Source: an uncultured Gemmatimonadales bacterium
GTDB lineage: Bacteria; Gemmatimonadota; Gemmatimonadetes; Longimicrobiales; RSA9
Direction: 5' to 3'
Assembly: GCA_963798085.1 (NCBI GenBank)
Contig: CAWCRS010000003.1
Location: 928,001 to 992,000 of the forward strand
Length of the DNA: 64,000 nucleotides
Shown: positions 1 through 64,000 of the stretch, piece by piece
Layout: each line of letters begins with the position of its first letter
Numbering within the stretch: position 1 is the stretch's first letter
Position numbers and translations under genes: made by a program
The notes under the pieces: generated by a model
Databases searched by the model: none
Seen by the model: the letters and a program-made list of their open reading frames with translations, nothing else
What the model was told of the DNA's origin: nothing

Positions 1-197
1 CTGGCAACGCCGCGCGCAATGAGCTGCTCGCGCAGCCAGAGCGCGATCTCGCGGTCTTCGCTGGCGTAGCTGACGAAGAGGTGCGCCCAGAGCACATTGC
101 CCGGCGGCACTGCGGCAGTGGACGTGGCGGATGTCGGCGGCGCCGTGGCGGATGCCGGCGGCGCCGCGGTGGGAGGCGCGGCGGGGAGCGTGGACAT
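1..197 (-). CDS. TIR-domain protein, 5' part only (runs off left edge; absent from ORF track)
   Basis: Manual translation from ATG at 197: Pro/Ala-rich leader, then AHLFVSYASEDREIALWLREQLIARGVA, matching TIR box 1 (F[IV]SY..ED...A..L...L...G). Confidence 0.75.
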   Translation of the reverse strand, partial: MSTLPAAPPTAAPPASATAPPTSATSTAAVPPGNVLWAHLFVSYASEDREIALWLREQLIARGVA

Positions 198-226
198 GGC
201 CGGGGCGTCGGGTTCGAGTGCGGGAT

Positions 227-823
227 TCAGTCGTCGTCCTCCGCATCGTGCGGTGGGTGAAGCTCACCTGCGTCCTGTAGTGCTTCGCGATAATGGTCGA
301 GCAGAAGGGTCACACCATCCGCGAGGTACGTGGTCTCATCGAAGAAGCGCCCGAACGCCTGCCCCAGCGCCCACGCGCCCGTGCGCGTCCAGATCACGTC
401 ATCCCAGCGCGGCAGCAGCCTGGCCGGATCGCGGACCAGCCATTCCGCATCGGGCGCCGCACTGTAATAGCTGGCCTCGCCCAGCAGCTCCTCCGTGCCG
501 AAGGTGTAGACGGGCGAGGTGCGGCGCCGGTAATAGCGCTCGCGCTGGTCGAGCAGCTCGAGCTCCTCGGCGGTGACGGGAAAGGCGAGCCCATTGAAGG
601 CGAAGCCCTCCGCCCGCTCGACATTCAGCGCGCCCACCTCAATGGGCCGCTGGCTCATGCGGAAGCTGGGCTGGTAGTGCGTCGGGCGGAGGTTGCAGAG
701 GCGACGGTACCCGGGCACGACGACCGGGATCATGTCCTTGTCCGCGGCGGCGCGGTCCCCGACCGTTTTCGCCATGGACTTGCGGTAGAGGAGGGTGCCG
801 TAGGCTACGAGCAGCGTTTCCAT
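227..823 (-). CDS. Gamma-glutamylcyclotransferase-like (GGCT/ChaC-like) protein
   Basis: N-terminal LVAYGTLL motif and later ELLDQRERYY motif typical of the GGCT fold. Confidence 0.7.
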   Translation of the reverse strand: METLLVAYGTLLYRKSMAKTVGDRAAADKDMIPVVVPGYRRLCNLRPTHYQPSFRMSQRPIEVGALNVERAEGFAFNGLAFPVTAEELELLDQRERYYRRRTSPVYTFGTEELLGEASYYSAAPDAEWLVRDPARLLPRWDDVIWTRTGAWALGQAFGRFFDETTYLADGVTLLLDHYREALQDAGELHPPHDAEDDD

Positions 824-1067
824 TTTTCCGATTTTGTGGTGGTCCCTGGTTGGTGCGGTGGCAATCGGGGGGGTGGGCGGTGTGGGCGCAAGGCGGGGTG
901 GGGCTCGGGCTGGGGCTGGGAGGAGGAGTGCGGAGTTGTTGAGGCGGGGTTTGCGAGGAGGCGCGTGGTTTGGCGTTGCGGTGGGTGCGTGGTTGGGTTG
1001 ACGTTCGCACGGCCGCGTGTGGATCTGCTGAGTAATGCGTCCTTGAGTCCATTCCGCTCGCGGGGCG

Positions 1068-1097
1068 TTGACCGGGGGCGGGGGCGGGGGTTAGGGT
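1068..1097 (+). promoter_or_regulatory. Possible sigma70 promoter of tRNA-Asn
   Basis: TTGACC (1068-1073), 18-bp spacer, TAGGGT, about 10 bp before the tRNA. Confidence 0.35.
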
Positions 1098-1106
1098 TGT
1101 TGTTCT

Positions 1107-1178
1107 TCCCGCGTAGCTCAGTGGTAGAGCAGCCGGCTGTTAACCGGCGGGTCGTAGGTTCGAGTCCTACCGCGGGAG
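1107..1178 (+). tRNA. tRNA-Asn (GTT), CCA not encoded
   Basis: Acceptor stem TCCCGCG/CGCGGGA, D-arm TAGCTCAGTGGTAGAGC, anticodon GTT at 1139-1141, T-loop GGTTCGAGTCC. Confidence 0.97.
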
Positions 1179-1358
1179 TTGAGGATGTTGGCTATCAGGC
1201 AAGCAGGCTCACGGAGAAAGACCGGTGGGCCTGTTTTGCATCCGGGCACTTCGGATCGGCCGATCGAGGCATGTGCCTGGCCGCGGTACAGCCCGACCAT
1301 TCGACGTGCATATGCGCCCCTGCGCTTGAGACCGGCTGGTGCCATATATGTTTGACAC

Positions 1359-1599
1359 ATGTCTGTTACTGTGAGGACGACCGTGTATCTGGATGCGACC
1401 GACTACCGGCGGCTGAAGGGGATGGCGCGGGCGCGAGGGCCGGACTGCGGCGGAGCTGGTGCGCGAGGCGGTGGCGGAGTACGCGCGCCGGCACGTGGCG
1501 GCAGACCTGCCGCAGAGTCTGGGCGCGGGTCGGAGCGGCCGCGGCAATGTGGCGGAGCGAGCGGAGACGCTGCTGTCCGGTCTGGGAACGGACGCGTGA
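1359..1599 (+). CDS. RHH/CopG-type antitoxin (VapB-like), frameshift near 1440
   Basis: RTTVYLDATDYRRLK, then in the shifted frame AAELVREAVAEYA...GLGTDA*. Its TGA overlaps the PIN gene GTG (GTGA 1596-1599). Confidence 0.75.
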
Positions 1600-2009
1600 T
1601 CGTTGCGGACACGGGAGCGATCATCGCGCTGATCAATGCGGACGACCGCCGCCACGAGGAGATGCGGCGCGCCTTCGAGGCGGAGCCGCGCGCATGGGTG
1701 CTGCCCTGGGCGATTCTCCCCGAGGTGGACTATCTGCTGCTGCACCACGTCGGCGAGCGCGCCGAAAGGGAGTTCGTGCGCAATGTGGCGGAGGGCCGCT
1801 GGCCGGTGGAGTGGGGCGACGAAACCAATGTGGCGCGCGCAGCGGAGCTGTGCGAGCAGCATCCTGACCTGCGGTCAGGCATGGTCAATGGCGTGGTGAT
1901 GAGCGTGGCGGAGCGGCTGCGGGCGCGGGCGATTGCCACGCTCGATGAGCGGCATTTCGGGGTGGTGCGGCTGAAGCGGAAGGTGGCGCTCTGGCCGAGA
2001 GATCTGTGA
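1596..2009 (+). CDS. vapC: PIN-domain toxin (VapC-like)
   Basis: IVADTGAIIAL, LPEVDYLL and IATLDERHF PIN motifs. The ORF-track fusion with the antitoxin is a frameshift artefact. Confidence 0.85.
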   Translation: MIVADTGAIIALINADDRRHEEMRRAFEAEPRAWVLPWAILPEVDYLLLHHVGERAEREFVRNVAEGRWPVEWGDETNVARAAELCEQHPDLRSGMVNGVVMSVAERLRARAIATLDERHFGVVRLKRKVALWPRDL

Positions 2010-2146
2010 GCGGGTGGCGCGCCGATCAGGAGCGGGATTCGCAGTACTTCCGGATGCGATTGACCCGCCAGGACGAGCGCAGCAGGCCTTCCTGAATCCG
2101 CGTCAGAAGCTCCTCCGAAACCCCTCTCGCAAGCACGCTTCCCCGT

Positions 2147-2537
2147 TCAGCACTGCCGCCTCCAGATCGCTGAAGCGAACAACCATGCCGTTGCTGAAGT
2201 GCACCACGGTCTCGTGCCGAATGAACGGGTGGCTGCCCGGTGAGAGGACGACGCCAGGTCGCCGGGCGTGGCGGTCACGACCTCGGTGATACTGTCGAAG
2301 GGCGATCCCGCCTTCTCGTGCGCCTTGCGGACGTGCTCCGCGCTGGGCGCCATGCTGAAGCAGTATGCGCGGCCGTCCTCGAATCCGACATGGGCGCGCA
2401 GCACCACGTTGCCTTCCTCGCGGCTGTGCTTCTCGACAGGCGGCGAAGAACGTCGCGAACTCCTCTTTCGAGATCCCGGCCGGGAACCTGTTCGAGCGGT
2501 GGTCGTGGGTGTCAATGAAAAACTTCATCGGTCGCAT
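2147..2537 (-). CDS. DUF4242-like small protein, frameshifted
   Basis: MRPMKFFIDTHD, then in a second frame GRAYCFSMAPSAEHVRKAHEKAGSPFDSITEV. GGAGG RBS upstream. 3' end uncertain. Confidence 0.6.
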
Positions 2538-2929
2538 CGTGATCCTCCGTAAAGGTGGTGCCTCCGGTTGTTGGGGGGCGATACGGGGAAGTGTAGCAGG
2601 GGCGACGGGGTGTCTGGAACCTGGGTCTCTGAAGGAGAGTCTCGAACGAGTCAGCCTAAATGATAGCACCGGGAGGCTGCCCGGCCGCCGTGTTTCCAGA
2701 GTGGCGTGAGGCAGTTCACAAGCAGCGCGAACGGTGGCGCCTTGTCCCGAATTGACATATTGTGACCGGCGACCCCGCACTCCAGCGCGGGGACGCGGCT
2801 GCGGGTCCGCACACATGATCGTGTACTTGCCTTGTCATCGGTTGACGACTGTCGCGCCAATTGATTCCAGTGCGCGCCACTAATGACTGAGCAGAAGAAC
2901 TCGGCGATGCGGCCATCGCGGGAAGGGAT

Positions 2930-4960
2930 ATGAAGCTCAAGCACGCCATCATCGAAGTGATGGATCGGGACCTTCTCAAGCAGGTCTGTGACCGTCTCGA
3001 GATCGAGGCCGTCGACAGACGCAGCCGCGGGGATCTGCGGCCGCAGTCTCGCGAAACCGTAGGGCGAAAGCGGAAGAGCTGCTCGACTACCTCAACGAGA
3101 AAAATGTCAAGGAGGTTTGCGAGCTGGTCGGCGTTTCATCGCATGGGCGCCGCGCTGTTTTGGTCGAGCGCCTGCTGGGCAGTGACAGGACAAGAATGGA
3201 ACCACGAACAATGAAGGAGATGAAGCTCCGACTCCAGCCAGAAGTAGCACCGGCTCGCGGAAGGCGAAGCCCGACGCTCCAGAAAGGCAGCAAATGGATT
3301 GGCTCTCTGACGAGGAGGAACACTCCGCGCCAGCGCGATCAGCTCGAGCATCTCGAAGCGCGCGCAGGACATCGCGGAAGGTCAGGCAGGGGAATGCGGA
3401 GAGCGCCGCTGTCATAGGGTATGAGGCGCAGCTGTGGCAGATGGCCGACGCTCTGCGCGGCAGCATGGATGCTGCGGAGTACAAACACGTTGTTCGGGGT
3501 GATCTTCCTCAAGTACATCTCGACGCGTTCGAGGAGCACCACGCGAAGCTGGATGCAGAGCGCTCGTCGGGTGCCGATCCCGAGGACCCGGACGAGTACC
3601 GCGCGCTCTCCATCTTCCGGGTCCCGCCCGAAGCACGCTGGCCGTACCTGCGCTCCAACGCCCGACAGCCCACAATCGGCCAGCTCGTGGACAACGCGAT
3701 GGCTGGCATCGAGCGGGACAACCCTGCCCTCAAGGGAGTGCTTCCGAAAGACTACGCGCGCCCGGCACTGGACAAGACACGGCTCGGGCCAGCTCATCGA
3801 CATGATCAGCAATATCAAGGTAGGCGACGAGGCCAGCCGCGCGCGCGATGTGCTCGGCCGCGTGAACGAGTACTTCCTCTCGCAGTTTGCCAGCGCGGAG
3901 GGCAAGAAGGGCGGCGAATTCTACACACCACGTTGCGTTGTGAAGCTTCTGGTAAAGATGGTCGAACCCTACCGCGGCCGCGTGTACGATCCGTGCTGCG
4001 GCTCCTCCGGCATGTTCGTCCAGTCCGTGGAGTTCATCCGCGCTCACTCGACTGCGAATGGCAATGGCGGTGCTGCACCAGGCAAGAAACCAGACATCTC
4101 GATCTACGGCCAGGAGTCGAACTACACCACGTGGCGCCTCGCCAAGATGAACCTTGCGATCCGCGGGATCGACGGGCAGATCGCACACGGCGACACCTTC
4201 CGTTCCGACAAGCATCCCGATCTGAAGGCGGACTTCATCCTCGCCAATCCACCGTTCAACGTGTCCGACTGGGTGGCGAACAGTTGCGCGACGACAAGCG
4301 CTGGAAGTTCGGCGTACCGCCGACAGGGAACGCAAACTTCGCCTGGGTGCAGCACATCGTGTCCACCTGGCGCCTGCCGGCGTTGCCGGTTTCGTGCTCG
4401 CGAACGGCTCAATGTCGTCCAATCAGTCGGGCGAGGGTGAGATCCGCGCGAATCTGATCGAGGCCGGCCTGATCGACTGCATGGTGGCGCTGCCGCCGCA
4501 GCTGTTCTATTCGACACAGATCCCGGCGTGCCTCTGGTTCATCGCCCGTGAGCGATCGAATGGCATGTTTCGGGATCGCCGCAGTCACAGCTTATTCATC
4601 GATGCCCGCAAGCTCGGCGAGATGGTGGACCGAACGCATCGCGAGCTGACCGATGAAGATATCGCACGCATAGCAGATATCTATCACGCCTGGCGGGGGG
4701 AAACGGGAGCAGGCAGGTACGTTAATGTCCCGGGCTTCTGCCACAGTGCCGGAATAGACGAGGTCCGTAAGCACAGCCACGTGCTGACGCCTGGTCGATA
4801 CGTAGGGGCTGAACAGTCCGCAGAGGACGTTGAGCCGTTTCATGAGAAGATGGTGCGGCTATGCGCAAGCCTTCGAGAACAACAAGACGACGCTAGGAAG
4901 CTGGAGGATGCCATTGCCGCGAACCTGACGGCTTTGGGTTATGTCGAATGTATGAGTTGA
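2930..4960 (+). CDS. hsdM: Type I RM methyltransferase HsdM with N-terminal helical extension; several frameshifts
   Basis: [39 protein letters not shown] (motif I), ILANPPFN (motif IV, amino-MTase) and LTPGRYVG spread over several frames. Confidence 0.92.
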
Positions 4961-6272
4961 CGGCACTCCGAGATGGAGGCTGGCTTTATCGCCCCGAGTT
5001 TCCGCCCGACTGGCAAAGGCGGCCATTGTATTCCTTGGCAAAGTGGGTGAACGGTTTAGCCTTCCGCGACATTCAATTTAGCACGGCTGGCATGCCGGTG
5101 ATCAAGATCGCCGAAATCAAGGGCGGGATTACGGATCAGACCAAGTTCACGCGACAGACGTTCGATGATTCAGTCCGTGTGCGTCCGGGCGATCTACTGT
5201 TCTCCTTGTCGGTCAGCCGGAGACATTGATAGATGCGTTCTGGTGGCGTGGTCCAGAAGGATGGCTGAACCAACACGTGTTTAGGGTGACATCGAGCAGC
5301 AATGTCGATACAGCGTTCTTATACTATCTCCTGCGATATCTAAGGCCACACTTCGTGGGAATCGCCCGCAACAAACAGACGACTGGCTTGGGGCATGTTA
5401 CGAAGCGAGATCTGGAAAACATTCAGGCAGCCTATCCTACGATGGCCGAGCAACGCGCTATTGCACACATCCTCGGCACGCTGGACGACAAGATTGAGTT
5501 GAACCGCCAGATGAGCGAAACGCTCGAGGCAATGGCGAGAGCGCTATTCAAGTCCTGACTCGTGGACTTCGATCCGGTGCGTGCCCAAGCCGAAGGCCGC
5601 GACACAGGTTTGCCCAAGCATATCGCCGATCTCTTCCCCAACCGGCTTGTCGATTCCGAGCTCGGCGAGATCCCGGAGGGTTGGGAGTTGAAGAGCCTCG
5701 ATGCGATCGCACAGTTTCTGAATGGATTGGCGCTTCAGAATTATCCCGTTTCGGACGGCCGCTCAATCCCTGTTGTCAAGATCGCCCAATTGCGCAGAAA
5801 TAGCACCCATGGCGCGGATCAGGCTAGCGCGGATCTCGAGCGGAGCTACGTCGTCGATGATGGCGACATCCTGTTCTCGTGGTCGGGCTCACTTGAGTGC
5901 GTGCTTTGGACCGGTGGTCGTGGGGCTCTGAACCAGCACATCTTCAAAGTTACGTCGTCATCTTATCCACAGTGGTTTCTTTTGTTCGCGGTTCACTGCA
6001 CATCTCAAAGAGTTCCGGCGAATCGCGGCAGGCAAAGCAACCACAATCGGCACATCCAGCGGCACCACCTGTCCGAAGCGTTAGTCGCCGTCCCACCGCT
6101 CACACTTCTCAGTGGGTTAGACCGAATGATTTCGCCATTCGTCGAGCGATCATGGAAGCTAAGAGTCGAATCCCGAACGCTTGCCGAAATACGCGACACA
6201 CTACTTCCTAAACTTGTTTCCGGCGAGCTGCGCGTGAAAGACGTGCATCGCTTCGCCGCAAAGGCAATGTGA
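4948..6272 (+). CDS. hsdS: Type I RM specificity subunit HsdS; frameshifts and in-frame TGA at 5556-5558
   Basis: Two TRDs, conserved [19 protein letters not shown] helix, [10 protein letters not shown] linker and C-terminal [15 protein letters not shown]. Confidence 0.92.
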
Positions 6273-7237
6273 TGAGCAACGTTTGGTGCGTCCGAGCCGA
6301 GTGGGGAACCTACACCCGCCAATTCGTCGAGGGTGGGTACGTGGCGATCGGCTGGATAAACGGCGTGGATCTGACCGCGATCCGCACGCGAGAAGAGCTA
6401 TACCCGTTGTACAAGCAGGCGCACCCGGAAGACACGAGCAACATCGTGATCGGCCAGCAGGTCGGACAGATCGCTCGCTTCCTGCTCGAGATACGCGCGG
6501 GTGACTACGTGATCACCCCTGCGGCCGACACCGAGCACCTGCACCACGGGCAGGTTTCTCCCGATCCGTCGTACTTCTATGCCCCCGGCGACGCCGCATG
6601 TCCCTATCCGCACCGCCGGCGCGTTTATTGGTCAAAGAACACGCTGAAGCGTGGCGACTTCTCCGTTCCTTTCCAGAACACCATCCGCTCGTCGCTCACG
6701 GTCTTCGCCGTTTCGCAGCGCGACGAATTCCTCGCAGCGATCGGCCGGACCAATGTCACTCCACAACACCCGGCGCCGGAATATGACCCGTATCGTGTCG
6801 TCTCGAGCAGATCCTCGAACTTGATGACAAGGAGTTCGAGATCCTCGTCGCTCACCTGCTGACGGCGGTCGGTTTTGAAGGTTCCGAGGTGACCGGGAAG
6901 ACGGGGACGGGGGCGTCGACGCCATCGGCGAGCTGAACGTTTCGAATCTCGCCAAGGTCAAGGTCTACGTGCAAGCCAAGCGGTACAAGCTCTCCTCCAG
7001 AGTGACCGCGGGCACGGTACGACAGCTACGCCAGGCCATCCCGTTCGGCGGCCAGGGCGCATTCATCACGACCGCGGGCTTTCAGTCAGCCGCTGCCGAC
7101 ATTGCGCTGGAGGCCGGCTTCCCGCGCATCGGGTTGGTAAACGGCAGACAGCTCGTTGACCTGCTGGTTGAGCACTGGAGTGACATTCCGCCGGAGTTTC
7201 GCGAGCGGCTTGGGCTAAAGCCGGGGTTGGTGCGAGC

Positions 7238-7241
<4 letters not shown>
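6272..7241 (+). CDS. mrr: Mrr-family restriction endonuclease, frameshifted
   Basis: N-terminal WCVRA...GYVAIGW domain. C-terminal [35 protein letters not shown] (Mrr_cat PD-(D/Q)xK). Confidence 0.82.
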
Positions 7242-10844
<3,603 letters not shown>

Positions 10845-11203
10845 GCAAGCCCTTGCGCTAGAACAATTTACACGGTATGGCGGTCCAACGCGCCAAGGGA
10901 TTCGTGGCCGAGCGCCCAACTTCCGGGTTACGGCAATATCGGGGCAACTTTCCGATGTCACAGGGTCCTGTTATCGTCCCCATCTGCGTGAACGTCCCAC
11001 CAGGACTTCGCAGCCTCGGGTACCGCGCCTGCGGACATCCCACAACCATCAAGGGACGAGAATGGTTAGTCACCGCCGCCAATCTGATCCGCGAGTGGGA
11101 GCGCGGATCTGCATTCTGGGTCTAATGTGTCGGTTCACACTGTCGAGATCATTTCTACCCACGATTTGTTCATCCAGTTACCAGGGCGCCGCGGCTCCGA
11201 TCG

Positions 11204-12973
11204 ATGAACATTTTCTCATTTTTCTTCCCGCAAGGACAGCCCGCAGCGGTCGTCCTGAATGCAATCATAACGGTAGTTGGCGTCATGGCACTAGTGCGCC
11301 TGTACCTCAAGGGCGTGCGGCCGCTTCACGGTGAAGCGAAGGCGTTGGCGGACGTTGAAACGTGTTTGAAAGGGGACGTCTCGGCAGACGTCATCATCGA
11401 AGCCGCCCAATCGGTACCGCCGGAGACACTTGTCGCTGTTCGCATTGATGAACTTGCCCGGTTACGCGAACTGGGCGAGTGAGATTTCACCCGACCTCCC
11501 TGCTGGAACTGGCTCTCGCGCGTTTGGATAGACGCACCGCGTTTGCACGCTGGGCCGCGAGCGCCATTGTCCTCATGGGATTGGGCGGGACGCTGCTGGG
11601 CCTTTCGATCTCCGTGACCGCGGCTACCAAAATTGTTCGGGACAGCAACACGCTGCCCTCGTTCGAGAGCGTCCTTACCCCATTCGCCGGACTTCAAACG
11701 GCCTTCTCAACGACATTGAATGGCATCCTCTTGGGCTTTGGCCCTCGGAGCGGGCATAGCATTCATTCGAAGCAGCCAAACGCGCTTCCTCGTCGAACTT
11801 GAACGATTCACGATGATTCGACTGGTACCGCGTTTTGTAGCGCGCCAACAGTGGCTCTCGTGAATGCGGTGCGGACCTTAGGGGCGATCGAAAGTAAGCT
11901 GGAACGAGCCTTTGACGCGATCACCACGGAAGTAAAAGACCGCGGCCTATCCCTGGTTCTGAGCATAGAGACTGCTTTCGACAATCTCACGACTAACTTC
12001 GATGAGCGGGCACGCGAACTGCTCGAGGAGTATGTCTCCACGAATGAAGCCGTGACTAAACTGATCGGGAATTCCGACGAGACGGCTACGCTCGCCGCCA
12101 CCATTGAGTCTATGGCGATGGCGACGGAAGCGACGCAACGTGCGGCTACTGTCACGTTGGAGTTTGGAACTGCATTCTTGTCAAGGACCGAGGACCAGCT
12201 CAACCGCGAACTCGAAGCCATCCACCAGACACTATCCCGGGAAGCACTCCGAATCAGCACTGCGGCAGAAGATCAACGAGAGATATTCCGGGATTTGACG
12301 GTCAAGTTCGCCGGTTTCCTCCCCGAACTGAAACAAGGCGTAGATAGTGCATTGGCGGACGAACATATGCGCTTTCAGCAGATTCTCGAAGCGTGAGGAG
12401 GCAAGGTGGTCATCATCTGCAGCGGCGCTATCGGATTCGCTGGCCGACCTTGTCAGAGGTACGACCGAGCTCCACACTACCGTCGACGGTCTCCGTGAGA
12501 AGGTGCAGGAGCGCGCGACGACGCTAGAACGCGTGCATGCGGGACTGGCCAACATTGAGTCAGCTGTACGCGAGACGACCGAGATGATATCTCGCACAAC
12601 CGAAGCGCTGCCTCAGAGATTTGCCAAATTGATGGATAGCCGCATTTCGGTTTCGCAAGCTTGGCCAACCCGTGGGCCAGACAAGCCTGGCGCGGAGGCT
12701 ACACTCAAATCCAGCAACCGCCCGAACGGGGAGACCGCGCCATCCACGGTGCCCGCTACAGCGGCTAGTGCCGACCACAGAGTGCCAAGTGAGTCCCAAC
12801 ACTTGAAGGTAGCCGGAATGGAACCACAGGGAAATGGGGCCGCAGAAGAACCCAGCCCAGATCGCGGACCACGCCCGACACCTCCGACGCGAAGCGCAAG
12901 CGGTCCGCAGGCAGCGGGAAACCGACCGCAGACATTGGTGCGCAACCTGTTCGCCAGATTGCTGGGACGCTGA
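11204..12973 (+). CDS. ZorA-like / MotA-ExbB-like membrane protein with long helical tail (~590 aa once ~4 frameshifts are joined)
   Basis: Three hydrophobic segments: AAVVLNAIITVVGVMALV, AIVLMGLGGTLLGLSISV and AFSTTLNGIL-WALALGAGIAF. The GxxGT and AFxTT signatures are MotA/ExbB/ZorA-like. These are followed by ~300 aa of helical tail and a Pro-rich end. Confidence 0.72.
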
Positions 12974-12982
12974 GCCAGGGTC

Positions 12983-13619
12983 ATGGCGTCGATCGATCTT
13001 CGTGTCGGCAAAGAAGGCGACGAAGTCAGCTTCTGGAGTGTCGTTGCGGATCTGTCCCTCACTACGGTCCTCATGCTGGTCCTGCTAGTGCTTGTCCAGT
13101 TCCTGGCCACCTTCCGCGAAAGCAGGATCAACCAAGAGCTCCAGTTGCGGCAACACGAGATGAAAGTTGCATTAAACGGTATCAGCACCGGTTCCATAGG
13201 GATCGACAGCATTGCACCAGACCGGCAACGTTTGACCTTCGCGAACCAGTTGCTGTTCGAGAGCTGTGATGTCACTCTGCATGGCCGAGGAAGGGAATTG
13301 CTACGGAAAGTGGGCTCGGTGATTCGCGATCGGCAAAACTACTTTGAGTCCATCCACGTTGAAGGACACGCGGACGCCAGATCCACTGGCGGTGCGGCTT
13401 GTCCGTACGCCTCGAATTGGGAGCTATCGTCCCAGCGTGCGACGGCGGTGGTGCGTATACTCGCCGATAGCGCCGCACTGGATCCGCGGATGCTGTCAGC
13501 AACCGGCCGCGCAGAGTTTCATCCGATTTGATGTTGTCGATCTTAACCGCAATCGACGCATTGAGATCATCCTGCTGTACGACCGTGCAGCAATAAGTGC
13601 CAATAGCGTTTCTCATTGA
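12983..13619 (+). CDS. ZorB-like / MotB-OmpA-family protein, frameshift near 13527
   Basis: Single TM with FWSVVAD(23)L (stator Asp), then OmpA-like motifs LLFES, VEGHAD, NWELSSQRA, SATGRAEFHP and NRRIEI (last one in the shifted frame). Confidence 0.85.
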
Positions 13620-13690
13620 AGAGAAGTCACGTACGGGGCAGTATCGCGGTGCAGAGAGCCGTGTCCAAATACCATACGCGGAGCTGAGGA

Positions 13691-16600
13691 GTGAACGACG
13701 CAAGATCACCCGATCGCAGCCGAGAAGACCTGGTCGACCGGGTCAGCAGAGTCTTCGGTTTCTTGAAGGCGGTTCAGGAAGAGCGCAATCCGCCTCCTAC
13801 CCAAATCCGGCAGCACCCCTGGGTCCTCCGCTTCAGTGACATTCCGCAACACGACTGCACGCATATTCGGCCCATATCATCATATCTCAATACTGAGGAG
13901 CGTGATGTACCTGATGCCGGAAGGCGCGACGCGATTCTGACGGTCCGGAGGCCACAGCTAACCGATCCACCTACTCCTCCGGCTGAAATACGCAAATGGC
14001 TGAAGGGTACCTGGTCCGATCCAAAACTTCTGCCGGAGCACCTTTCTGTCCCACCCTCAGGAATGGACGACGATCTGGAGACATTTGACCATGATTCAGG
14101 CCGCGCCCAGGCGTGGACAGCGTGGATCAATGAGTGGCGGCAGTGGTCGGATTCGGAGCGTCCCACGCGGGTCGTCCTTGACCTGTATCAACGGCTGTTT
14201 GCTTTGCACGGGCGGCTGGAGCGCGAGAGTGAAGCGTATGAACTCATGGTCGGTGACGGCATACTACAGTGGCACGCTCCGGGCGGGCAACCCGTCCAGC
14301 ACCCGATCCTGCTGCAAGCTGTAGATCTAATCTTCGAGTCGGGGCGCGCAACCTTCCGCATTCTGGAAGGCGATCGCCCAACTGAATTCTATTCCTCAGC
14401 ATTTGCCCGAAATCCCAACGTAGATGGTGCACGCATTCGAGCCTACAGCAAACGCGCAGAAGAACATGGATTACACCCATTGGCGCCAGGCGAAACGACA
14501 GGCTTTCTGCGCGACTTGGCCGCATCGCTGAGCGCCGGCGGCGAGTACATGGACGGGCCTGTCGAGCGCAAAGCCACATTCGGACCCTGTTATCGGCCGC
14601 GATCCGGTTCTGTTCCTGCGGCGTCGAGGAGAAGGACTTCAGCGCGTCATAGAAAAGATCCTGATTGATCTGCAGGAAGGCGGTCAGATTCCGTCGTCGA
14701 TCCTTCGCATTACTGGCATTGACCCCGAACCGGGTCTCTCGCGTTTGCCTGCTCGCGGCAATTCATGGGACGAACCACAAGACGTCCTGCTGACCAAGGA
14801 AGCCAATCAGGAACAGATCAAGATTGCTGAACGGCTGGAGCAGTCTGGTGCTGTGATCGTGCAAGGCCCACCCGGAACCGGCAAAAGCCACACAATTGCC
14901 AATTTGATCGGACACCTTCTCGCGCGTGGTTCGCGGGTTCTCGATCACCAGCCATACCACCAAAGCACTGAAAGTCCTGCGTGAGAAGGTTGCGGAAAAA
15001 CTCCAGCCTCTCTGCGTCAGCGTTCTCGAAACGGATCAGGCCGGGCGCGAACAACTTGAGCAAGCGGTAACTGCGATCGTGGCTGCCTTGGCGGATCGAG
15101 ATCCTGATCGCCTGAGAGCCGATATCCGCAGTCTTCGTGTAGAACGCGATCAACTTCTTGTACATCTCCGAGATGTGGAACGTTTGCTCCTTGAAGCTCG
15201 CCGCGCAGACTACTTACCCGTGTCCATTGGCGGCAAGACGTGCACACCCGGGGAAGCGGCGCGCGAAGTGGCCTCGGGCGCCCACGCTCATGGTTGGATC
15301 CCGGGCCCCGTAGAAGCCGGGGCGCCGCTGCCACTCAGCGTCACGGCCATCAACGACCTGTATGCCACGAATGTTGCCGTAACTATCGACGCTGAGCAAG
15401 AACTCATCGAATCAATCCCTGCCTCGGACGAATTGCTGCAGCCAGATGAGTTTATGCAAGTTGTGGCGGGGTTGGTCAGCGACCAGTCTGCTGTCTTCGA
15501 TGCGTATTGGAGCTCACCTGCATCGCCGGATGACAGTATTGACTATGAAACGCTCGGAGAAGCAGCTATACGGGCAATGGCGCCTCTCACCAATGACTCA
15601 GGTTGGGAGATCGCGATAGTTGCGGCCGGCAGAAGGAAGGAAGGGGCCGCGGCTCCATGGATCGAATTGATCCGATCTATCGAGACCACGACCGCAACGG
15701 CGGCTGGAATCCAGGAGACTCTGATTCGGTCTGACCCTCATTTGGCTGATGACATTTCGCTCACCGACTCACTCCGGCTGGCAACCGAAATCGCAGCGCA
15801 CGTGCGCCAGAAAGGTCATGTTGGGCGCCTCCAGAAGCTGTGGCAAGCTGATTGGCGTCATTTCATTGCCAAAGCGCGGAGCAGAAACACCGAACCAGAC
15901 ACCCTTGAGGATTTTGAGGCGCTCGCTGCATACACGAAGTTGTTGATCCAGCGAAAGAGCCTGGTTGATCGCTGGGATCGGCTGATGGCGCCATTAGGCG
16001 CACCGACTTGCGCTGAGTTGGGGCCGGAACCAGAGATAACTTGCGAGCAATATGTGCCGGGCATTCAACAAGCTCTCGACTGGACGGCAAGGATGTGGGA
16101 GCCAGCTTGTGCAGCGCTCGAGGCAGCCAACTTCGATTGGGAGCAATTTATCGGCGATCAATCTGCAGACCTGAGACAGTACGGCGACCTGCTGCGGATC
16201 CGCGACAGCGTCCTTGGACCGCTGCAGCAGTGCTTGGCCGTCCGGCAGGCGGCCGTCCGCCACGAGAAGTCAATGATTGTGCTGGAGGCATTGGAAAATG
16301 CACTTGCGGGTTTCGTTGGTGCAACGACCACCAATCTGAAGAAGGCGGTAAAGTTACGGGACCCCGATGCCTACGCCATTGCATTCAACCGATTTGAGGA
16401 CCTTCGGGCGCGTGATGCCGTCCTGCGTTCGCGTTTAGCGTGGCTGAAAGCAGTCGATACCAGCGCACCAAACTGGGCCCAACACATTAGAAGCCGCGAC
16501 GGGAAGCACGGAGCTCCCCTTCCTCCTGGCGATCCCAATCGAGCATGGCGCTGGCAACAGCTGAGCCAAGAGTTAGATCGCCGTGCATTGATTGATACCG

Positions 16601-18191
16601 TTCGGTTAACGCGCGAGCGCGAAGAACTCCGCGGCCGTATTCGCCACGTAACGGTCGATCTGATCGAGGCACAGTCATGGCTTCATCAGATCGAGCGGAC
16701 TGCCAGCGACGAGCGAAGGGCATTGGTCGGGTGGGCCGATACAATGCGGCGGATCGGCCGCGGTAACGCCGCCGGGCACCAATCCTGCGAGCTGAGGCTC
16801 GCAAATTGATGGATAAAGCGCGTTCAGCCGTGCCAGTATGGATAATGCCCTTGTCGCGTGTTTTCGACAGCTTCGATCCCGGGAGGGAGAGATTTGACGT
16901 AGTGATTATCGACGAGGCGAGTCAGGCAGACATTACTGCACTTGTTGCGCTGTATATGGGGCGCCAAGTTGCTGTTGTTGGCGACCACCAGCAAGTCAGT
17001 CCTCTCGATGTCGGGCGGGATCTGGGGAGTCTCGACAGCCTGATTGCCCAACACCTCGCAGACATTCCCAGCAGCCATCTCTACGACGGAAAGACCTCCA
17101 TTTACGATCTGGCGCGCCAAAGCTTTGGTAGCACGATTCCGTTAATGGAGCATTTTCGGTGCGTACCGGAAATAATCGAGTTCAGCAACGGCTTATCGTA
17201 CAACTGGACCATCAAACCACTGCGGGACGGAGCAAACGCGGTTGTCGGACCTCCAACGGTCGAGTTCTACGTATCAGCTGTGCAGGCGCAGCAAAGGCGC
17301 AACCGGAAGGAGGCACTTTGGATTGCGGCTCTGCTACAAGCTTGCATTGAGCAACCGGCATATTCCGATAGCACGTTCGGAGTCATCTCCCTGGTTGGTG
17401 AGGAGCAGGCTATCGAGATCGAGACGCTGCTGCACAGAGAGTTGCCGCCATCGGAGATCCACAAGCGCCAGATAGTCTGCGGCAACGCAGCGCGATTTCA
17501 AGGGAATGAGCGTAATGTGATCTTCCTCTCAATGGTCGATGCACCGTCAGGTGACGGCCCGCTTGCGCTTCGTTCACAAGACCTTTTCAAGCAGCGCTTC
17601 AATGTGGCAGCCAGCCGTGCCCGCGACCAGTTGTGGCTTGTGCATTCACTCGACCCCGGAACGGATTTGCAGCCGGCGGACTTGCGCAGGCGGCTTATCG
17701 AGCATGTCCGAGACCCGGGACGACATCTCCGCGAGCTCTCCCGAGAGCAGGCCCGTACAGAATCCGAGTTCGAGCGCGAGGTGCTTCGTGCATTGGTTGC
17801 AAAGAACTACCGAGTTCGGAGTCAGATTCATGTGGGGTACTATCGTATTGACATGATCGTCGAAAATTCCGCAGGAAAGAAGGTCGCAATTGAGTGCGAT
17901 GGCGAACGGTTCATCCGATCGAGAAGATTCCTGCCGACATGGCCAGGCAAGAAAAATCCTGGAGCGCCTGGGTTCGACCTTCATCAGGATCCCGTGGAGC
18001 AGGAATGGTACCGGGAGCCGGATAGGACGCTGGATGAAGTGATGAATGAACTGAGCCGACTTGGCGTTGATCCGCTCGGACCTGCAGATAGCCTGATAAC
18101 CGTGGCAGCAATGGAGTTGAAAGAAGCAGTCATTCGGCGAGCCTTCGAAATCGCTAACGAACGGAGGGTGAAGTGGAGCCCATTTCCGTGA
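13691..18191 (+). CDS. Large SF1 (DNA2/Upf1-like) helicase with C-terminal Vsr/DUF559/MTES_1575-like nuclease; frameshifted, ~1500 aa
   Basis: ANQEQ, VQGPPGTGKSHT, FDVVIIDEASQ, VGDHQQ, EHFRC, FQGNER, RFNVAASRA; then ESEFEREV...YRIDMIV...VAIECDG. GAGGAG RBS before GTG 13691. Confidence 0.88.
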
Positions 18192-18323
18192 CTGCCTAGA
18201 TTGGATCCGAAGCTCATCCACATTACTTTGGCACCGGGCGCCACAGCCCGGCGAACGCAGTGTGCAAGCAGCCATATGTGACGCGCGACGGGCAGCTGGC
18301 TCCGTTCTTTACGAGGAGGCAGA

Positions 18324-18440
18324 ATGGCGCGAATCGCCGAAAAGGAACCAGTGTTCGAAGCGGTCGTTCGATGGCGTGAGAAGTGTCTGATCGCTGATGG
18401 CTCGATTCTCTCAGACGAACATCTCTGGGCACCGTCACGT
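18324..18440 (+). pseudogene. Truncated N-terminus resembling McrB-like AAA proteins
   Basis: Strong GAGGAGG RBS. MARIAEKEPVFEAVVRWREKCLIADGSILSDEHLWAP resembles recalled N-termini of McrB-like proteins, then similarity stops. Confidence 0.4.
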
Positions 18441-18664
18441 CAGACTACCGCTACGACACAACCCGTCCCGAGTATCAGAATGTACGATCAGTACAATGGG
18501 ACAGCGTTGGCCCATGGCCTAGTCGTTCCGCATTAAGCCGGGATCTGGTTCTCCGTGGTCAGCGTCGGGTGGTGCCGGGGGACCGAGGCTAACGGCTCGA
18601 GAGTTGTGCTTTAAGGCAACAAGCCTCCGAGCGTTGTTCGGGTGAGGCCGTTGTGGCTGATGTT

Positions 18665-18961
18665 TCACGGCTTGCACCGGTTGCAGTGATTCAACTCCAA
18701 CACGTCGATGCCGAGCGCAACCGCGTTGTCGTACAGATTGACAACGGTGTAAAACAGATACTTCGGCGCCCGAGAGGTTTGGCCTTTGCCCTTCAACTCG
18801 AGGCGATAAGACAAGGTGGCGCAAATTGCTCTGTGGAGCGTATAGCGTCCGTTTCGGCCGCGGGTCAGAATGACGACAAATCCACTATGGTACTCGCGAA
18901 GACCTGCCTGGTACTCATCTTCATTCTCCTTCAAGCGCACTCCGTCGGCGAATGCACGCAT
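18665..18961 (-). CDS. Hypothetical small protein, possible metal-binding (LHRAxC...CxxC)
   Basis: 98 aa with GGAGA RBS, LHRAICATL and C-terminal CNRCKP. Confidence 0.55.
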   Translation of the reverse strand: MRAFADGVRLKENEDEYQAGLREYHSGFVVILTRGRNGRYTLHRAICATLSYRLELKGKGQTSRAPKYLFYTVVNLYDNAVALGIDVLELNHCNRCKP

Positions 18962-19183
18962 TAGTCAGCTTCTCCGGGTTGCTGTGGATAAGCACAAACC
19001 TACCCCATAGATCGTGCGAGAGGGCCACCGGCGGCCTTCGTAACAACCGAATTGGCCGGACCTGTCGAGCGCCCAGCTTTTCCGCTCACGCAACTGCTGC
19101 CAGCTGACAAGGCGCTATTGCTGGCTACTGCTTGGCGTCTGAGCGCCGATGCCCAAACGCCGGCGCGGGTTAAGCACGGGCTA

Positions 19184-21894
19184 TCAGCGGCGCATCGACT
19201 GTAGCGGGTCCGCGCGCGCAGCCCGCAGCGCGGGCACCAACGTAGCGCTCAGCGCCACGACCAGCACGGTAGCTGCGGTGACAGCGAGCACGAAAGGATC
19301 GCCGGGAGAAGTGTGGAAGAGGAGAGGTTGCACGAGGTGGCCCGTGAGGCGGACGAGCACGAGGCCGATGAGCACACCGGTTGCGCAGTGATGAACGGCG
19401 CCCGACCGAGCACCGATCCGAGGATACGCCCCTGCCGCGCACCGAGCGCCACGCGAATGCTCAGCTCGTGCAACCTCTCGCCCACCACGCAGGACATCAC
19501 ACCGAAAAGACCGACGGCCGAGAGCAGGATCGCGAGCGCGGCGAAAAGGCCGAAGAGCACGGCGCCCAGTCGCGCGGGGCGAGTGTCGCCGGCGAGCAGC
19601 GTGGACATGGGTACCACGTCGACCAGGGGCAGCTCCGGAGCGACGCTCTGCAGGCGTTCGTGGATGACGCGCACACTCGCGAACGCATCGCCGGCAGGCC
19701 GCACGAGAAGCGCGCGCAGACCGGAAATGCCACGACCCGCCTGCTCGGGCACATAGAGCTGCGGTCCGGGAGCATCATCACCGAGACGGGGGGACCGCGT
19801 AGATTCCGCCACGCCGACCACCGTCGAGCAATGCAGCCCCTTCTCGCCGAGGTGTGTCATCCCGATATCAATGCACTGGCCAATGGGATCGGCGTCGGGC
19901 CACAGCACGCGGGCTAACACGTCGTTTACGATCGCGGTATTGCGGCCGTCCTGCGAGGCGAACGCTCTGCCTCGCAACAGTCGCGTACCAGCCGTCTCGA
20001 AGTACTCGCTGGATACCGCCATCATGCGTACTTCGGCGTTGTGCAGCTCGGGAATCGTGTCGCGGCCGGGCAATGCCACGGTAGTGCTCAGGTAGGAGCG
20101 GTAGGGCATTCCCTCGACGAGCGCGGCGTGCTCGATGCCGGGCATCCGCGACAGCTCCTCGAGCATTGTGCGCAGCACGTCATTCGCCTGCGCGTCCGAG
20201 AACCCTGCGGCGCCGAGATCGGTCGAGACCAGGAGCAGGCGATCGGCATCCATGCCGGTGCGCAGCCGCGACCCATTCACGAAACTGCGCACGAAAATGC
20301 CGGTGCCGGTGAGGAGCACGACGGCGGCGGTCGCCTGCAGAACCAGCAGCACCTGGCGCGTGCGCGTAGGCGAGGCCGCTCGCATGCCGGAGCGCAGCTC
20401 GTGCGCGAGATCGGCAGGCGCGGCGCGCAGCGCGGGGAGCAGCGATGTGCTGACGCCCACGAGCAGCGTGACGAGCGCGGTGAAGAGAAAGACGTGCGCG
20501 TCGACCGGTGATTGCGGCCATGCGTAGTCGTCCAGCAGCAGGTGCTGCAGCAGTCGGCCGCCCGTGGCCACGAGCAGCAGGGCCGCGGCACCGCCCAGTA
20601 CCGCGAGGAGCAGCGACTCGCTCAGCAGCTGCGTGAACAGGCGCCCGCGTGTGATGCCCAGTGCCATGCGCAGTGTGATCTCGGGCCGGCGTCGCAGTAT
20701 GCGGGTGAGCAGCAGATTGGCCACGTTGACACAGGCCATGAGCAGCACCAGCAGGGACACGACACCCAGGACAAACGCCACGCGACTGGCGGCAGGAATG
20801 TTCGCGGAGCGCGCTGGAATGATGGGGTCGAGCTGCAGGCGATCCCGCTCCGCGCTCTGGCCACCGGCCGCCTCGCCCGCGCGGTAGATCGCGGTTGCCT
20901 GCGCCGCGGCCGCCGCGGGGGCAACGCCCGCGCGCAACCGCCCGCGCACGCGCAGCAGCTGCATCCGCCGCATCGTGCGCCAGGTATCCAGCGGGAAGCG
21001 CGGCGCGTCGGCGGCGTTCAGCGGGACGAAGACATCCGCCGGCTCGAGGTCGACGCCGGTGAAACCATTCTGCGGCACACCGACAATCGTGAACCAGCCG
21101 GTGCCCAGCTGAATGCGACGGCCGAGCACGCCGGGATCCTCGCCGTACTCATTGCGCCAGAGCCGGTGGCTGAGCACGACGACATTCCCGGCCGCCGTGG
21201 GGACGTCGTCGCCCGGGCCGAGCAGGCGGCCGAGCGCGGCACGAACGCCCAGCATGGGGAAGTAGCCGCCGCTGACTAACAGGCCTTTTACGGAGCGGGC
21301 CTGCGCTCCCCGTCCCAGCGCGATCGCTTGCGGATACGTCTGCGCCGCCAGTGCCGCGAAGTTCGTGGCGCTGCGCTCGAGATCCTGAAACGACGGGTAG
21401 GACATCGAGGTGCGCGTGTATTCCGACGGGCCATCGTGCGCGCGCGTGTCCAGGCCGTAGACATCCTCCGGCGCCACAATGCCGGCGGGCGCGCGCAGCA
21501 GCAGCCGGTCGACCAGCCCGAACATCGTGGCATGCGCGCCAATGCCCAGGGCGAACGTAAGGATTGCCGCCAGGCTGTAGCCGGGCGAGCGGCGCAGCTG
21601 ACGCCACGCGTAGCGACCATCCTGCCAGCGGCGCTCCAGCCATTCGCGCGCGCCCAACACGCGTTCCTTGCGCCTCGCCGCTTCATGCAGCTGCCTTCTC
21701 GTGCTTTCCGCGCCGAAGCGACGCTCCGCCTCCGCGCGCGCGTCCGGCTCCGACCACCCTGCCGCGATCAGCTCTTCCACGCGCAAGTCGACGTGCGACG
21801 CGATCTCCTCATCCAGCTCCGCGCTCCGGCCTGCGTCGCGACGCGGCACGCGCCGGCGCCCGCGGGATCCAGGATCGGCAGGCGAGGATGTCAT
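19184..21894 (-). CDS. ADOP-family (duplicated MacB/FtsX) ABC permease with permease-prefix domain; frameshift near C-terminus
   Basis: ELDEEIASH...ARAEAERRFG prefix, LTFALGIGA, ACVNVANLLL, ELSIRVALGA and terminal PALRAARADP. Confidence 0.9.
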
Positions 21895-22220
21895 GCATCC
21901 GCCAGCACCGTGTGCAGCATCGTCGCATACTCCAGCAGCCGCGACGTCTCCTTGCGCAGCTCCTTCCGTCCCGCGCTCGTGAGCTGGTAGTAGCGCGCCC
22001 GCCGGCCGTTCGCCGTCACGCCCCACTCGCCGCGAATCGCTCGCCGCTGCTCGAGCCGGATCAGTGCGTGGTACAGGGCGCCATCCTCCACATCCAGCGC
22101 GCCACCCGAGCGCTGCTCCAGCCAGCGCGTGATCTCGTAGCCGTGCAGCGGTCCCTCCGCCAGCGTGCGCAGCACCAGTACATCCAGCGTTCCCCGCACC
22201 AGCGCGATCGTCTTCTTCAT
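21891..22220 (-). CDS. PadR-family transcriptional regulator
   Basis: GTLDVLVLRTL...HGYEI...GALYHALIRLE...RRARYYQLT. Stop overlaps the permease start (ATGA). Confidence 0.92.
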   Translation of the reverse strand: MKKTIALVRGTLDVLVLRTLAEGPLHGYEITRWLEQRSGGALDVEDGALYHALIRLEQRRAIRGEWGVTANGRRARYYQLTSAGRKELRKETSRLLEYATMLHTVLADA

Positions 22221-22478
22221 GATCGGTGCTCTCCTCCCAGTATCTTGGGGCAAGCATGTCAGGTCAGGAGCGAGGCGGCAATACCGTCGGGACGAAGTGA
22301 GGTGCGTGCGCCGCGAGCGGTGGTAACGCGGGTTGCGCGGCGGTGGGCGGGACACGACTGACGGTGTTACGATTCCTCGGTACTTGTGCACAACTACCGA
22401 GGCTTTGTGACATCGGACACGCCGCACTAATGTGTTCCGCGTTCATCGATTCGAAGTTCTCGGGCGGAGGCCGGCAGC

Positions 22479-22610
22479 CACAAGGTGGCGGATGGCGTCT
22501 ACGACCACACGTCGATCGTGCGCAGGATCGAGGAGTGGCGCTGGGAGCTGCAGCCGCTAACGCCACGCGATGCGGCGACGAACAACCTGGCCGGCGCGCT
22601 CGACTTCCGG
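22479..22610 (+). pseudogene. C-terminal fragment of a phosphoesterase/phospholipase C-family gene
   Basis: VYDHTSIVRRIEEWRWELQPLTPRDAATNNLAGALDF, with no upstream part of the gene. Confidence 0.65.
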
Positions 22611-22658
22611 CAGCGGCCTCGCCTGGTCGCGCCGCCACAACGCACCGGCCCGCGGACG

Positions 22659-22971
22659 GAGACGGACTTACGTCACGAGCGCCTCGTGCGGCTGCACGTG
22701 CAGCGCGCGGCGTAGCTGCACGGCGGCCGCCACAATGCTGACCGCGCCCAGCGCCAGTACGGCGAGCACGGCAAACAGCGGGCTGGCTGCGCGCGCGCCG
22801 TAGAGGAAGGACGCCATGAGCCGGGCGGTCACCCATGACGCGGCCAGTCCGGCGATGACGCCGATGGCGACGATGCGCAGTGCGTGACCGTACACGGCCC
22901 GGGCCACGTCGCGGTGCCTCGCGCCGAGAGCCACGCGGACCGCGATCTCTCTCGAGCGTGTCGCCACGGTG
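22659..22971. repeat. 313-bp direct repeat of 26023-26335 (3' end of ADOP permease)
   Basis: Direct comparison shows 7 substitutions and no indels. An extra 18-bp match links 22643-22660 with 25968-25985. Confidence 0.95.
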
Positions 22972-23130
22972 CCCTCTGGGACCGCCTCGCGGAGCTGGCC
23001 GAGGAGTACATCCGCAAGGGCGACCGCCTCTACGTCGAGGGACGGATGGAGTACGACTCGTTCGAGCGAAACGGCGTCACTGTCCCCACAGCAGAGGTCG
23101 TCGTGCGCGAGCTGGTCCTGCTCGGTGCTC
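22972..23130 (+). pseudogene. ssb: Internal fragment of single-stranded DNA-binding protein
   Basis: LWDRLAELAEEYIRKGDRLYVEGRMEYDSFERNGVTVPTAEVVVRELVLLG, the second half of the SSB OB fold. Confidence 0.75.
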
Positions 23131-23159
23131 CGTCGAACAGCGCCTCGATCGCGGACCGT

Positions 23160-23475
23160 GAGGCAGGCGATCAGCAGGTTGTTGATCGCCCACAGCCAGG
23201 CACCGTCTGGCCACTTCGGTGCCATCGCCACCTCGCCGAACAGGAATGCCACGCCGAGAACGACCGCCGCGGTGACGAGACCGACGAGCAATCCGCGCGC
23301 CCAGCTCCACGCGCCCCGGTGGAGACGCAGCGCAGGCCAAACGAGCAGCAGCCAGAATCCGGCGAGGGGCTTGTCGAGGTTGAGGTACGTCGTGAATGGG
23401 ATCGCGTCCAATGTGTACCGCACTGGTCCGATGACGCGCAGGTTGTCGAATCCCGCCAGTTGCGCGACATGAACA
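23160..23475 (-). pseudogene. Internal fragment of CPBP/CAAX (Abi) intramembrane protease gene
   Basis: AGFDNLRV...DAIPFTTYLNLDKPLAGFWLL...LWAINNLL, truncated before the catalytic EE motif. Confidence 0.55.
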
Positions 23476-23563
23476 GGGCGAGGGAGTTGCTCGTCGAGCA
23501 CAACGCGCGGAAGGCGAAGCTAAAGAGGGAGAAACATGGGGAGCCACATCGGAGAAAGGAGAG

Positions 23564-23890
23564 ATGGTCCCCCGACACCTACCCGCGACTTCAAGCGAAC
23601 GGTAGCGACACGCGTGGAGCGCGATCCGGCTTTCGCGCGCGCGATGCTCAATGAAGCGGCGACACTGTTCCTGAACGGCGAGCCGGAAACAGTGCGCATG
23701 TTGCTACGCGATCTGGTGAACGCCACGGTCGGCTTCGAGCAGCTCGCCAGGCTGACGGAGAAGCCGGCCAAGAGTCTGCATCGGATGCTGTCGGCCAACG
23801 GCAACCCCAGCATGGACAACCTCGCAACGATCGTCGACGATCTCCGGGATGAACGTCGAGATCGAGCTGCATGCGGTGCAGGCCCCGTGA
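23564..23890 (+). pseudogene. HTH addiction-module antitoxin (frameshifted), preceded by a possible toxin C-terminal remnant (~23455-23530)
   Basis: TRDFKRTV...RDPAFARAML...LRDLVNATVGFEQLA...KSLHRMLSANGNP. Upstream QLRDMNRARELLVEHNARK resembles the end of a RelE-type killer gene. Confidence 0.7.
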
Positions 23891-23973
23891 TTCGAAGCGC
23901 GAGCATCTGTCCACCGATATGGGCGAAGCGAAACGGCCGCCCGTTCGACAAGGTGGCGCAGACGTTCCACCAG

Positions 23974-25498
23974 TCAGAGCGAATCCACCGCACGAACGAC
24001 ATACCCGAGCACGAAGTTCCCGAATGGCGTCGCGGTCCTGCCTGACGGTTGCCGCCTCCAGCGTCTCGAAATACGGAATGCGGTCGTCACTTCGGATGGT
24101 GACCCAGGGGAAGCCCGCAGTCATGAGGCAGAGGTTCATCAGGAATCGTGCGATCCGACCGTTGCCGTCCGGAAACGGGTGAACCGCCACAAAGTCCAGA
24201 TGAACGAGTGGCGCCCGGACGATTGCTGGCTCACGAAGTTCGTTCGCCAACTCGATATGCTGCTGCATGAGTTGTGGCACCTTTTCCGGCAATGGAGGGA
24301 CGTAGCGCGCACCGCGCAGGTAGGCCGGGTTGCTGCGCCAGCCACGCAATGCGTCGGCATCGATGATGCCGGCCTCCACAGACGGCGAGAAAAGGTCCTG
24401 ATAGAGCGTCTGGATCAGCGGCTCCGAGATGTCGAGGCTTCCGTCTGATTCGTTGATGATCGCGATGCAGCGATCGAACGCTGCCGAATAGCCTTTCACC
24501 GCCATTCGTGCCTTCACATCCTCCGGATCGTGCCCGCCGACCTGCCGGCCAGCGATCACGGCCGAGACTTCTTCGGGCGTGATTCGATATCCCTCGATGG
24601 TCGTGGAGTGGTAGGCGTCATAGGTCTTCGCCGCCTCCGCTTGCCGCACCAGCCGGGATCTGTCGAAACGGGGCTGTTCAATGTGAGAGGCAAGCTCTTC
24701 CCGGATCTGGTCGAAGAAGCCGCGGAAGGTCACCTCGTGTCGCGCCAACCACGGAGAGATGGATCGCGCCTGCGACACCAGCCTTGGAATCACGACCTCC
24801 GAGCCGACACCCGTGCGTGCCCGGCTGATGTGTTCCCCGTGTTCGATGGCAAGCAGGCCGTCGAGCTGTTCCGCGAGACGCCCGTTGCCGGCATTGCCCG
24901 CCATTTCCGCCAGGCGCCGGATGACCAGCGGGCGTGGCATACGGGACCACTCCTGTTGGAGCGCGGGCCTGGAAACGATCAGAGAACGAAGCCAGATCGC
25001 GACCCGTTCCAGATGATCTCGCAGTGTGGTCAGCGGAAGCGCGAGCAGCGTCCGCTCCGGTCGATCCACGGAGAGTTCCGCCCCATCCAGGACGATCGTC
25101 TTCGCCTCCTCCGGGACGACGTCGCCCGGCATCGCCTGCAGCTCGAGCCCGTCACACAACTCGAAGGTATAGTTGCTTCGACTGCTCCCGTGACGGATAC
25201 GAAGGCGGGCCGGCGGCGTCGCATCCTCAATGTACAGCTGCACCGCCGATTCTCGTTCGAGAACTGCGGGCTCGTAGTTCTTGAGAATCGCCTGCACGAT
25301 CCGCCAGTAGTTGCGGAGGCACAGGTCCCGGTCCGGCTCACGCTCGGGCGTCTTGAGGATCCAGGCTTGTCCTCCTGCCGCTTCCACCGCATAGCCACCG
25401 CGGAGCAGGAGGCCGCGCCCCCTTCCCCGCGGTTGTTCGGACCGGGCCATGACGAGGCGGTCGTTCTCGACCTGATCCCTCCACCACGCGATGGCCAC
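23974..25498 (-). CDS. Fic-family protein (putative AMPylase) with N-terminal extension
   Basis: Canonical HPFPDGNGRIAR motif and upstream STTIEG inhibitory-type motif. Likely true stop at 23974 after a late frameshift. Start uncertain. Confidence 0.88.
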
Positions 25499-25724
25499 GT
25501 CCCTGCTTCTGAGCGTCGGTCCGGTCAGTCCTCGCCTCCGGCAGGTACTTTTGCTCTAACAATCTTGGTACGATTACTATATCATGTCTGGTACGAAGGC
25601 TCTAATCAAGCAAGTACGATCGCGATACCCTGAAGCTGGGTCAAGTGGCAGGAGGGCGGCGCCCGACCACAAGCCAGTGACGCGAAACGGCCGCCTGCAG
25701 GCGGTCGATTCCTCGCGCGAGAGG

Positions 25725-25748
25725 CTGCTATGGTTTCTGCTATGGTTT
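25725..25748. repeat. Tandem 12-bp repeat, possible integrase arm-type site
   Basis: CTGCTATGGTTT occurs twice in tandem, about 100 bp from the tRNA fragment. Confidence 0.55.
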
Positions 25749-25851
25749 GAGTCCGGTTTCTGCACGGATCAGCCACCTTCGATGTCGGCCTGATCCCGGC
25801 AACCCGTTGAAATCACGACCTTTTCTCGGGATCCGCCCTGACTCCCACCGA

Positions 25852-25893
25852 AATGGGGTTCAGGGGGTCGCCGGTTCAAATCCGCCGTCCCGA
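25852..25893 (+). mobile_element. 3' half of tRNA-Pro(GGG): att-site remnant
   Basis: AATGGGGTTCAGGGGGTCGCCGGTTCAAATCCGCCGTCCCGA gives anticodon loop, T-arm and acceptor 3' strand. No 5' half upstream. Confidence 0.75.
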
Positions 25894-26031
25894 TTTTCTG
25901 AAGTTCTTGCGGTACACAGGCAGAGGTTCATCAGGAATCGTGCGATCGATTTCGCCTGTTATGAACTCACCGGCCCGCGGACGGACAGACGTTACGGGGC
26001 GGGTCTCGGGTGCCATGCAGTAGAGACGGAC

Positions 26032-28473
26032 TTACGTCACGAGCGCTTCGTGCGGCTGCACGCGCAGCGCGCGGCGTAGCGGCACGGCGGCCGCCACAAT
26101 GCTGACCGCGCCCAGCGCCAGTACGGCGAGCACGGCAAACAGCGGGCTGGCTGCGCGCGCGCCGTAGAGGAAGGATGCCATGAGCCGGGCGGTCACCCAT
26201 GACGCGGCCAGTCCGGCGACGACGCCGATGGCGACGATGCGCAGTGCGTGACCGTACACGGCCCGGGCCACGTCGCTGTGCCTCGCGCCGAGAGCCACGC
26301 GCACCGCGATCTCTCTCGAGCGTGTCGCCACGGTGAACGCGAGCACGCCATAGAGTCCGAGCGCGCTCAACAGCATCGCGAGAATGCCGGCATAGGAAAC
26401 GGCGCTGCCCGCGAGGCGCACCGAGCGGTAGGCGTCGGCGATGGCCTGCTGGACGGGCTCGACGTCGCTGACGGGGACGGCGGGGTCGACGGCGCGGGCG
26501 GTGGTCTGCAGCAACATCCGCGTCGCGGCCGGGTCGCCGGTCACGCGCACCGCGAACCTCGCCTCAATGGCGGTGGGGTCCTGCCAGAAGGCGGTGTAGA
26601 CGACGGGGGCGCCGGCCTCGTCAGGACGGCGCACGCGGTGGTCGCGGACGACGCCGATCACGGTGGCTTCGGCGCCGTCGACGACGAGCGGCTGGCCAAT
26701 CGGCGAGGCGTCGGGCCACTGGCGACGGGCTAACGCTTCGTTGACCACGACCACGCGCGGCGAGCCGACGATGTCACGGTCGTCAATGGCGCGGCCGGCG
26801 ACCAGCGGGATGCCGAGGGTCTCGAAGAAACGCGGGCCCACCTGTTTCCAGGCGGCTTCGGGCTGCGGGGTGCCGGCGGGCGGCGTGTGACCCGGAAGCC
26901 ACGTCGTCGCATGAAATCCGTAGAACCAGACCTCGCCGGTGCCGGCGAGGGTGACCGATTGCACGCCGGGCACCGACTCGAGGCGGGCCACGATCTCGCG
27001 CAGCACGGGCCTGGCGCGGGCGGTGTCGTAACCGACGAGGCCGGGCCGCACGCGCGTGCCCACGACGTGCGCGGCATTGGCGAGTGCGTCACGCAGGACA
27101 TTGCGCATGCTCTGCACGAGCATGCCGGCGCTCACGAGGCCGAGGCAGGCGAGGGCGATCTGCAGGGCGAGGAGGATATCGCGCGCAGGGGTCCGGGCGC
27201 GGCCGCCGGCACGGGCATCGCCGCGGAGCACGCCACCGGGATCGGCGCGCGCGACCTGGACGGCCGGGCCGACGCCGAAGGCGAGGCCGGCCATGAGCGC
27301 GAGCAGCGCGGCACTCGCCATGACCATGGGGCTGAGGCGCAGCCCATACGGGAAGCGCGCTCCCAGGTACATTGACTCGAGTGCGGCCTGCAGCCAGATC
27401 GCGACAAGCAGACCCGCGCCCGCGCCCAGCAGTGCAAGCGCGACGCCTTCGATCGCCAGCTGGCGCACGATGCGTGACGGGGAGGCGCCGATGGCGCGGC
27501 GGATGGCGATCTCGCGGTAGCGCGCGACGCCGCGCACGAGGAGCATGCCGGCAAGGTTGGCGCAGGCGACGAGGAGGAGGAGCACGCCGGCCGCCAGCAG
27601 CAGGGCTACGACCTTGCGGTGGTCGTCGCGGTGGGTTCCCGCGGCAACGCCTCGCAAGGGCCGGAGCTCCAGGCGGAAGGCGCCGTCGAAGGCGCCGAAG
27701 GTGACGCGTGCGTCGCGCTGGCTGGCGAGGCGCTGGCCGAGCACCGTCATTTCGGCCTGTGCCTCCTCGAGCGTGCGGCCGGGTGCGAGCCCGCCGAGGA
27801 GCGCGAGGATGCGGCAGTCGCTGGCGAAGGCATTGCCACAGAAGCGGTAGCCGATGGCGAGCGTCGAGAGGGGAATCCAGACATCGTTCGGCTCGCCGAT
27901 CTGCGCGCCGCGGAACGCGGGCGGCGCGACCCCCACCACGGTGAAGGCCGCGCCGTTGAGCATGAGCGTCCGGCCGATGACGCCGGGGTCCCCGCTGAAC
28001 CACTCGTGCCACGCACGGAACGAGAGCACCGCGACGGGCGCCGGCGTGCGCGCGCGGTCCTCCTCGTCGTTGAAGAAGCGGCCGGCGGCGGGCCTGATGC
28101 GGAGCAGCCGGAAGTAGCTGGCCGAGACGACGGCGCCGGCGACAATGCGTGCGTCACCGGCCTGCGTCAGTGTGAGCGGCGATGTCGAATAGTGCGCGGC
28201 CACCTGCGTCAGCGTCCGGCTCTGCTGCACCAGGCTCGCGTACTCGTCCCAGGCGAACGCGCTCGGCTCGTAGATGCGGTCGCCGAAGCTCGCGTAAATG
28301 CCGACGACGCCGCGGCTGTCGGCGCCGGGAATCGGGCGCCGGAAGAGCGCATCGGCGAGAGAGAGGATCGCGGTGTCGGCACCGATGGCGAGCGCCAGCG
28401 TCACGACGGCAACGCCAGTGAACACGGGGCTCCTGCGCATGATGCGCAGGCAGTAGACGAGGTCGTGCTTCAT
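26032..28473 (-). CDS. ADOP-family ABC permease
   Basis: MKHDLVYCLRIMRRSP, TLALAIGA, ACANLAGML, REIAIRRAIGA and REIAVRVALGA. GGAGAGG RBS. Confidence 0.92.
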   Translation of the reverse strand: MKHDLVYCLRIMRRSPVFTGVAVVTLALAIGADTAILSLADALFRRPIPGADSRGVVGIYASFGDRIYEPSAFAWDEYASLVQQSRTLTQVAAHYSTSPLTLTQAGDARIVAGAVVSASYFRLLRIRPAAGRFFNDEEDRARTPAPVAVLSFRAWHEWFSGDPGVIGRTLMLNGAAFTVVGVAPPAFRGAQIGEPNDVWIPLSTLAIGYRFCGNAFASDCRILALLGGLAPGRTLEEAQAEMTVLGQRLASQRDARVTFGAFDGAFRLELRPLRGVAAGTHRDDHRKVVALLLAAGVLLLLVACANLAGMLLVRGVARYREIAIRRAIGASPSRIVRQLAIEGVALALLGAGAGLLVAIWLQAALESMYLGARFPYGLRLSPMVMASAALLALMAGLAFGVGPAVQVARADPGGVLRGDARAGGRARTPARDILLALQIALACLGLVSAGMLVQSMRNVLRDALANAAHVVGTRVRPGLVGYDTARARPVLREIVARLESVPGVQSVTLAGTGEVWFYGFHATTWLPGHTPPAGTPQPEAAWKQVGPRFFETLGIPLVAGRAIDDRDIVGSPRVVVVNEALARRQWPDASPIGQPLVVDGAEATVIGVVRDHRVRRPDEAGAPVVYTAFWQDPTAIEARFAVRVTGDPAATRMLLQTTARAVDPAVPVSDVEPVQQAIADAYRSVRLAGSAVSYAGILAMLLSALGLYGVLAFTVATRSREIAVRVALGARHSDVARAVYGHALRIVAIGVVAGLAASWVTARLMASFLYGARAASPLFAVLAVLALGAVSIVAAAVPLRRALRVQPHEALVT

Positions 28474-28649
28474 GCGGGCATCCTCTCCGTGGCGGTCGCC
28501 CGCGTGTGCAGGGCAACCGCCGCGCCAGCGCGCGCCCGGGGCCAACCGCTTGCTGCGGTTGCGATTGGCGGCGCCTGCCGGAACTCCACTGCGGGCGTGT
28601 CGTGCCGATTCCGGGAATCCGCGATCGATAACGGAACGACGCGCGCGGC

Positions 28650-29115
28650 TGCCATCCGCAAGTTCGACGACATCCCCTGCTGCGCCCGGGGCCGCTCGGG
28701 CTGGGCGAGGTCGTGTACAGCACGACCCTGCTGCCGGGCGAACAGGTGCGGCTGGCCACCACCGACCGGCGCAGCCGCTTCAGCTTCGACAGCGAGAGCA
28801 AGCTCAGCTACCGCAGCGAGCAGAACCGCATCAACAAGACGGAGACGATGAAGCTGGAGCTGGTGAGCATCGAGCGGCGGGTGATCGATCCGGTGGCGCT
28901 CATGCCGGTGCCGGCCAACCCGGTGTTAGCGGTGGGCAACATCGCCAGCATCCCGCAGGAGGTGCCGGCCACGGCGGAACGCGAGGCGGCGCTCGCCGAG
29001 GTCGATGCGCAGCTGGTGGAGCGGGGGCTGATCGACAAGGCGGGCGGCAAGGTCAGCACGGCGGCGCAGAAGGAGTTCGGCTACGAGCGTCGCGTCGCGC
29101 TGCCCACGGCGGGCG
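28650..29115 (+). pseudogene. Fragment of an uncharacterised gene
   Basis: Coding-like stretch GLGEVVYSTTLLPGEQVRLATTDRRSRFSFDSESKLSYRSEQ... with no credible start; runs into the vapC stop. Confidence 0.45.
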
Positions 29116-29505
29116 TCACGCGCCCACGTCCACGAGATCCGAATATTTCGCGAGCAGACGATCGACCGTGAGCAGGCGCGCCGGCTCGTGCAGCGCCTGC
29201 GCGATCAGCAGCCGGTCGAACGGATCCCGATGGTGAAGCGGCAGGTTGCGAACCGCGGCCGCGTGCACCGCCATAACAGGGAGTTCGTCGAAGCCACGCT
29301 CCACAGCGGTCCTGGCGATCTCCTCCGGCGCCACCTCAAGCGAGATGCGCCCGATCTGCATCCTGATCTCCAGTTCCCAGATGCTGGCGGCCGAAAACAG
29401 AACCTCGTTCTGCGCTGATTCGAGCCGCTCGCGAAACAGCTCGGGTAGCCGGTCGGGCTCGAACGCTGCCCGGAGCAGCACGTGCGTATCAACGAGCAGG
29501 CGCAT
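29116..29505 (-). CDS. vapC: PIN-domain toxin (VapC-like)
   Basis: MRLLVDTHVLL, SAASIWE and HRDPFDRLLIAQA. Confidence 0.92.
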   Translation of the reverse strand: MRLLVDTHVLLRAAFEPDRLPELFRERLESAQNEVLFSAASIWELEIRMQIGRISLEVAPEEIARTAVERGFDELPVMAVHAAAVRNLPLHHRDPFDRLLIAQALHEPARLLTVDRLLAKYSDLVDVGA

Positions 29506-29749
29506 CCGTTCGACCTTCGAAATCGGCAATGACCTCGTCGGGCAGTGCCGCGTCGAAATCGTGTGGGACCCGGAATTTTCCCTTGAGCCAGCCGAGCTTG
29601 CGGCGCTTGCGGGCGGGGCGCACGGGCACCAGCCGCGCGACCGGCTTGCCAGCCTTCGCGATCACGATTTCCTCACCACCGCCGGTCCCCTCGACGAGGC
29701 GGGAGAGATGGGTCTTGGCCTGGTGGATGTTGATGGTGCGGACGCTCAC
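29489..29749 (-). CDS. Phd/YefM-family antitoxin
   Basis: NIHQAKTHLSRLVE...EEIVIAKAGKPVARLVP; overlaps vapC. Confidence 0.92.
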   Translation of the reverse strand: MSVRTINIHQAKTHLSRLVEGTGGGEEIVIAKAGKPVARLVPVRPARKRRKLGWLKGKFRVPHDFDAALPDEVIADFEGRTDAPAR

Positions 29750-29858
29750 AGCGATTTCTGCATTTGGTTTAGTTTAGTCTAGTCCACATCAGGGGTCTGC
29801 AGCGAAGGAGGAGCGAACGCAACGGCGGAGAGGCCAGGACTGGAGAGCCGCGGCTCAT

Positions 29859-30776
29859 TCAGCCCTGCGCGCGACGCGTGAAGCGGCCGTCGCTCAGCAC
29901 GACCCAGGTCTTCCCGCCGTCGGACGATGTCGAGTAGATGTGGCGGATCACGCCGGGCGACACGTTCTGCAGCACGTTCAATGCGAGGACGCGATTGCCC
30001 TTCGCATCGAGCACCCAGCCCTGGAAGCGCATCGCGCCATCCTTGTACTCGCCCTCGAAATCGTTGGACGCGTTGGCGTCGTCGTTCCAGATCATGCGCC
30101 AGACGTGACGGTTCGCGTCATAGAACGACATGCTCATTCCCTTCTGCCCGAGCTTGCTCACCCAGCGCTCGACAATGACGCAGCCGTCATACTCGCGCGT
30201 GTTGTCCAGCTCGCCCGAGGGTGGCGCGTCGGGTGTGTTCCACGGTGCGGCGTCGAAGGTGCCGACCCAGAAATCGAACGTATGCACGGCGCGACAGGGA
30301 TAGCGCACCTCTTCCGCTTTCTTCCTGATGTCGGCGAACTCGGCCATGGCGCGCAGGGGCGCGAACGCGGGCTCGCTCTCGAGCTGCGCGGGCGGCGCGC
30401 CGAGTGTCGCGGCCGTGCGAAGATGCTCCAGCGCGCCGCGGGTGTCGCCCTTGCGCGCGAGGACGCGCGCGATCCGGTACTGGACCAGTGCGGGCTGGAA
30501 CTCGAGCTGCGCGGCGTGCGTGTACGCGGCCACGGCATCGTCGCTCCTGCCGAGCTGCTCCAGGCTGCTGGCGAGGCGGAACCAGGCCATGGCGTTGCTT
30601 GCATCGTCGCGCACAATGGCGCGATACCTGTCAGCCGCGGTTTGCCACTGGTTCTGCTGGAACGCGGAATCGGCGCGGGCGAGCGCGGCCGCGTCTGCCT
30701 GCTGCTGGCCGGAGGCGGCACCGAAGGCGAGGAGGCACAGCAGGGACGACGTGGTGATCGATCGGGTGATGCGCAC
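29859..30776 (-). CDS. Secreted TPR protein with C-terminal DUF1579-like beta domain
   Basis: Signal peptide after AGAGGAG RBS and GTG 30776, TPR-like helices (AWFRLASSLEQLG) and FDFWVG...GCVIVERW domain. Confidence 0.7.
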   Translation of the reverse strand: MRITRSITTSSLLCLLAFGAASGQQQADAAALARADSAFQQNQWQTAADRYRAIVRDDASNAMAWFRLASSLEQLGRSDDAVAAYTHAAQLEFQPALVQYRIARVLARKGDTRGALEHLRTAATLGAPPAQLESEPAFAPLRAMAEFADIRKKAEEVRYPCRAVHTFDFWVGTFDAAPWNTPDAPPSGELDNTREYDGCVIVERWVSKLGQKGMSMSFYDANRHVWRMIWNDDANASNDFEGEYKDGAMRFQGWVLDAKGNRVLALNVLQNVSPGVIRHIYSTSSDGGKTWVVLSDGRFTRRAQG

Positions 30777-31360
30777 GGGGTTACTCTCCTCTGACCGTTG
30801 TACAATCGCGTGGAGCTCGTGGGCCCATTCGAGCCGCGGCGAATCAATGGAGCGACTGCGGTGCGGCGTCACGCTCCGAGGTGCGAACGGCATGGATTCA
30901 ATGGCTGATTCATTGATTGGCCGTGCGTTCCTGGTACACTTCGCTAACCGCTGTTTGGACCAGCCTCGATCCCAGTGACAGCCGGAGCAGCTGGCAGGTG
31001 CAGGGATTCCGCTGGGCGTACTAGCACTGTGTTAAGACCGGACGTGCAGAGCCGGCCCGCCCATGCTGGAGCCGGGAACATGGCTGCTGAACGGAGCGCG
31101 ACCCGCGCGTTTGCGGGCGTCGTCTGACCCCACGGGCCGGGGTCGGTCATCCCGGGGGATCCGGCTTGTCTTATCCAGGTTCAAGCGCCCTGGGAAGCTG
31201 CGGGATATGCTGGATCTCATCGCTGGCTTCGAAGCGGGAGAGCGGCCAACCTGAGCGGACAGCCCGTCGAACTGGAGGACGATCGCTCGTCGGATTCGTG
31301 GAGAGGCAATGCGGCGATCGTGTCGCCTGTAATCCGTAGTGAAGCGAAAGGCAACCGAGG

Positions 31361-32005
31361 ATGAGCAAGCTGCGCTTCAGCCTGGCCATGTCACTGGACG
31401 GCTACGTGGCCGGACCTGACCAGAGCCTGGAGAACCCGCTGGGCGAGGGCGGTATGCACCTGCACGACTGGGTGTTCCCGCTGGAGGCGTTCCGCCGCAT
31501 GCACGGCGAGGAAGGCGGCGAGGTGAACGCCAGCTCGGGTGTGCTCGAGGAGACGTTCGCGAACGCGGGCGCGTACATCATGGGGCGCAACATGTTCGGC
31601 CCGATCCGCGGCGGGTGGGATGCGTCGAACCCGTGGAACGGCTGGTGGGGCGAGAACCCGCCGTACCACACGCCCGTGTTCGTGCTGACGCGGCATCCGC
31701 GCGCACCGCTCGTGATGCAGGGCGGGACCACGTTCCACTTCGTGACCGACGGCATCCACGCGGCGCTGGAGCAGGCGAGGGGGGCGGCGCGCGGGCAGGA
31801 TGTGGTGATTGCGGGTGGTGCCAGCACGGTGCAGCAGTACCTCGCCGCGGGGCTGGTGGACGAGGTGAACGTGTCGCTCGTGCCGCTCTTCCTGGGTAGC
31901 GGCGAGCGGCTGTTCGACAAACTGGGCGCGCTGCCGCGGCTGGAGGCGGTGCGCGCGGTCGAGGCGCCGGGCGTCACGCACCTGCGCTATCGCGTGCTGC
32001 GGTAG
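31361..32005 (+). CDS. Dihydrofolate reductase-like (RibD C-terminal) protein
   Basis: MSLDGYVAGP, IMGRNMF, VIAGGA and GLVDE...PLFLGSGERLF. Confidence 0.9.
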   Translation: MSKLRFSLAMSLDGYVAGPDQSLENPLGEGGMHLHDWVFPLEAFRRMHGEEGGEVNASSGVLEETFANAGAYIMGRNMFGPIRGGWDASNPWNGWWGENPPYHTPVFVLTRHPRAPLVMQGGTTFHFVTDGIHAALEQARGAARGQDVVIAGGASTVQQYLAAGLVDEVNVSLVPLFLGSGERLFDKLGALPRLEAVRAVEAPGVTHLRYRVLR

Positions 32006-32160
32006 CGTCCGGCCCCCGGGAAATCGCTGTCGGTCCCGCCGCCTGGACGTGCGCGGCCGGGCCCGCCCAGTTTGGGTGGACCGAACCCGGACCCTGGCTG
32101 TAGACGATTCGAAGCAGCGCCGGCAGGCGCACACGATTTCCGCAGCGTGGATCCTCCATC

Positions 32161-34083
32161 ATGAACACGACACTTCGCTTCGACCGCCGGCGCGTCTTCG
32201 GGCGGCTGCTCACGGCCACGGTCTTCGCAATGCTGGTCTCGGGCGTTCCGGCGCGGGTCGCCGCGCAGTCGCTGTACATGCCGCGCGCGATCCGGCACAC
32301 CTATGCGGCGGGCACGCGGTCGCTCAATGGCAATCCGGGCGCGAAGTACTGGCAGAACCGCGGGCGCTACGTGATCACGATCGCGACCATGCCGCCGGAC
32401 CGGCGCGTGTCGGGCACGGAGCAGATCACGTACACGAACCAGAGTCCGGACACGCTCCCGGCGCTGGTGATCCGGCTGCTGCTCAACGGGCACAAGCCGG
32501 GCGCGCCGCGCTTCGGCGGCGCATCGCCGGACTATCTCACGTCGGGTGTGCACATCCGCTCGTTCGCGGTGAACGGCAAGCCGCAGAAATGGGAGGATGA
32601 ACCGGGCCTGTACACGTGGCAGCCGGTGCAGCTGCCCGCGAAGCTGGCGCCGCAGCAGTCGGTGCAGCTCGCGTTCGAGTGGTACTACGACGTGTCGCGC
32701 GAGGCGGGGCGCGAGGGGATGATCGACTCGACGACGTACTACATCGCGTACTTCTATCCGCGCGTTGCCGTGTACGACGACTACAACGGCTGGGACACGA
32801 TGGACCACGCCGGCCACGAGTTCTACAGCGACTTCAATGAGTACGACGTGACGGTGAACGTGCCGGCCAACTTCGTCGTATGGGGCACGGGCACGCTCAC
32901 GAACGCGGAGCAACTGCTGCAGCCGGGTCCGCTCGAGCGTTACCGCGCGTCGTTCACGTCGGACAGCACGCTGCGCATCGCGACGGGTGCGCAGGTGCAG
33001 GCGGGTGAGGTCACGTCGTCGCATGCAATGAACAGCTGGCACTTCACGTCGAGCAATGTGCCCGATGTCGCGTTCGGTCTGAGCGATCACTACGACTGGG
33101 ATGGGGCGAGCGTGCTGGTGGATGACGCGGCGCACCGGCGGGCGAGCGTGCAGGCGGCGTACAACGACACGGCGGCCGACTTCCACCGCATGGTGCAGTT
33201 CGGGCGGCATTCGCTCGACTACCTGTCGCACGTCTGGCCGGGCGTGCCCTATCCGTACGAGAAGACCACGGAGTTCCAGGGCGGCGCGGGCATGGAGTAC
33301 CCGATGATGGCGAACGACGAGTCGTACGCGGAAGCGGCGTTCGCGCAGTTCGTCGCCGCGCACGAGATCGCGCACACGTACATGCCCTTCTACATGGGGA
33401 TCAACGAGACGCGCTACGCGTTCATGGATGAGGGCTGGGCCACTACGTTCGAGTACCTCATCAACAGTGTGGACATGGGCGTGGCGGATGCGACGTCACT
33501 CTTCCAGCGCTTCCGCGTGAACGGCTGGGCGCAGGACCCGTCACCGCTCGAAGACCTGCCCATCATCACGCCCGCCGACGCGCTCGCGGGCGGCTCCTAC
33601 GGGATCAACGCCTACGGCAAGCCCGCGTTAGGCTACCTGGCGGTGAAGGACCTGCTGGGCGACGATCTGTTCCGGAAGTGCCTGCACGCGTACATGGAGC
33701 GCTGGAACGGCAAACACCCCACGCCGTGGGATTTCTTCTACACGTTCGACAATGTCGCCGGTCGTCCGCTCGACTGGTTCTGGAGCAACTGGTTCTTCAG
33801 CAGCAATTACATCGATCTGGCCCTGAAGAGCGTGACCAAGGCTAACAGCGGATACACCGTCGTCGTCGACAACATTGGCGGCATGGCCTCGCCTTTTGAC
33901 CTGGTGCTGCAGCTCGAGGGCGGCACCACCATGCGGCAGCACCAGACGGCGGCGGTCTGGGAACGCGATGCGAAGCAGGCCACCGTGCGCGTGAACACGA
34001 GCAAGGCCGTGCAGTCCGTGGCCATCGATGGCGGGATCTGGGTGGACGCGGATTCGAGCAACAACACGTGGAAGCGGAACTGA
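32161..34083 (+). CDS. Secreted M1-family metallopeptidase
   Basis: Signal peptide, GMEYP, HEIAH zinc motif and downstream DEG glutamate. Confidence 0.92.
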   Translation: MNTTLRFDRRRVFGRLLTATVFAMLVSGVPARVAAQSLYMPRAIRHTYAAGTRSLNGNPGAKYWQNRGRYVITIATMPPDRRVSGTEQITYTNQSPDTLPALVIRLLLNGHKPGAPRFGGASPDYLTSGVHIRSFAVNGKPQKWEDEPGLYTWQPVQLPAKLAPQQSVQLAFEWYYDVSREAGREGMIDSTTYYIAYFYPRVAVYDDYNGWDTMDHAGHEFYSDFNEYDVTVNVPANFVVWGTGTLTNAEQLLQPGPLERYRASFTSDSTLRIATGAQVQAGEVTSSHAMNSWHFTSSNVPDVAFGLSDHYDWDGASVLVDDAAHRRASVQAAYNDTAADFHRMVQFGRHSLDYLSHVWPGVPYPYEKTTEFQGGAGMEYPMMANDESYAEAAFAQFVAAHEIAHTYMPFYMGINETRYAFMDEGWATTFEYLINSVDMGVADATSLFQRFRVNGWAQDPSPLEDLPIITPADALAGGSYGINAYGKPALGYLAVKDLLGDDLFRKCLHAYMERWNGKHPTPWDFFYTFDNVAGRPLDWFWSNWFFSSNYIDLALKSVTKANSGYTVVVDNIGGMASPFDLVLQLEGGTTMRQHQTAAVWERDAKQATVRVNTSKAVQSVAIDGGIWVDADSSNNTWKRN

Positions 34084-34118
34084 AGCGACAAAGCTCATCC
34101 GGCCGGTTGCGCGCCGGG

Positions 34119-36653
34119 TCAGAAGACTTTCGCGGGCGTTAATACGACGGGCAGCGGTCGGCCGACCCGCCCGTCGTCGCCGTTCCCCCAGCAGAATGCT
34201 GCGCCGCTGTTCTGGAGCGCGCAGATCACGTTCTGGCCGGCAGCGATCTGCGCCGCGTTCGGCACACCGGTGACACGCGTGGGCGTTGTCGTCGTGGCCC
34301 GCGGGAAGGTCCCCGGGTTGGCGCCCCAGCACCAGAGCACGCTGCTACCGTCAATCGCGCAGCTGACGTCCGGTCCTGCTGCAATCCGCGTGGCATTGGT
34401 GATGCCGGCGACGGGTGTCGGCGGGTCGCCGCCCGTCTGGGCCACCTGCGTGTGCCCGAGTGCGCCGTTCAGACTCGAGCCCCAGCAGTAGACGTTGCCA
34501 CCGCTGATCGCGCATGTGTGATTTGCCCCGCCGGCCACTAACGCGACATTGGACAGGCCGGGCACCTGAGCTGGCACGAGCTGCGTTCCCGGCGTGGGTG
34601 CGACCGGAAAACCCAGCTGGCCTACCCGTCCGAACCCCCAGCAATAGACGTCGCCGGCGGTGCTGATTGCGCAGGTGTGACTCGCACCCGCGGCCACATC
34701 CCGGAACGGCACACTCGAAAGCGCCATCACCGGTACCGGGCTGTTCGTGGTCGAGTTGTCGCCGAGCGCGCCCAGGGCGTTGTAGCCCCAGCACCAGAGG
34801 TAGCCGGTTTGCGACTCCACGGCGCAGGCGTGGGCCTGACCCGTGGTCAGTGCCGAGTAACTGCGCCCGCCCCCGACCAGGCGAGGCGAGACAGAGGATG
34901 TCGTGGAGCCATCGCCCAGCCCGTACGGGTTGGTGCCCCAGCACCAGGCGCCGCCGGCGGCGTCGAGTCCGCAGGCAAAGCCCAACGCTCCGGATATGGC
35001 GTGCAGCGCCGGCCCCCCGATGGACGCCGGAGCGGCGGTCAGACTTGTCGAATCCGGTGACAGCGGACCCCAGCAGCTCACGGTACCCGATGATGCCACG
35101 CCGCACGAAGCGCCGCTGATCTCCCGCCACCCGGCGCCGGGCAGCTGCACGGGATCAGGCTCGTAGGCATCCAACCCTGTCCCCACCTGACCGAGAGCGC
35201 TCCGGCCCCAGCAGTAGAGGCCCACCTGCGCCAGCCAGCAGGAGTGCTGGCCACCCAGGGAGAGTTCGCCCACGCCACCGGCGAGCATCACCGGAGCCGG
35301 AGCCGCATGATCACTGCGACTGCCGTCGCCGAGCTGACCGTACGCGTTGGCACCCCAGCACAGGACTGCGCCACTCACTGTCACACCGCAGGTGTGCTGC
35401 GTACCGGTCTTGATATCCTCGAAGTGGAATCCGCCCTCAACGGGCCGCGGTGACATCGCACAGCTGTACGCGACGGTAGCAAAACTACAGCTGTCGAACG
35501 GGCCCGCAGCGCCGAGTTGCCCGTTGCTGTTGTTGCCCCAGCACCACGCGGCCTCATTCAGGTCGACAGCGCACGTGGTAGTCAGGTAGCTGTTCACCGT
35601 TGCCATGCCGAGTCTCTGGAACTTGTGACCGCCGGCGACCAGCGTGGGAACGGAGCGGTCCGTAGCCGTTCCGTCGCCGAGCTGACCCGTTATGTTCGAC
35701 CCCCAGCAGTACGCATCGCCGCCGGTCGAAAGCGCACAGGTGTTGAGGGCACCCGCATCCAGCGCGGCAAAGGAAACCCCTGGCGGCGCCAGAGCCTTGA
35801 CCGGAACCAGCGAGTTGCCTGTCGCGCCGCTGCCGAGTTCCGGGCCCAGGCCGCCCCAGCACCAGACCTCGCCCGCAGACGTCAATCCGCAGGTATGGAA
35901 TCCGCCCGCCGAGATATCCACGAATGTGAGACCTGCGGCAGCAGCGACGGGAACATGGCTGTCGACCTTCGCGCCGTTGCCCAGCTGGCCGTAGAAGTCG
36001 TAACCCCAGCACCATGCCTTGCCGGATGTCTCGAGAGCACAGGTGTGGATGAGGCCGGCGCTGATGATGGAGTACGGTCCTCCGGACACCGCCGTGGGAG
36101 TGGACAGAAAACCGCTCGCCGATCCACTGCCCACCTCGCCCTGATCGTTTCTGCCCCAGCAGTACGCGGTCCCGCTGCGCAGGACGCAGCTGTGCTGATC
36201 GCCCAGGCTGAGTGTGCCGGTCAACACCATGGCATCGACGGAGGCGGTCGTCGTCTCACCCTGCTTGAGCGTGACGGTAGTGCCGCCGCTCTCCACGACG
36301 CGCGCATTCTCCAGCAGGTCCACGCGCACATCGACGGTCTGCGTCTGTTCCTTCACATCCAGTTCCAGCCGGATGCGCAGCTCGCTCGATGTCGACGGGA
36401 AGGCGATGGTTGTGTCCGCGAGCATGCCGGTACTCGCACTGACGCGGACACGCACCTGGTCGGGTGCGGCGAGTCGGGCCGCAGCGGAGACGGAATAGCC
36501 CACGAGGAGTGATGCCCTGGCCTGCGCCGGTGCGTGCAGGATCGCGTCCGGGTGGCAGCCCGGCAGCGCGATGGCCAGCAGGAGCGTCGTCCACCAGAAG
36601 GGTGCACGACTGACTCCGTCTGACCGAGGTCCGCGCGACGTCGCCGGCGTCAT
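34119..36653 (-). CDS. RCC1/BLIP-II repeat protein, probable lipoprotein
   Basis: Many HTC...G.(A/V).CWG.N..GQLG repeats; lipobox-like LPGC. Confidence 0.88.
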   Translation of the reverse strand: MTPATSRGPRSDGVSRAPFWWTTLLLAIALPGCHPDAILHAPAQARASLLVGYSVSAAARLAAPDQVRVRVSASTGMLADTTIAFPSTSSELRIRLELDVKEQTQTVDVRVDLLENARVVESGGTTVTLKQGETTTASVDAMVLTGTLSLGDQHSCVLRSGTAYCWGRNDQGEVGSGSASGFLSTPTAVSGGPYSIISAGLIHTCALETSGKAWCWGYDFYGQLGNGAKVDSHVPVAAAAGLTFVDISAGGFHTCGLTSAGEVWCWGGLGPELGSGATGNSLVPVKALAPPGVSFAALDAGALNTCALSTGGDAYCWGSNITGQLGDGTATDRSVPTLVAGGHKFQRLGMATVNSYLTTTCAVDLNEAAWCWGNNSNGQLGAAGPFDSCSFATVAYSCAMSPRPVEGGFHFEDIKTGTQHTCGVTVSGAVLCWGANAYGQLGDGSRSDHAAPAPVMLAGGVGELSLGGQHSCWLAQVGLYCWGRSALGQVGTGLDAYEPDPVQLPGAGWREISGASCGVASSGTVSCWGPLSPDSTSLTAAPASIGGPALHAISGALGFACGLDAAGGAWCWGTNPYGLGDGSTTSSVSPRLVGGGRSYSALTTGQAHACAVESQTGYLWCWGYNALGALGDNSTTNSPVPVMALSSVPFRDVAAGASHTCAISTAGDVYCWGFGRVGQLGFPVAPTPGTQLVPAQVPGLSNVALVAGGANHTCAISGGNVYCWGSSLNGALGHTQVAQTGGDPPTPVAGITNATRIAAGPDVSCAIDGSSVLWCWGANPGTFPRATTTTPTRVTGVPNAAQIAAGQNVICALQNSGAAFCWGNGDDGRVGRPLPVVLTPAKVF

Positions 36654-36894
36654 GATGCCCTCGAATGCTGCCGATTTCGGAATGTTGCCAGGCAGGCGGG
36701 GGGCGCCCGAGGCGGTGGCGAAAATAATAGCCCCGCCCCCGCCACGCGACGCATCCGGCCGCCGCGCGCCGCGACGGCACGCACGCCGTGCGCGGTCGGC
36801 CGATTGGGACAAAGTTTCCGCGCCACAACTCGCGTGGTATCATCAGCGTCGGCCACCCCGGGATAGACACCCCCACATTCAACAGGAGGACTTC

Positions 36895-37677
36895 ATGCGA
36901 GGTCGCATGGCTGGCGGTACGGTCGCACTGATGGCGGCCGTCGTGTGCGCGTGTTCACAGGAGGCTCCGGTCGTAGAAGCGAAGGGGGACTGTGCGGATG
37001 TGTTTCAGGGCCAGGTGTGCACGTGGGCGAAGACCAAAGGCAACGACGTGGTCGAAGTGGGCGCGACCATACCCCTCGCGAGCATAACGAATGCGCCAGG
37101 CGAGCCGGACATGTCCTGGCCGCCCAAGGCGATTGCTACGCTGACCGTGCCCGGGAGCGAGCAGAGCGGACTCCTGCACATGGACGTTTTCTGGGAAGCG
37201 GCAGGGCATCCGCCGGGCCCCTACCTCACCCCGCACTGGGACTTCCACTTCTACACGGTGCCCCAGGCCGACGTGACAGCAATCGATTGCTCGGACCTGT
37301 CGAAGCCGTCGGAGCTGCCCGCAGCGTATTCCCTGCCGGATGTGCCGCTACCGGACGAGATGGCGCAGATGGTGGGGACGAAGACGTTGATCGGGCTCTG
37401 CGTGCCGAATATGGGAATGCACGCATTGCTGTCATCGGAGCTGGCCAGCTCCGAGACGTTCCGTGGCACGATGGTCGTCGGCTACTACAAGGCGAAGCCC
37501 ATTTTCGTCGAGCCGATGATCACGAAGGCGATGCTGGAGGAGAAGAAGCCGTTCGATCTGACCATCCCGACGGTTCCCGGGATGACGGGCAAGCACCCGA
37601 CGATGTTCCACGCGGATTTCGACGACGCGACGCAGTCGTACCGCTTCGTGTTCTCGGGGTTCGCTGCGGCGGGCTGA
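36895..37677 (+). CDS. Lipoprotein, DUF5602/TTHB210-like His-rich domain
   Basis: AGGAGG RBS, lipobox VCAC, GHPP..Y..PHWDFHFY and VPNMGMH motifs. Confidence 0.65.
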   Translation: MRGRMAGGTVALMAAVVCACSQEAPVVEAKGDCADVFQGQVCTWAKTKGNDVVEVGATIPLASITNAPGEPDMSWPPKAIATLTVPGSEQSGLLHMDVFWEAAGHPPGPYLTPHWDFHFYTVPQADVTAIDCSDLSKPSELPAAYSLPDVPLPDEMAQMVGTKTLIGLCVPNMGMHALLSSELASSETFRGTMVVGYYKAKPIFVEPMITKAMLEEKKPFDLTIPTVPGMTGKHPTMFHADFDDATQSYRFVFSGFAAAG

Positions 37678-38356
37678 GTTTGTCGTGGTACGCGCGCGTC
37701 ACGTCTGACTGAGCGCGTCGCACGGGCTCACGGCGAGCGCCTGCCGCACGGCGAGCCGCTGGCTGTGGAGCCCGGCGACGCGCGCGCAGTTGAGCGTCGC
37801 ATCGATCTGCGCCGCAACCTGCCGTACACGTATCCACCCGCGGCCGCGACAGTCGCGCCGCCTCGCACGTACGCGTGACGAGCGGCGCGGCGGGCCGTGG
37901 ACGCGAGTGCCTCTGCGCGGGCGTGCCTGCGCCGCGCGCCGCGCGCGTGTAACGCATTGTTAGCAGATTCGGCGAAAAAGCGCGGGCACAGGCGGGCTTT
38001 CCGGGTCCTGGCAGATGGCCGCTGCGCGCGCGTTGCAAAATGCATCGGCCGGTGTGGAGTTCACAGCGTGTTAGTGCTTGACAGACGGCGGTCATGAGAC
38101 AAGATTGAGGCCACTCTTCCCCGGATTCATACGTACATGGAAGCGCTCCCGTCTTTGTCCGAGGCGGGCGATCCCTGAAAAAATCGCGACGCGACGCGAA
38201 CACGACGCCCCGTGCGGGGCCCGTCGCGTGCCTGAGGTATTGCCGATGTGAGGCAGTGACCCGAGCGAGTTCCCCGGGTCCGCGCCGACGCGTGTTCCCG
38301 ATCTCCCCGGATCGGTTGCCACTCTCTCATTCCCAGGTTCCCCCAGGGAGGTCGCT

Positions 38357-39796
38357 ATGTCGTGTATCAGGGCAGGGACAGGTACACAGGCGCCGCAACA
38401 GCGTGTTCGCGGGCGCCGCCGACGAGCGTGGGTCGGCGTGGCGGTGCTCGGCGTCGTGCTGGTGCCGGGCTGCGCGGACCGGACGGATCCCATCGATCAG
38501 GCGAAGGCGGATGCGCCCGCGCCGGCGATGGATCTCACGCCGACGGCGAGGATGATCGGGGACGTGCTGCCGGGCACGGACATGACGGCGTTTGCCGAGG
38601 CAGCGGATGCGTTCGGTGACGCCGAAGGCATCGAGGATGGCCTGGGCCCCATCTTCAACGACCGGGCGTGCGGCGCGTGTCACAGCACACCGGTGATGGG
38701 CGGTTCGGGTGCGCAGATCGAGCGTCGCTTCGGCAGGCTGACGAACGGCGTGTTCTTCGGCTACGATCGCGCACCGGACAACCAGGGCGGCACCCTGCGG
38801 CAGCTGTTCACGAACGGCGCCTACCTGTACGGCTCGCAGGCGTGCAACATGCCGCTCGAGGTGGAGCCGGCGGACGCCAACGTAAACAACGTCGGTCGCC
38901 GCACTACGCCGCTGTTCGGGCTGGGTCTGGTGGATGCGCTTCCCGATCTGCTCTTCGACCTGATCGCGGCGGCGCAGCCGGCGTCGATCCGCGGCGCGGT
39001 GCAGCGCGTCAACGTGGTGCTGCCGGACCCGCGTGATCCTGCGCAGAGCATCGGCGCGAAGCGCGTCGCGCGTTTCGGCTGGAAGGGTCGCGTGCCCAGC
39101 CTGATGCAGTTCGCGGCGGATGCCTACGTCAACGAGATGGGCATCACGACGCAGAGCTGCTTCCACGGGCAGACCATCACGGCCTTCGCCAACGAGAACC
39201 AGCCCAACGGCGCACCGGATGATCCGGTGTGCAATGCGGGCGACCTGGCGCCAGTCCAGCCGGCGCACGCCGACGTGCCGACGTTCACGGACGACGCCGT
39301 GGGTCCGTGCACGGGCGGGCTGACCGAGGTGCAGGAAGATCTGGTGCTCTTCACGAAGTTCATGGAGTCGCTGGCGCCGCCGCCGCGTGACTTGAGCCAA
39401 CCCGGCGCGATCCTGCTGGGCGCGCCGCTGTTCGCGAAGATCGGCTGTGCCGGCTGCCACCTGCAGGCGGTCTACTTCACGCCGGCGCATCCGTTCAATG
39501 GCGTGCCGGGCAATTATCCGTTCCAGCCGTTCTCTGATTTCCTCGCGCACGACATGGGATCATTGGGCGATCACATTGGCGACACGGGAAACACCGAGGC
39601 GCAGACGCGGCTCATCCGCACGCAGCCGCTCTGGGGCGCGCGCTTCAACACGCAGTACCTGCACGACGGGCGCGCACCGGACCTGCGCAGCGCGATCCTG
39701 GCGCACGATGGCCAGGCGAGGCCAGCGCGTGTCGCGTTCGAGAAGCTCGGCCCGACAGCGCAGAACGTGCTGATCAAGTACATCCTCTCGCTCTGA
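38357..39796 (+). CDS. Di-heme oxidoreductase (DHOR)-family lipoprotein
   Basis: DGLGPIFN, CGACH and CAGCH heme motifs, RFGWKG, AYVNEMGIT, LWG and YLHDGRA. Confidence 0.88.
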   Translation: MSCIRAGTGTQAPQQRVRGRRRRAWVGVAVLGVVLVPGCADRTDPIDQAKADAPAPAMDLTPTARMIGDVLPGTDMTAFAEAADAFGDAEGIEDGLGPIFNDRACGACHSTPVMGGSGAQIERRFGRLTNGVFFGYDRAPDNQGGTLRQLFTNGAYLYGSQACNMPLEVEPADANVNNVGRRTTPLFGLGLVDALPDLLFDLIAAAQPASIRGAVQRVNVVLPDPRDPAQSIGAKRVARFGWKGRVPSLMQFAADAYVNEMGITTQSCFHGQTITAFANENQPNGAPDDPVCNAGDLAPVQPAHADVPTFTDDAVGPCTGGLTEVQEDLVLFTKFMESLAPPPRDLSQPGAILLGAPLFAKIGCAGCHLQAVYFTPAHPFNGVPGNYPFQPFSDFLAHDMGSLGDHIGDTGNTEAQTRLIRTQPLWGARFNTQYLHDGRAPDLRSAILAHDGQARPARVAFEKLGPTAQNVLIKYILSL

Positions 39797-39797
39797 C

Positions 39798-40601
39798 GTG
39801 CAGAGTTCAGGCGACGATGCACGGCCGGGAACCGGCGAAGGTTCCGCGTTGAGCGGGGCCTCCGCCGGCGCCGCGCGGCGTGACGCATCTCCGACGTCAC
39901 GTCGCGCGCGCGGCCCGCGCGCGACGCGCTACCTGTGGCTCCTGGTACTGGGGCTCGGGCCGGTGCGCGCGCGCAGCCTGCCAGCGTCCACGCCGGGTCC
40001 GCTGGATCTGCCGGATGCCGGATACGCGAAGGGATCGAGCCACGCGCCGGTCGCCATCATCGAGTTCGTAGACTTCAGCTGTCCGGCGTGCGCGACCTTC
40101 GCGCTGCACACCATGCCGCAGATCGAGCGCGACTGGATCGCCACCGGCCGGGCCCGCCTGCGCGTGGTGCCGTTCGATGCGTTGCGTGCCGGCCGCGCGG
40201 CCGCGCGCGCCGCCGCCTGCGCGGCCGAGCAGGGAAAGTTCTGGCCCATGCACGACTCTCTCTTCGCGCGCAGCGGTGAATGGCGTCGTCGCGTAATGCA
40301 GTACCGGTTCTTCGATGGGTTCGCAGCGCAGATCGGGCTGGACCTGACACGCTACGAGTACTGCTGGAAGCACAACACCGGACTCGAGCAGTTCGAGCGC
40401 AACACGGCGCTGGCACGCGGTTATGGTGTGCCGGGAACGCCCGCGTTCTTCGTGAACGGCCGGCCGCTCGTGGGCGCGCTGCCGTACAGCGAGTTTGGGC
40501 CCATGCTCGAGGCGGCCGAGGCGGGCGTCGCCTCAGGCCGCAGTCCCGCGTTGTCTCCCACGCAAGGGGCGGCAGGTAGTCGGCTTCGATCCGTTCGGTG
40601 A
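39798..40601 (+). CDS. DsbA/thioredoxin-fold protein
   Basis: IEFVDFSCPAC, EQGKFWPMHD and GVPGTPAFFVNG. Start uncertain. Confidence 0.85.
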   Translation: MQSSGDDARPGTGEGSALSGASAGAARRDASPTSRRARGPRATRYLWLLVLGLGPVRARSLPASTPGPLDLPDAGYAKGSSHAPVAIIEFVDFSCPACATFALHTMPQIERDWIATGRARLRVVPFDALRAGRAAARAAACAAEQGKFWPMHDSLFARSGEWRRRVMQYRFFDGFAAQIGLDLTRYEYCWKHNTGLEQFERNTALARGYGVPGTPAFFVNGRPLVGALPYSEFGPMLEAAEAGVASGRSPALSPTQGAAGSRLRSVR

Positions 40602-40691
40602 CCCGGTCCCGTTGTGGCGCGGCCTCGCTCGAGGAGGTGACCGTACCCAGCCCGACCGGCGTGACCGGCGGCTGCACCGGGCGAGGCCGGA

Positions 40692-43394
40692 CTACTCCTC
40701 GCGCAACGCCACGAGCGGGCTGATGCGGCTGGCGCGCACCGCCGGAAGCAGGCAGGCGAGCATTGCGCCGGTGGACAGCAGCAGCACGACGCCTGTCCAG
40801 GTCAGCGGATCGAGCGGACTCAGGCGGAAGAGCAGTCCGCGCACCAGGCGGGAGGCGGCGAGCGCCCCGGCCGCGCCAATGATGAGTCCCACCGCGATGA
40901 TGCGCGCGCCCTGACCTACGACGTGGCCCAGCACCACGCCTCGCCGCGCGCCAAGCGCCATGCGCACGCCGATCTCACGCGTGCGCTGCGTCACAGCGAA
41001 CGCCATCACCCCATAGATGCCGACCAGCGCGAGCACCCCGCCGAGCCCGGCGAAGCAGCCGACCACGAATGTGCGCAGTCGCGGCTCCGAGACGGTGGTG
41101 GCAATGCGGTCCGTCATGGTGCGCAGACCCGTGATGGGAATGGCCGGATCGATCTCGCGCACCGCGGCGCGCACCAATGCGACGAGCGGCATTGGATCAT
41201 TCGTCGCGCGCAGCACGATCCAGAGGTCCGTGGCCCACGGCGTCTGTACGAGCGGGAAGTACAGCTCCAGGCGCACGGGTTCATCGAGCGAAAACCGCTG
41301 CGTGTTGCCGACGACGCCGACCACGGTGATCCACGGGTCATGGTCGACCTCGTCGACGCTGCCCGTCCGGAAACGCCGGCCGATCGGGTCCTGGCCGGGC
41401 CAGAGCCGGTCCGCCAGCGCCTGGTTCACGACCACGACGCCGGGCGCGTTCGCGTTGTCGCGGGCATCGAGCAGGCGACCACGCTGCAGCGGGATGCGCA
41501 TCGTGTTGAACCAGTCGCCGTACACGGGATACATGCCGACGACCGGTTCCTTCCCTGCCTGCACACTTGCGCCTTCGGGAACAATGCGGCCGGAGGCGAA
41601 GCCATTGCTGAAGGGCAGCGCCCAGACACCGCCCGTGCCCACTACGCCGGGCAGGCGCCCGACACGCTCGAGCACTGCCGTGAAGTAGGCCACGCGCCGG
41701 GCCGGCTCGCGGTAGCTCGCGGCGGGCGGAGCCAGGTGCAGGCTCAGCACATTCTGCGGATCCAGCCCGGCCGGCACCGCGGTGAGGCGGAGGAAGCTGT
41801 GCAGCAGCAGCGCGGCGCCGGTCAGCAGCACGAAGGCGAGGGCGAGCTGCGCCACCACGAGCAGCCGCTGCAGGCGACCGGCGCGACGGCCCGTACTGCC
41901 ACGCCCGGCCTCCCGCAATGACGCGTTAGTATCCTGGCGTGAGATGCGCAGTGCGGGCAGCAGCCCGAAAAGCACGGCGCAGAGCGCGGACACGACGAGC
42001 GTGAAGATCAGGGCGCGCGTGTCCACGCTGATCGCATCCCGGCGAGGCAGCGAGTCGGGCGCGAAGGCAAGGAGCAGACGCGTGCTGTTGAGCGCGAGCA
42101 GAACGCCCAGTCCTCCGCCGGCGAACGCCAGCAGGCTGCTCTCCGTCAGCAGCTGGCGCACCAGTCGGCCGCGTCCCGCGCCCATCGCCGATCGCACCGC
42201 CAGCTCGCGGCCCCGCACGGTGGCGCGCACCAGCATGAGGTTGGCCAGGTTCGCGCACGCCACCAGCAGCAGCAGCGCGACGGCGAACGAGAGCATGGTG
42301 AGCGTGGGCCGGATGTCCGCCGTTACCACATCGTTTTCCAGCTGCAGGTTGGGCTGGTTCGTTTCGAACACATCCGGATACGCAACGCGCATGCGGTCGA
42401 ACAGCGCCTGCATCTCGGCGCGCGCGGACGTCAGAGAGGCGCCGGGCGCGAGCCGGCCAATCACCTGCAGGTAGTTCGTGTCACGATCCTGACGGGCATC
42501 ATCCGCGCGCAATGCCGTCCAATACTCGTCGCGCCAGCCGGGGAAATCGAAGTGCGGCGGCATTACGCCGATCACCGTGTGCGCCTCGTCGCCCACCATG
42601 AGCACCTTGCCGATGATGCCGGGCAGCGCGCCGTAGCGGCGGCGCCAGAGCGCATCGCTCAGCACGATCACGCGCGGTGCACCCGCGACCGCATCCGCCT
42701 CCGTCAGCGTGCGCCCCAGCTGCGCGCCCACGCCCAGCAGCGTGAACAGATTGCCCGTGCTCTGGGCGCCGGCGATCTGCTCGACCTCCGCTCCATCGCC
42801 GGAGAAGGTGTGGCCGATCTGCGTGCGGAATGCGGCCATGTCCGAGAAGCTGTGCGCGTCGTGGCGCAGGTCGCTGAAGGTGGGCCAGGAGAGCGGGCCT
42901 CTCGCCATGTCGATGCGCGCCACGCGCTGCCAGACCATCACCAGGCGGTCCGGCGAACGCCAGGGCAGCGGCTTCAGCAGCGCCGCATCCACCACGGAGA
43001 AGATGGCGGTGACCGCGCCGATCGAGAGCGCGAGCACGACAAGGGCGACGACGCTGAAGCCGGGGTTACGCGCCCAGGAACGCACCGCGTGCCGCACATC
43101 CGTCACAAGCCGGTCCATGGATCTACCTCGCCTTTTCTCAGCCGCGTGCCGAATCCCGGGCGACCTGACCGGGATCCCGCGCGCGATACGGAGCTTCACC
43201 GCAATGCGTGCGACGTCGGCGGATTCGCGCAGTGCGCAGAGAAGGGCGCCCGCCCACCCGCGCTCCGCGTGCGCCTCGGCGGACAAGCGGGCGAAATCGG
43301 CTTCCATCTCCCACGCGTGCTCGCGCCGGAACTGCGCGGGCAGCAGCCGGAGCGCGGCGCGATACGCGAAAGGCGCGCGGCCGCGGGCCGACAT
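40692..43394 (-). CDS. ADOP-family ABC permease
   Basis: LALSIGA, ACANLANLML, RELAVRSAMGA, QRTREIGVRMALGA and PAVRASRISP. Confidence 0.93.
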   Translation of the reverse strand: MSARGRAPFAYRAALRLLPAQFRREHAWEMEADFARLSAEAHAERGWAGALLCALRESADVARIAVKLRIARGIPVRSPGIRHAAEKRRGRSMDRLVTDVRHAVRSWARNPGFSVVALVVLALSIGAVTAIFSVVDAALLKPLPWRSPDRLVMVWQRVARIDMARGPLSWPTFSDLRHDAHSFSDMAAFRTQIGHTFSGDGAEVEQIAGAQSTGNLFTLLGVGAQLGRTLTEADAVAGAPRVIVLSDALWRRRYGALPGIIGKVLMVGDEAHTVIGVMPPHFDFPGWRDEYWTALRADDARQDRDTNYLQVIGRLAPGASLTSARAEMQALFDRMRVAYPDVFETNQPNLQLENDVVTADIRPTLTMLSFAVALLLLVACANLANLMLVRATVRGRELAVRSAMGAGRGRLVRQLLTESSLLAFAGGGLGVLLALNSTRLLLAFAPDSLPRRDAISVDTRALIFTLVVSALCAVLFGLLPALRISRQDTNASLREAGRGSTGRRAGRLQRLLVVAQLALAFVLLTGAALLLHSFLRLTAVPAGLDPQNVLSLHLAPPAASYREPARRVAYFTAVLERVGRLPGVVGTGGVWALPFSNGFASGRIVPEGASVQAGKEPVVGMYPVYGDWFNTMRIPLQRGRLLDARDNANAPGVVVVNQALADRLWPGQDPIGRRFRTGSVDEVDHDPWITVVGVVGNTQRFSLDEPVRLELYFPLVQTPWATDLWIVLRATNDPMPLVALVRAAVREIDPAIPITGLRTMTDRIATTVSEPRLRTFVVGCFAGLGGVLALVGIYGVMAFAVTQRTREIGVRMALGARRGVVLGHVVGQGARIIAVGLIIGAAGALAASRLVRGLLFRLSPLDPLTWTGVVLLLSTGAMLACLLPAVRASRISPLVALREE

Positions 43395-43765
43395 CAGCGC
43401 TCGGCGCGGGCGGCGCTGCGCAGGCTGGCCGGGCGCAGCAGATGCTTGTCCGTGCCGACCGCCACCAGGTTCGCCAGCCGCTGCAGCTCCGCGCGCGCAA
43501 CATCGCGGCCGAGCGCGGTGATCGCGTAATAGCGGCGGCGGGCGTCCTCACCGGCCGCAGGCGCGAGCGTCGAACTCTGGATCAGTCCCTCGTCGGTCAT
43601 GCGCTGGAGCGCGGCGTACAGCGTGCCGGTTCCGGGTCGCCCACCTGCCGGGTCGTTTTCCTGGATCTGCTTGAGGATGGCGTAGCCGTGGCGGTCCTCG
43701 TCGGCGAGCGCGATGAGGATGCCGAGGGACAGCGGTGTGAGGGGCAGGAATTGTCGTATGGGCAC
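43394..43765 (-). CDS. PadR-family transcriptional regulator
   Basis: ILIALADEDRHGYAI...GTLYAALQRM...RRRYYAIT; coupled to the permease. Confidence 0.92.
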   Translation of the reverse strand: MPIRQFLPLTPLSLGILIALADEDRHGYAILKQIQENDPAGGRPGTGTLYAALQRMTDEGLIQSSTLAPAAGEDARRRYYAITALGRDVARAELQRLANLVAVGTDKHLLRPASLRSAARAER

Positions 43766-43770
43766 GTTCT

Positions 43771-43783
43771 ATACCGACGGTAT
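43771..43783. promoter_or_regulatory. Palindrome upstream of padR, candidate autoregulatory operator
   Basis: ATACCG-A-CGGTAT lies 5 bp from the GTG start. A TTGACT -35 lies further upstream on the minus strand. Confidence 0.5.
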
Positions 43784-43843
43784 CTATAGTGACAATCGCC
43801 ATAATGGGTGGAGGGGATGGGGAAAGTCAAGGGCGGGTGGGCA

Positions 43844-44114
43844 TCGGACCGTCTTGGCGTTCTTGGGTTTGGCGGGAGCTGTTATCGAACGCCCGAGCGC
43901 CTCCGAATTGTCACCCGCGAGGAGGATCCGGACGCTTGCGCGGTCCCGTTGTACCGGTAGCGGGCCAGGTGGTTGGGCGGACATGGCTTCAGCTCGTCCG
44001 ATGCTGCTATCGGCGCGCCCGGAGTGGACGGTTAGGGTGGCCAATGCCCTGGAGGCGAGGAAGGCCGCGGCATAGCGGGAACGGCCAGAACCCAAGAACG
44101 CCAAGACGGTCCGA
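43844..44114. mobile_element. MITE-like element with perfect 26-bp terminal inverted repeats
   Basis: TCGGACCGTCTTGGCGTTCTTGGGTT (43844-43869) and its reverse complement (44089-44114). Confidence 0.65.
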
Positions 44115-44116
44115 CG

Positions 44117-45965
44117 TCAGTCCACCCGCGTCCCCCCGCCCGGCGCCCACCCCGAACGAAGGATCACCCACCCAACAGCCGCCGCGACCGTCGAGCCGGC
44201 GAGAATGCTCAGCTTCGCCAGGGAGAGCGTGGCCGCATCCGGATAGGCCATGCCGGCGATGAAGAAGGCCATGGTGAAGCCGATGCCGCAGAGGAACGCG
44301 GCGCCGATGAGCTGCGGCCAGCGAATATCCTCGGGCATCGTGGCGACGCCGGTGCGGGCCGCCAGCCAGGCGCCGAGCGCCAACCCGAGCGGCTTGCCAA
44401 GCAGCAGACCGAGCGCAATGCCGAGGCTGACGGGCTCGAGGAAATCGCTTAGGTGCACAGACAGCGGAACACCCGCGTTAGCGAAGGCGAACACGGGCAG
44501 CACGACGTACGCGGACCACGGTTGCAGGTTGCGCGCGAGTCGCTGGGCAGGGGAGAGCAGGCGCTCGGCAATGCCCTCGAGCGCGCGCACTGCGGCCTGG
44601 TAGCGGACTTCGCTGGCTTCGCCCGTGGCCGGCGCCTCGATGCTGAGGAGCACCGATTCGGTCTGTCCCAGCAGCGCGGCGGCGTTGGGTGCGGCGCGCG
44701 TCGGAATGGCGAAGGCGAGCAGCACGCCCGCCAGCGTGGGGTGCACGCCGGAGTGCAGCACAGCGAGCCAGAGCAGGATGCCCACCAGCGCGTAGGGCAG
44801 TGCGCGATAGACGCGCGCGCGATTGAGTCCCAGCGTGAAGCCCCAGAGCAGCGCCGCGACACCGAGGCTCATCAGCGAGATCCTCGACGCGTAGAAGAGC
44901 GCGATCACGAGGATCGAGCCCACGTCGTCGGCAATGGCGGCGGCGGCAACGAACACGCGCAGCGAAAGCGGCACGCGCCGGCCGAGCAGCGCCAGCAGCC
45001 CGAGCGCGAACGCGGTGTCCGTACCCATGGGCACGCCCCAGCCGTGGGCCGCGGGTCCGTTGGCATTGAACAGCAGGTAGATGAGCGCCGGGAAGAGCAT
45101 GCCGGCGGCGGCGGCGATCAGCGGCAACGCCGCCCGCCGTGGCGTGTTGAGGTCCCCGACCGTGATCTCGCGGCGGATCTCGAGGCCGACCACCAGGAAG
45201 AAGATCACGATCAGGCCGTCGTTAACCCAGTGTTCGAGTGTCAGCTCGAGCGCCCGCCGGCCGAATCCGATGGCGAGGCGTGTTTCCCAGATCCCGCGAT
45301 AGGCATCGGCCCACGGTGAGTTGGCCCACACGAGTGCGATAACGACGGCGAGCAGCATGAGCAGGCCGCTCGAGGTGGAGAGGCCGGCGAACTGTTCGGC
45401 GAGCAGCCGGATGCGCCAGCCCAGTGGTTTGCGCACGGCATCGACCAGGGACTCCACATCCCACGGTCCATCGTAGCGCCGGGTATCGACGAAGAAGGTG
45501 GGCGTGGCGCTGGCGCCGCTGCGCTCGGCGCTGGCCACGTCCTCAGCGATGCGCGCGGCAAAGCTGTGCCCGTCGAGATCGCGGACGAAGCGCTCCGTGT
45601 CGAGGCCGATCTCGGCCGCAGCCATGACCAGCCCATCGCGGTCGATCTCACCCTGGTGCGTGAACAGGTACTCGTGCATTTCCCAGAACTTGTCCTGCGC
45701 ACCCGCCGCTTCCGCAGCCTCCGCCGCTAACTGTGCGTTGGGATGTACCCGCCGGTTGGGCAGATGCCGGAAGACGTACCGCAGCTGACCGGGCATGCGC
45801 TCGTCGCGCACCCGCTTGAATGCCGCGATGTGCGCGCCGGCAGTACGGGCATTCGTAATCGCCGTACTCGACGAGCGTGACGGGCGCTGCGAACGGGCCC
45901 GAGATGTGATCACGCTTCGCGTCGACCGGTGGCCACAGCCGGCCGGCCCTGTCTTCCGCATTCAT
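44117..45965 (-). CDS. nhaA: Na+/H+ antiporter NhaA with N-terminal DsbA-like domain (one frameshift near 45820)
   Basis: [11 protein letters not shown] thioredoxin domain, then [27 protein letters not shown] and CGIGFTMA. Confidence 0.9.
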
Positions 45966-47044
45966 GGGTCGATCATCCACTGCGCACGGGCGGGGGTCAA
46001 GCCCGGGTGCAGGTGAGGTCGGGTGCCTTCGCGATGGCGCTGTTGCCGTCAGCCGGAGGAGCAGGCGACGACGGGTGGTCCAGCAGCCTTCGCTCCGGCA
46101 GCCGCTCCGCACGGGAAGGGCGGGCGCGGGACGAGCATCGTCGCCTGACATCCGGTCCGGCTGGCAAAGACGGTCCGCCAACCGTGCCGATTGACGCGCC
46201 GCTCACCACGGGTGAAGCTGCGATTGCCGCCCGTGGCCACGCGACCTCACCGTTTACGGGACAGACGCGCGCGCGAAACGACAGACATGCGAGCCACCTG
46301 CTGTCACGACACCGGCACGGCGGCATTCGCCGGCGCAGCCCAGCGGGTCCGTCCGCCCGCTGCCTAACAGCCTGCAAGGGCGGGCGCGCACGAGCGGATA
46401 ACGCGGACTGCGCTTCGGCGGCCGCTTCATCACGCGCTGACGACGGCATCGCTTCGGGATCTGCTGCGCCAATGGTCACGGTCGCGTGGGACCTGCGCGC
46501 ACTCTTGCCGCGATCGGCATCACGACGACTCTGGCGGCAGGGTTGGCGGGCGCGCGCGGGCTCCCATGGTGACACGCCAGCGACTTCGGTGATCGAACCT
46601 GATGCGCGTGCCCGCTCGACGGCCGTTGGGCTCGGCCTCCGCAGCACTTCGCTCCTGATGACACAACGGTGCGCAGCAGCAACCAGCGCGGGGGAGATCA
46701 GGCACTTCGCCAGGCCGTGCAACCGCCGCTACCCGGCGTTTCCCGGCAACGGCAAGGACACGCTCTGCCACCCATCATGCTGCATTGAGGGCGCACCTGA
46801 GGCGCGCCCCGGCCATCTCGCGGGTGCGCGGATCTCTGCGTAGCGACACGATATAGGTGACCGACCTCGCAACCCGAAACGGCGGCAGTCTTGCATCCTG
46901 CGTTATCGGGAGCGTTGGCCCGACGTGCGAGGCGCCGCCGGATGTTGCATATTGTCCGAACAACGCGCCGGTCGGGATAGCCGGCCACGGACCGATCGCT
47001 GAAGGGACGCGGCAGGAGCCCCACCCTTCGCATCCGGGAGATCC

Positions 47045-48277
47045 ATGGCCACGCTATCCATCGACCCGCACGTCGCCGGGCGGCCCACTGAGGCGGGCGC
47101 CGCCACGCATCGGCTGGACCCGCCGCACGCGCCCCACCGTCGTCGTTCGGGAATTCCCGCGTTCCTGCAGCTCGCGTTGCGCGCCAGCCGTCATTTCTGG
47201 CGCAACCGCCGCTACTACACACTTCGCAAGCTGCTCAACATCGGATTGATCGAACTGCAGTACCGATTCAAACGCGAGCATGTGTACGGCCGGCCGTACG
47301 CAGTAAAGATCGAGTCCACCAACCTCTGCAACACGCAGTGCCAGCTGTGTCCCACGGGGCTGCTGCTGCCCGGCCGGCGCAAAGGCACCATGGACTTCGA
47401 GCAGTTCCGCGGCCTGGTCGATCGCTTCAAGCCATGGACGCGAGAGATCGATCTCGCGATGTGGGGCGATCCGCTGATCGTGCGCGACATCTATCGCATG
47501 ATCCGCTACGCGCACGACGCTCGCATCTGGACCAGTGTCAGTTCGAACCTGCACGCCTTCCGGCCGGAGCTGGGCCATGCGCAGGCCATGATCGAGTCCG
47601 GCCTGGATGAGCTGCTGTGTTCGCTGCACGGCGCGACTCAGGCGACGTTCGAGAAATACCAGCCGCGCAAGCAGCTGGCGCCACTGCTCGAGCGCATCAG
47701 AATGCTGCAGGACCAGAAGCAGACGATGCGCAGTCGCACGCCCATCGTGCGCCTGCACTTCGTGGTGACGCGTGCCAACGAGCATGAGATGGCTGCGTTC
47801 CGCGATCTGGCCGATGGGCTCGGCTGCACCGCGATATTCTCCAATCCCTCGCTGAACATTCGTTTCGCCGAGCTGCAGCGGAAAGGCAGGCAGAGCAGAG
47901 ACCAAGCGACCTCTGCTGGACACAGCGATGCGCGCGCCGTCATGGAACGCTGGCTGCCGCAGAATGAAGCGTTTGTGGATGAGGTCTACCGCCGCGTGCG
48001 GGCCGGCGCCCACTTCAATGGCGACTTCAACGGCCGAAAGCTGGTGAACTGCGACTGGCCCTGGCGCAGGGCTGTCATCAACTGGGACGGCTCGGTCGTG
48101 CCCTGCTGCGGTTCCTGGCACAAGAACGAAGAGCTGGGCAACGTCTTCCAGCAGTCCTGGCGCGAGATCTGGAACGGGCGGGCCTACCGCATGGCCAGGC
48201 GCAGCTTCCGCCACCGCGTCGAGGCGCCACAAGGTTACAACAATCCCTGCCGCAACTGCCCGGGCATAATGCCGTAG
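47045..48277 (+). CDS. Radical SAM protein with SPASM/twitch domain
   Basis: CNTQCQLC (CX3CX2C); C-terminal CDWPW, VVPCC, LGNV and CRNC. Confidence 0.88.
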   Translation: MATLSIDPHVAGRPTEAGAATHRLDPPHAPHRRRSGIPAFLQLALRASRHFWRNRRYYTLRKLLNIGLIELQYRFKREHVYGRPYAVKIESTNLCNTQCQLCPTGLLLPGRRKGTMDFEQFRGLVDRFKPWTREIDLAMWGDPLIVRDIYRMIRYAHDARIWTSVSSNLHAFRPELGHAQAMIESGLDELLCSLHGATQATFEKYQPRKQLAPLLERIRMLQDQKQTMRSRTPIVRLHFVVTRANEHEMAAFRDLADGLGCTAIFSNPSLNIRFAELQRKGRQSRDQATSAGHSDARAVMERWLPQNEAFVDEVYRRVRAGAHFNGDFNGRKLVNCDWPWRRAVINWDGSVVPCCGSWHKNEELGNVFQQSWREIWNGRAYRMARRSFRHRVEAPQGYNNPCRNCPGIMP

Positions 48278-48488
48278 TCGTTTCTGGGGCTCGGGCTGGG
48301 GCTGGGGCCAACGACAACGGACGACGGCGGGCACCAGCCGCTCTTTCTTCTGCGGCCGCGCGTCATCCGCCGACGCCACGCAATTCCTGAGGAAGCTTCA
48401 CACTTCTGCCACAGTCGGCAGTAGCGCGGGCGCTCTTGTTTCGATGAGCTTCACTCGGTCAAGGAGCCCACCGAAGAGGGAGGTCCGC

Positions 48489-50934
48489 GTGCTGAACGGA
48501 TTCCGCCTGCTCGTCCGCCGCCTGGTCATGACGCCCGGTTACTCCATCGCGTTCATCCTCACACTTGGCCTCGCCATCGGCATCAACACGGCCATCTTCA
48601 GCGTGCTCGACGGCGTGCTGCTGACGCCACTGCCGTACACGAATTCGGAGCGACTCGTCTACCTGCAGCAGCCGGCGCAGCTGCGTGGCATTACCAACGG
48701 CAGTTTCTCGTTCGCCGAAGTCCAGGATTACCGGGAGGCGGCGCACACAGTCGACGCGATTGTGGAGTACGGCGACGTGACGTTCAGCGTAGTGGGCGAG
48801 GGCGAACCGCACCGGGCGATTGGCGGTGTAGTGACGTCCAACTACTTCGATGTGCTCGGTCTGCGCGCCGAGCTGGGCCGCACGCTGCGACCCGAAGACG
48901 ATGGCACGGACGCATTGCCCGCGATGGTGCTGACACACGATTACTGGCTCAATGCCTTCGGTGGCGATCCATCGGTAATCGACAAGACCGTGAAGCTGTA
49001 CGCGTTCAACACGCCGAAAGAGGCACACATCGTGGGTGTGCTGCGGCCCGGTCCGCTCTACACGGGTTCGCGGCGCCAGGATTTCTTCGCCAACTACGCG
49101 TCGAACTCGCACTACGGCGGGGCGTCCATGCTGAACGAGCGCACGCACCGCATGACGGACATCTTCGCCCGCCTCGCACCCGGACAGAGCGTGCGGTCGG
49201 CGCAGGCGGAGCTGAAGTCGCTGAGCGACGGCCTGCACAAGCAGTATCCGGAAGCCTATCCCGCGTCGTTCGGTTACACGGTGACGGTGGACTCCTGGCG
49301 CGAGGAGCTGACGCGTCAGGCGAAGCCCACGCTGCTGGTGCTGACCGGCGCGGTCGCGCTGGTGCTGCTGCTGGCGTGCGCCAATGTGGCCAACCTGACG
49401 CTGACGCGTCTGGTGCGCCGGGAAAGGGAGCTTTCCGTGCGCGCGGCGCTGGGCGCCGGCGTCACGCGGCTGCGTCTCGAGCTGCTGGCGGACAACCTGG
49501 TGCTGGCGACGGCGGGCGCGGTGCTGGGCCTGGCGCTGGCCAGTGCGAGCCGCTCACTCCTGGTGCAGTACGCGAGCCGCTTCACCGTGCGCACCGATGA
49601 GATCGGGATCAACACCACCGTGCTCCTGTTCACGCTGCTGGTGTCGACAGCGGTGGCGGCACTGCTCGCGTGGACGCCAAGGCTGCCCGGCACGGGTGGC
49701 CTGGGCTCCGCGGCGGGCGCGGCCAGCAGCGCTCGCGGCACCGCGGGTCTGCCGCGCAAGCAGCTGCAGCGCGGACTTGTCGTAAGTCAGCTGGCGCTAT
49801 GCTTCACGCTGCTGGTGGGCGCCGGTCTCATGGTCCGCACACTGTTCAATCTGAGCCACGTCGATCCCGGCCTCGCGTACCAGAGCGTAGTGTCCGTGGA
49901 TGTGCCCACCACGGGGAACAGGAGCATGGCGGACAACGTCGCGTTCATGGACAATCTCACGGATCGTGCCCGCCACTTCCCCGGCGTGCTCAATGCCGCA
50001 TACACCAGCCGTGTGCCGTTCACGCAGACCAACCTGCTCCGGTTCGCGTTCAGGGTGGAGGACCGGGAAGATGGTGAAGTGGCAAGCCCGGCCACGACCA
50101 TGACCACCGTCAGCCCCACGTACTTTCAGACCGTGGGTATCCGCATTCTGCGCGGGCGCTCGTTCAATGGAAGCGATGTTACCGGTGCCGAGCCCGTGGT
50201 AATCATCAACCAGTCGCTTGCCCGGCGCCTGTTTCCCGCGCAGGAAGCGGTGGGCAGGCGTCTCGCCCAGCAGCAGGGCAACGGGCAGTGGGGTCCCTGG
50301 CAGCGCATTGTGGGCGTGACTGCGGACACGCACGAGCAGGACATGACGCTGGCCGAGACTAACATGCTGTTCAAACCGGTGGCACAGGCGTTCCCGGGCC
50401 AGAGCATCGTGCTGCGCACGGCCGGCGATGCTTCGCCTGCACTGAAACAGCTGTCCGGCCTGGTGCGGCAGATCGATCCCGAGCGTCCCGTCGACAACAT
50501 CCGGACGCTGGAAGGTTTGCGCTACGAGGACCTGGCGCCACCTCGCCTGAATGCCACGCTGTTCATCGCCTTCGGCGCACTCGCGCTCCTCATTGCGGCC
50601 GTGGGCGTATTCGGCGTGCTGTCCTTCACCGTAAGCCAGCGCACGCGCGAGTTCGGCGTCCGCATGGCCATCGGCGCGCGCAAGGAACAGGTGCTGCAAA
50701 TGGTGCTGCGCGAGGGCGGGGTACTGGTGGCGCTGGCGCTGATCGCGGGCGGCATCGGTGCGTTTGCGCTCTCGCACTTCCTGAGCGGCCTGCTGTTCCG
50801 CGTGGCGCCCGGCGACGCAGTCACGTACAGCGTGGTCGGCACTTCTGCTGGTGGCCGTGGCATTGACGGCGACGTGGCTGCCGGCCCGGCGGGCCACGCG
50901 CGTGAACCCCACCGACGCCCTGCGCACCGACTGA
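48489..50934 (+). CDS. ADOP-family ABC permease (late frameshift)
   Basis: LTLGLAIGINTAIFS, ACANVANL and QRTREFGVRMAIGA. Shifted frame ends PARRATRVNPTDALRTD*. Confidence 0.92.
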
Positions 50935-51148
50935 TGCCACTCGGGGGGCGTGCGCCGGTCCCGGCCGCGCACGCCCCTGCACCAGTCCCCGGTGCCGGGC
51001 CCGCCTCGCTACGCCTTCCGTACGGGCCTTTCTGTCAAGGTCGCGTGAGAAGCCGTCGAACATCAGATGGATGAAGCGTATGCAAGCCGGTCCCGAGGGG
51101 TGGCCGGCAGACACGCGTGCGGCCAGGGCCTACCGCTGATGACGACAA

Positions 51149-54100
51149 ATGCCGGACAGGCAGGTTGTGGCAGGGTGTAGCGGGCGGTTTGCCCGGCGCG
51201 CCCTGCGCGCTCGCGTGCGCACGCGACTCCTGTCTGCCGCGCTGATGATCGCGGCGAGCGCCGGCACGGCCGCCGCGCAGATGGTCAACTTTCGCAACTA
51301 CACGCGGAACGAAGGCCTGCCACAGGCGCAGGTGCTGGGCATTCATCAGGACCAGCAGGGCTATATCTGGTTCGCGACCTATGGCGGCGTGAGCCGGTTC
51401 AACGGCGCGGATTTCCAGACGTGGACCAAGGACCAGGGCCTCTCGTCCAACTCGGTGTTCGATGTCGCCGAGGACGCGCAGGGACGCATGCTGCTGGCCA
51501 CGTCCGGCGGGCTGTGCGTCCAGCAGACCAGCCGCTTCCAGTGCTACCGCCAACGCGATGGACTGGCCAATGACAATGCGCGCAGCGTCATGCCGGACGC
51601 CGCGGGTGGCATTCGGGTCGGCACGCAGCAGGGTCTTTCGTACCTGAAAGCCGGCCGCATCCGCAACTACACCACGGCCGATGGCCTGCCCGCCGATCGC
51701 GTGAATCGCGTGGCCATGGACTCGAAGGGCAGCGTCTGGGTCGCCACCGAGCAGGGCCTGGCGCACTTCGATGGCCAACGCTTCACGGCAGATTCGCCGG
51801 AGAACTTCGGGCAGGCGACGGTGCGGTTCATCGTGCCGTCGGAACAGGGGCTGCTGGTGGGCACCGATGCGGGTCTGTTCTGGCGTCGCGACGACGGCGT
51901 GTCGCCGCTGGCGCAGGTCGAGTTCCCGGCGGGTGCGGGACCCGTGGATGCCGCCATCGACCGCAACGGCATCATCTGGGTGGCCACGACTAACGGTGCG
52001 TTAAGGATCCAGGGCGGACAGGTGGAGCGGCTCACACGCGCCAACGGCCTGCTGACCGACCTCGTGAACCGTGTGACCATCGATCGCGAAGGCGATGTCT
52101 GGTTCGGCACCGAGAGCGGCGCCAGCAAGCACGTGCCTGGCCCGTTCAGCACGTACACGGTGATGGAGGGTCTGCCGCACGACTTCGTGCGCGCGCTCGA
52201 GCTGGACGACCGGGGCCGCCTCTGGGCGGGCACACGCAACGGCGTTGCCGTGCGGGACGGCGGGCAGTTCCACACCATCGACCTGACGGGCGCACCCGAC
52301 GTGCGCGTGTACGCGCTGACGCACCTTCAGGGCGAGGGCATGCTCATCGGCACGCGCCGCGGACTGATCCTCTACGATGGTCACTTGCGCCGCGTATACA
52401 CGCGCGAGGATGGCCTGCCCGGCGACGTGGTCTACAGCCTGCTGCGCGACACGCGAGGCACCATCTGGATCGGGACGGAGCGCGGACTGGCGAGGTGGGA
52501 GTCGGGACGCATCGTGCCGGACCTGCATCCGGAGCTTGCCGGCATCGGCTTCATCAGCCTGGCACAGGACCGCGCGGGTCGCGTCTGGCTGGGCCGCCTC
52601 TCGGGCGGCGTCGCCATTCTCCACGGCGACTCCGTGTCGCTGCTCGGGCCGGCGCAGGGCGCCACCGATCAGACCGTCTGGTCGATGGCCGAAGATGCCG
52701 AGGGCCGCATGTGGGTGGGCACCAACGGCGACGGCGCGCTGCGCATGGGACCTGACGGCATCAGGCACTACACGACGCGCCAGGGACTGGCGAGCGATTT
52801 CATCTGGCAGGTGCTGCCCGACTCGCGTGGCGATCTCTGGCTGTTCGGCAACGACGGGCTGGACCGCTTCGCCGGCGAACACATCACGCACTACGATCGC
52901 GGCAGCGGCCTGCCGGAGCTGGAAGGCAGCGCCAACGCCGCCCACGACGATGGGGACGGCAACCTCTGGTTCGGCACCGGCTCCGGCCTGGTCCGGTATG
53001 TCCGCGGCCTGGATCGGGCGCCCGCCATGGCGCCGCCCGTTTATGTCGAGGGCCTGACCCAGGACGGCGAACCGGTGGCCACCGAGGCGTCGCGGCTGCG
53101 GCTGCACCGCGGCGCGCTGCAGATCCACTTCGCGTCCCCCACGTTCCGCGATGAAGCCTCGGTGCGCTTCCGCTATCGGCTGGTGGGCGCGGGAGCGAAC
53201 AACGCCTGGTCGCCACCCACATCGGAACGCCGCATCACGTACGCGGGTCTGGGCGCCGGCCACTACCGCTTCGAGGTGCAAGCCGAGAATCTCGGCGTAG
53301 AGAGCCGCGCCCCGGCCATGATGAGCTTCGCCGTCCTGCCGGCGTTCTGGCAGACGTGGTGGTTCACGCTGTCCGCGCTGCTGCTGCTGATTGCCGCGGC
53401 CGTCGCCGTGCCCGTGGTGCGGGCGCGTGGACTGGAACGCGAGAAGCAGAGGCTGGAAGCCGTCGTCGCCCATCACACGCGTGAGCTGGCGGACAAGAAC
53501 GACCGGCTCGAGCAGTCGAACCGCGATCTCGAGCATTTCGCCTACGTCGCGTCGCACGACCTGCAGGAGCCGCTGCGCAAGATCCAGGCGTTCTCCGACC
53601 GCGTGTCGCGACAGTACGCGCCACAGCTCGACGATCAGGGCCGAGACTTCCTGTCGCGCATGAGCAATGCGGCCGCGCGCATGCAGCGGCTGATCGACGA
53701 TCTGCTCAGCCTGTCGCGCGTGTCGACCCGCCCTGGCAAGAAGCAGCCCGTGGACCTCGCCGTTCTGGCGCAGGAAGTGGTGGGCGACCTCGAGTTCCGC
53801 ATTCAGTCGACGCGCGGCCGCGTCGAGATTGGCGACCTGCCGACCATCACCGCCGATCCCGTGCAGATGCGACAGGTCTTCCAGAACCTGATCGGCAACG
53901 CGCTCAAGTTCCACCGCCCGGAAGAACCACCCGTCGTGCGCGTGAGCGCGCTGGCCGTCGGCCCGAACAGGATCGAGCTGCGCTTCGAGGACAACGGCAT
54001 CGGCTTCGAGCCGAAGGACGCGGACAAGGTGTTCCTGCCCTTCCAGCGACTGCACAGCCGGGCCCAGTACGAAGGCACGGGCATCGGACTCACAATCTGC

Positions 54101-54221
54101 CAGAAGATCGTCGAGCGACACGGCGGATCGATCCGCGCGCTCGAGCACGCCCGGCAAGGGCTCGCAGTTCCTGGTGACCCTGCCCGTCCACGAAACGCAG
54201 GAGATGAACCATGCCGCGTGA
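51149..54221 (+). CDS. Sensor histidine kinase with periplasmic beta-propeller and YYY domains (late frameshift)
   Basis: Repeated GL....V..I..D..G..W.(A/G)T units, one TM, H-box YVASHDLQEPLRKI, NLIGNALKF, DNGIG and GTGIGL. Confidence 0.92.
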
Positions 54222-54681
54222 GGGCCACGAATCCATCGCCATCCTCATGGCGGACGACGACGCGGATGATCGCATGCTGGCGCATGACGCCATGGTCGAG
54301 AGCCGGCTGTGCAACTGCATGCGCTTCGTGGAGGATGGGCAGGAGCTGATGGACTATCTCCGGCGCGAAGGCCGCTTCGCGCGTGAGGAAGCGCCCACGC
54401 CCGGCCTCATTCTGCTCGACCTCAACATGCCGCGGAAGGACGGACGGCAGGCGCTGCAGGAGATCAAGAGCGATCCCGCGCTGCGACGCATTCCGGTCGT
54501 CGTGCTGACCACGTCGAAGGCGGAAGAGGACATCCTGCGCACCTACGACCTCGGCGCCAACTCGTTCATTGCGAAGCCCGTCACGTTCGAACGGCTGGTC
54601 GAGATCGTGCGCACGCTCGGACTCTACTGGTTCAACATCGTGCAGCTGCCCGGCGGCCGGAGCGCCGCGGCGCATGGATAA
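54211..54681 (+). CDS. Single-domain response regulator (Rcp1-like)
   Basis: ILMADDD, LILLDLNMPRKDG, VVLTTS and ANSFIAKP. Confidence 0.92.
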   Translation: MPREGHESIAILMADDDADDRMLAHDAMVESRLCNCMRFVEDGQELMDYLRREGRFAREEAPTPGLILLDLNMPRKDGRQALQEIKSDPALRRIPVVVLTTSKAEEDILRTYDLGANSFIAKPVTFERLVEIVRTLGLYWFNIVQLPGGRSAAAHG

Positions 54682-55654
54682 CACGGCTGTTCGCGTCCTG
54701 CTGGTCGAGGACGACGAGGACGACTACGTCCTGACCCGCGACCTGCTGGCCGAGGGATACGCCGGTCGCTTTGCGCTGGACTGGGAGTCGGCGTACGTCG
54801 CCGGACTCGCCCGTCTGCTCGAGGGCCGCCACGACGTGGCCCTGCTGGATCACAACCTGGGCGCTCACACGGGCATCGAGCTGCTGCGCGAGGCGGCCGC
54901 GCAAGGCTGCGAGATTCCCATCATCATGCTGACCGGCCAATCCGATCGCGAAACGGATCTGCTGGCCATGCACGCGGGCGCCGCGGATTACCTCGTCAAA
55001 CGCGACGTTACACCGGGCCTGCTGGAGCGAGCCATCCGCTACGCGCGGGAGCGGCACCGCCTGCTCGAGGAGATCCGATCGCTCTCGCTGATCGATGAGC
55101 TGACCGGCCTGAGCAATCGCCGCGCCTTCTTCACCATGGGTGATCAACGGCTGCAGCTGCTCGAGCGCCGGGGCACGCCCTGCCTGCTGGTGTTCTTCGA
55201 CGTCGATGGCCTGAAGCAGGTCAATGACACCCGCGGCCACGAGGCGGGTGACCGTATGCTCGTGGACGCCGCACGCGTGCTGCGCCACACCTTCCGGCGC
55301 ACGGACCTGGTGGCGCGTATGGGCGGCGACGAATTCGTCGTGCTGGCCGATGACGCCGGCGACGACGACACGGAGATCCTGCTCACCCGCCTCGACGAGC
55401 AGATCGCGGAGCGTAATGGCGCACCGAACGCCGAGTATCGACTGTCGATCAGCGCAGGCGCAGTCGCATTCAAGGCGGGCGAGGACACGCGGCTGCAGGA
55501 TCTGGTGGCCGAAGCGGATACGCTGATGCTGCGCTGCAAGGCGGGGCGCAGCAGCCGCGGGCAACTGCAGTCCGGTGTGGAGACGACACTGGCGCCCTTC
55601 GCCGCCGTGCTCGCGTCCGCCACATTGCCGGAGACGCGGGCCGGCACCGCCTGA
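54674..55654 (+). CDS. REC-GGDEF diguanylate cyclase
   Basis: LLVEDD receiver domain; DELTGLSNRR, RRTD I-site and GGDEF active site. Confidence 0.92.
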   Translation: MDNTAVRVLLVEDDEDDYVLTRDLLAEGYAGRFALDWESAYVAGLARLLEGRHDVALLDHNLGAHTGIELLREAAAQGCEIPIIMLTGQSDRETDLLAMHAGAADYLVKRDVTPGLLERAIRYARERHRLLEEIRSLSLIDELTGLSNRRAFFTMGDQRLQLLERRGTPCLLVFFDVDGLKQVNDTRGHEAGDRMLVDAARVLRHTFRRTDLVARMGGDEFVVLADDAGDDDTEILLTRLDEQIAERNGAPNAEYRLSISAGAVAFKAGEDTRLQDLVAEADTLMLRCKAGRSSRGQLQSGVETTLAPFAAVLASATLPETRAGTA

Positions 55655-55769
55655 CTCCAGCCTTATCCCGGCCCTCGCTGGGCTGTATTTCAAACCCCTG
55701 ACAGCCTGTTCACAGCCGGCCAGCAGCTGCGTCAGTGCGGCGGGAAAGGTCGCGAATACCCATGCCCGG

Positions 55770-55807
55770 AAACACAAAGCCCCACGGCGGATTGACCGCC
55801 GTGGGGC
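55770..55807 (-). terminator. Rho-independent terminator
   Basis: 12-bp stem GCCCCACGGCGG/CCGCCGTGGGGC with a T-rich tail (TTTGTGTTT) on the minus strand. Confidence 0.8.
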
Positions 55808-55828
55808 CCGCGCTTCGATCGATTTGCT

Positions 55829-55960
55829 TCAGCGTGCGAGCTGGGTCGGGTTGGTGGGGTTGCCCGAATTCTTCGATACCAGGCGGACCAGGATCGTCAA
55901 CGGGCGAACCGACCAGACTGCGACAAGCACCCAGGCTGCAATGTTCGTGAAGTGTGACAT
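55829..55960 (-). CDS. Small hydrophobic peptide, 43 aa (not in ORF track)
   Basis: AGAGGAAG RBS; MSHFTNIAAWVLVAVWSVRPLTILVRLVSKNSGNPTNPTQLAR; terminator directly downstream. Confidence 0.55.
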   Translation of the reverse strand: MSHFTNIAAWVLVAVWSVRPLTILVRLVSKNSGNPTNPTQLAR

Positions 55961-56381
55961 TTCTTCCTCTATGACTTCAGCGCGGTCCCGGGTCGCGCGT
56001 GCGTGTTAGGTGGTTCCTGCAGCTCGTCTCACCCGAGGAGAGCGCAGCCATCAATACGAATGATGAGACCACCCGGTTCCAGGAACGGTTGCCATGGCCT
56101 GCTTCACCCCTGGGACTGGCGGAGTCCGGGTCCCGGCGAGCACCATTTCCGCCGTGCCGCGAGGCACTGGGGCCCGGCACCAGGTAAAGCGTGAAAGTCG
56201 CCGGATTCGCGACATTGGCGGCATTCCGCGGTCGCCCGGGCTGAGCACAGAAGGTTCGGCAGCTCTCACGGCCAGCTGAACGCCGGACGGCGGCGGCGGG
56301 TTCCCGGCGGACCCAACGAAGGCGGGTCGGCCGGCATCCTATTCCCGACCGCAACGCGCGCCACTACAACACGGTAAGCCC

Positions 56382-58904
56382 ATGTCATTCGACCCGATCG
56401 GCCGGACGGCCGCGGATCTGCGCCATGCCGTCCGCCAGCTGCGCGCGAGCCCCGGCTTTGCATGGGCGGCCATCCTGACCCTGGCGCTCGGGGCCGGCGC
56501 GAATGCGGTGGGGTTCAGCGTCCTGCGGGGCGCGCTGCTGCGACGCCTGCCGTTCGCCGATCCCGACCGCCTCGCAATGGTGCAGGTGGTTCGCGTCAAT
56601 CAGGATGGGTCGCGCGAGCGTTACCCGTGGTGGTCATGGCCGCAGTACCGCTGGCTGCGCGAGCGGGCCGGTGATTCACCGCTGCCGGAGACAGCCGTCT
56701 ACGACCCGGAAGGCGTGAACCTCACGGATGGCGGCGAGCCGATCCGCGTGCGCAGCGAGGTGGTGTCGGGCGGGTACTTCGAGCTGCTGGGCGTCCGTCC
56801 CGCAGTGGGCCGCACGTTCGCGCCGGCCGAGGACTCGGTACCGGGCCGGAATCCAGTGGTCATCCTCGGCCATGATCTCTGGCGCCGACGCTTTGCCGGC
56901 GACCCGTCGATTCTGGGCCGAAGCGTGCGGGCCAACGGCGTGGCGCTCGACGTGGTCGGCGTGATGCCGGCCGGATTCGGCGGCGTGAGCGGGGAGGCGG
57001 AACTGTGGATCCCGGCAATGATGGCGCCGCTGGTGGCCTGGGACCGAATGCTTACCTCGACGGATCCGGCGTTGACGCTGGTGGCGAGGCTGCCGGCCGG
57101 CCGGTCCGCTGCCACGGTGCAGGCGGCCATGCAACCGCTCGGTGACCCGCTGCGGCGTGCACTGCCTGACGTGGAGTCGGCGGATGGGGCGGCCGCGCTC
57201 GAATTCGGCGTGCGTCCGCTCGCCGAAGTCGGCATCGATCCGGCCCGTCGCCGATCTGCGATTCTGCTGTTCGCGGCCGTGTGGCTGGTGCTCGGCGTGG
57301 CCTGCGTCAACCTTGCGGCGCTGCAGCTGGGCCGGTCGCAGACGCGGGCGCGCGAATTCGCGGTGCGGGAAGCGCTGGGCTGCCGCCGCGCCCGCCTGCT
57401 GCGGCAACTGCTGACCGAAAGTCTCGTGCTGGCAGCCGCGGGCGGCGCCGTGAGCCTGCTGCTGGCGCTGGGCGCGGGCCGGCTGTTGCGCGCCATCGCG
57501 CCGGTACGCATGCCCGGGCCGGCCAACTTCTACGCACGCGTCTCCGAATTCGCAGCCGTGCGCATTGACGGCGTGGTGCTGCTGTTCGCGCTGGCCATGG
57601 CTTGGCTAACCGCTGTGTTAGTGGGTGTGCTGCCCGTCCTGGGACGGCGCGAGCTGGGGGGTGCGCTGCGCACCGGAGTGCGCGCCTCGTCGCCCGGGTG
57701 GTCGCTCCGGCGACCGGGTGCGCTGGCCATGCTCACGGCTATCGAGATCGCGCTGGCTGTGGCGCTGGCCACCGGCGCGGGACTGCTGATCCGCAGCTTC
57801 GATCAGGCGAAGGCCCTGAAGCCGGGGTTCGACGGCAGCCATGTCATCACGTTCCGCATCGAGCCGGCGGACCCGACGTTCTCGACGAGCCGGGCGCCCT
57901 CGCTGATCACACCCGTGCTGGACGCGGTGCGCCGGGTGCCCGGCGTGGTTTCCGCGACCGTCTCGATGTGCACCCCGTTCATGGCAACCTGCGGGCGACA
58001 CGCGATGTACCCTGCGGAACCGGCCCCGCCCGTGCACTCCGAGGCCGAAGCGGAGACCGGGATCCACTACGTCGCCTCCGATCACTTCAGCACGCTGCGC
58101 ATTCCCCTGCGCGAGGGACGCGCGTTCTCGCCCGCGGATCGGGCGGGTGCTCCGCGCGTCGCAATTGTGAACGAGGCCGCCGCGCGGCGGTTCTGGCCCG
58201 GACTCGATCCGGTGGGCCAGCGGCTGGTGCTGGATGACCCGAAGCTGCTGGCGTTCCCTGACTCGATGCTGCAAGTGGTCGGTGTGGTTGGTGACGTCAC
58301 CTACTGGCCGGTCGAGGCCTCGCCCGGCCCGGACCTCTACCTGCCGTACCTGCAATTCACCTATGCGTCGACGTACGTCATGGCGCGCACCAGCGGCAGC
58401 CCGCTGGCGCTCGTGCCGGCGTTGCGCGCGGCGGTGCGGTCGGCCAGTCCCGACCTGCCTGTCGAGGACGTGCGCACCATGGATGAGCGCGCGGCGCTCA
58501 CGCTTTCCGGGCGACGCTTCGTGGCCTGGGTTCTGGGTGCCTTCGCAGCGCTCTCGCTGGGGCTGGCTGCCGTGGGGGTCTATGGCGTGGCCTCCTGGTC
58601 GGTGACCTGCCGAACGCGTGAGATGGGCGTGCGGATGGCACTCGGCGCCGCGCCGGGCAGGGTCTTCCGGCTGGTCCTGGCGCAGGGAATGGCGATCGCA
58701 ACGGTCGGACTGGTAGCTGGCGGCGCGCTGGCCGCTGCGCTGAGTGCACTGCTGCGCTCGCAGCTCTACGGCACGTCGGCGACAGATCCGCTGATGCTGG
58801 GAGCCGGCATGGGCGTAGTGGCGATCGCTGCGGTACTGGCGGTTGCGATTCCTGCGGGTCGTGCTACGAGGGTGGAGCCTGTGGAAGCGTTGCGGAGCGA
58901 ATGA
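56382..58904 (+). CDS. ADOP-family ABC permease
   Basis: DLRHAVRQLRASPGF, LTLALGAGAN, ACVNLAAL and RTREMGVRMALGA. Confidence 0.92.
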   Translation: MSFDPIGRTAADLRHAVRQLRASPGFAWAAILTLALGAGANAVGFSVLRGALLRRLPFADPDRLAMVQVVRVNQDGSRERYPWWSWPQYRWLRERAGDSPLPETAVYDPEGVNLTDGGEPIRVRSEVVSGGYFELLGVRPAVGRTFAPAEDSVPGRNPVVILGHDLWRRRFAGDPSILGRSVRANGVALDVVGVMPAGFGGVSGEAELWIPAMMAPLVAWDRMLTSTDPALTLVARLPAGRSAATVQAAMQPLGDPLRRALPDVESADGAAALEFGVRPLAEVGIDPARRRSAILLFAAVWLVLGVACVNLAALQLGRSQTRAREFAVREALGCRRARLLRQLLTESLVLAAAGGAVSLLLALGAGRLLRAIAPVRMPGPANFYARVSEFAAVRIDGVVLLFALAMAWLTAVLVGVLPVLGRRELGGALRTGVRASSPGWSLRRPGALAMLTAIEIALAVALATGAGLLIRSFDQAKALKPGFDGSHVITFRIEPADPTFSTSRAPSLITPVLDAVRRVPGVVSATVSMCTPFMATCGRHAMYPAEPAPPVHSEAEAETGIHYVASDHFSTLRIPLREGRAFSPADRAGAPRVAIVNEAAARRFWPGLDPVGQRLVLDDPKLLAFPDSMLQVVGVVGDVTYWPVEASPGPDLYLPYLQFTYASTYVMARTSGSPLALVPALRAAVRSASPDLPVEDVRTMDERAALTLSGRRFVAWVLGAFAALSLGLAAVGVYGVASWSVTCRTREMGVRMALGAAPGRVFRLVLAQGMAIATVGLVAGGALAAALSALLRSQLYGTSATDPLMLGAGMGVVAIAAVLAVAIPAGRATRVEPVEALRSE

Positions 58905-58911
58905 CTGCGGG

Positions 58912-58959
58912 GCCGAACCGAGTCGCCTGATCCGCCCGGATCCTGGCGACCGGCTCGGC
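58912..58959. terminator. Long imperfect hairpin between convergent genes
   Basis: GCCGAACCGAGTCGCCTGATCC...GGATCCTGGCGACCGGCTCGGC; no U-tract. Confidence 0.5.
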
Positions 58960-58961
58960 GA

Positions 58962-59081
58962 TCAGGCTGCCGTGTCGCTGGCTCGCAGGCTGGTGAGAAC
59001 CGTCCGCACCAGCAGCGCTGCCGAAGTGAGCATCCCCGTACCGATCACGGCAAAGAGAGCGATTGCGTTCCAGTCATGCAT
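58962..59081 (-). CDS. Small hydrophobic peptide, 39 aa (not in ORF track)
   Basis: GGGAGG RBS; MHDWNAIALFAVIGTGMLTSAALLVRTVLTSLRASDTAA. Confidence 0.6.
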   Translation of the reverse strand: MHDWNAIALFAVIGTGMLTSAALLVRTVLTSLRASDTAA

Positions 59082-59442
59082 GTTAAACCTCCCGTTCCGA
59101 ACGTCAGTCCCCAATCATGAGGCGCAGGCACCTTCGCTTACCGGACATCCACGTCATTCCTACAATGCTTTGCACCTGCCAGGTTTCAGACGCCCGAGCC
59201 CCGGAAAAGGTTGGCCCGTTCGCCTTCGAAAGCCTGAGTATCGGCCGGCTGGATGGCTGCGGGTTGTAGGGGAAACCTGCCAGCTCGTAGGGGAATTGTC
59301 AGGGTGGGCTGACGCAGTTGCTCTACGGCATCCGGGAAGGGGACTGAGGTGGGTCAGCGTCGACCCGCCACTTCCCCATTCCCATGAATACTTCCGCTCC
59401 TTCTCCTTCGACTCGCCCTCTCCTTCGGGAGGGCCGCTCTTG

Positions 59443-61110
59443 TCAGAAGAGCTTGAACGCCTGCGAAACGAAATTCGGGTGGTACGTGAGGAAGAAGGGG
59501 GCGTATGCGATCGCGATGAGGGCCAGGGCGACGAGCATCCAGATGCCGAGGCGATCGAGCGTGGGCTCCCAGCCGACGGTCGCAGGCGGCGTCAGCGTGC
59601 CGGACACGGGGATGTCGGTTGGCCCGCCGCGCTTTCCGGCCACGATGGTCATGCCCACCGTGATAAAGAAGAGCATGACGCCCAGGAACATGATGGAGCC
59701 GCCCACGCCTGTGATGATGCCGGGCAGTCGCCATTCGGGCTTGTAGTAGGTAGCCGCCGCCATGAAGGTGCGGCGAGGCATGCCTTCGAGGCCGCCGGAG
59801 ATCATGCCGCGGGCGAAGATCAGCACGCCGATCGTGTAGATCCAGGCGGAGGCCAGCGCCAGCTTCCGCGACCAGAGCTGACGGTCCGTCAGGTACGGGA
59901 TCAGCCAGTACGCGATGCCCATGAGCGTGAGCGCCACGGCCGTACCGACCGTCATGTGGAAGTGGCCGGGCACCCACGTCGTGTTGTGGATCACCTGGTT
60001 CATCGTGTAGCTCGCGTTGACCAGCCCGGTGGCGCCGCCCAGCACGAACGTCAGCATGGCCAGCACCTGGGCCGCGACAGACGGGTCGTGCCATGGCAGA
60101 TGCCGGAACCAGCCGAATACACCGGTGCCGCCTCGCCGCCGGCCGCCGATCTCGAGCGCCGCGATCACGCTGAATGCCGTCGCCAGGCTGGGAAAGAAAA
60201 CGCCGAATGTCAGGAAGCCCTGCGCCGCCTTCATGCCCGTGCTGATGCCGGGGTCCGTGTACTGGTGATGGAAACCGGTCGGGATGGAGAGCACGAGGAA
60301 AAGAATGAAGACGATGCGCGTGTACGAGTCGCTGATCATGATGCCACCCACCTGACGTGGCACGAGCGCGTACCACGAGACGTAGGCGGGCAGCAGCCAG
60401 GCGTACACGATGGCGTGGCCGGTGAACCAGAACAGTGTGCGGGTCAGCAGCGGGTCCACGAGCTGTGTGAGGCCCAGCGACCAGGGCAGCAGGAACACCA
60501 GGAACTCGACGGCAATGGGCAGCGAGGCCATCGCCCACATGAGGTACGATGCCAGCGAGATGAAGGCGAGGAGGGGGGTGCGCTCGCCCGGATGCTCGCG
60601 GCGCCAGCCGCGCACGGCTAACAGCATGTTCAGCAGCGCCAGCCAGGTACTGACCACCACCAGCGCCAGCCCGAGGTAGTACGTCCAGTGCGCCTGCAGC
60701 GGCGCATAGGAAGTGAAAAGCACGGATGCCTTGTTGCTGACCACTGCGTAGATGACAAGGACGTTGCCGGCCACGAGCGACAGGAAGACGGCCCAGAGCA
60801 GTCCCGTCGACAACCGCCGGCTGAGCGCTCGTGCAGTCATCAGCGGCAGGAATGCATTGGAGAACGAGAACGTGAAGATCAGCACGTTGGCCACGCCGTG
60901 CGCGGTGAGGCCCTCGTAGTAGGTGTGCAGTCCGGGGAACCAGCCCAGGATGTTGATGCGCGCGTAGCCGAGAGCATTGGCCAGACCGTGGAACACGCCG
61001 GCAGTGAGGGCCGCGTAGCCGATATAGATGGTCCAGCGCAGCAGGCGCCGCTGTTCATCAGGCAGCCTGTAGCCCGCGGGATCGGCGACGATCGGAGTCA
61101 GGGCGGCCAT
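59443..61110 (-). CDS. cbaA: ba3-type (B-family) heme-copper oxidase subunit I
   Basis: LTAHG, WFTGHAIVY, GFHHQYTDP and PGHFH. Confidence 0.92.
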   Translation of the reverse strand: MAALTPIVADPAGYRLPDEQRRLLRWTIYIGYAALTAGVFHGLANALGYARINILGWFPGLHTYYEGLTAHGVANVLIFTFSFSNAFLPLMTARALSRRLSTGLLWAVFLSLVAGNVLVIYAVVSNKASVLFTSYAPLQAHWTYYLGLALVVVSTWLALLNMLLAVRGWRREHPGERTPLLAFISLASYLMWAMASLPIAVEFLVFLLPWSLGLTQLVDPLLTRTLFWFTGHAIVYAWLLPAYVSWYALVPRQVGGIMISDSYTRIVFILFLVLSIPTGFHHQYTDPGISTGMKAAQGFLTFGVFFPSLATAFSVIAALEIGGRRRGGTGVFGWFRHLPWHDPSVAAQVLAMLTFVLGGATGLVNASYTMNQVIHNTTWVPGHFHMTVGTAVALTLMGIAYWLIPYLTDRQLWSRKLALASAWIYTIGVLIFARGMISGGLEGMPRRTFMAAATYYKPEWRLPGIITGVGGSIMFLGVMLFFITVGMTIVAGKRGGPTDIPVSGTLTPPATVGWEPTLDRLGIWMLVALALIAIAYAPFFLTYHPNFVSQAFKLF

Positions 61111-61118
61111 GTTCTCCC

Positions 61119-61625
61119 TCAGTTGCCCGGTGTGCGCGGGGCGGCCGCTGTCGCGGTGCCTTCCACAATGACCTTGCCCGACATCGTGTGATGCCCCAGT
61201 CCGCAGTACTCGTGGCAGATGATCAGATGCTCGCCCGGCTCACGGAATCGATAGGTGTTCTGCGAGATCTGTCCGGGGATCAGCATCATGTTGAGCCGCG
61301 TGCCTTCGACATTGAAGCCGTGCAGCACGTCCACCGAGCTGACAGTGAACGTGATGTCGGCGCCGGCGGGGACGTGGATCTCTGAGGGCTGGAACTGCCA
61401 GGCGCGCGCGATCACCACCACCTCGTACTGGCCGGGAGCGCGCTGGTGCACGCCCGGCTGATCGAAGGGCGGCGTCTGCGCCAGCGTGCGCGGATCCACC
61501 TGACCCACCGCATCCGGGAGATGGATGTGCATGGCGAAGGAGGCGTAAGCGAGCGCCGCCATGCAGCCCACCAGCACGACCAGGCCGGCGGCGAGGAAGC
61601 CCTTTTCGTACGTGTGGATCTTCAT
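61119..61625 (-). CDS. cbaB: ba3-type oxidase subunit II (CuA)
   Basis: DVLHGF and CHEYCGLGHHTM CuA motif. Confidence 0.92.
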   Translation of the reverse strand: MKIHTYEKGFLAAGLVVLVGCMAALAYASFAMHIHLPDAVGQVDPRTLAQTPPFDQPGVHQRAPGQYEVVVIARAWQFQPSEIHVPAGADITFTVSSVDVLHGFNVEGTRLNMMLIPGQISQNTYRFREPGEHLIICHEYCGLGHHTMSGKVIVEGTATAAAPRTPGN

Positions 61626-61810
61626 CGGTTGAGCAGCTTGAGGTACATGATCACCCACACCGCCCCGATCACCATCAGGATGATGATCACGAAGAAGAGC
61701 GTGCCGGTGGCGACGGGCTCCTCTCCGGGTGCGAGGCCTCTGGCGAAATAGTCATCGGCGCTGGCCGGCGAATCGGCCTGCGATTCGCTGGCACTCTGCG
61801 GCGGGTTCAC
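61622..61810 (-). CDS. Probable oxidase subunit IIa (single TM)
   Basis: GTLFFVIIILMVIGAVWVIMY; stop overlaps subunit II start; AGGAGG RBS. Confidence 0.7.
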   Translation of the reverse strand: MNPPQSASESQADSPASADDYFARGLAPGEEPVATGTLFFVIIILMVIGAVWVIMYLKLLNR

Positions 61811-61820
61811 GTGTCCTCCT

Positions 61821-62081
61821 TCACTTGCTGGCCGGGTGCGGCCCGGCCTGACTCGCAAAGCGGCTCACGACCCGGAGCAGCAGTATGAACAGCACGGCTA
61901 CGGGAATGGCCAAGAGCAGGCGGCGGGGCTCGACGTGTCCAGCCAGCAGGTGGTTCAGCGTTTCCCACAGGTAGGCCACGATGGGTGTGCCGACCACGAA
62001 GAGCGCGAGTATCGAGAGCATGACCGAGGCCATGCTCGGCGAACCCTTCGCCGCAACGGAGGATCTCTCGTCCACGTCGAT
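61821..62081 (-). CDS. Small two-TM membrane protein in oxidase operon
   Basis: LSILALFVVGTPIVAYLWETLN...LLLAIPVAVLFILLL. Start uncertain. Confidence 0.6.
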   Translation of the reverse strand: MDVDERSSVAAKGSPSMASVMLSILALFVVGTPIVAYLWETLNHLLAGHVEPRRLLLAIPVAVLFILLLRVVSRFASQAGPHPASK

Positions 62082-62182
62082 TTCCCGGCGATCTGTCGTG
62101 CGTGGCGCGCGCAACCGGCAAGAACTGCGGTGCAATGATAGCGTTGCCGCGGCGTCCCGCTGTCAGGCTTTGCCCTACTGAA

Positions 62183-62971
62183 CTACGGGGATGCCCTGTG
62201 CCCCAACTGCTGACGAGCCGGCACCTGCATCAGCAGGCCGTCGTAGGCGGCGGTCGCGCGCAGCTCAGCGGCGACGTGGTCCGCGTGCTTCAGCACTTCT
62301 TCTCCCATGTGCGTAAGCACGAGCCGCTCGCACTCGAGCGCCGGTCGATGAAGCAGCAGTGTCGCGTAGTCCAGATGAATGCCGACTGGACCGTCGTAGC
62401 CGGACACTTCGCAAATGAAGATGTCGGCGCCGCGCGCGACATCGATGAGCGCTTCGTTCCATTCGGTATCCCCCGAATACGCAATGGTGCAGCCTGCGAA
62501 CTCGATACGCAGTGCGTGCGGCAGCGATGCGGGCGCGTGCGTGACCGGGTAGCCGGTGACGAGCGCCGGTCCCACCTGTACCGGTACGCGGTCGATATAG
62601 TCGACGTACTCGACCGGGAACGGGAAGGTCGCACCCGCACCTGGAAAGAGGACGCTCGTGGCGCTGGCGACGCGCGCGTTCAGTCCCGGTGGGCCACCCA
62701 GCGCCAGCGGCGTGGTGCGGCCGGAGAACCGGCCTTCGGTGAGCAGGAAAGGAACGCCCGCGAAGTGATCGCCGTGGTAGTGGCTGATAATGATGGCATT
62801 GAGCGTGGCCGCGTCGATACCGTGGCGCTTCAGGCCGATCGATGCCGATGCACCGCAATCGATGAGGAAGGACGCGTCTCCGGACCGTACGTGGAAGCAG
62901 GTCTGCAGGCGGCCACCGCTGCCGAACGCATTGCCGGTTCCGAGGAAGCGGATCTCCACGCCCTCACTCAT
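62183..62971 (-). CDS. MBL-fold metallohydrolase (RNase Z-like)
   Basis: FLGTG, LIDCG, SHYHGDH, YSGDT and LTH. Confidence 0.9.
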   Translation of the reverse strand: MSEGVEIRFLGTGNAFGSGGRLQTCFHVRSGDASFLIDCGASASIGLKRHGIDAATLNAIIISHYHGDHFAGVPFLLTEGRFSGRTTPLALGGPPGLNARVASATSVLFPGAGATFPFPVEYVDYIDRVPVQVGPALVTGYPVTHAPASLPHALRIEFAGCTIAYSGDTEWNEALIDVARGADIFICEVSGYDGPVGIHLDYATLLLHRPALECERLVLTHMGEEVLKHADHVAAELRATAAYDGLLMQVPARQQLGHRASP

Positions 62972-64000
62972 GCATCATCGCCTGCGTGCATCAGTCCGCG
63001 TGCGCCTTCTGCAGCTGCGCGGCCACGGCATTCGACCTCGCGCCACACGCGCAGCAGATTGCCGCCCCAGAGCTTCGCGATCTGCTCTTCCGTGTATCCT
63101 CGCCGCACCAGCTCGAGCGTCACGTTGAAGCTCTCCGCGGCATTGTCCCAGCCGATCACGCCGCCACCGCCGTCGAAGTCGGAGCTGATGCCGACGTGGT
63201 CGATGCCGATGAGCTTGACCGCATGGTCGATGTGGTCGACGAAGTCCTTCACCGTGGCCAGCGGATACTGCTTCTCGATCTCTGCCATGCGCCGGTCGTA
63301 CTGGGCGCGCTTGTCGGGCGGGAGCTGCGCGAGCGGATCCTGGCCTCGCCCGGCCCGCCCGCCTCGTCCGGCACCGGCGCCGCCCCTGCCGCGGGCCGCA
63401 TCGGCGCCGCGTCCGCCGCCCGCCGCATTCTGCGGAGGTGCGGCATCCGGCCGCGCCTCGCCCACCGCCGCCGCCCGCACCACCACCCAGGCCGAACTCA
63501 TCGCGCAACCGCTGAATGGCCTGCTGGCGTTCAGGTGGCTGCACCTTCACGTAACTCTGGAACGCGACGGTCTGCATTACGCCGCCGTTCTGCTTCAGTG
63601 CGAGCAGAGTCTCGTCATCCATGTTGCGGGGCACGTCGGCCAGCGCGCGCGTGGACGAGTGCGACGCGATCACGGGCGCCTTCGAGACGCGCATGGCGTG
63701 CAGCGCCGCGGCCTTCGAGATGTGCGAGACGTCCACCATCATGCCCAGCCGGTTCATCTCGGCAACGACGTTCTCGCCGAACGGGGAGAGGCCGTTCCAT
63801 TCGGGACCGCAGGGATCCGTCGACGAGTCCGCGATGTCGTTGTTGGACGTGTGCGCGAGGGTGAGATAGCGACCCCCGAGGTCGTAGTAGGTTTTGAGGA
63901 GTGAGACGTCGTCTCCGATGATGTAGCCGTTTTCCTGACCGATGACCGTGGCCAGCCGGCCGCTGTCGGTGATGCGCTTCACGTCCGCAGGGTGATACGC
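62968..64000 (-). CDS. Membrane dipeptidase (peptidase M19), partial, frameshifted near 63490
   Basis: GQENGY, YLTLAH, EMNRLGMMVDVSH, IASHSS, PRN and HVGISSDFDG. Confidence 0.9.

Follow-up and report, generated by a model that had tools for sequence, protein, structure and literature searches.

A Zorya-like membrane motor pair followed by an SF1B helicase-nuclease: a candidate anti-phage operon in a Gemmatimonadota defence island

Zorya systems are recognised in the literature as three subtypes, each defined by the genes that lie behind ZorAB, and the route by which a signal passes from the ZorA tail to the effectors is described there as still under study. The type-specific partners are ZorC plus ZorD for type I, ZorE with its HNH domain in type II, and ZorF and ZorG in type III. 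A helicase joined to a Vsr endonuclease can also act in defence on its own, since Hhe alone is reported to be active against lambda, T3, T7 and PhiV-1, with its nuclease site being needed. Here we describe a locus in which a ZorAB-like pair is directly followed by a large helicase-nuclease gene.

The locus and its frame changes

The window, by which we mean the whole 64,000-nucleotide stretch of DNA analysed, holds three genes on the + strand, named A, B and C, which begin ~340 bp past the end of a type I restriction-modification (R-M) block and are separated by gaps of 9 bp (A/B) and 71 bp (B/C). The features of this region, those of the R-M block being taken from the Pfam scan, are the following:

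3186-10861, + strand: type I R-M block (hsdM, hsdS, a Mrr_cat nuclease gene and hsdR), outside the trio
3186-4957, + strand: HsdM_N/N6_Mtase
near 5.2-5.5 kb, + strand: Methylase_S
6879-7238, + strand: Mrr_cat
7184-10858, + strand: HSDR_N/SWI2_SNF2/T1RH-like_C
11204 (ATG)-12973 (TGA), + strand: gene A, ZorA-like membrane protein with a MotA/ExbB fold, ~585 aa
12983 (ATG)-13619 (TGA), + strand: gene B, ZorB/MotB-like protein, ~211 aa
13691 (GTG)-18191 (TGA), + strand: gene C, SF1B (Upf1/DNA2-like) helicase with a nuclease, ~1500 aa

With this R-M block upstream, the region is recognisable as a defence island. Over 11-19 kb the GC content is 0.56-0.59, compared with 0.67-0.70 at 19-23 kb and, on the other side, 0.67-0.69 at 1-2 kb; this lower-GC island may have been acquired recently. 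In a search for island borders, no direct repeat of the tRNA-Asn at 1106-1179 exceeded 11 bases within 2-26 kb. Pfam scans of two sets of window ORFs (34 and 25, with short ORFs only partly covered) matched no flagellar, Tol, TonB or ExbD family. The trio matched no multi-gene system of PADLOC-DB 2.0.0, and neither the pieces from the window nor the intact homologues of these three proteins gave any PADLOC match to ZorC, ZorD, ZorE, ZorF or ZorG. The analysis agrees here with an earlier note on this DNA, which had described three co-oriented genes placed after hsdR with these two gaps, in a stretch richer in A/T than its flanks, with no flagellar, Tol or TonB genes and no known soluble Zorya partner.

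As assembled, the trio is not open. About 11 frame changes interrupt it (four in A, one in B and six in C): A is read in frames 2/1/2/1/2, the change in B falls near 13528, and three of the six in C lie within ~100 bp of the nuclease core. A TGA at 11800-11802 was considered as a nonsense mutation and rejected; homologues align through this point in frame 2, and the TGA belongs to an out-of-frame stretch. Taken at face value, ~11 frame changes in 7 kb, within a lower-GC and perhaps recently acquired island whose upstream R-M genes are also broken by frame changes, could mean that the locus is a decaying array of pseudogenes, non-functional in this organism; seven ORFs, 837-1066 aa long, stay open across the 19-64 kb flank. 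We consider this quite improbable. Since the essential rpoB and rpoC genes of the same assembly are split likewise (rpoC once, rpoB at least three times), the frame changes are most likely assembly errors. Reading through the breaks with X gave no stop in ~2,300 codons, the catalytic and conserved motifs are kept in every piece of the trio, and in another metagenome-assembled genome (MAG), G010, the homologous A gene and an SF2 helicase gene are split in like manner. Some of the breaks could be real, because their density in the trio (~1.6 per kb) exceeds the densities of rpoB/rpoC and of the 19-64 kb flank. In the living cell, the trio is probably intact.

The A-B pair and the helicase-nuclease C

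Alignment of A to its homologues placed three hydrophobic helices at 11243-11308 (TM1), 11551-11616 (TM2) and ~11698-11780 (TM3), beyond which extends a long helical tail of ~300 residues. The AF2 model of a homologue (P0009) likewise shows TM helices, followed by tail helices at 217-334 and 344-519. The protein also carries an N-terminal FFF(S/P) motif, a Pro-rich stretch behind the helical tail and a C-terminal tip, LVRNLFARLLGR, at 12935-12970, whose FWDRxFGR-like motif is missing from the A protein of a second genome, G626. Homologues of A comprise 12 proteins besides the query, and 60 clusters at E<=1e-30 among 1.84 billion representatives.

ZorA models were the sole PADLOC matches of A, with E 0.0094 for the window piece and 1e-5 to 5e-14 (18-50 bits) for intact homologues; of 30 sampled relatives, 28 had any match, ZorA being the best one in 28/28 with a lowest E of 4.5e-24. 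By sequence, A lies outside the curated ZorA families (NCBIfam NF033914/NF033917; PADLOC ZorA1-3): the NCBIfam models (ZorA_1/ZorA_4) gave 17-20 bits against cut-offs of 190-500, for homologue P0004 only, and did not match P0009 or the A proteins of G626 and of the metagenome contig L046.

B has a single TM helix, whose Asp, D23 (13049-13051), is conserved in 5/5 aligned B N-termini, and an OmpA-type peptidoglycan-binding domain (Pfam OmpA, E 7e-11) that ends with an NRRIEI motif at 13551-13568, in the next frame. The window B matched ZorB models exclusively in PADLOC (ZorB1, 3.2e-14; ZorB3, 3.7e-14). The NCBIfam equivalogs ZorB1/ZorB2 were not reached (17-25 bits, cut-off 400), and the MotB, MotD and MotS models gave 34-76 bits against cut-offs of 250-300. 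The pair therefore displays both features of the Zorya core: A is a membrane protein of MotA/ExbB type that continues into a long C-terminal helical tail, and B is MotB-like, with an Asp in its TM helix and an OmpA domain. In the ORFs and models scanned, we found neither the features of flagellar MotAB (flagellar genes nearby, MotA/MotB equivalog scores) nor those of ExbBD/TolQR (an ExbD/TolR partner, TonB/TolA nearby, the lack of a long tail).

The 5:2 motors ExbB-ExbD and TolQ-TolR share the fold of the A membrane domain, and A-B could in principle be an ordinary energy transducer of this type, serving the envelope or transport and having no defence role. In a Foldseek search with the P0009 model, the membrane domain matched ExbB, TolQ and ZorA chains, with TM-scores on the target slightly higher for ExbB/TolQ (0.6-0.67) than for ZorA (0.57-0.60), and the Pfam MotA_ExbB matches of the family are weak. 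However, the matched ExbB/TolQ chains are 217-236 residues long, with no room for the tail of A, and these motors have no tail, pair with an ExbD/TolR protein devoid of an OmpA domain and act with TonB or TolA. The partner of A is OmpA-type and MotB-like, the TonB, TolA and ExbD families were not found in the scanned ORFs, and restriction or defence genes surround all four A-family loci with readable context. An ordinary transducer is thus highly improbable, and A-B is a new Zorya-like AB family.

The third protein, C, has the Pfam domains AAA_11, AAA_12 and MTES_1575, and its intact homologues also match DUF559. Its motifs are placed as follows:

14865-14888, + strand: Walker A, GPPGTGKS
16905-16925, + strand: helicase motif II, IIDEASQ
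17841-17861, + strand: nuclease motif, YRIDMIV
17889-17906, + strand: nuclease motif, IECDGE

An insertion of ~600 aa separates Walker A from motif II, and the nuclease of MTES_1575/DUF559 (Vsr-like) type is C-terminal. Upf1, Sen1, IGHMBP2 and DNA2 are the nearest solved relatives by sequence. For the N-terminal domain (~370 aa), modelled by AF2 with a pLDDT of 69.6, Foldseek returned no match in the PDB at E<=0.001. Intact homologues in G010, G027 and G626 measure 1510-1554 aa. In PADLOC, C and its homologues matched best, with partial coverage and in a run without the curated cut-off, to the single-gene candidate PDC-S37 (E 3.8e-30 for the last 474 aa of the window protein, 6e-63 for G010 and 1e-69 for G626), followed by Hhe and ProA, below their curated cut-offs. 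The protein assignments of the earlier note are upheld by these data: a 3-TM MotA-like protein with a long helical tail, a MotB/OmpA protein bearing the stator Asp, the two being ZorAB-like and neither flagellar MotAB nor ordinary ExbBD/TolQR, and a ~1500-aa DNA2/Upf1-like helicase with a DUF559/Vsr-like nuclease.

Association of A-B with C

Gene context could be read at four A-family loci, to be set against ~60 A-family clusters. Three of the four come from one order, and all are MAGs or metagenome contigs:

Window: A-B-C
G626/L062: A-B(IS-split)-C, with an 8-bp overlap between the B stop and the C start
G010/L009: A-B-SF2 helicase-C, in which the SF2 gene overlaps the B stop and C comes after a gap of 16 bp
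L046 (metagenome contig): A-B-SF2, with no C

The SF2 helicase of G010 and L046 is of the ResIII/DEAD type and is absent from the window. Restriction and defence genes near these loci include McrBC and PemK in G626, WYL and hsdM in G010, and GmrSD and a PLD-SNF2/type ISP pair in L046; the PLD-SNF2 protein, which is unrelated, was the sole one to touch ZorD models in PADLOC. Genome contigs searched with C yielded four loci, one being G010, and metagenome contigs searched with the A-family alignment yielded four, with useful flanks in one. No A-family member was found in viral contigs or, by tblastn, in plasmids. A more distant A-B pair family (L063-L067) was set aside as different, having a short tail, a CHAT-domain neighbour, further large neighbours and neither C nor SF2 nearby.

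The earlier note had suggested looking for the same helicase beside ZorAB homologues across genomes. At three of the four loci, a C-type helicase-nuclease follows A-B in the same orientation, in G010 after the SF2 gene. The A family is strong in 3/401 genomes sampled from the order, with C downstream of A-B in 3/3, and in 2/73 genomes from the family, and it was found in 1/61 among the relatives of G626 (G626 itself) and in 0/301 from the phylum of a Vulcanimicrobiota genome that carries a stand-alone C. Given this rarity of the A family, adjacency by chance is unlikely. The A proteins of the three C-linked loci are only ~24-29% identical and form separate basal branches of the A tree, and in the C tree the G626 protein is far from the window/G010 clade, so that the adjacency of A-B and C spans the deepest splits of both families. 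The lack of any + strand terminator-like site between the genes of the trio and the B/C overlap in G626 suggest a single operon. In neither the window nor G626 is there any other candidate effector between or beside A-B and C.

On these grounds we give an even chance to the proposal that the trio forms an operon and belongs to a rare Zorya-like anti-phage system, so far undescribed, in which the motor is coupled to a helicase effector. The A-B family is probably coupled to helicase effectors; its coupling to C in particular, judged from the gene order at four loci, is plausible and about evenly balanced. If ZorA5B2 is taken as the model, A and B would assemble into an ion-driven 5:2 motor in the inner membrane, anchored to peptidoglycan through the OmpA domain of B, using D23 for ion transit and carrying the cytoplasmic tail of A. 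Phage infection would perturb the envelope and thereby switch on the motor, and the A tail would recruit or license the helicase effector near the entry site, through a presumed physical or functional coupling. At the window locus the only candidate for this role is C, which would translocate on invading DNA and cut it, and we infer an anti-phage activity of the trio. Within the A-B family the effector slot would be modular, holding C alone (window, G626), SF2 alone (L046) or both (G010). A complex prediction for the end of the window A tail (190 aa) with the C N-terminal domain, run without controls, scored 0.00 and speaks neither for nor against binding.

C-like genes occur in 81/401 genomes of the order. 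Around 16 other C loci, 15 of which reach 1.4 kb or more upstream of C and one of which is cut at the gene, no A, B or SF2 gene was detected (0/16; tblastn E<=1e-3 on the fetched DNA). The A family is absent genome-wide from three genomes with a stand-alone C, and A is also lacking in an unpublished genome, G489, in which C branches as the sister of the window/G010 clade. The C family is thus overwhelmingly stand-alone and mostly autonomous. Whether linked to A-B or standing alone, C proteins agree in size and in the order of their domains, and no additional docking domain is present. Because of this shared architecture and stand-alone habit, and because the same A-B pair also occurs with SF2, C can be put forward only as a presumed recruited effector.

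These observations feed a serious rival to coupling, namely that the island holds two independent neighbours: a self-sufficient, Hhe/PDC-S37-like C, and a separate Zorya-like A-B module that was orphaned here by the loss of its SF2 effector. Such independence would suit the best PADLOC match of C, a single-gene candidate, and the reported activity of Hhe alone. The SF2 helicase could then be the true partner of A-B and C a mere neighbour, as L046 lacks C altogether and in G010 it is SF2 that overlaps the B stop, with C coming only afterwards. Against it, all three genomes with the rare A family carry C downstream of A-B and co-oriented with it; the linked loci include two very distant C lineages and widely diverged A proteins, whereas mere neighbours would not be expected to stay adjacent for so long; the C start overlaps the B stop in G626; and independence would leave A-B without any effector in the window and in G626. 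We therefore consider independence rather unlikely. If it were true, the finding would be a new, distant ZorAB family beside a known candidate gene.

A further explanation is that two separate systems are kept together by cooperation or co-regulation, with no physical coupling. Zorya II and Druantia III, whose DruE is a helicase-nuclease, are described in two reports (10.64898/2026.05.12.724681; 10.1101/2025.09.22.677730) as co-localising and synergising in E. coli. Cooperation would account for both the recurrent adjacency and the autonomy of C, but in those E. coli islands Zorya II keeps its own effector, ZorE, while A-B has none in two of the four loci, and in G626 the translational overlap between B and C suggests a single operon. 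We regard cooperation without coupling as improbable.

Returning to coupling, a motor paired with a helicase-nuclease that is also a widespread lone gene would offer a natural comparison of what the motor adds, be it localisation, timing or self/non-self control, to an enzyme apparently able to act by itself. If A-B and C are coupled, Zorya-like systems would extend into Gemmatimonadota, a soil phylum in which, to our knowledge, defence systems have had no tests so far.

Comparison with known systems

In type I Zorya, ZorD follows ZorABC, much as the SF2 ResIII/DEAD/Helicase_C gene follows B in G010 and L046. The best matches of that SF2 protein are, however, PbeA (8e-69) and TIGR04095, a dnd restriction helicase model (183 bits, cut-off 600), and not ZorD.

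For C, three described proteins come into question. ProA (NCBIfam NF058533, 'anti-phage protein ProA') is the best NCBIfam match of the C homologues with 207-255 bits, far from its cut-off of 1500, and its model has 1903 positions. Hhe (NCBIfam NF042953, PADLOC PDLC02194) resembles C in joining an SF1 helicase to a C-terminal Vsr/DUF559-type nuclease, but C falls outside this family: its relatives reach 160-162 bits against the equivalog cut-off of 2000, DUF4011 is not among the Pfam matches of C or these relatives, and they are ~300-400 residues shorter. PDC-S37 has a model of 1550 positions. It is similar to C in length, its Walker A, helicase 2A domain and nuclease are collinear with those of C, and intact C homologues match it with E 1e-60 to 1e-70, mainly over the C-terminal half (model positions ~765-1355). 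We found no paper that uses the name PDC-S37. It is defined as a lone gene, which fits 16/16 other C loci and differs from the window, G010 and G626, where C stands behind A-B. The possibility of an independent helicase, raised in the earlier note as grounds for dismissing its own proposal, is thus borne out in part, for the C family at large.

The core of Zorya remains the nearest relative of the A-B pair (PADLOC ZorA3, ZorB1/ZorB3; structures 8vvn, 8qyk). ZorA shares with A the 3-TM MotA/ExbB-fold subunit and the long cytoplasmic helical tail, ZorB shares with B a MotB-like form that combines an Asp in the TM helix with a peptidoglycan-binding OmpA domain, and both cores sit in tight operons with nucleic-acid-targeting partner genes in defence islands. 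The similarity of A is remote (18-83 bits on ZorA models), its tail is shorter than ZorA models of 683-780 positions imply, and the trio differs from types I-III in having no ZorC, ZorD, ZorE, ZorF or ZorG. The earlier proposal of an undescribed ZorAB-like subtype with C as its effector holds in so far as PADLOC matched no multi-gene system, our literature search found no fourth Zorya type and C accompanies A-B at three of four loci; the effector role of C is weakened by its stand-alone family and by the occurrence of A-B with SF2. The locus may represent, and here we put the likelihood somewhat below even, a fourth kind of Zorya, in which a divergent envelope motor of ZorAB type, either on two or more occasions or in the very distant past, took over an otherwise autonomous Hhe/PDC-S37-like SF1B helicase-nuclease to serve as its output, with a slot that holds C, SF2 or both. 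If so, a stand-alone defence enzyme would have been brought under membrane-motor control, an instance of sensor-effector modularity between single-gene and multi-gene immunity.

The locus, its island and its frame changes

As an earlier note had claimed, three co-oriented genes follow hsdR in a stretch richer in A/T than its flanks. They encode a ZorA-like protein of the MotA/ExbB fold (A), a ZorB/MotB-like protein (B) and an SF1B helicase-nuclease (C), and they lie at 11204-18191 of the window, on the + strand, beginning ~340 bp downstream of a type I restriction-modification (R-M) block. GC content is 0.56-0.59 at 11-19 kb versus 0.67-0.70 on both sides of the putative island.

Features of the locus and the window
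Upstream of the trio: type I R-M block, with HsdM_N/N6_Mtase, Methylase_S, Mrr_cat nuclease and HSDR_N/SWI2_SNF2/T1RH-like_C
11204-12973, +: gene A, read in frames 2/1/2/1/2
12983-13619, +: gene B, frame change near 13528, the OmpA-domain end NRRIEI lying in the next frame
13691-18191, +: gene C, six frame changes, of which three lie no more than about 100 bp from the nuclease core
19252-22263, 26035-28779, 40692-43391, 48444-51071 and 56382-58901: large MacB_PCD + FtsX permease genes

The lower-GC stretch, of ~17 kb, starts after a tRNA-Asn (GTT; 1106-1179) and a PIN-domain ORF (1356-2006), stops near 19.2 kb, and may represent an island integrated at the tRNA; we looked for a flanking direct repeat and found none. 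In the broken hsdR region (7654-8871), residues 183-315 of one frame, lying between the HSDR_N and SWI2_SNF2 regions, match Peptidase_S24-like (E 2.8e-7), a domain unexpected for HsdR that may reflect an insertion or an out-of-frame artefact. Just outside the island, a second lower-GC patch (0.62-0.64) holds an ORF of 635 aa (23651-25555, - strand) that encodes a Fic/DOC domain (E 3e-15), and the five permease genes represent a striking paralogue expansion within 64 kb.

As assembled, each of the three genes is spread over more than one reading frame. The TGA at 11800-11802 was rejected as a nonsense codon, since it falls in a short out-of-frame stretch through which homologues align in frame 2, and reading A, B and C through, with X placed at each break, meets no stop codon. 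Because the essential genes rpoC (two frames) and rpoB (at least four pieces) are also split (contig C5 of the same genome, 431855-440305, outside the window), the whole assembly has indel errors, and genes of this genome should therefore be called pseudogenes only with care; we infer a pattern typical of uncorrected long-read assemblies. Genuine decay of the trio is improbable given these split essential genes, and it is further opposed by the family-conserved residues that all pieces of the three genes retain (the Asp of B, Walker A GPPGTGKS, motif II DEASQ and the nuclease D...ECDG) and by another metagenome-assembled genome (MAG), G010, where the homologous A gene and a separate SF2 helicase gene are broken in the same manner. 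Some small weight is left on decay because break density at the trio (~1.6 per kb) exceeds that of rpoB/rpoC and of the 19-64 kb flank, which has open ORFs of 837-1066 aa.

The three proteins

The A family is small, with members of 540-660 residues: a search of 5.8 billion proteins gave 12 homologues besides the query, and 1.84 billion representatives gave 60 clusters at E<=1e-30, 328 at 1e-10 and 1131 at 1e-3. Members share an N-terminal FFFS motif with TM1, a cytoplasmic segment, and TM2-TM3 with GTLxGL...TAFSTTLMG, followed by a helical region of ~300 residues, a Pro-rich stretch and, in most, a C-terminal FWDRxFGR-like tip. In the AF2 model of the homologue P0009 (mean pLDDT 64), the tail forms helices 217-334 and 344-519.

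The earlier note had proposed a ZorAB-like motor, allowing that A might instead belong with ordinary ExbB/TolQ. Foldseek with the first ~230 residues of P0009 gave TM-scores on target of 0.6-0.67 for ExbB/TolQ, 0.60 (8vvn) and 0.57 (8qyk) for ZorA, and 0.49 for MotA; the modelled fold thus puts A in the 5:2 motor superfamily without deciding among its branches. PADLOC favours ZorA, whose models were the top match in 28 of 30 sampled relatives (two had no match), usually ZorA3 and at only 22-83 bits, but the family falls far below the cut-offs of the curated NCBIfam ZorA models. In the ESM Atlas, A is nearest to unnamed MotA_ExbB-bearing clusters and then to ZorA type I clusters. B is MotB-like, with one TM helix, an Asp (D23 in the window) conserved in 5/5 aligned N-termini and an OmpA domain (E 7e-11); it matches ZorB1/ZorB3 at 3e-14 in PADLOC, and is below all NCBIfam equivalog cut-offs.

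C is an Upf1/Sen1/IGHMBP2/DNA2-like helicase with an N-terminal domain of ~370 residues (AF2 pLDDT 69.6; no Foldseek match for the model at E<=0.001), an insertion of ~600 residues after Walker A and a terminal MTES_1575/DUF559 nuclease. Its best PADLOC match is PDC-S37, a single-gene phage-defence candidate, then MkoC/MkoA and Hhe; in NCBIfam it scores highest with ProA (207-255 bits) and Hhe (160-162 bits), whose cut-offs are 1500 and 2000.

One system or neighbours

The A family is rare: 3/401 genomes sampled from the order have strong matches (the window's genome, G010 and G626), and it occurs in 2/73 of the taxonomic family, not in the only other genome of the genus, in 1/401 of a sample drawn from the whole phylum, for which one sequence served as query, and in 0/301 of another soil phylum. 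Gene context could be read at four loci.

A-family loci, with gene order and nearby defence genes
Window: A-B-C; frame changes in all three genes; type I R-M
G626 (L062): A-B-C; B split by an insertion sequence (IS), start of C overlapping the stop of B by 8 bp, C intact (1548 aa); McrBC and PemK
G010 (L009), uncultured Gemmatimonadales MAG: A-B-SF2-C; SF2 is a ResIII/DEAD/Helicase_C helicase, 16-bp gap before C; WYL and hsdM
L046, metagenome contig: GmrSD, A-B-SF2, an unrelated PLD-SNF2 protein and a type ISP-like methylase; no C

No gene upstream of A is common to the four, and defence genes surround them all; a non-defence, ExbB-like role for A-B is very improbable. The IS in G626 (9850-11303 of L062, G626:C12; an HTH_Tnp_1 ORF and an rve integrase ORF) parts the TM portion of B from its OmpA portion and probably inactivates the system there. 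L046 715-14029 is a dense defence island (GmrSD, A-B-SF2, PLD-SNF2, type ISP-like methylase/specificity protein), whose PLD-SNF2 helicase matches PADLOC C3a139 'HKD+Snf2' at 1.5e-50. The A tree places the window, G626 and the G010 group on deep branches of their own and L046 in a crown clade of ten. A second, more distant family of MotA/OmpA-MotB pairs occurs in 11 genomes of family f3 (E 1e-11 to 1e-15; for example L063 of G444, 4572-8088, and L067 of G028, 10453-12563), with an A of only 385-477 aa, adjoining a CHAT-domain protein and large proteins without Pfam match; no helicase was found near these pairs, which may be yet another motor-based system.

On whether the helicase stays beside A-B, C directly follows the pair on the same strand in all three genomes that have it, whereas L046 carries SF2 only. 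This adjacency spans A proteins ~24-29% identical and two distant C lineages, C is the sole possible effector at two of the four loci, B and C overlap in G626, and no + strand terminator-like site was found between A, B and C in the window; all of this argues for a functional unit. The same observations weigh against A-B and C being independent neighbours, the window locus having lost its SF2 effector, a reading we consider possible yet less probable. It draws on the fact that A-B can carry SF2 with or without C, that C is normally a lone gene, catalogued as such, and that its relative Hhe is reported as protective on its own. C-like genes (E<=1e-20) occur in 81/401 genomes of the order sample, and A, B or SF2 lay near none of 16 further C loci (tblastn, all variants in hand, E<=1e-3; at least 1.4 kb upstream covered in 15, one cut at the gene); the A family was absent genome-wide from three genomes with stand-alone C. 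Linked and stand-alone C proteins have equal length and domain order, with no domain specific to A-B linkage. A tree built from 17 C proteins (LG+G4, quick search) joins the window's C to that of G010 and the stand-alone C of G489, an unpublished genome (SH-aLRT 98), and leaves that of G626 far outside, beyond several stand-alone clades; N-terminal domain identity to the window's C is 37-38% for G010/G489, ~30% for other stand-alone copies and 14% for G626. The genome G027 has an intact C at 2.21 Mb and a second C-type copy split over three frames (L011, G027:C1 4348662-4354960), with A/B near neither.

A modular Zorya-like system, in which helicase effectors partner the motor and C fills that role at this locus, has in our judgement about an even chance of being correct. 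That C is the effector of A-B, a claim resting on four loci from uncultured organisms, is similarly balanced. Cooperating but separate systems, as reported for Zorya II and Druantia III, seem unlikely.

Comparison with known Zorya systems

According to PMC11946911 and PMC11890865, ZorA5B2 is a rotary motor anchored to peptidoglycan; once activated, it brings about the recruitment of DNA-attacking nuclease partners. By analogy, A-B would be such an anchored motor, and its activation would recruit the helicase effector, here C, to attack DNA. In our view, the finding is a credible lead both to a new subtype of Zorya and to a natural comparison that would show what an autonomous helicase-nuclease gains from a membrane motor; the thin sample, the many errors in the assembly and the strength of a rival explanation limit it.

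Three Zorya subtypes are recognised in the same two papers. Among open-access papers and bioRxiv we found neither a fourth type nor a paper with the term 'PDC-S37', and as far as searched there, no description exists of the distant ZorAB family or of its helicase partners. The trio lacks every partner that defines a type (ZorC/D, ZorE and ZorF/G), as the first reading had held, and by sequence A-B stands outside all curated ZorA/ZorB families; it is in function and architecture that the pair may be likened to ZorAB.
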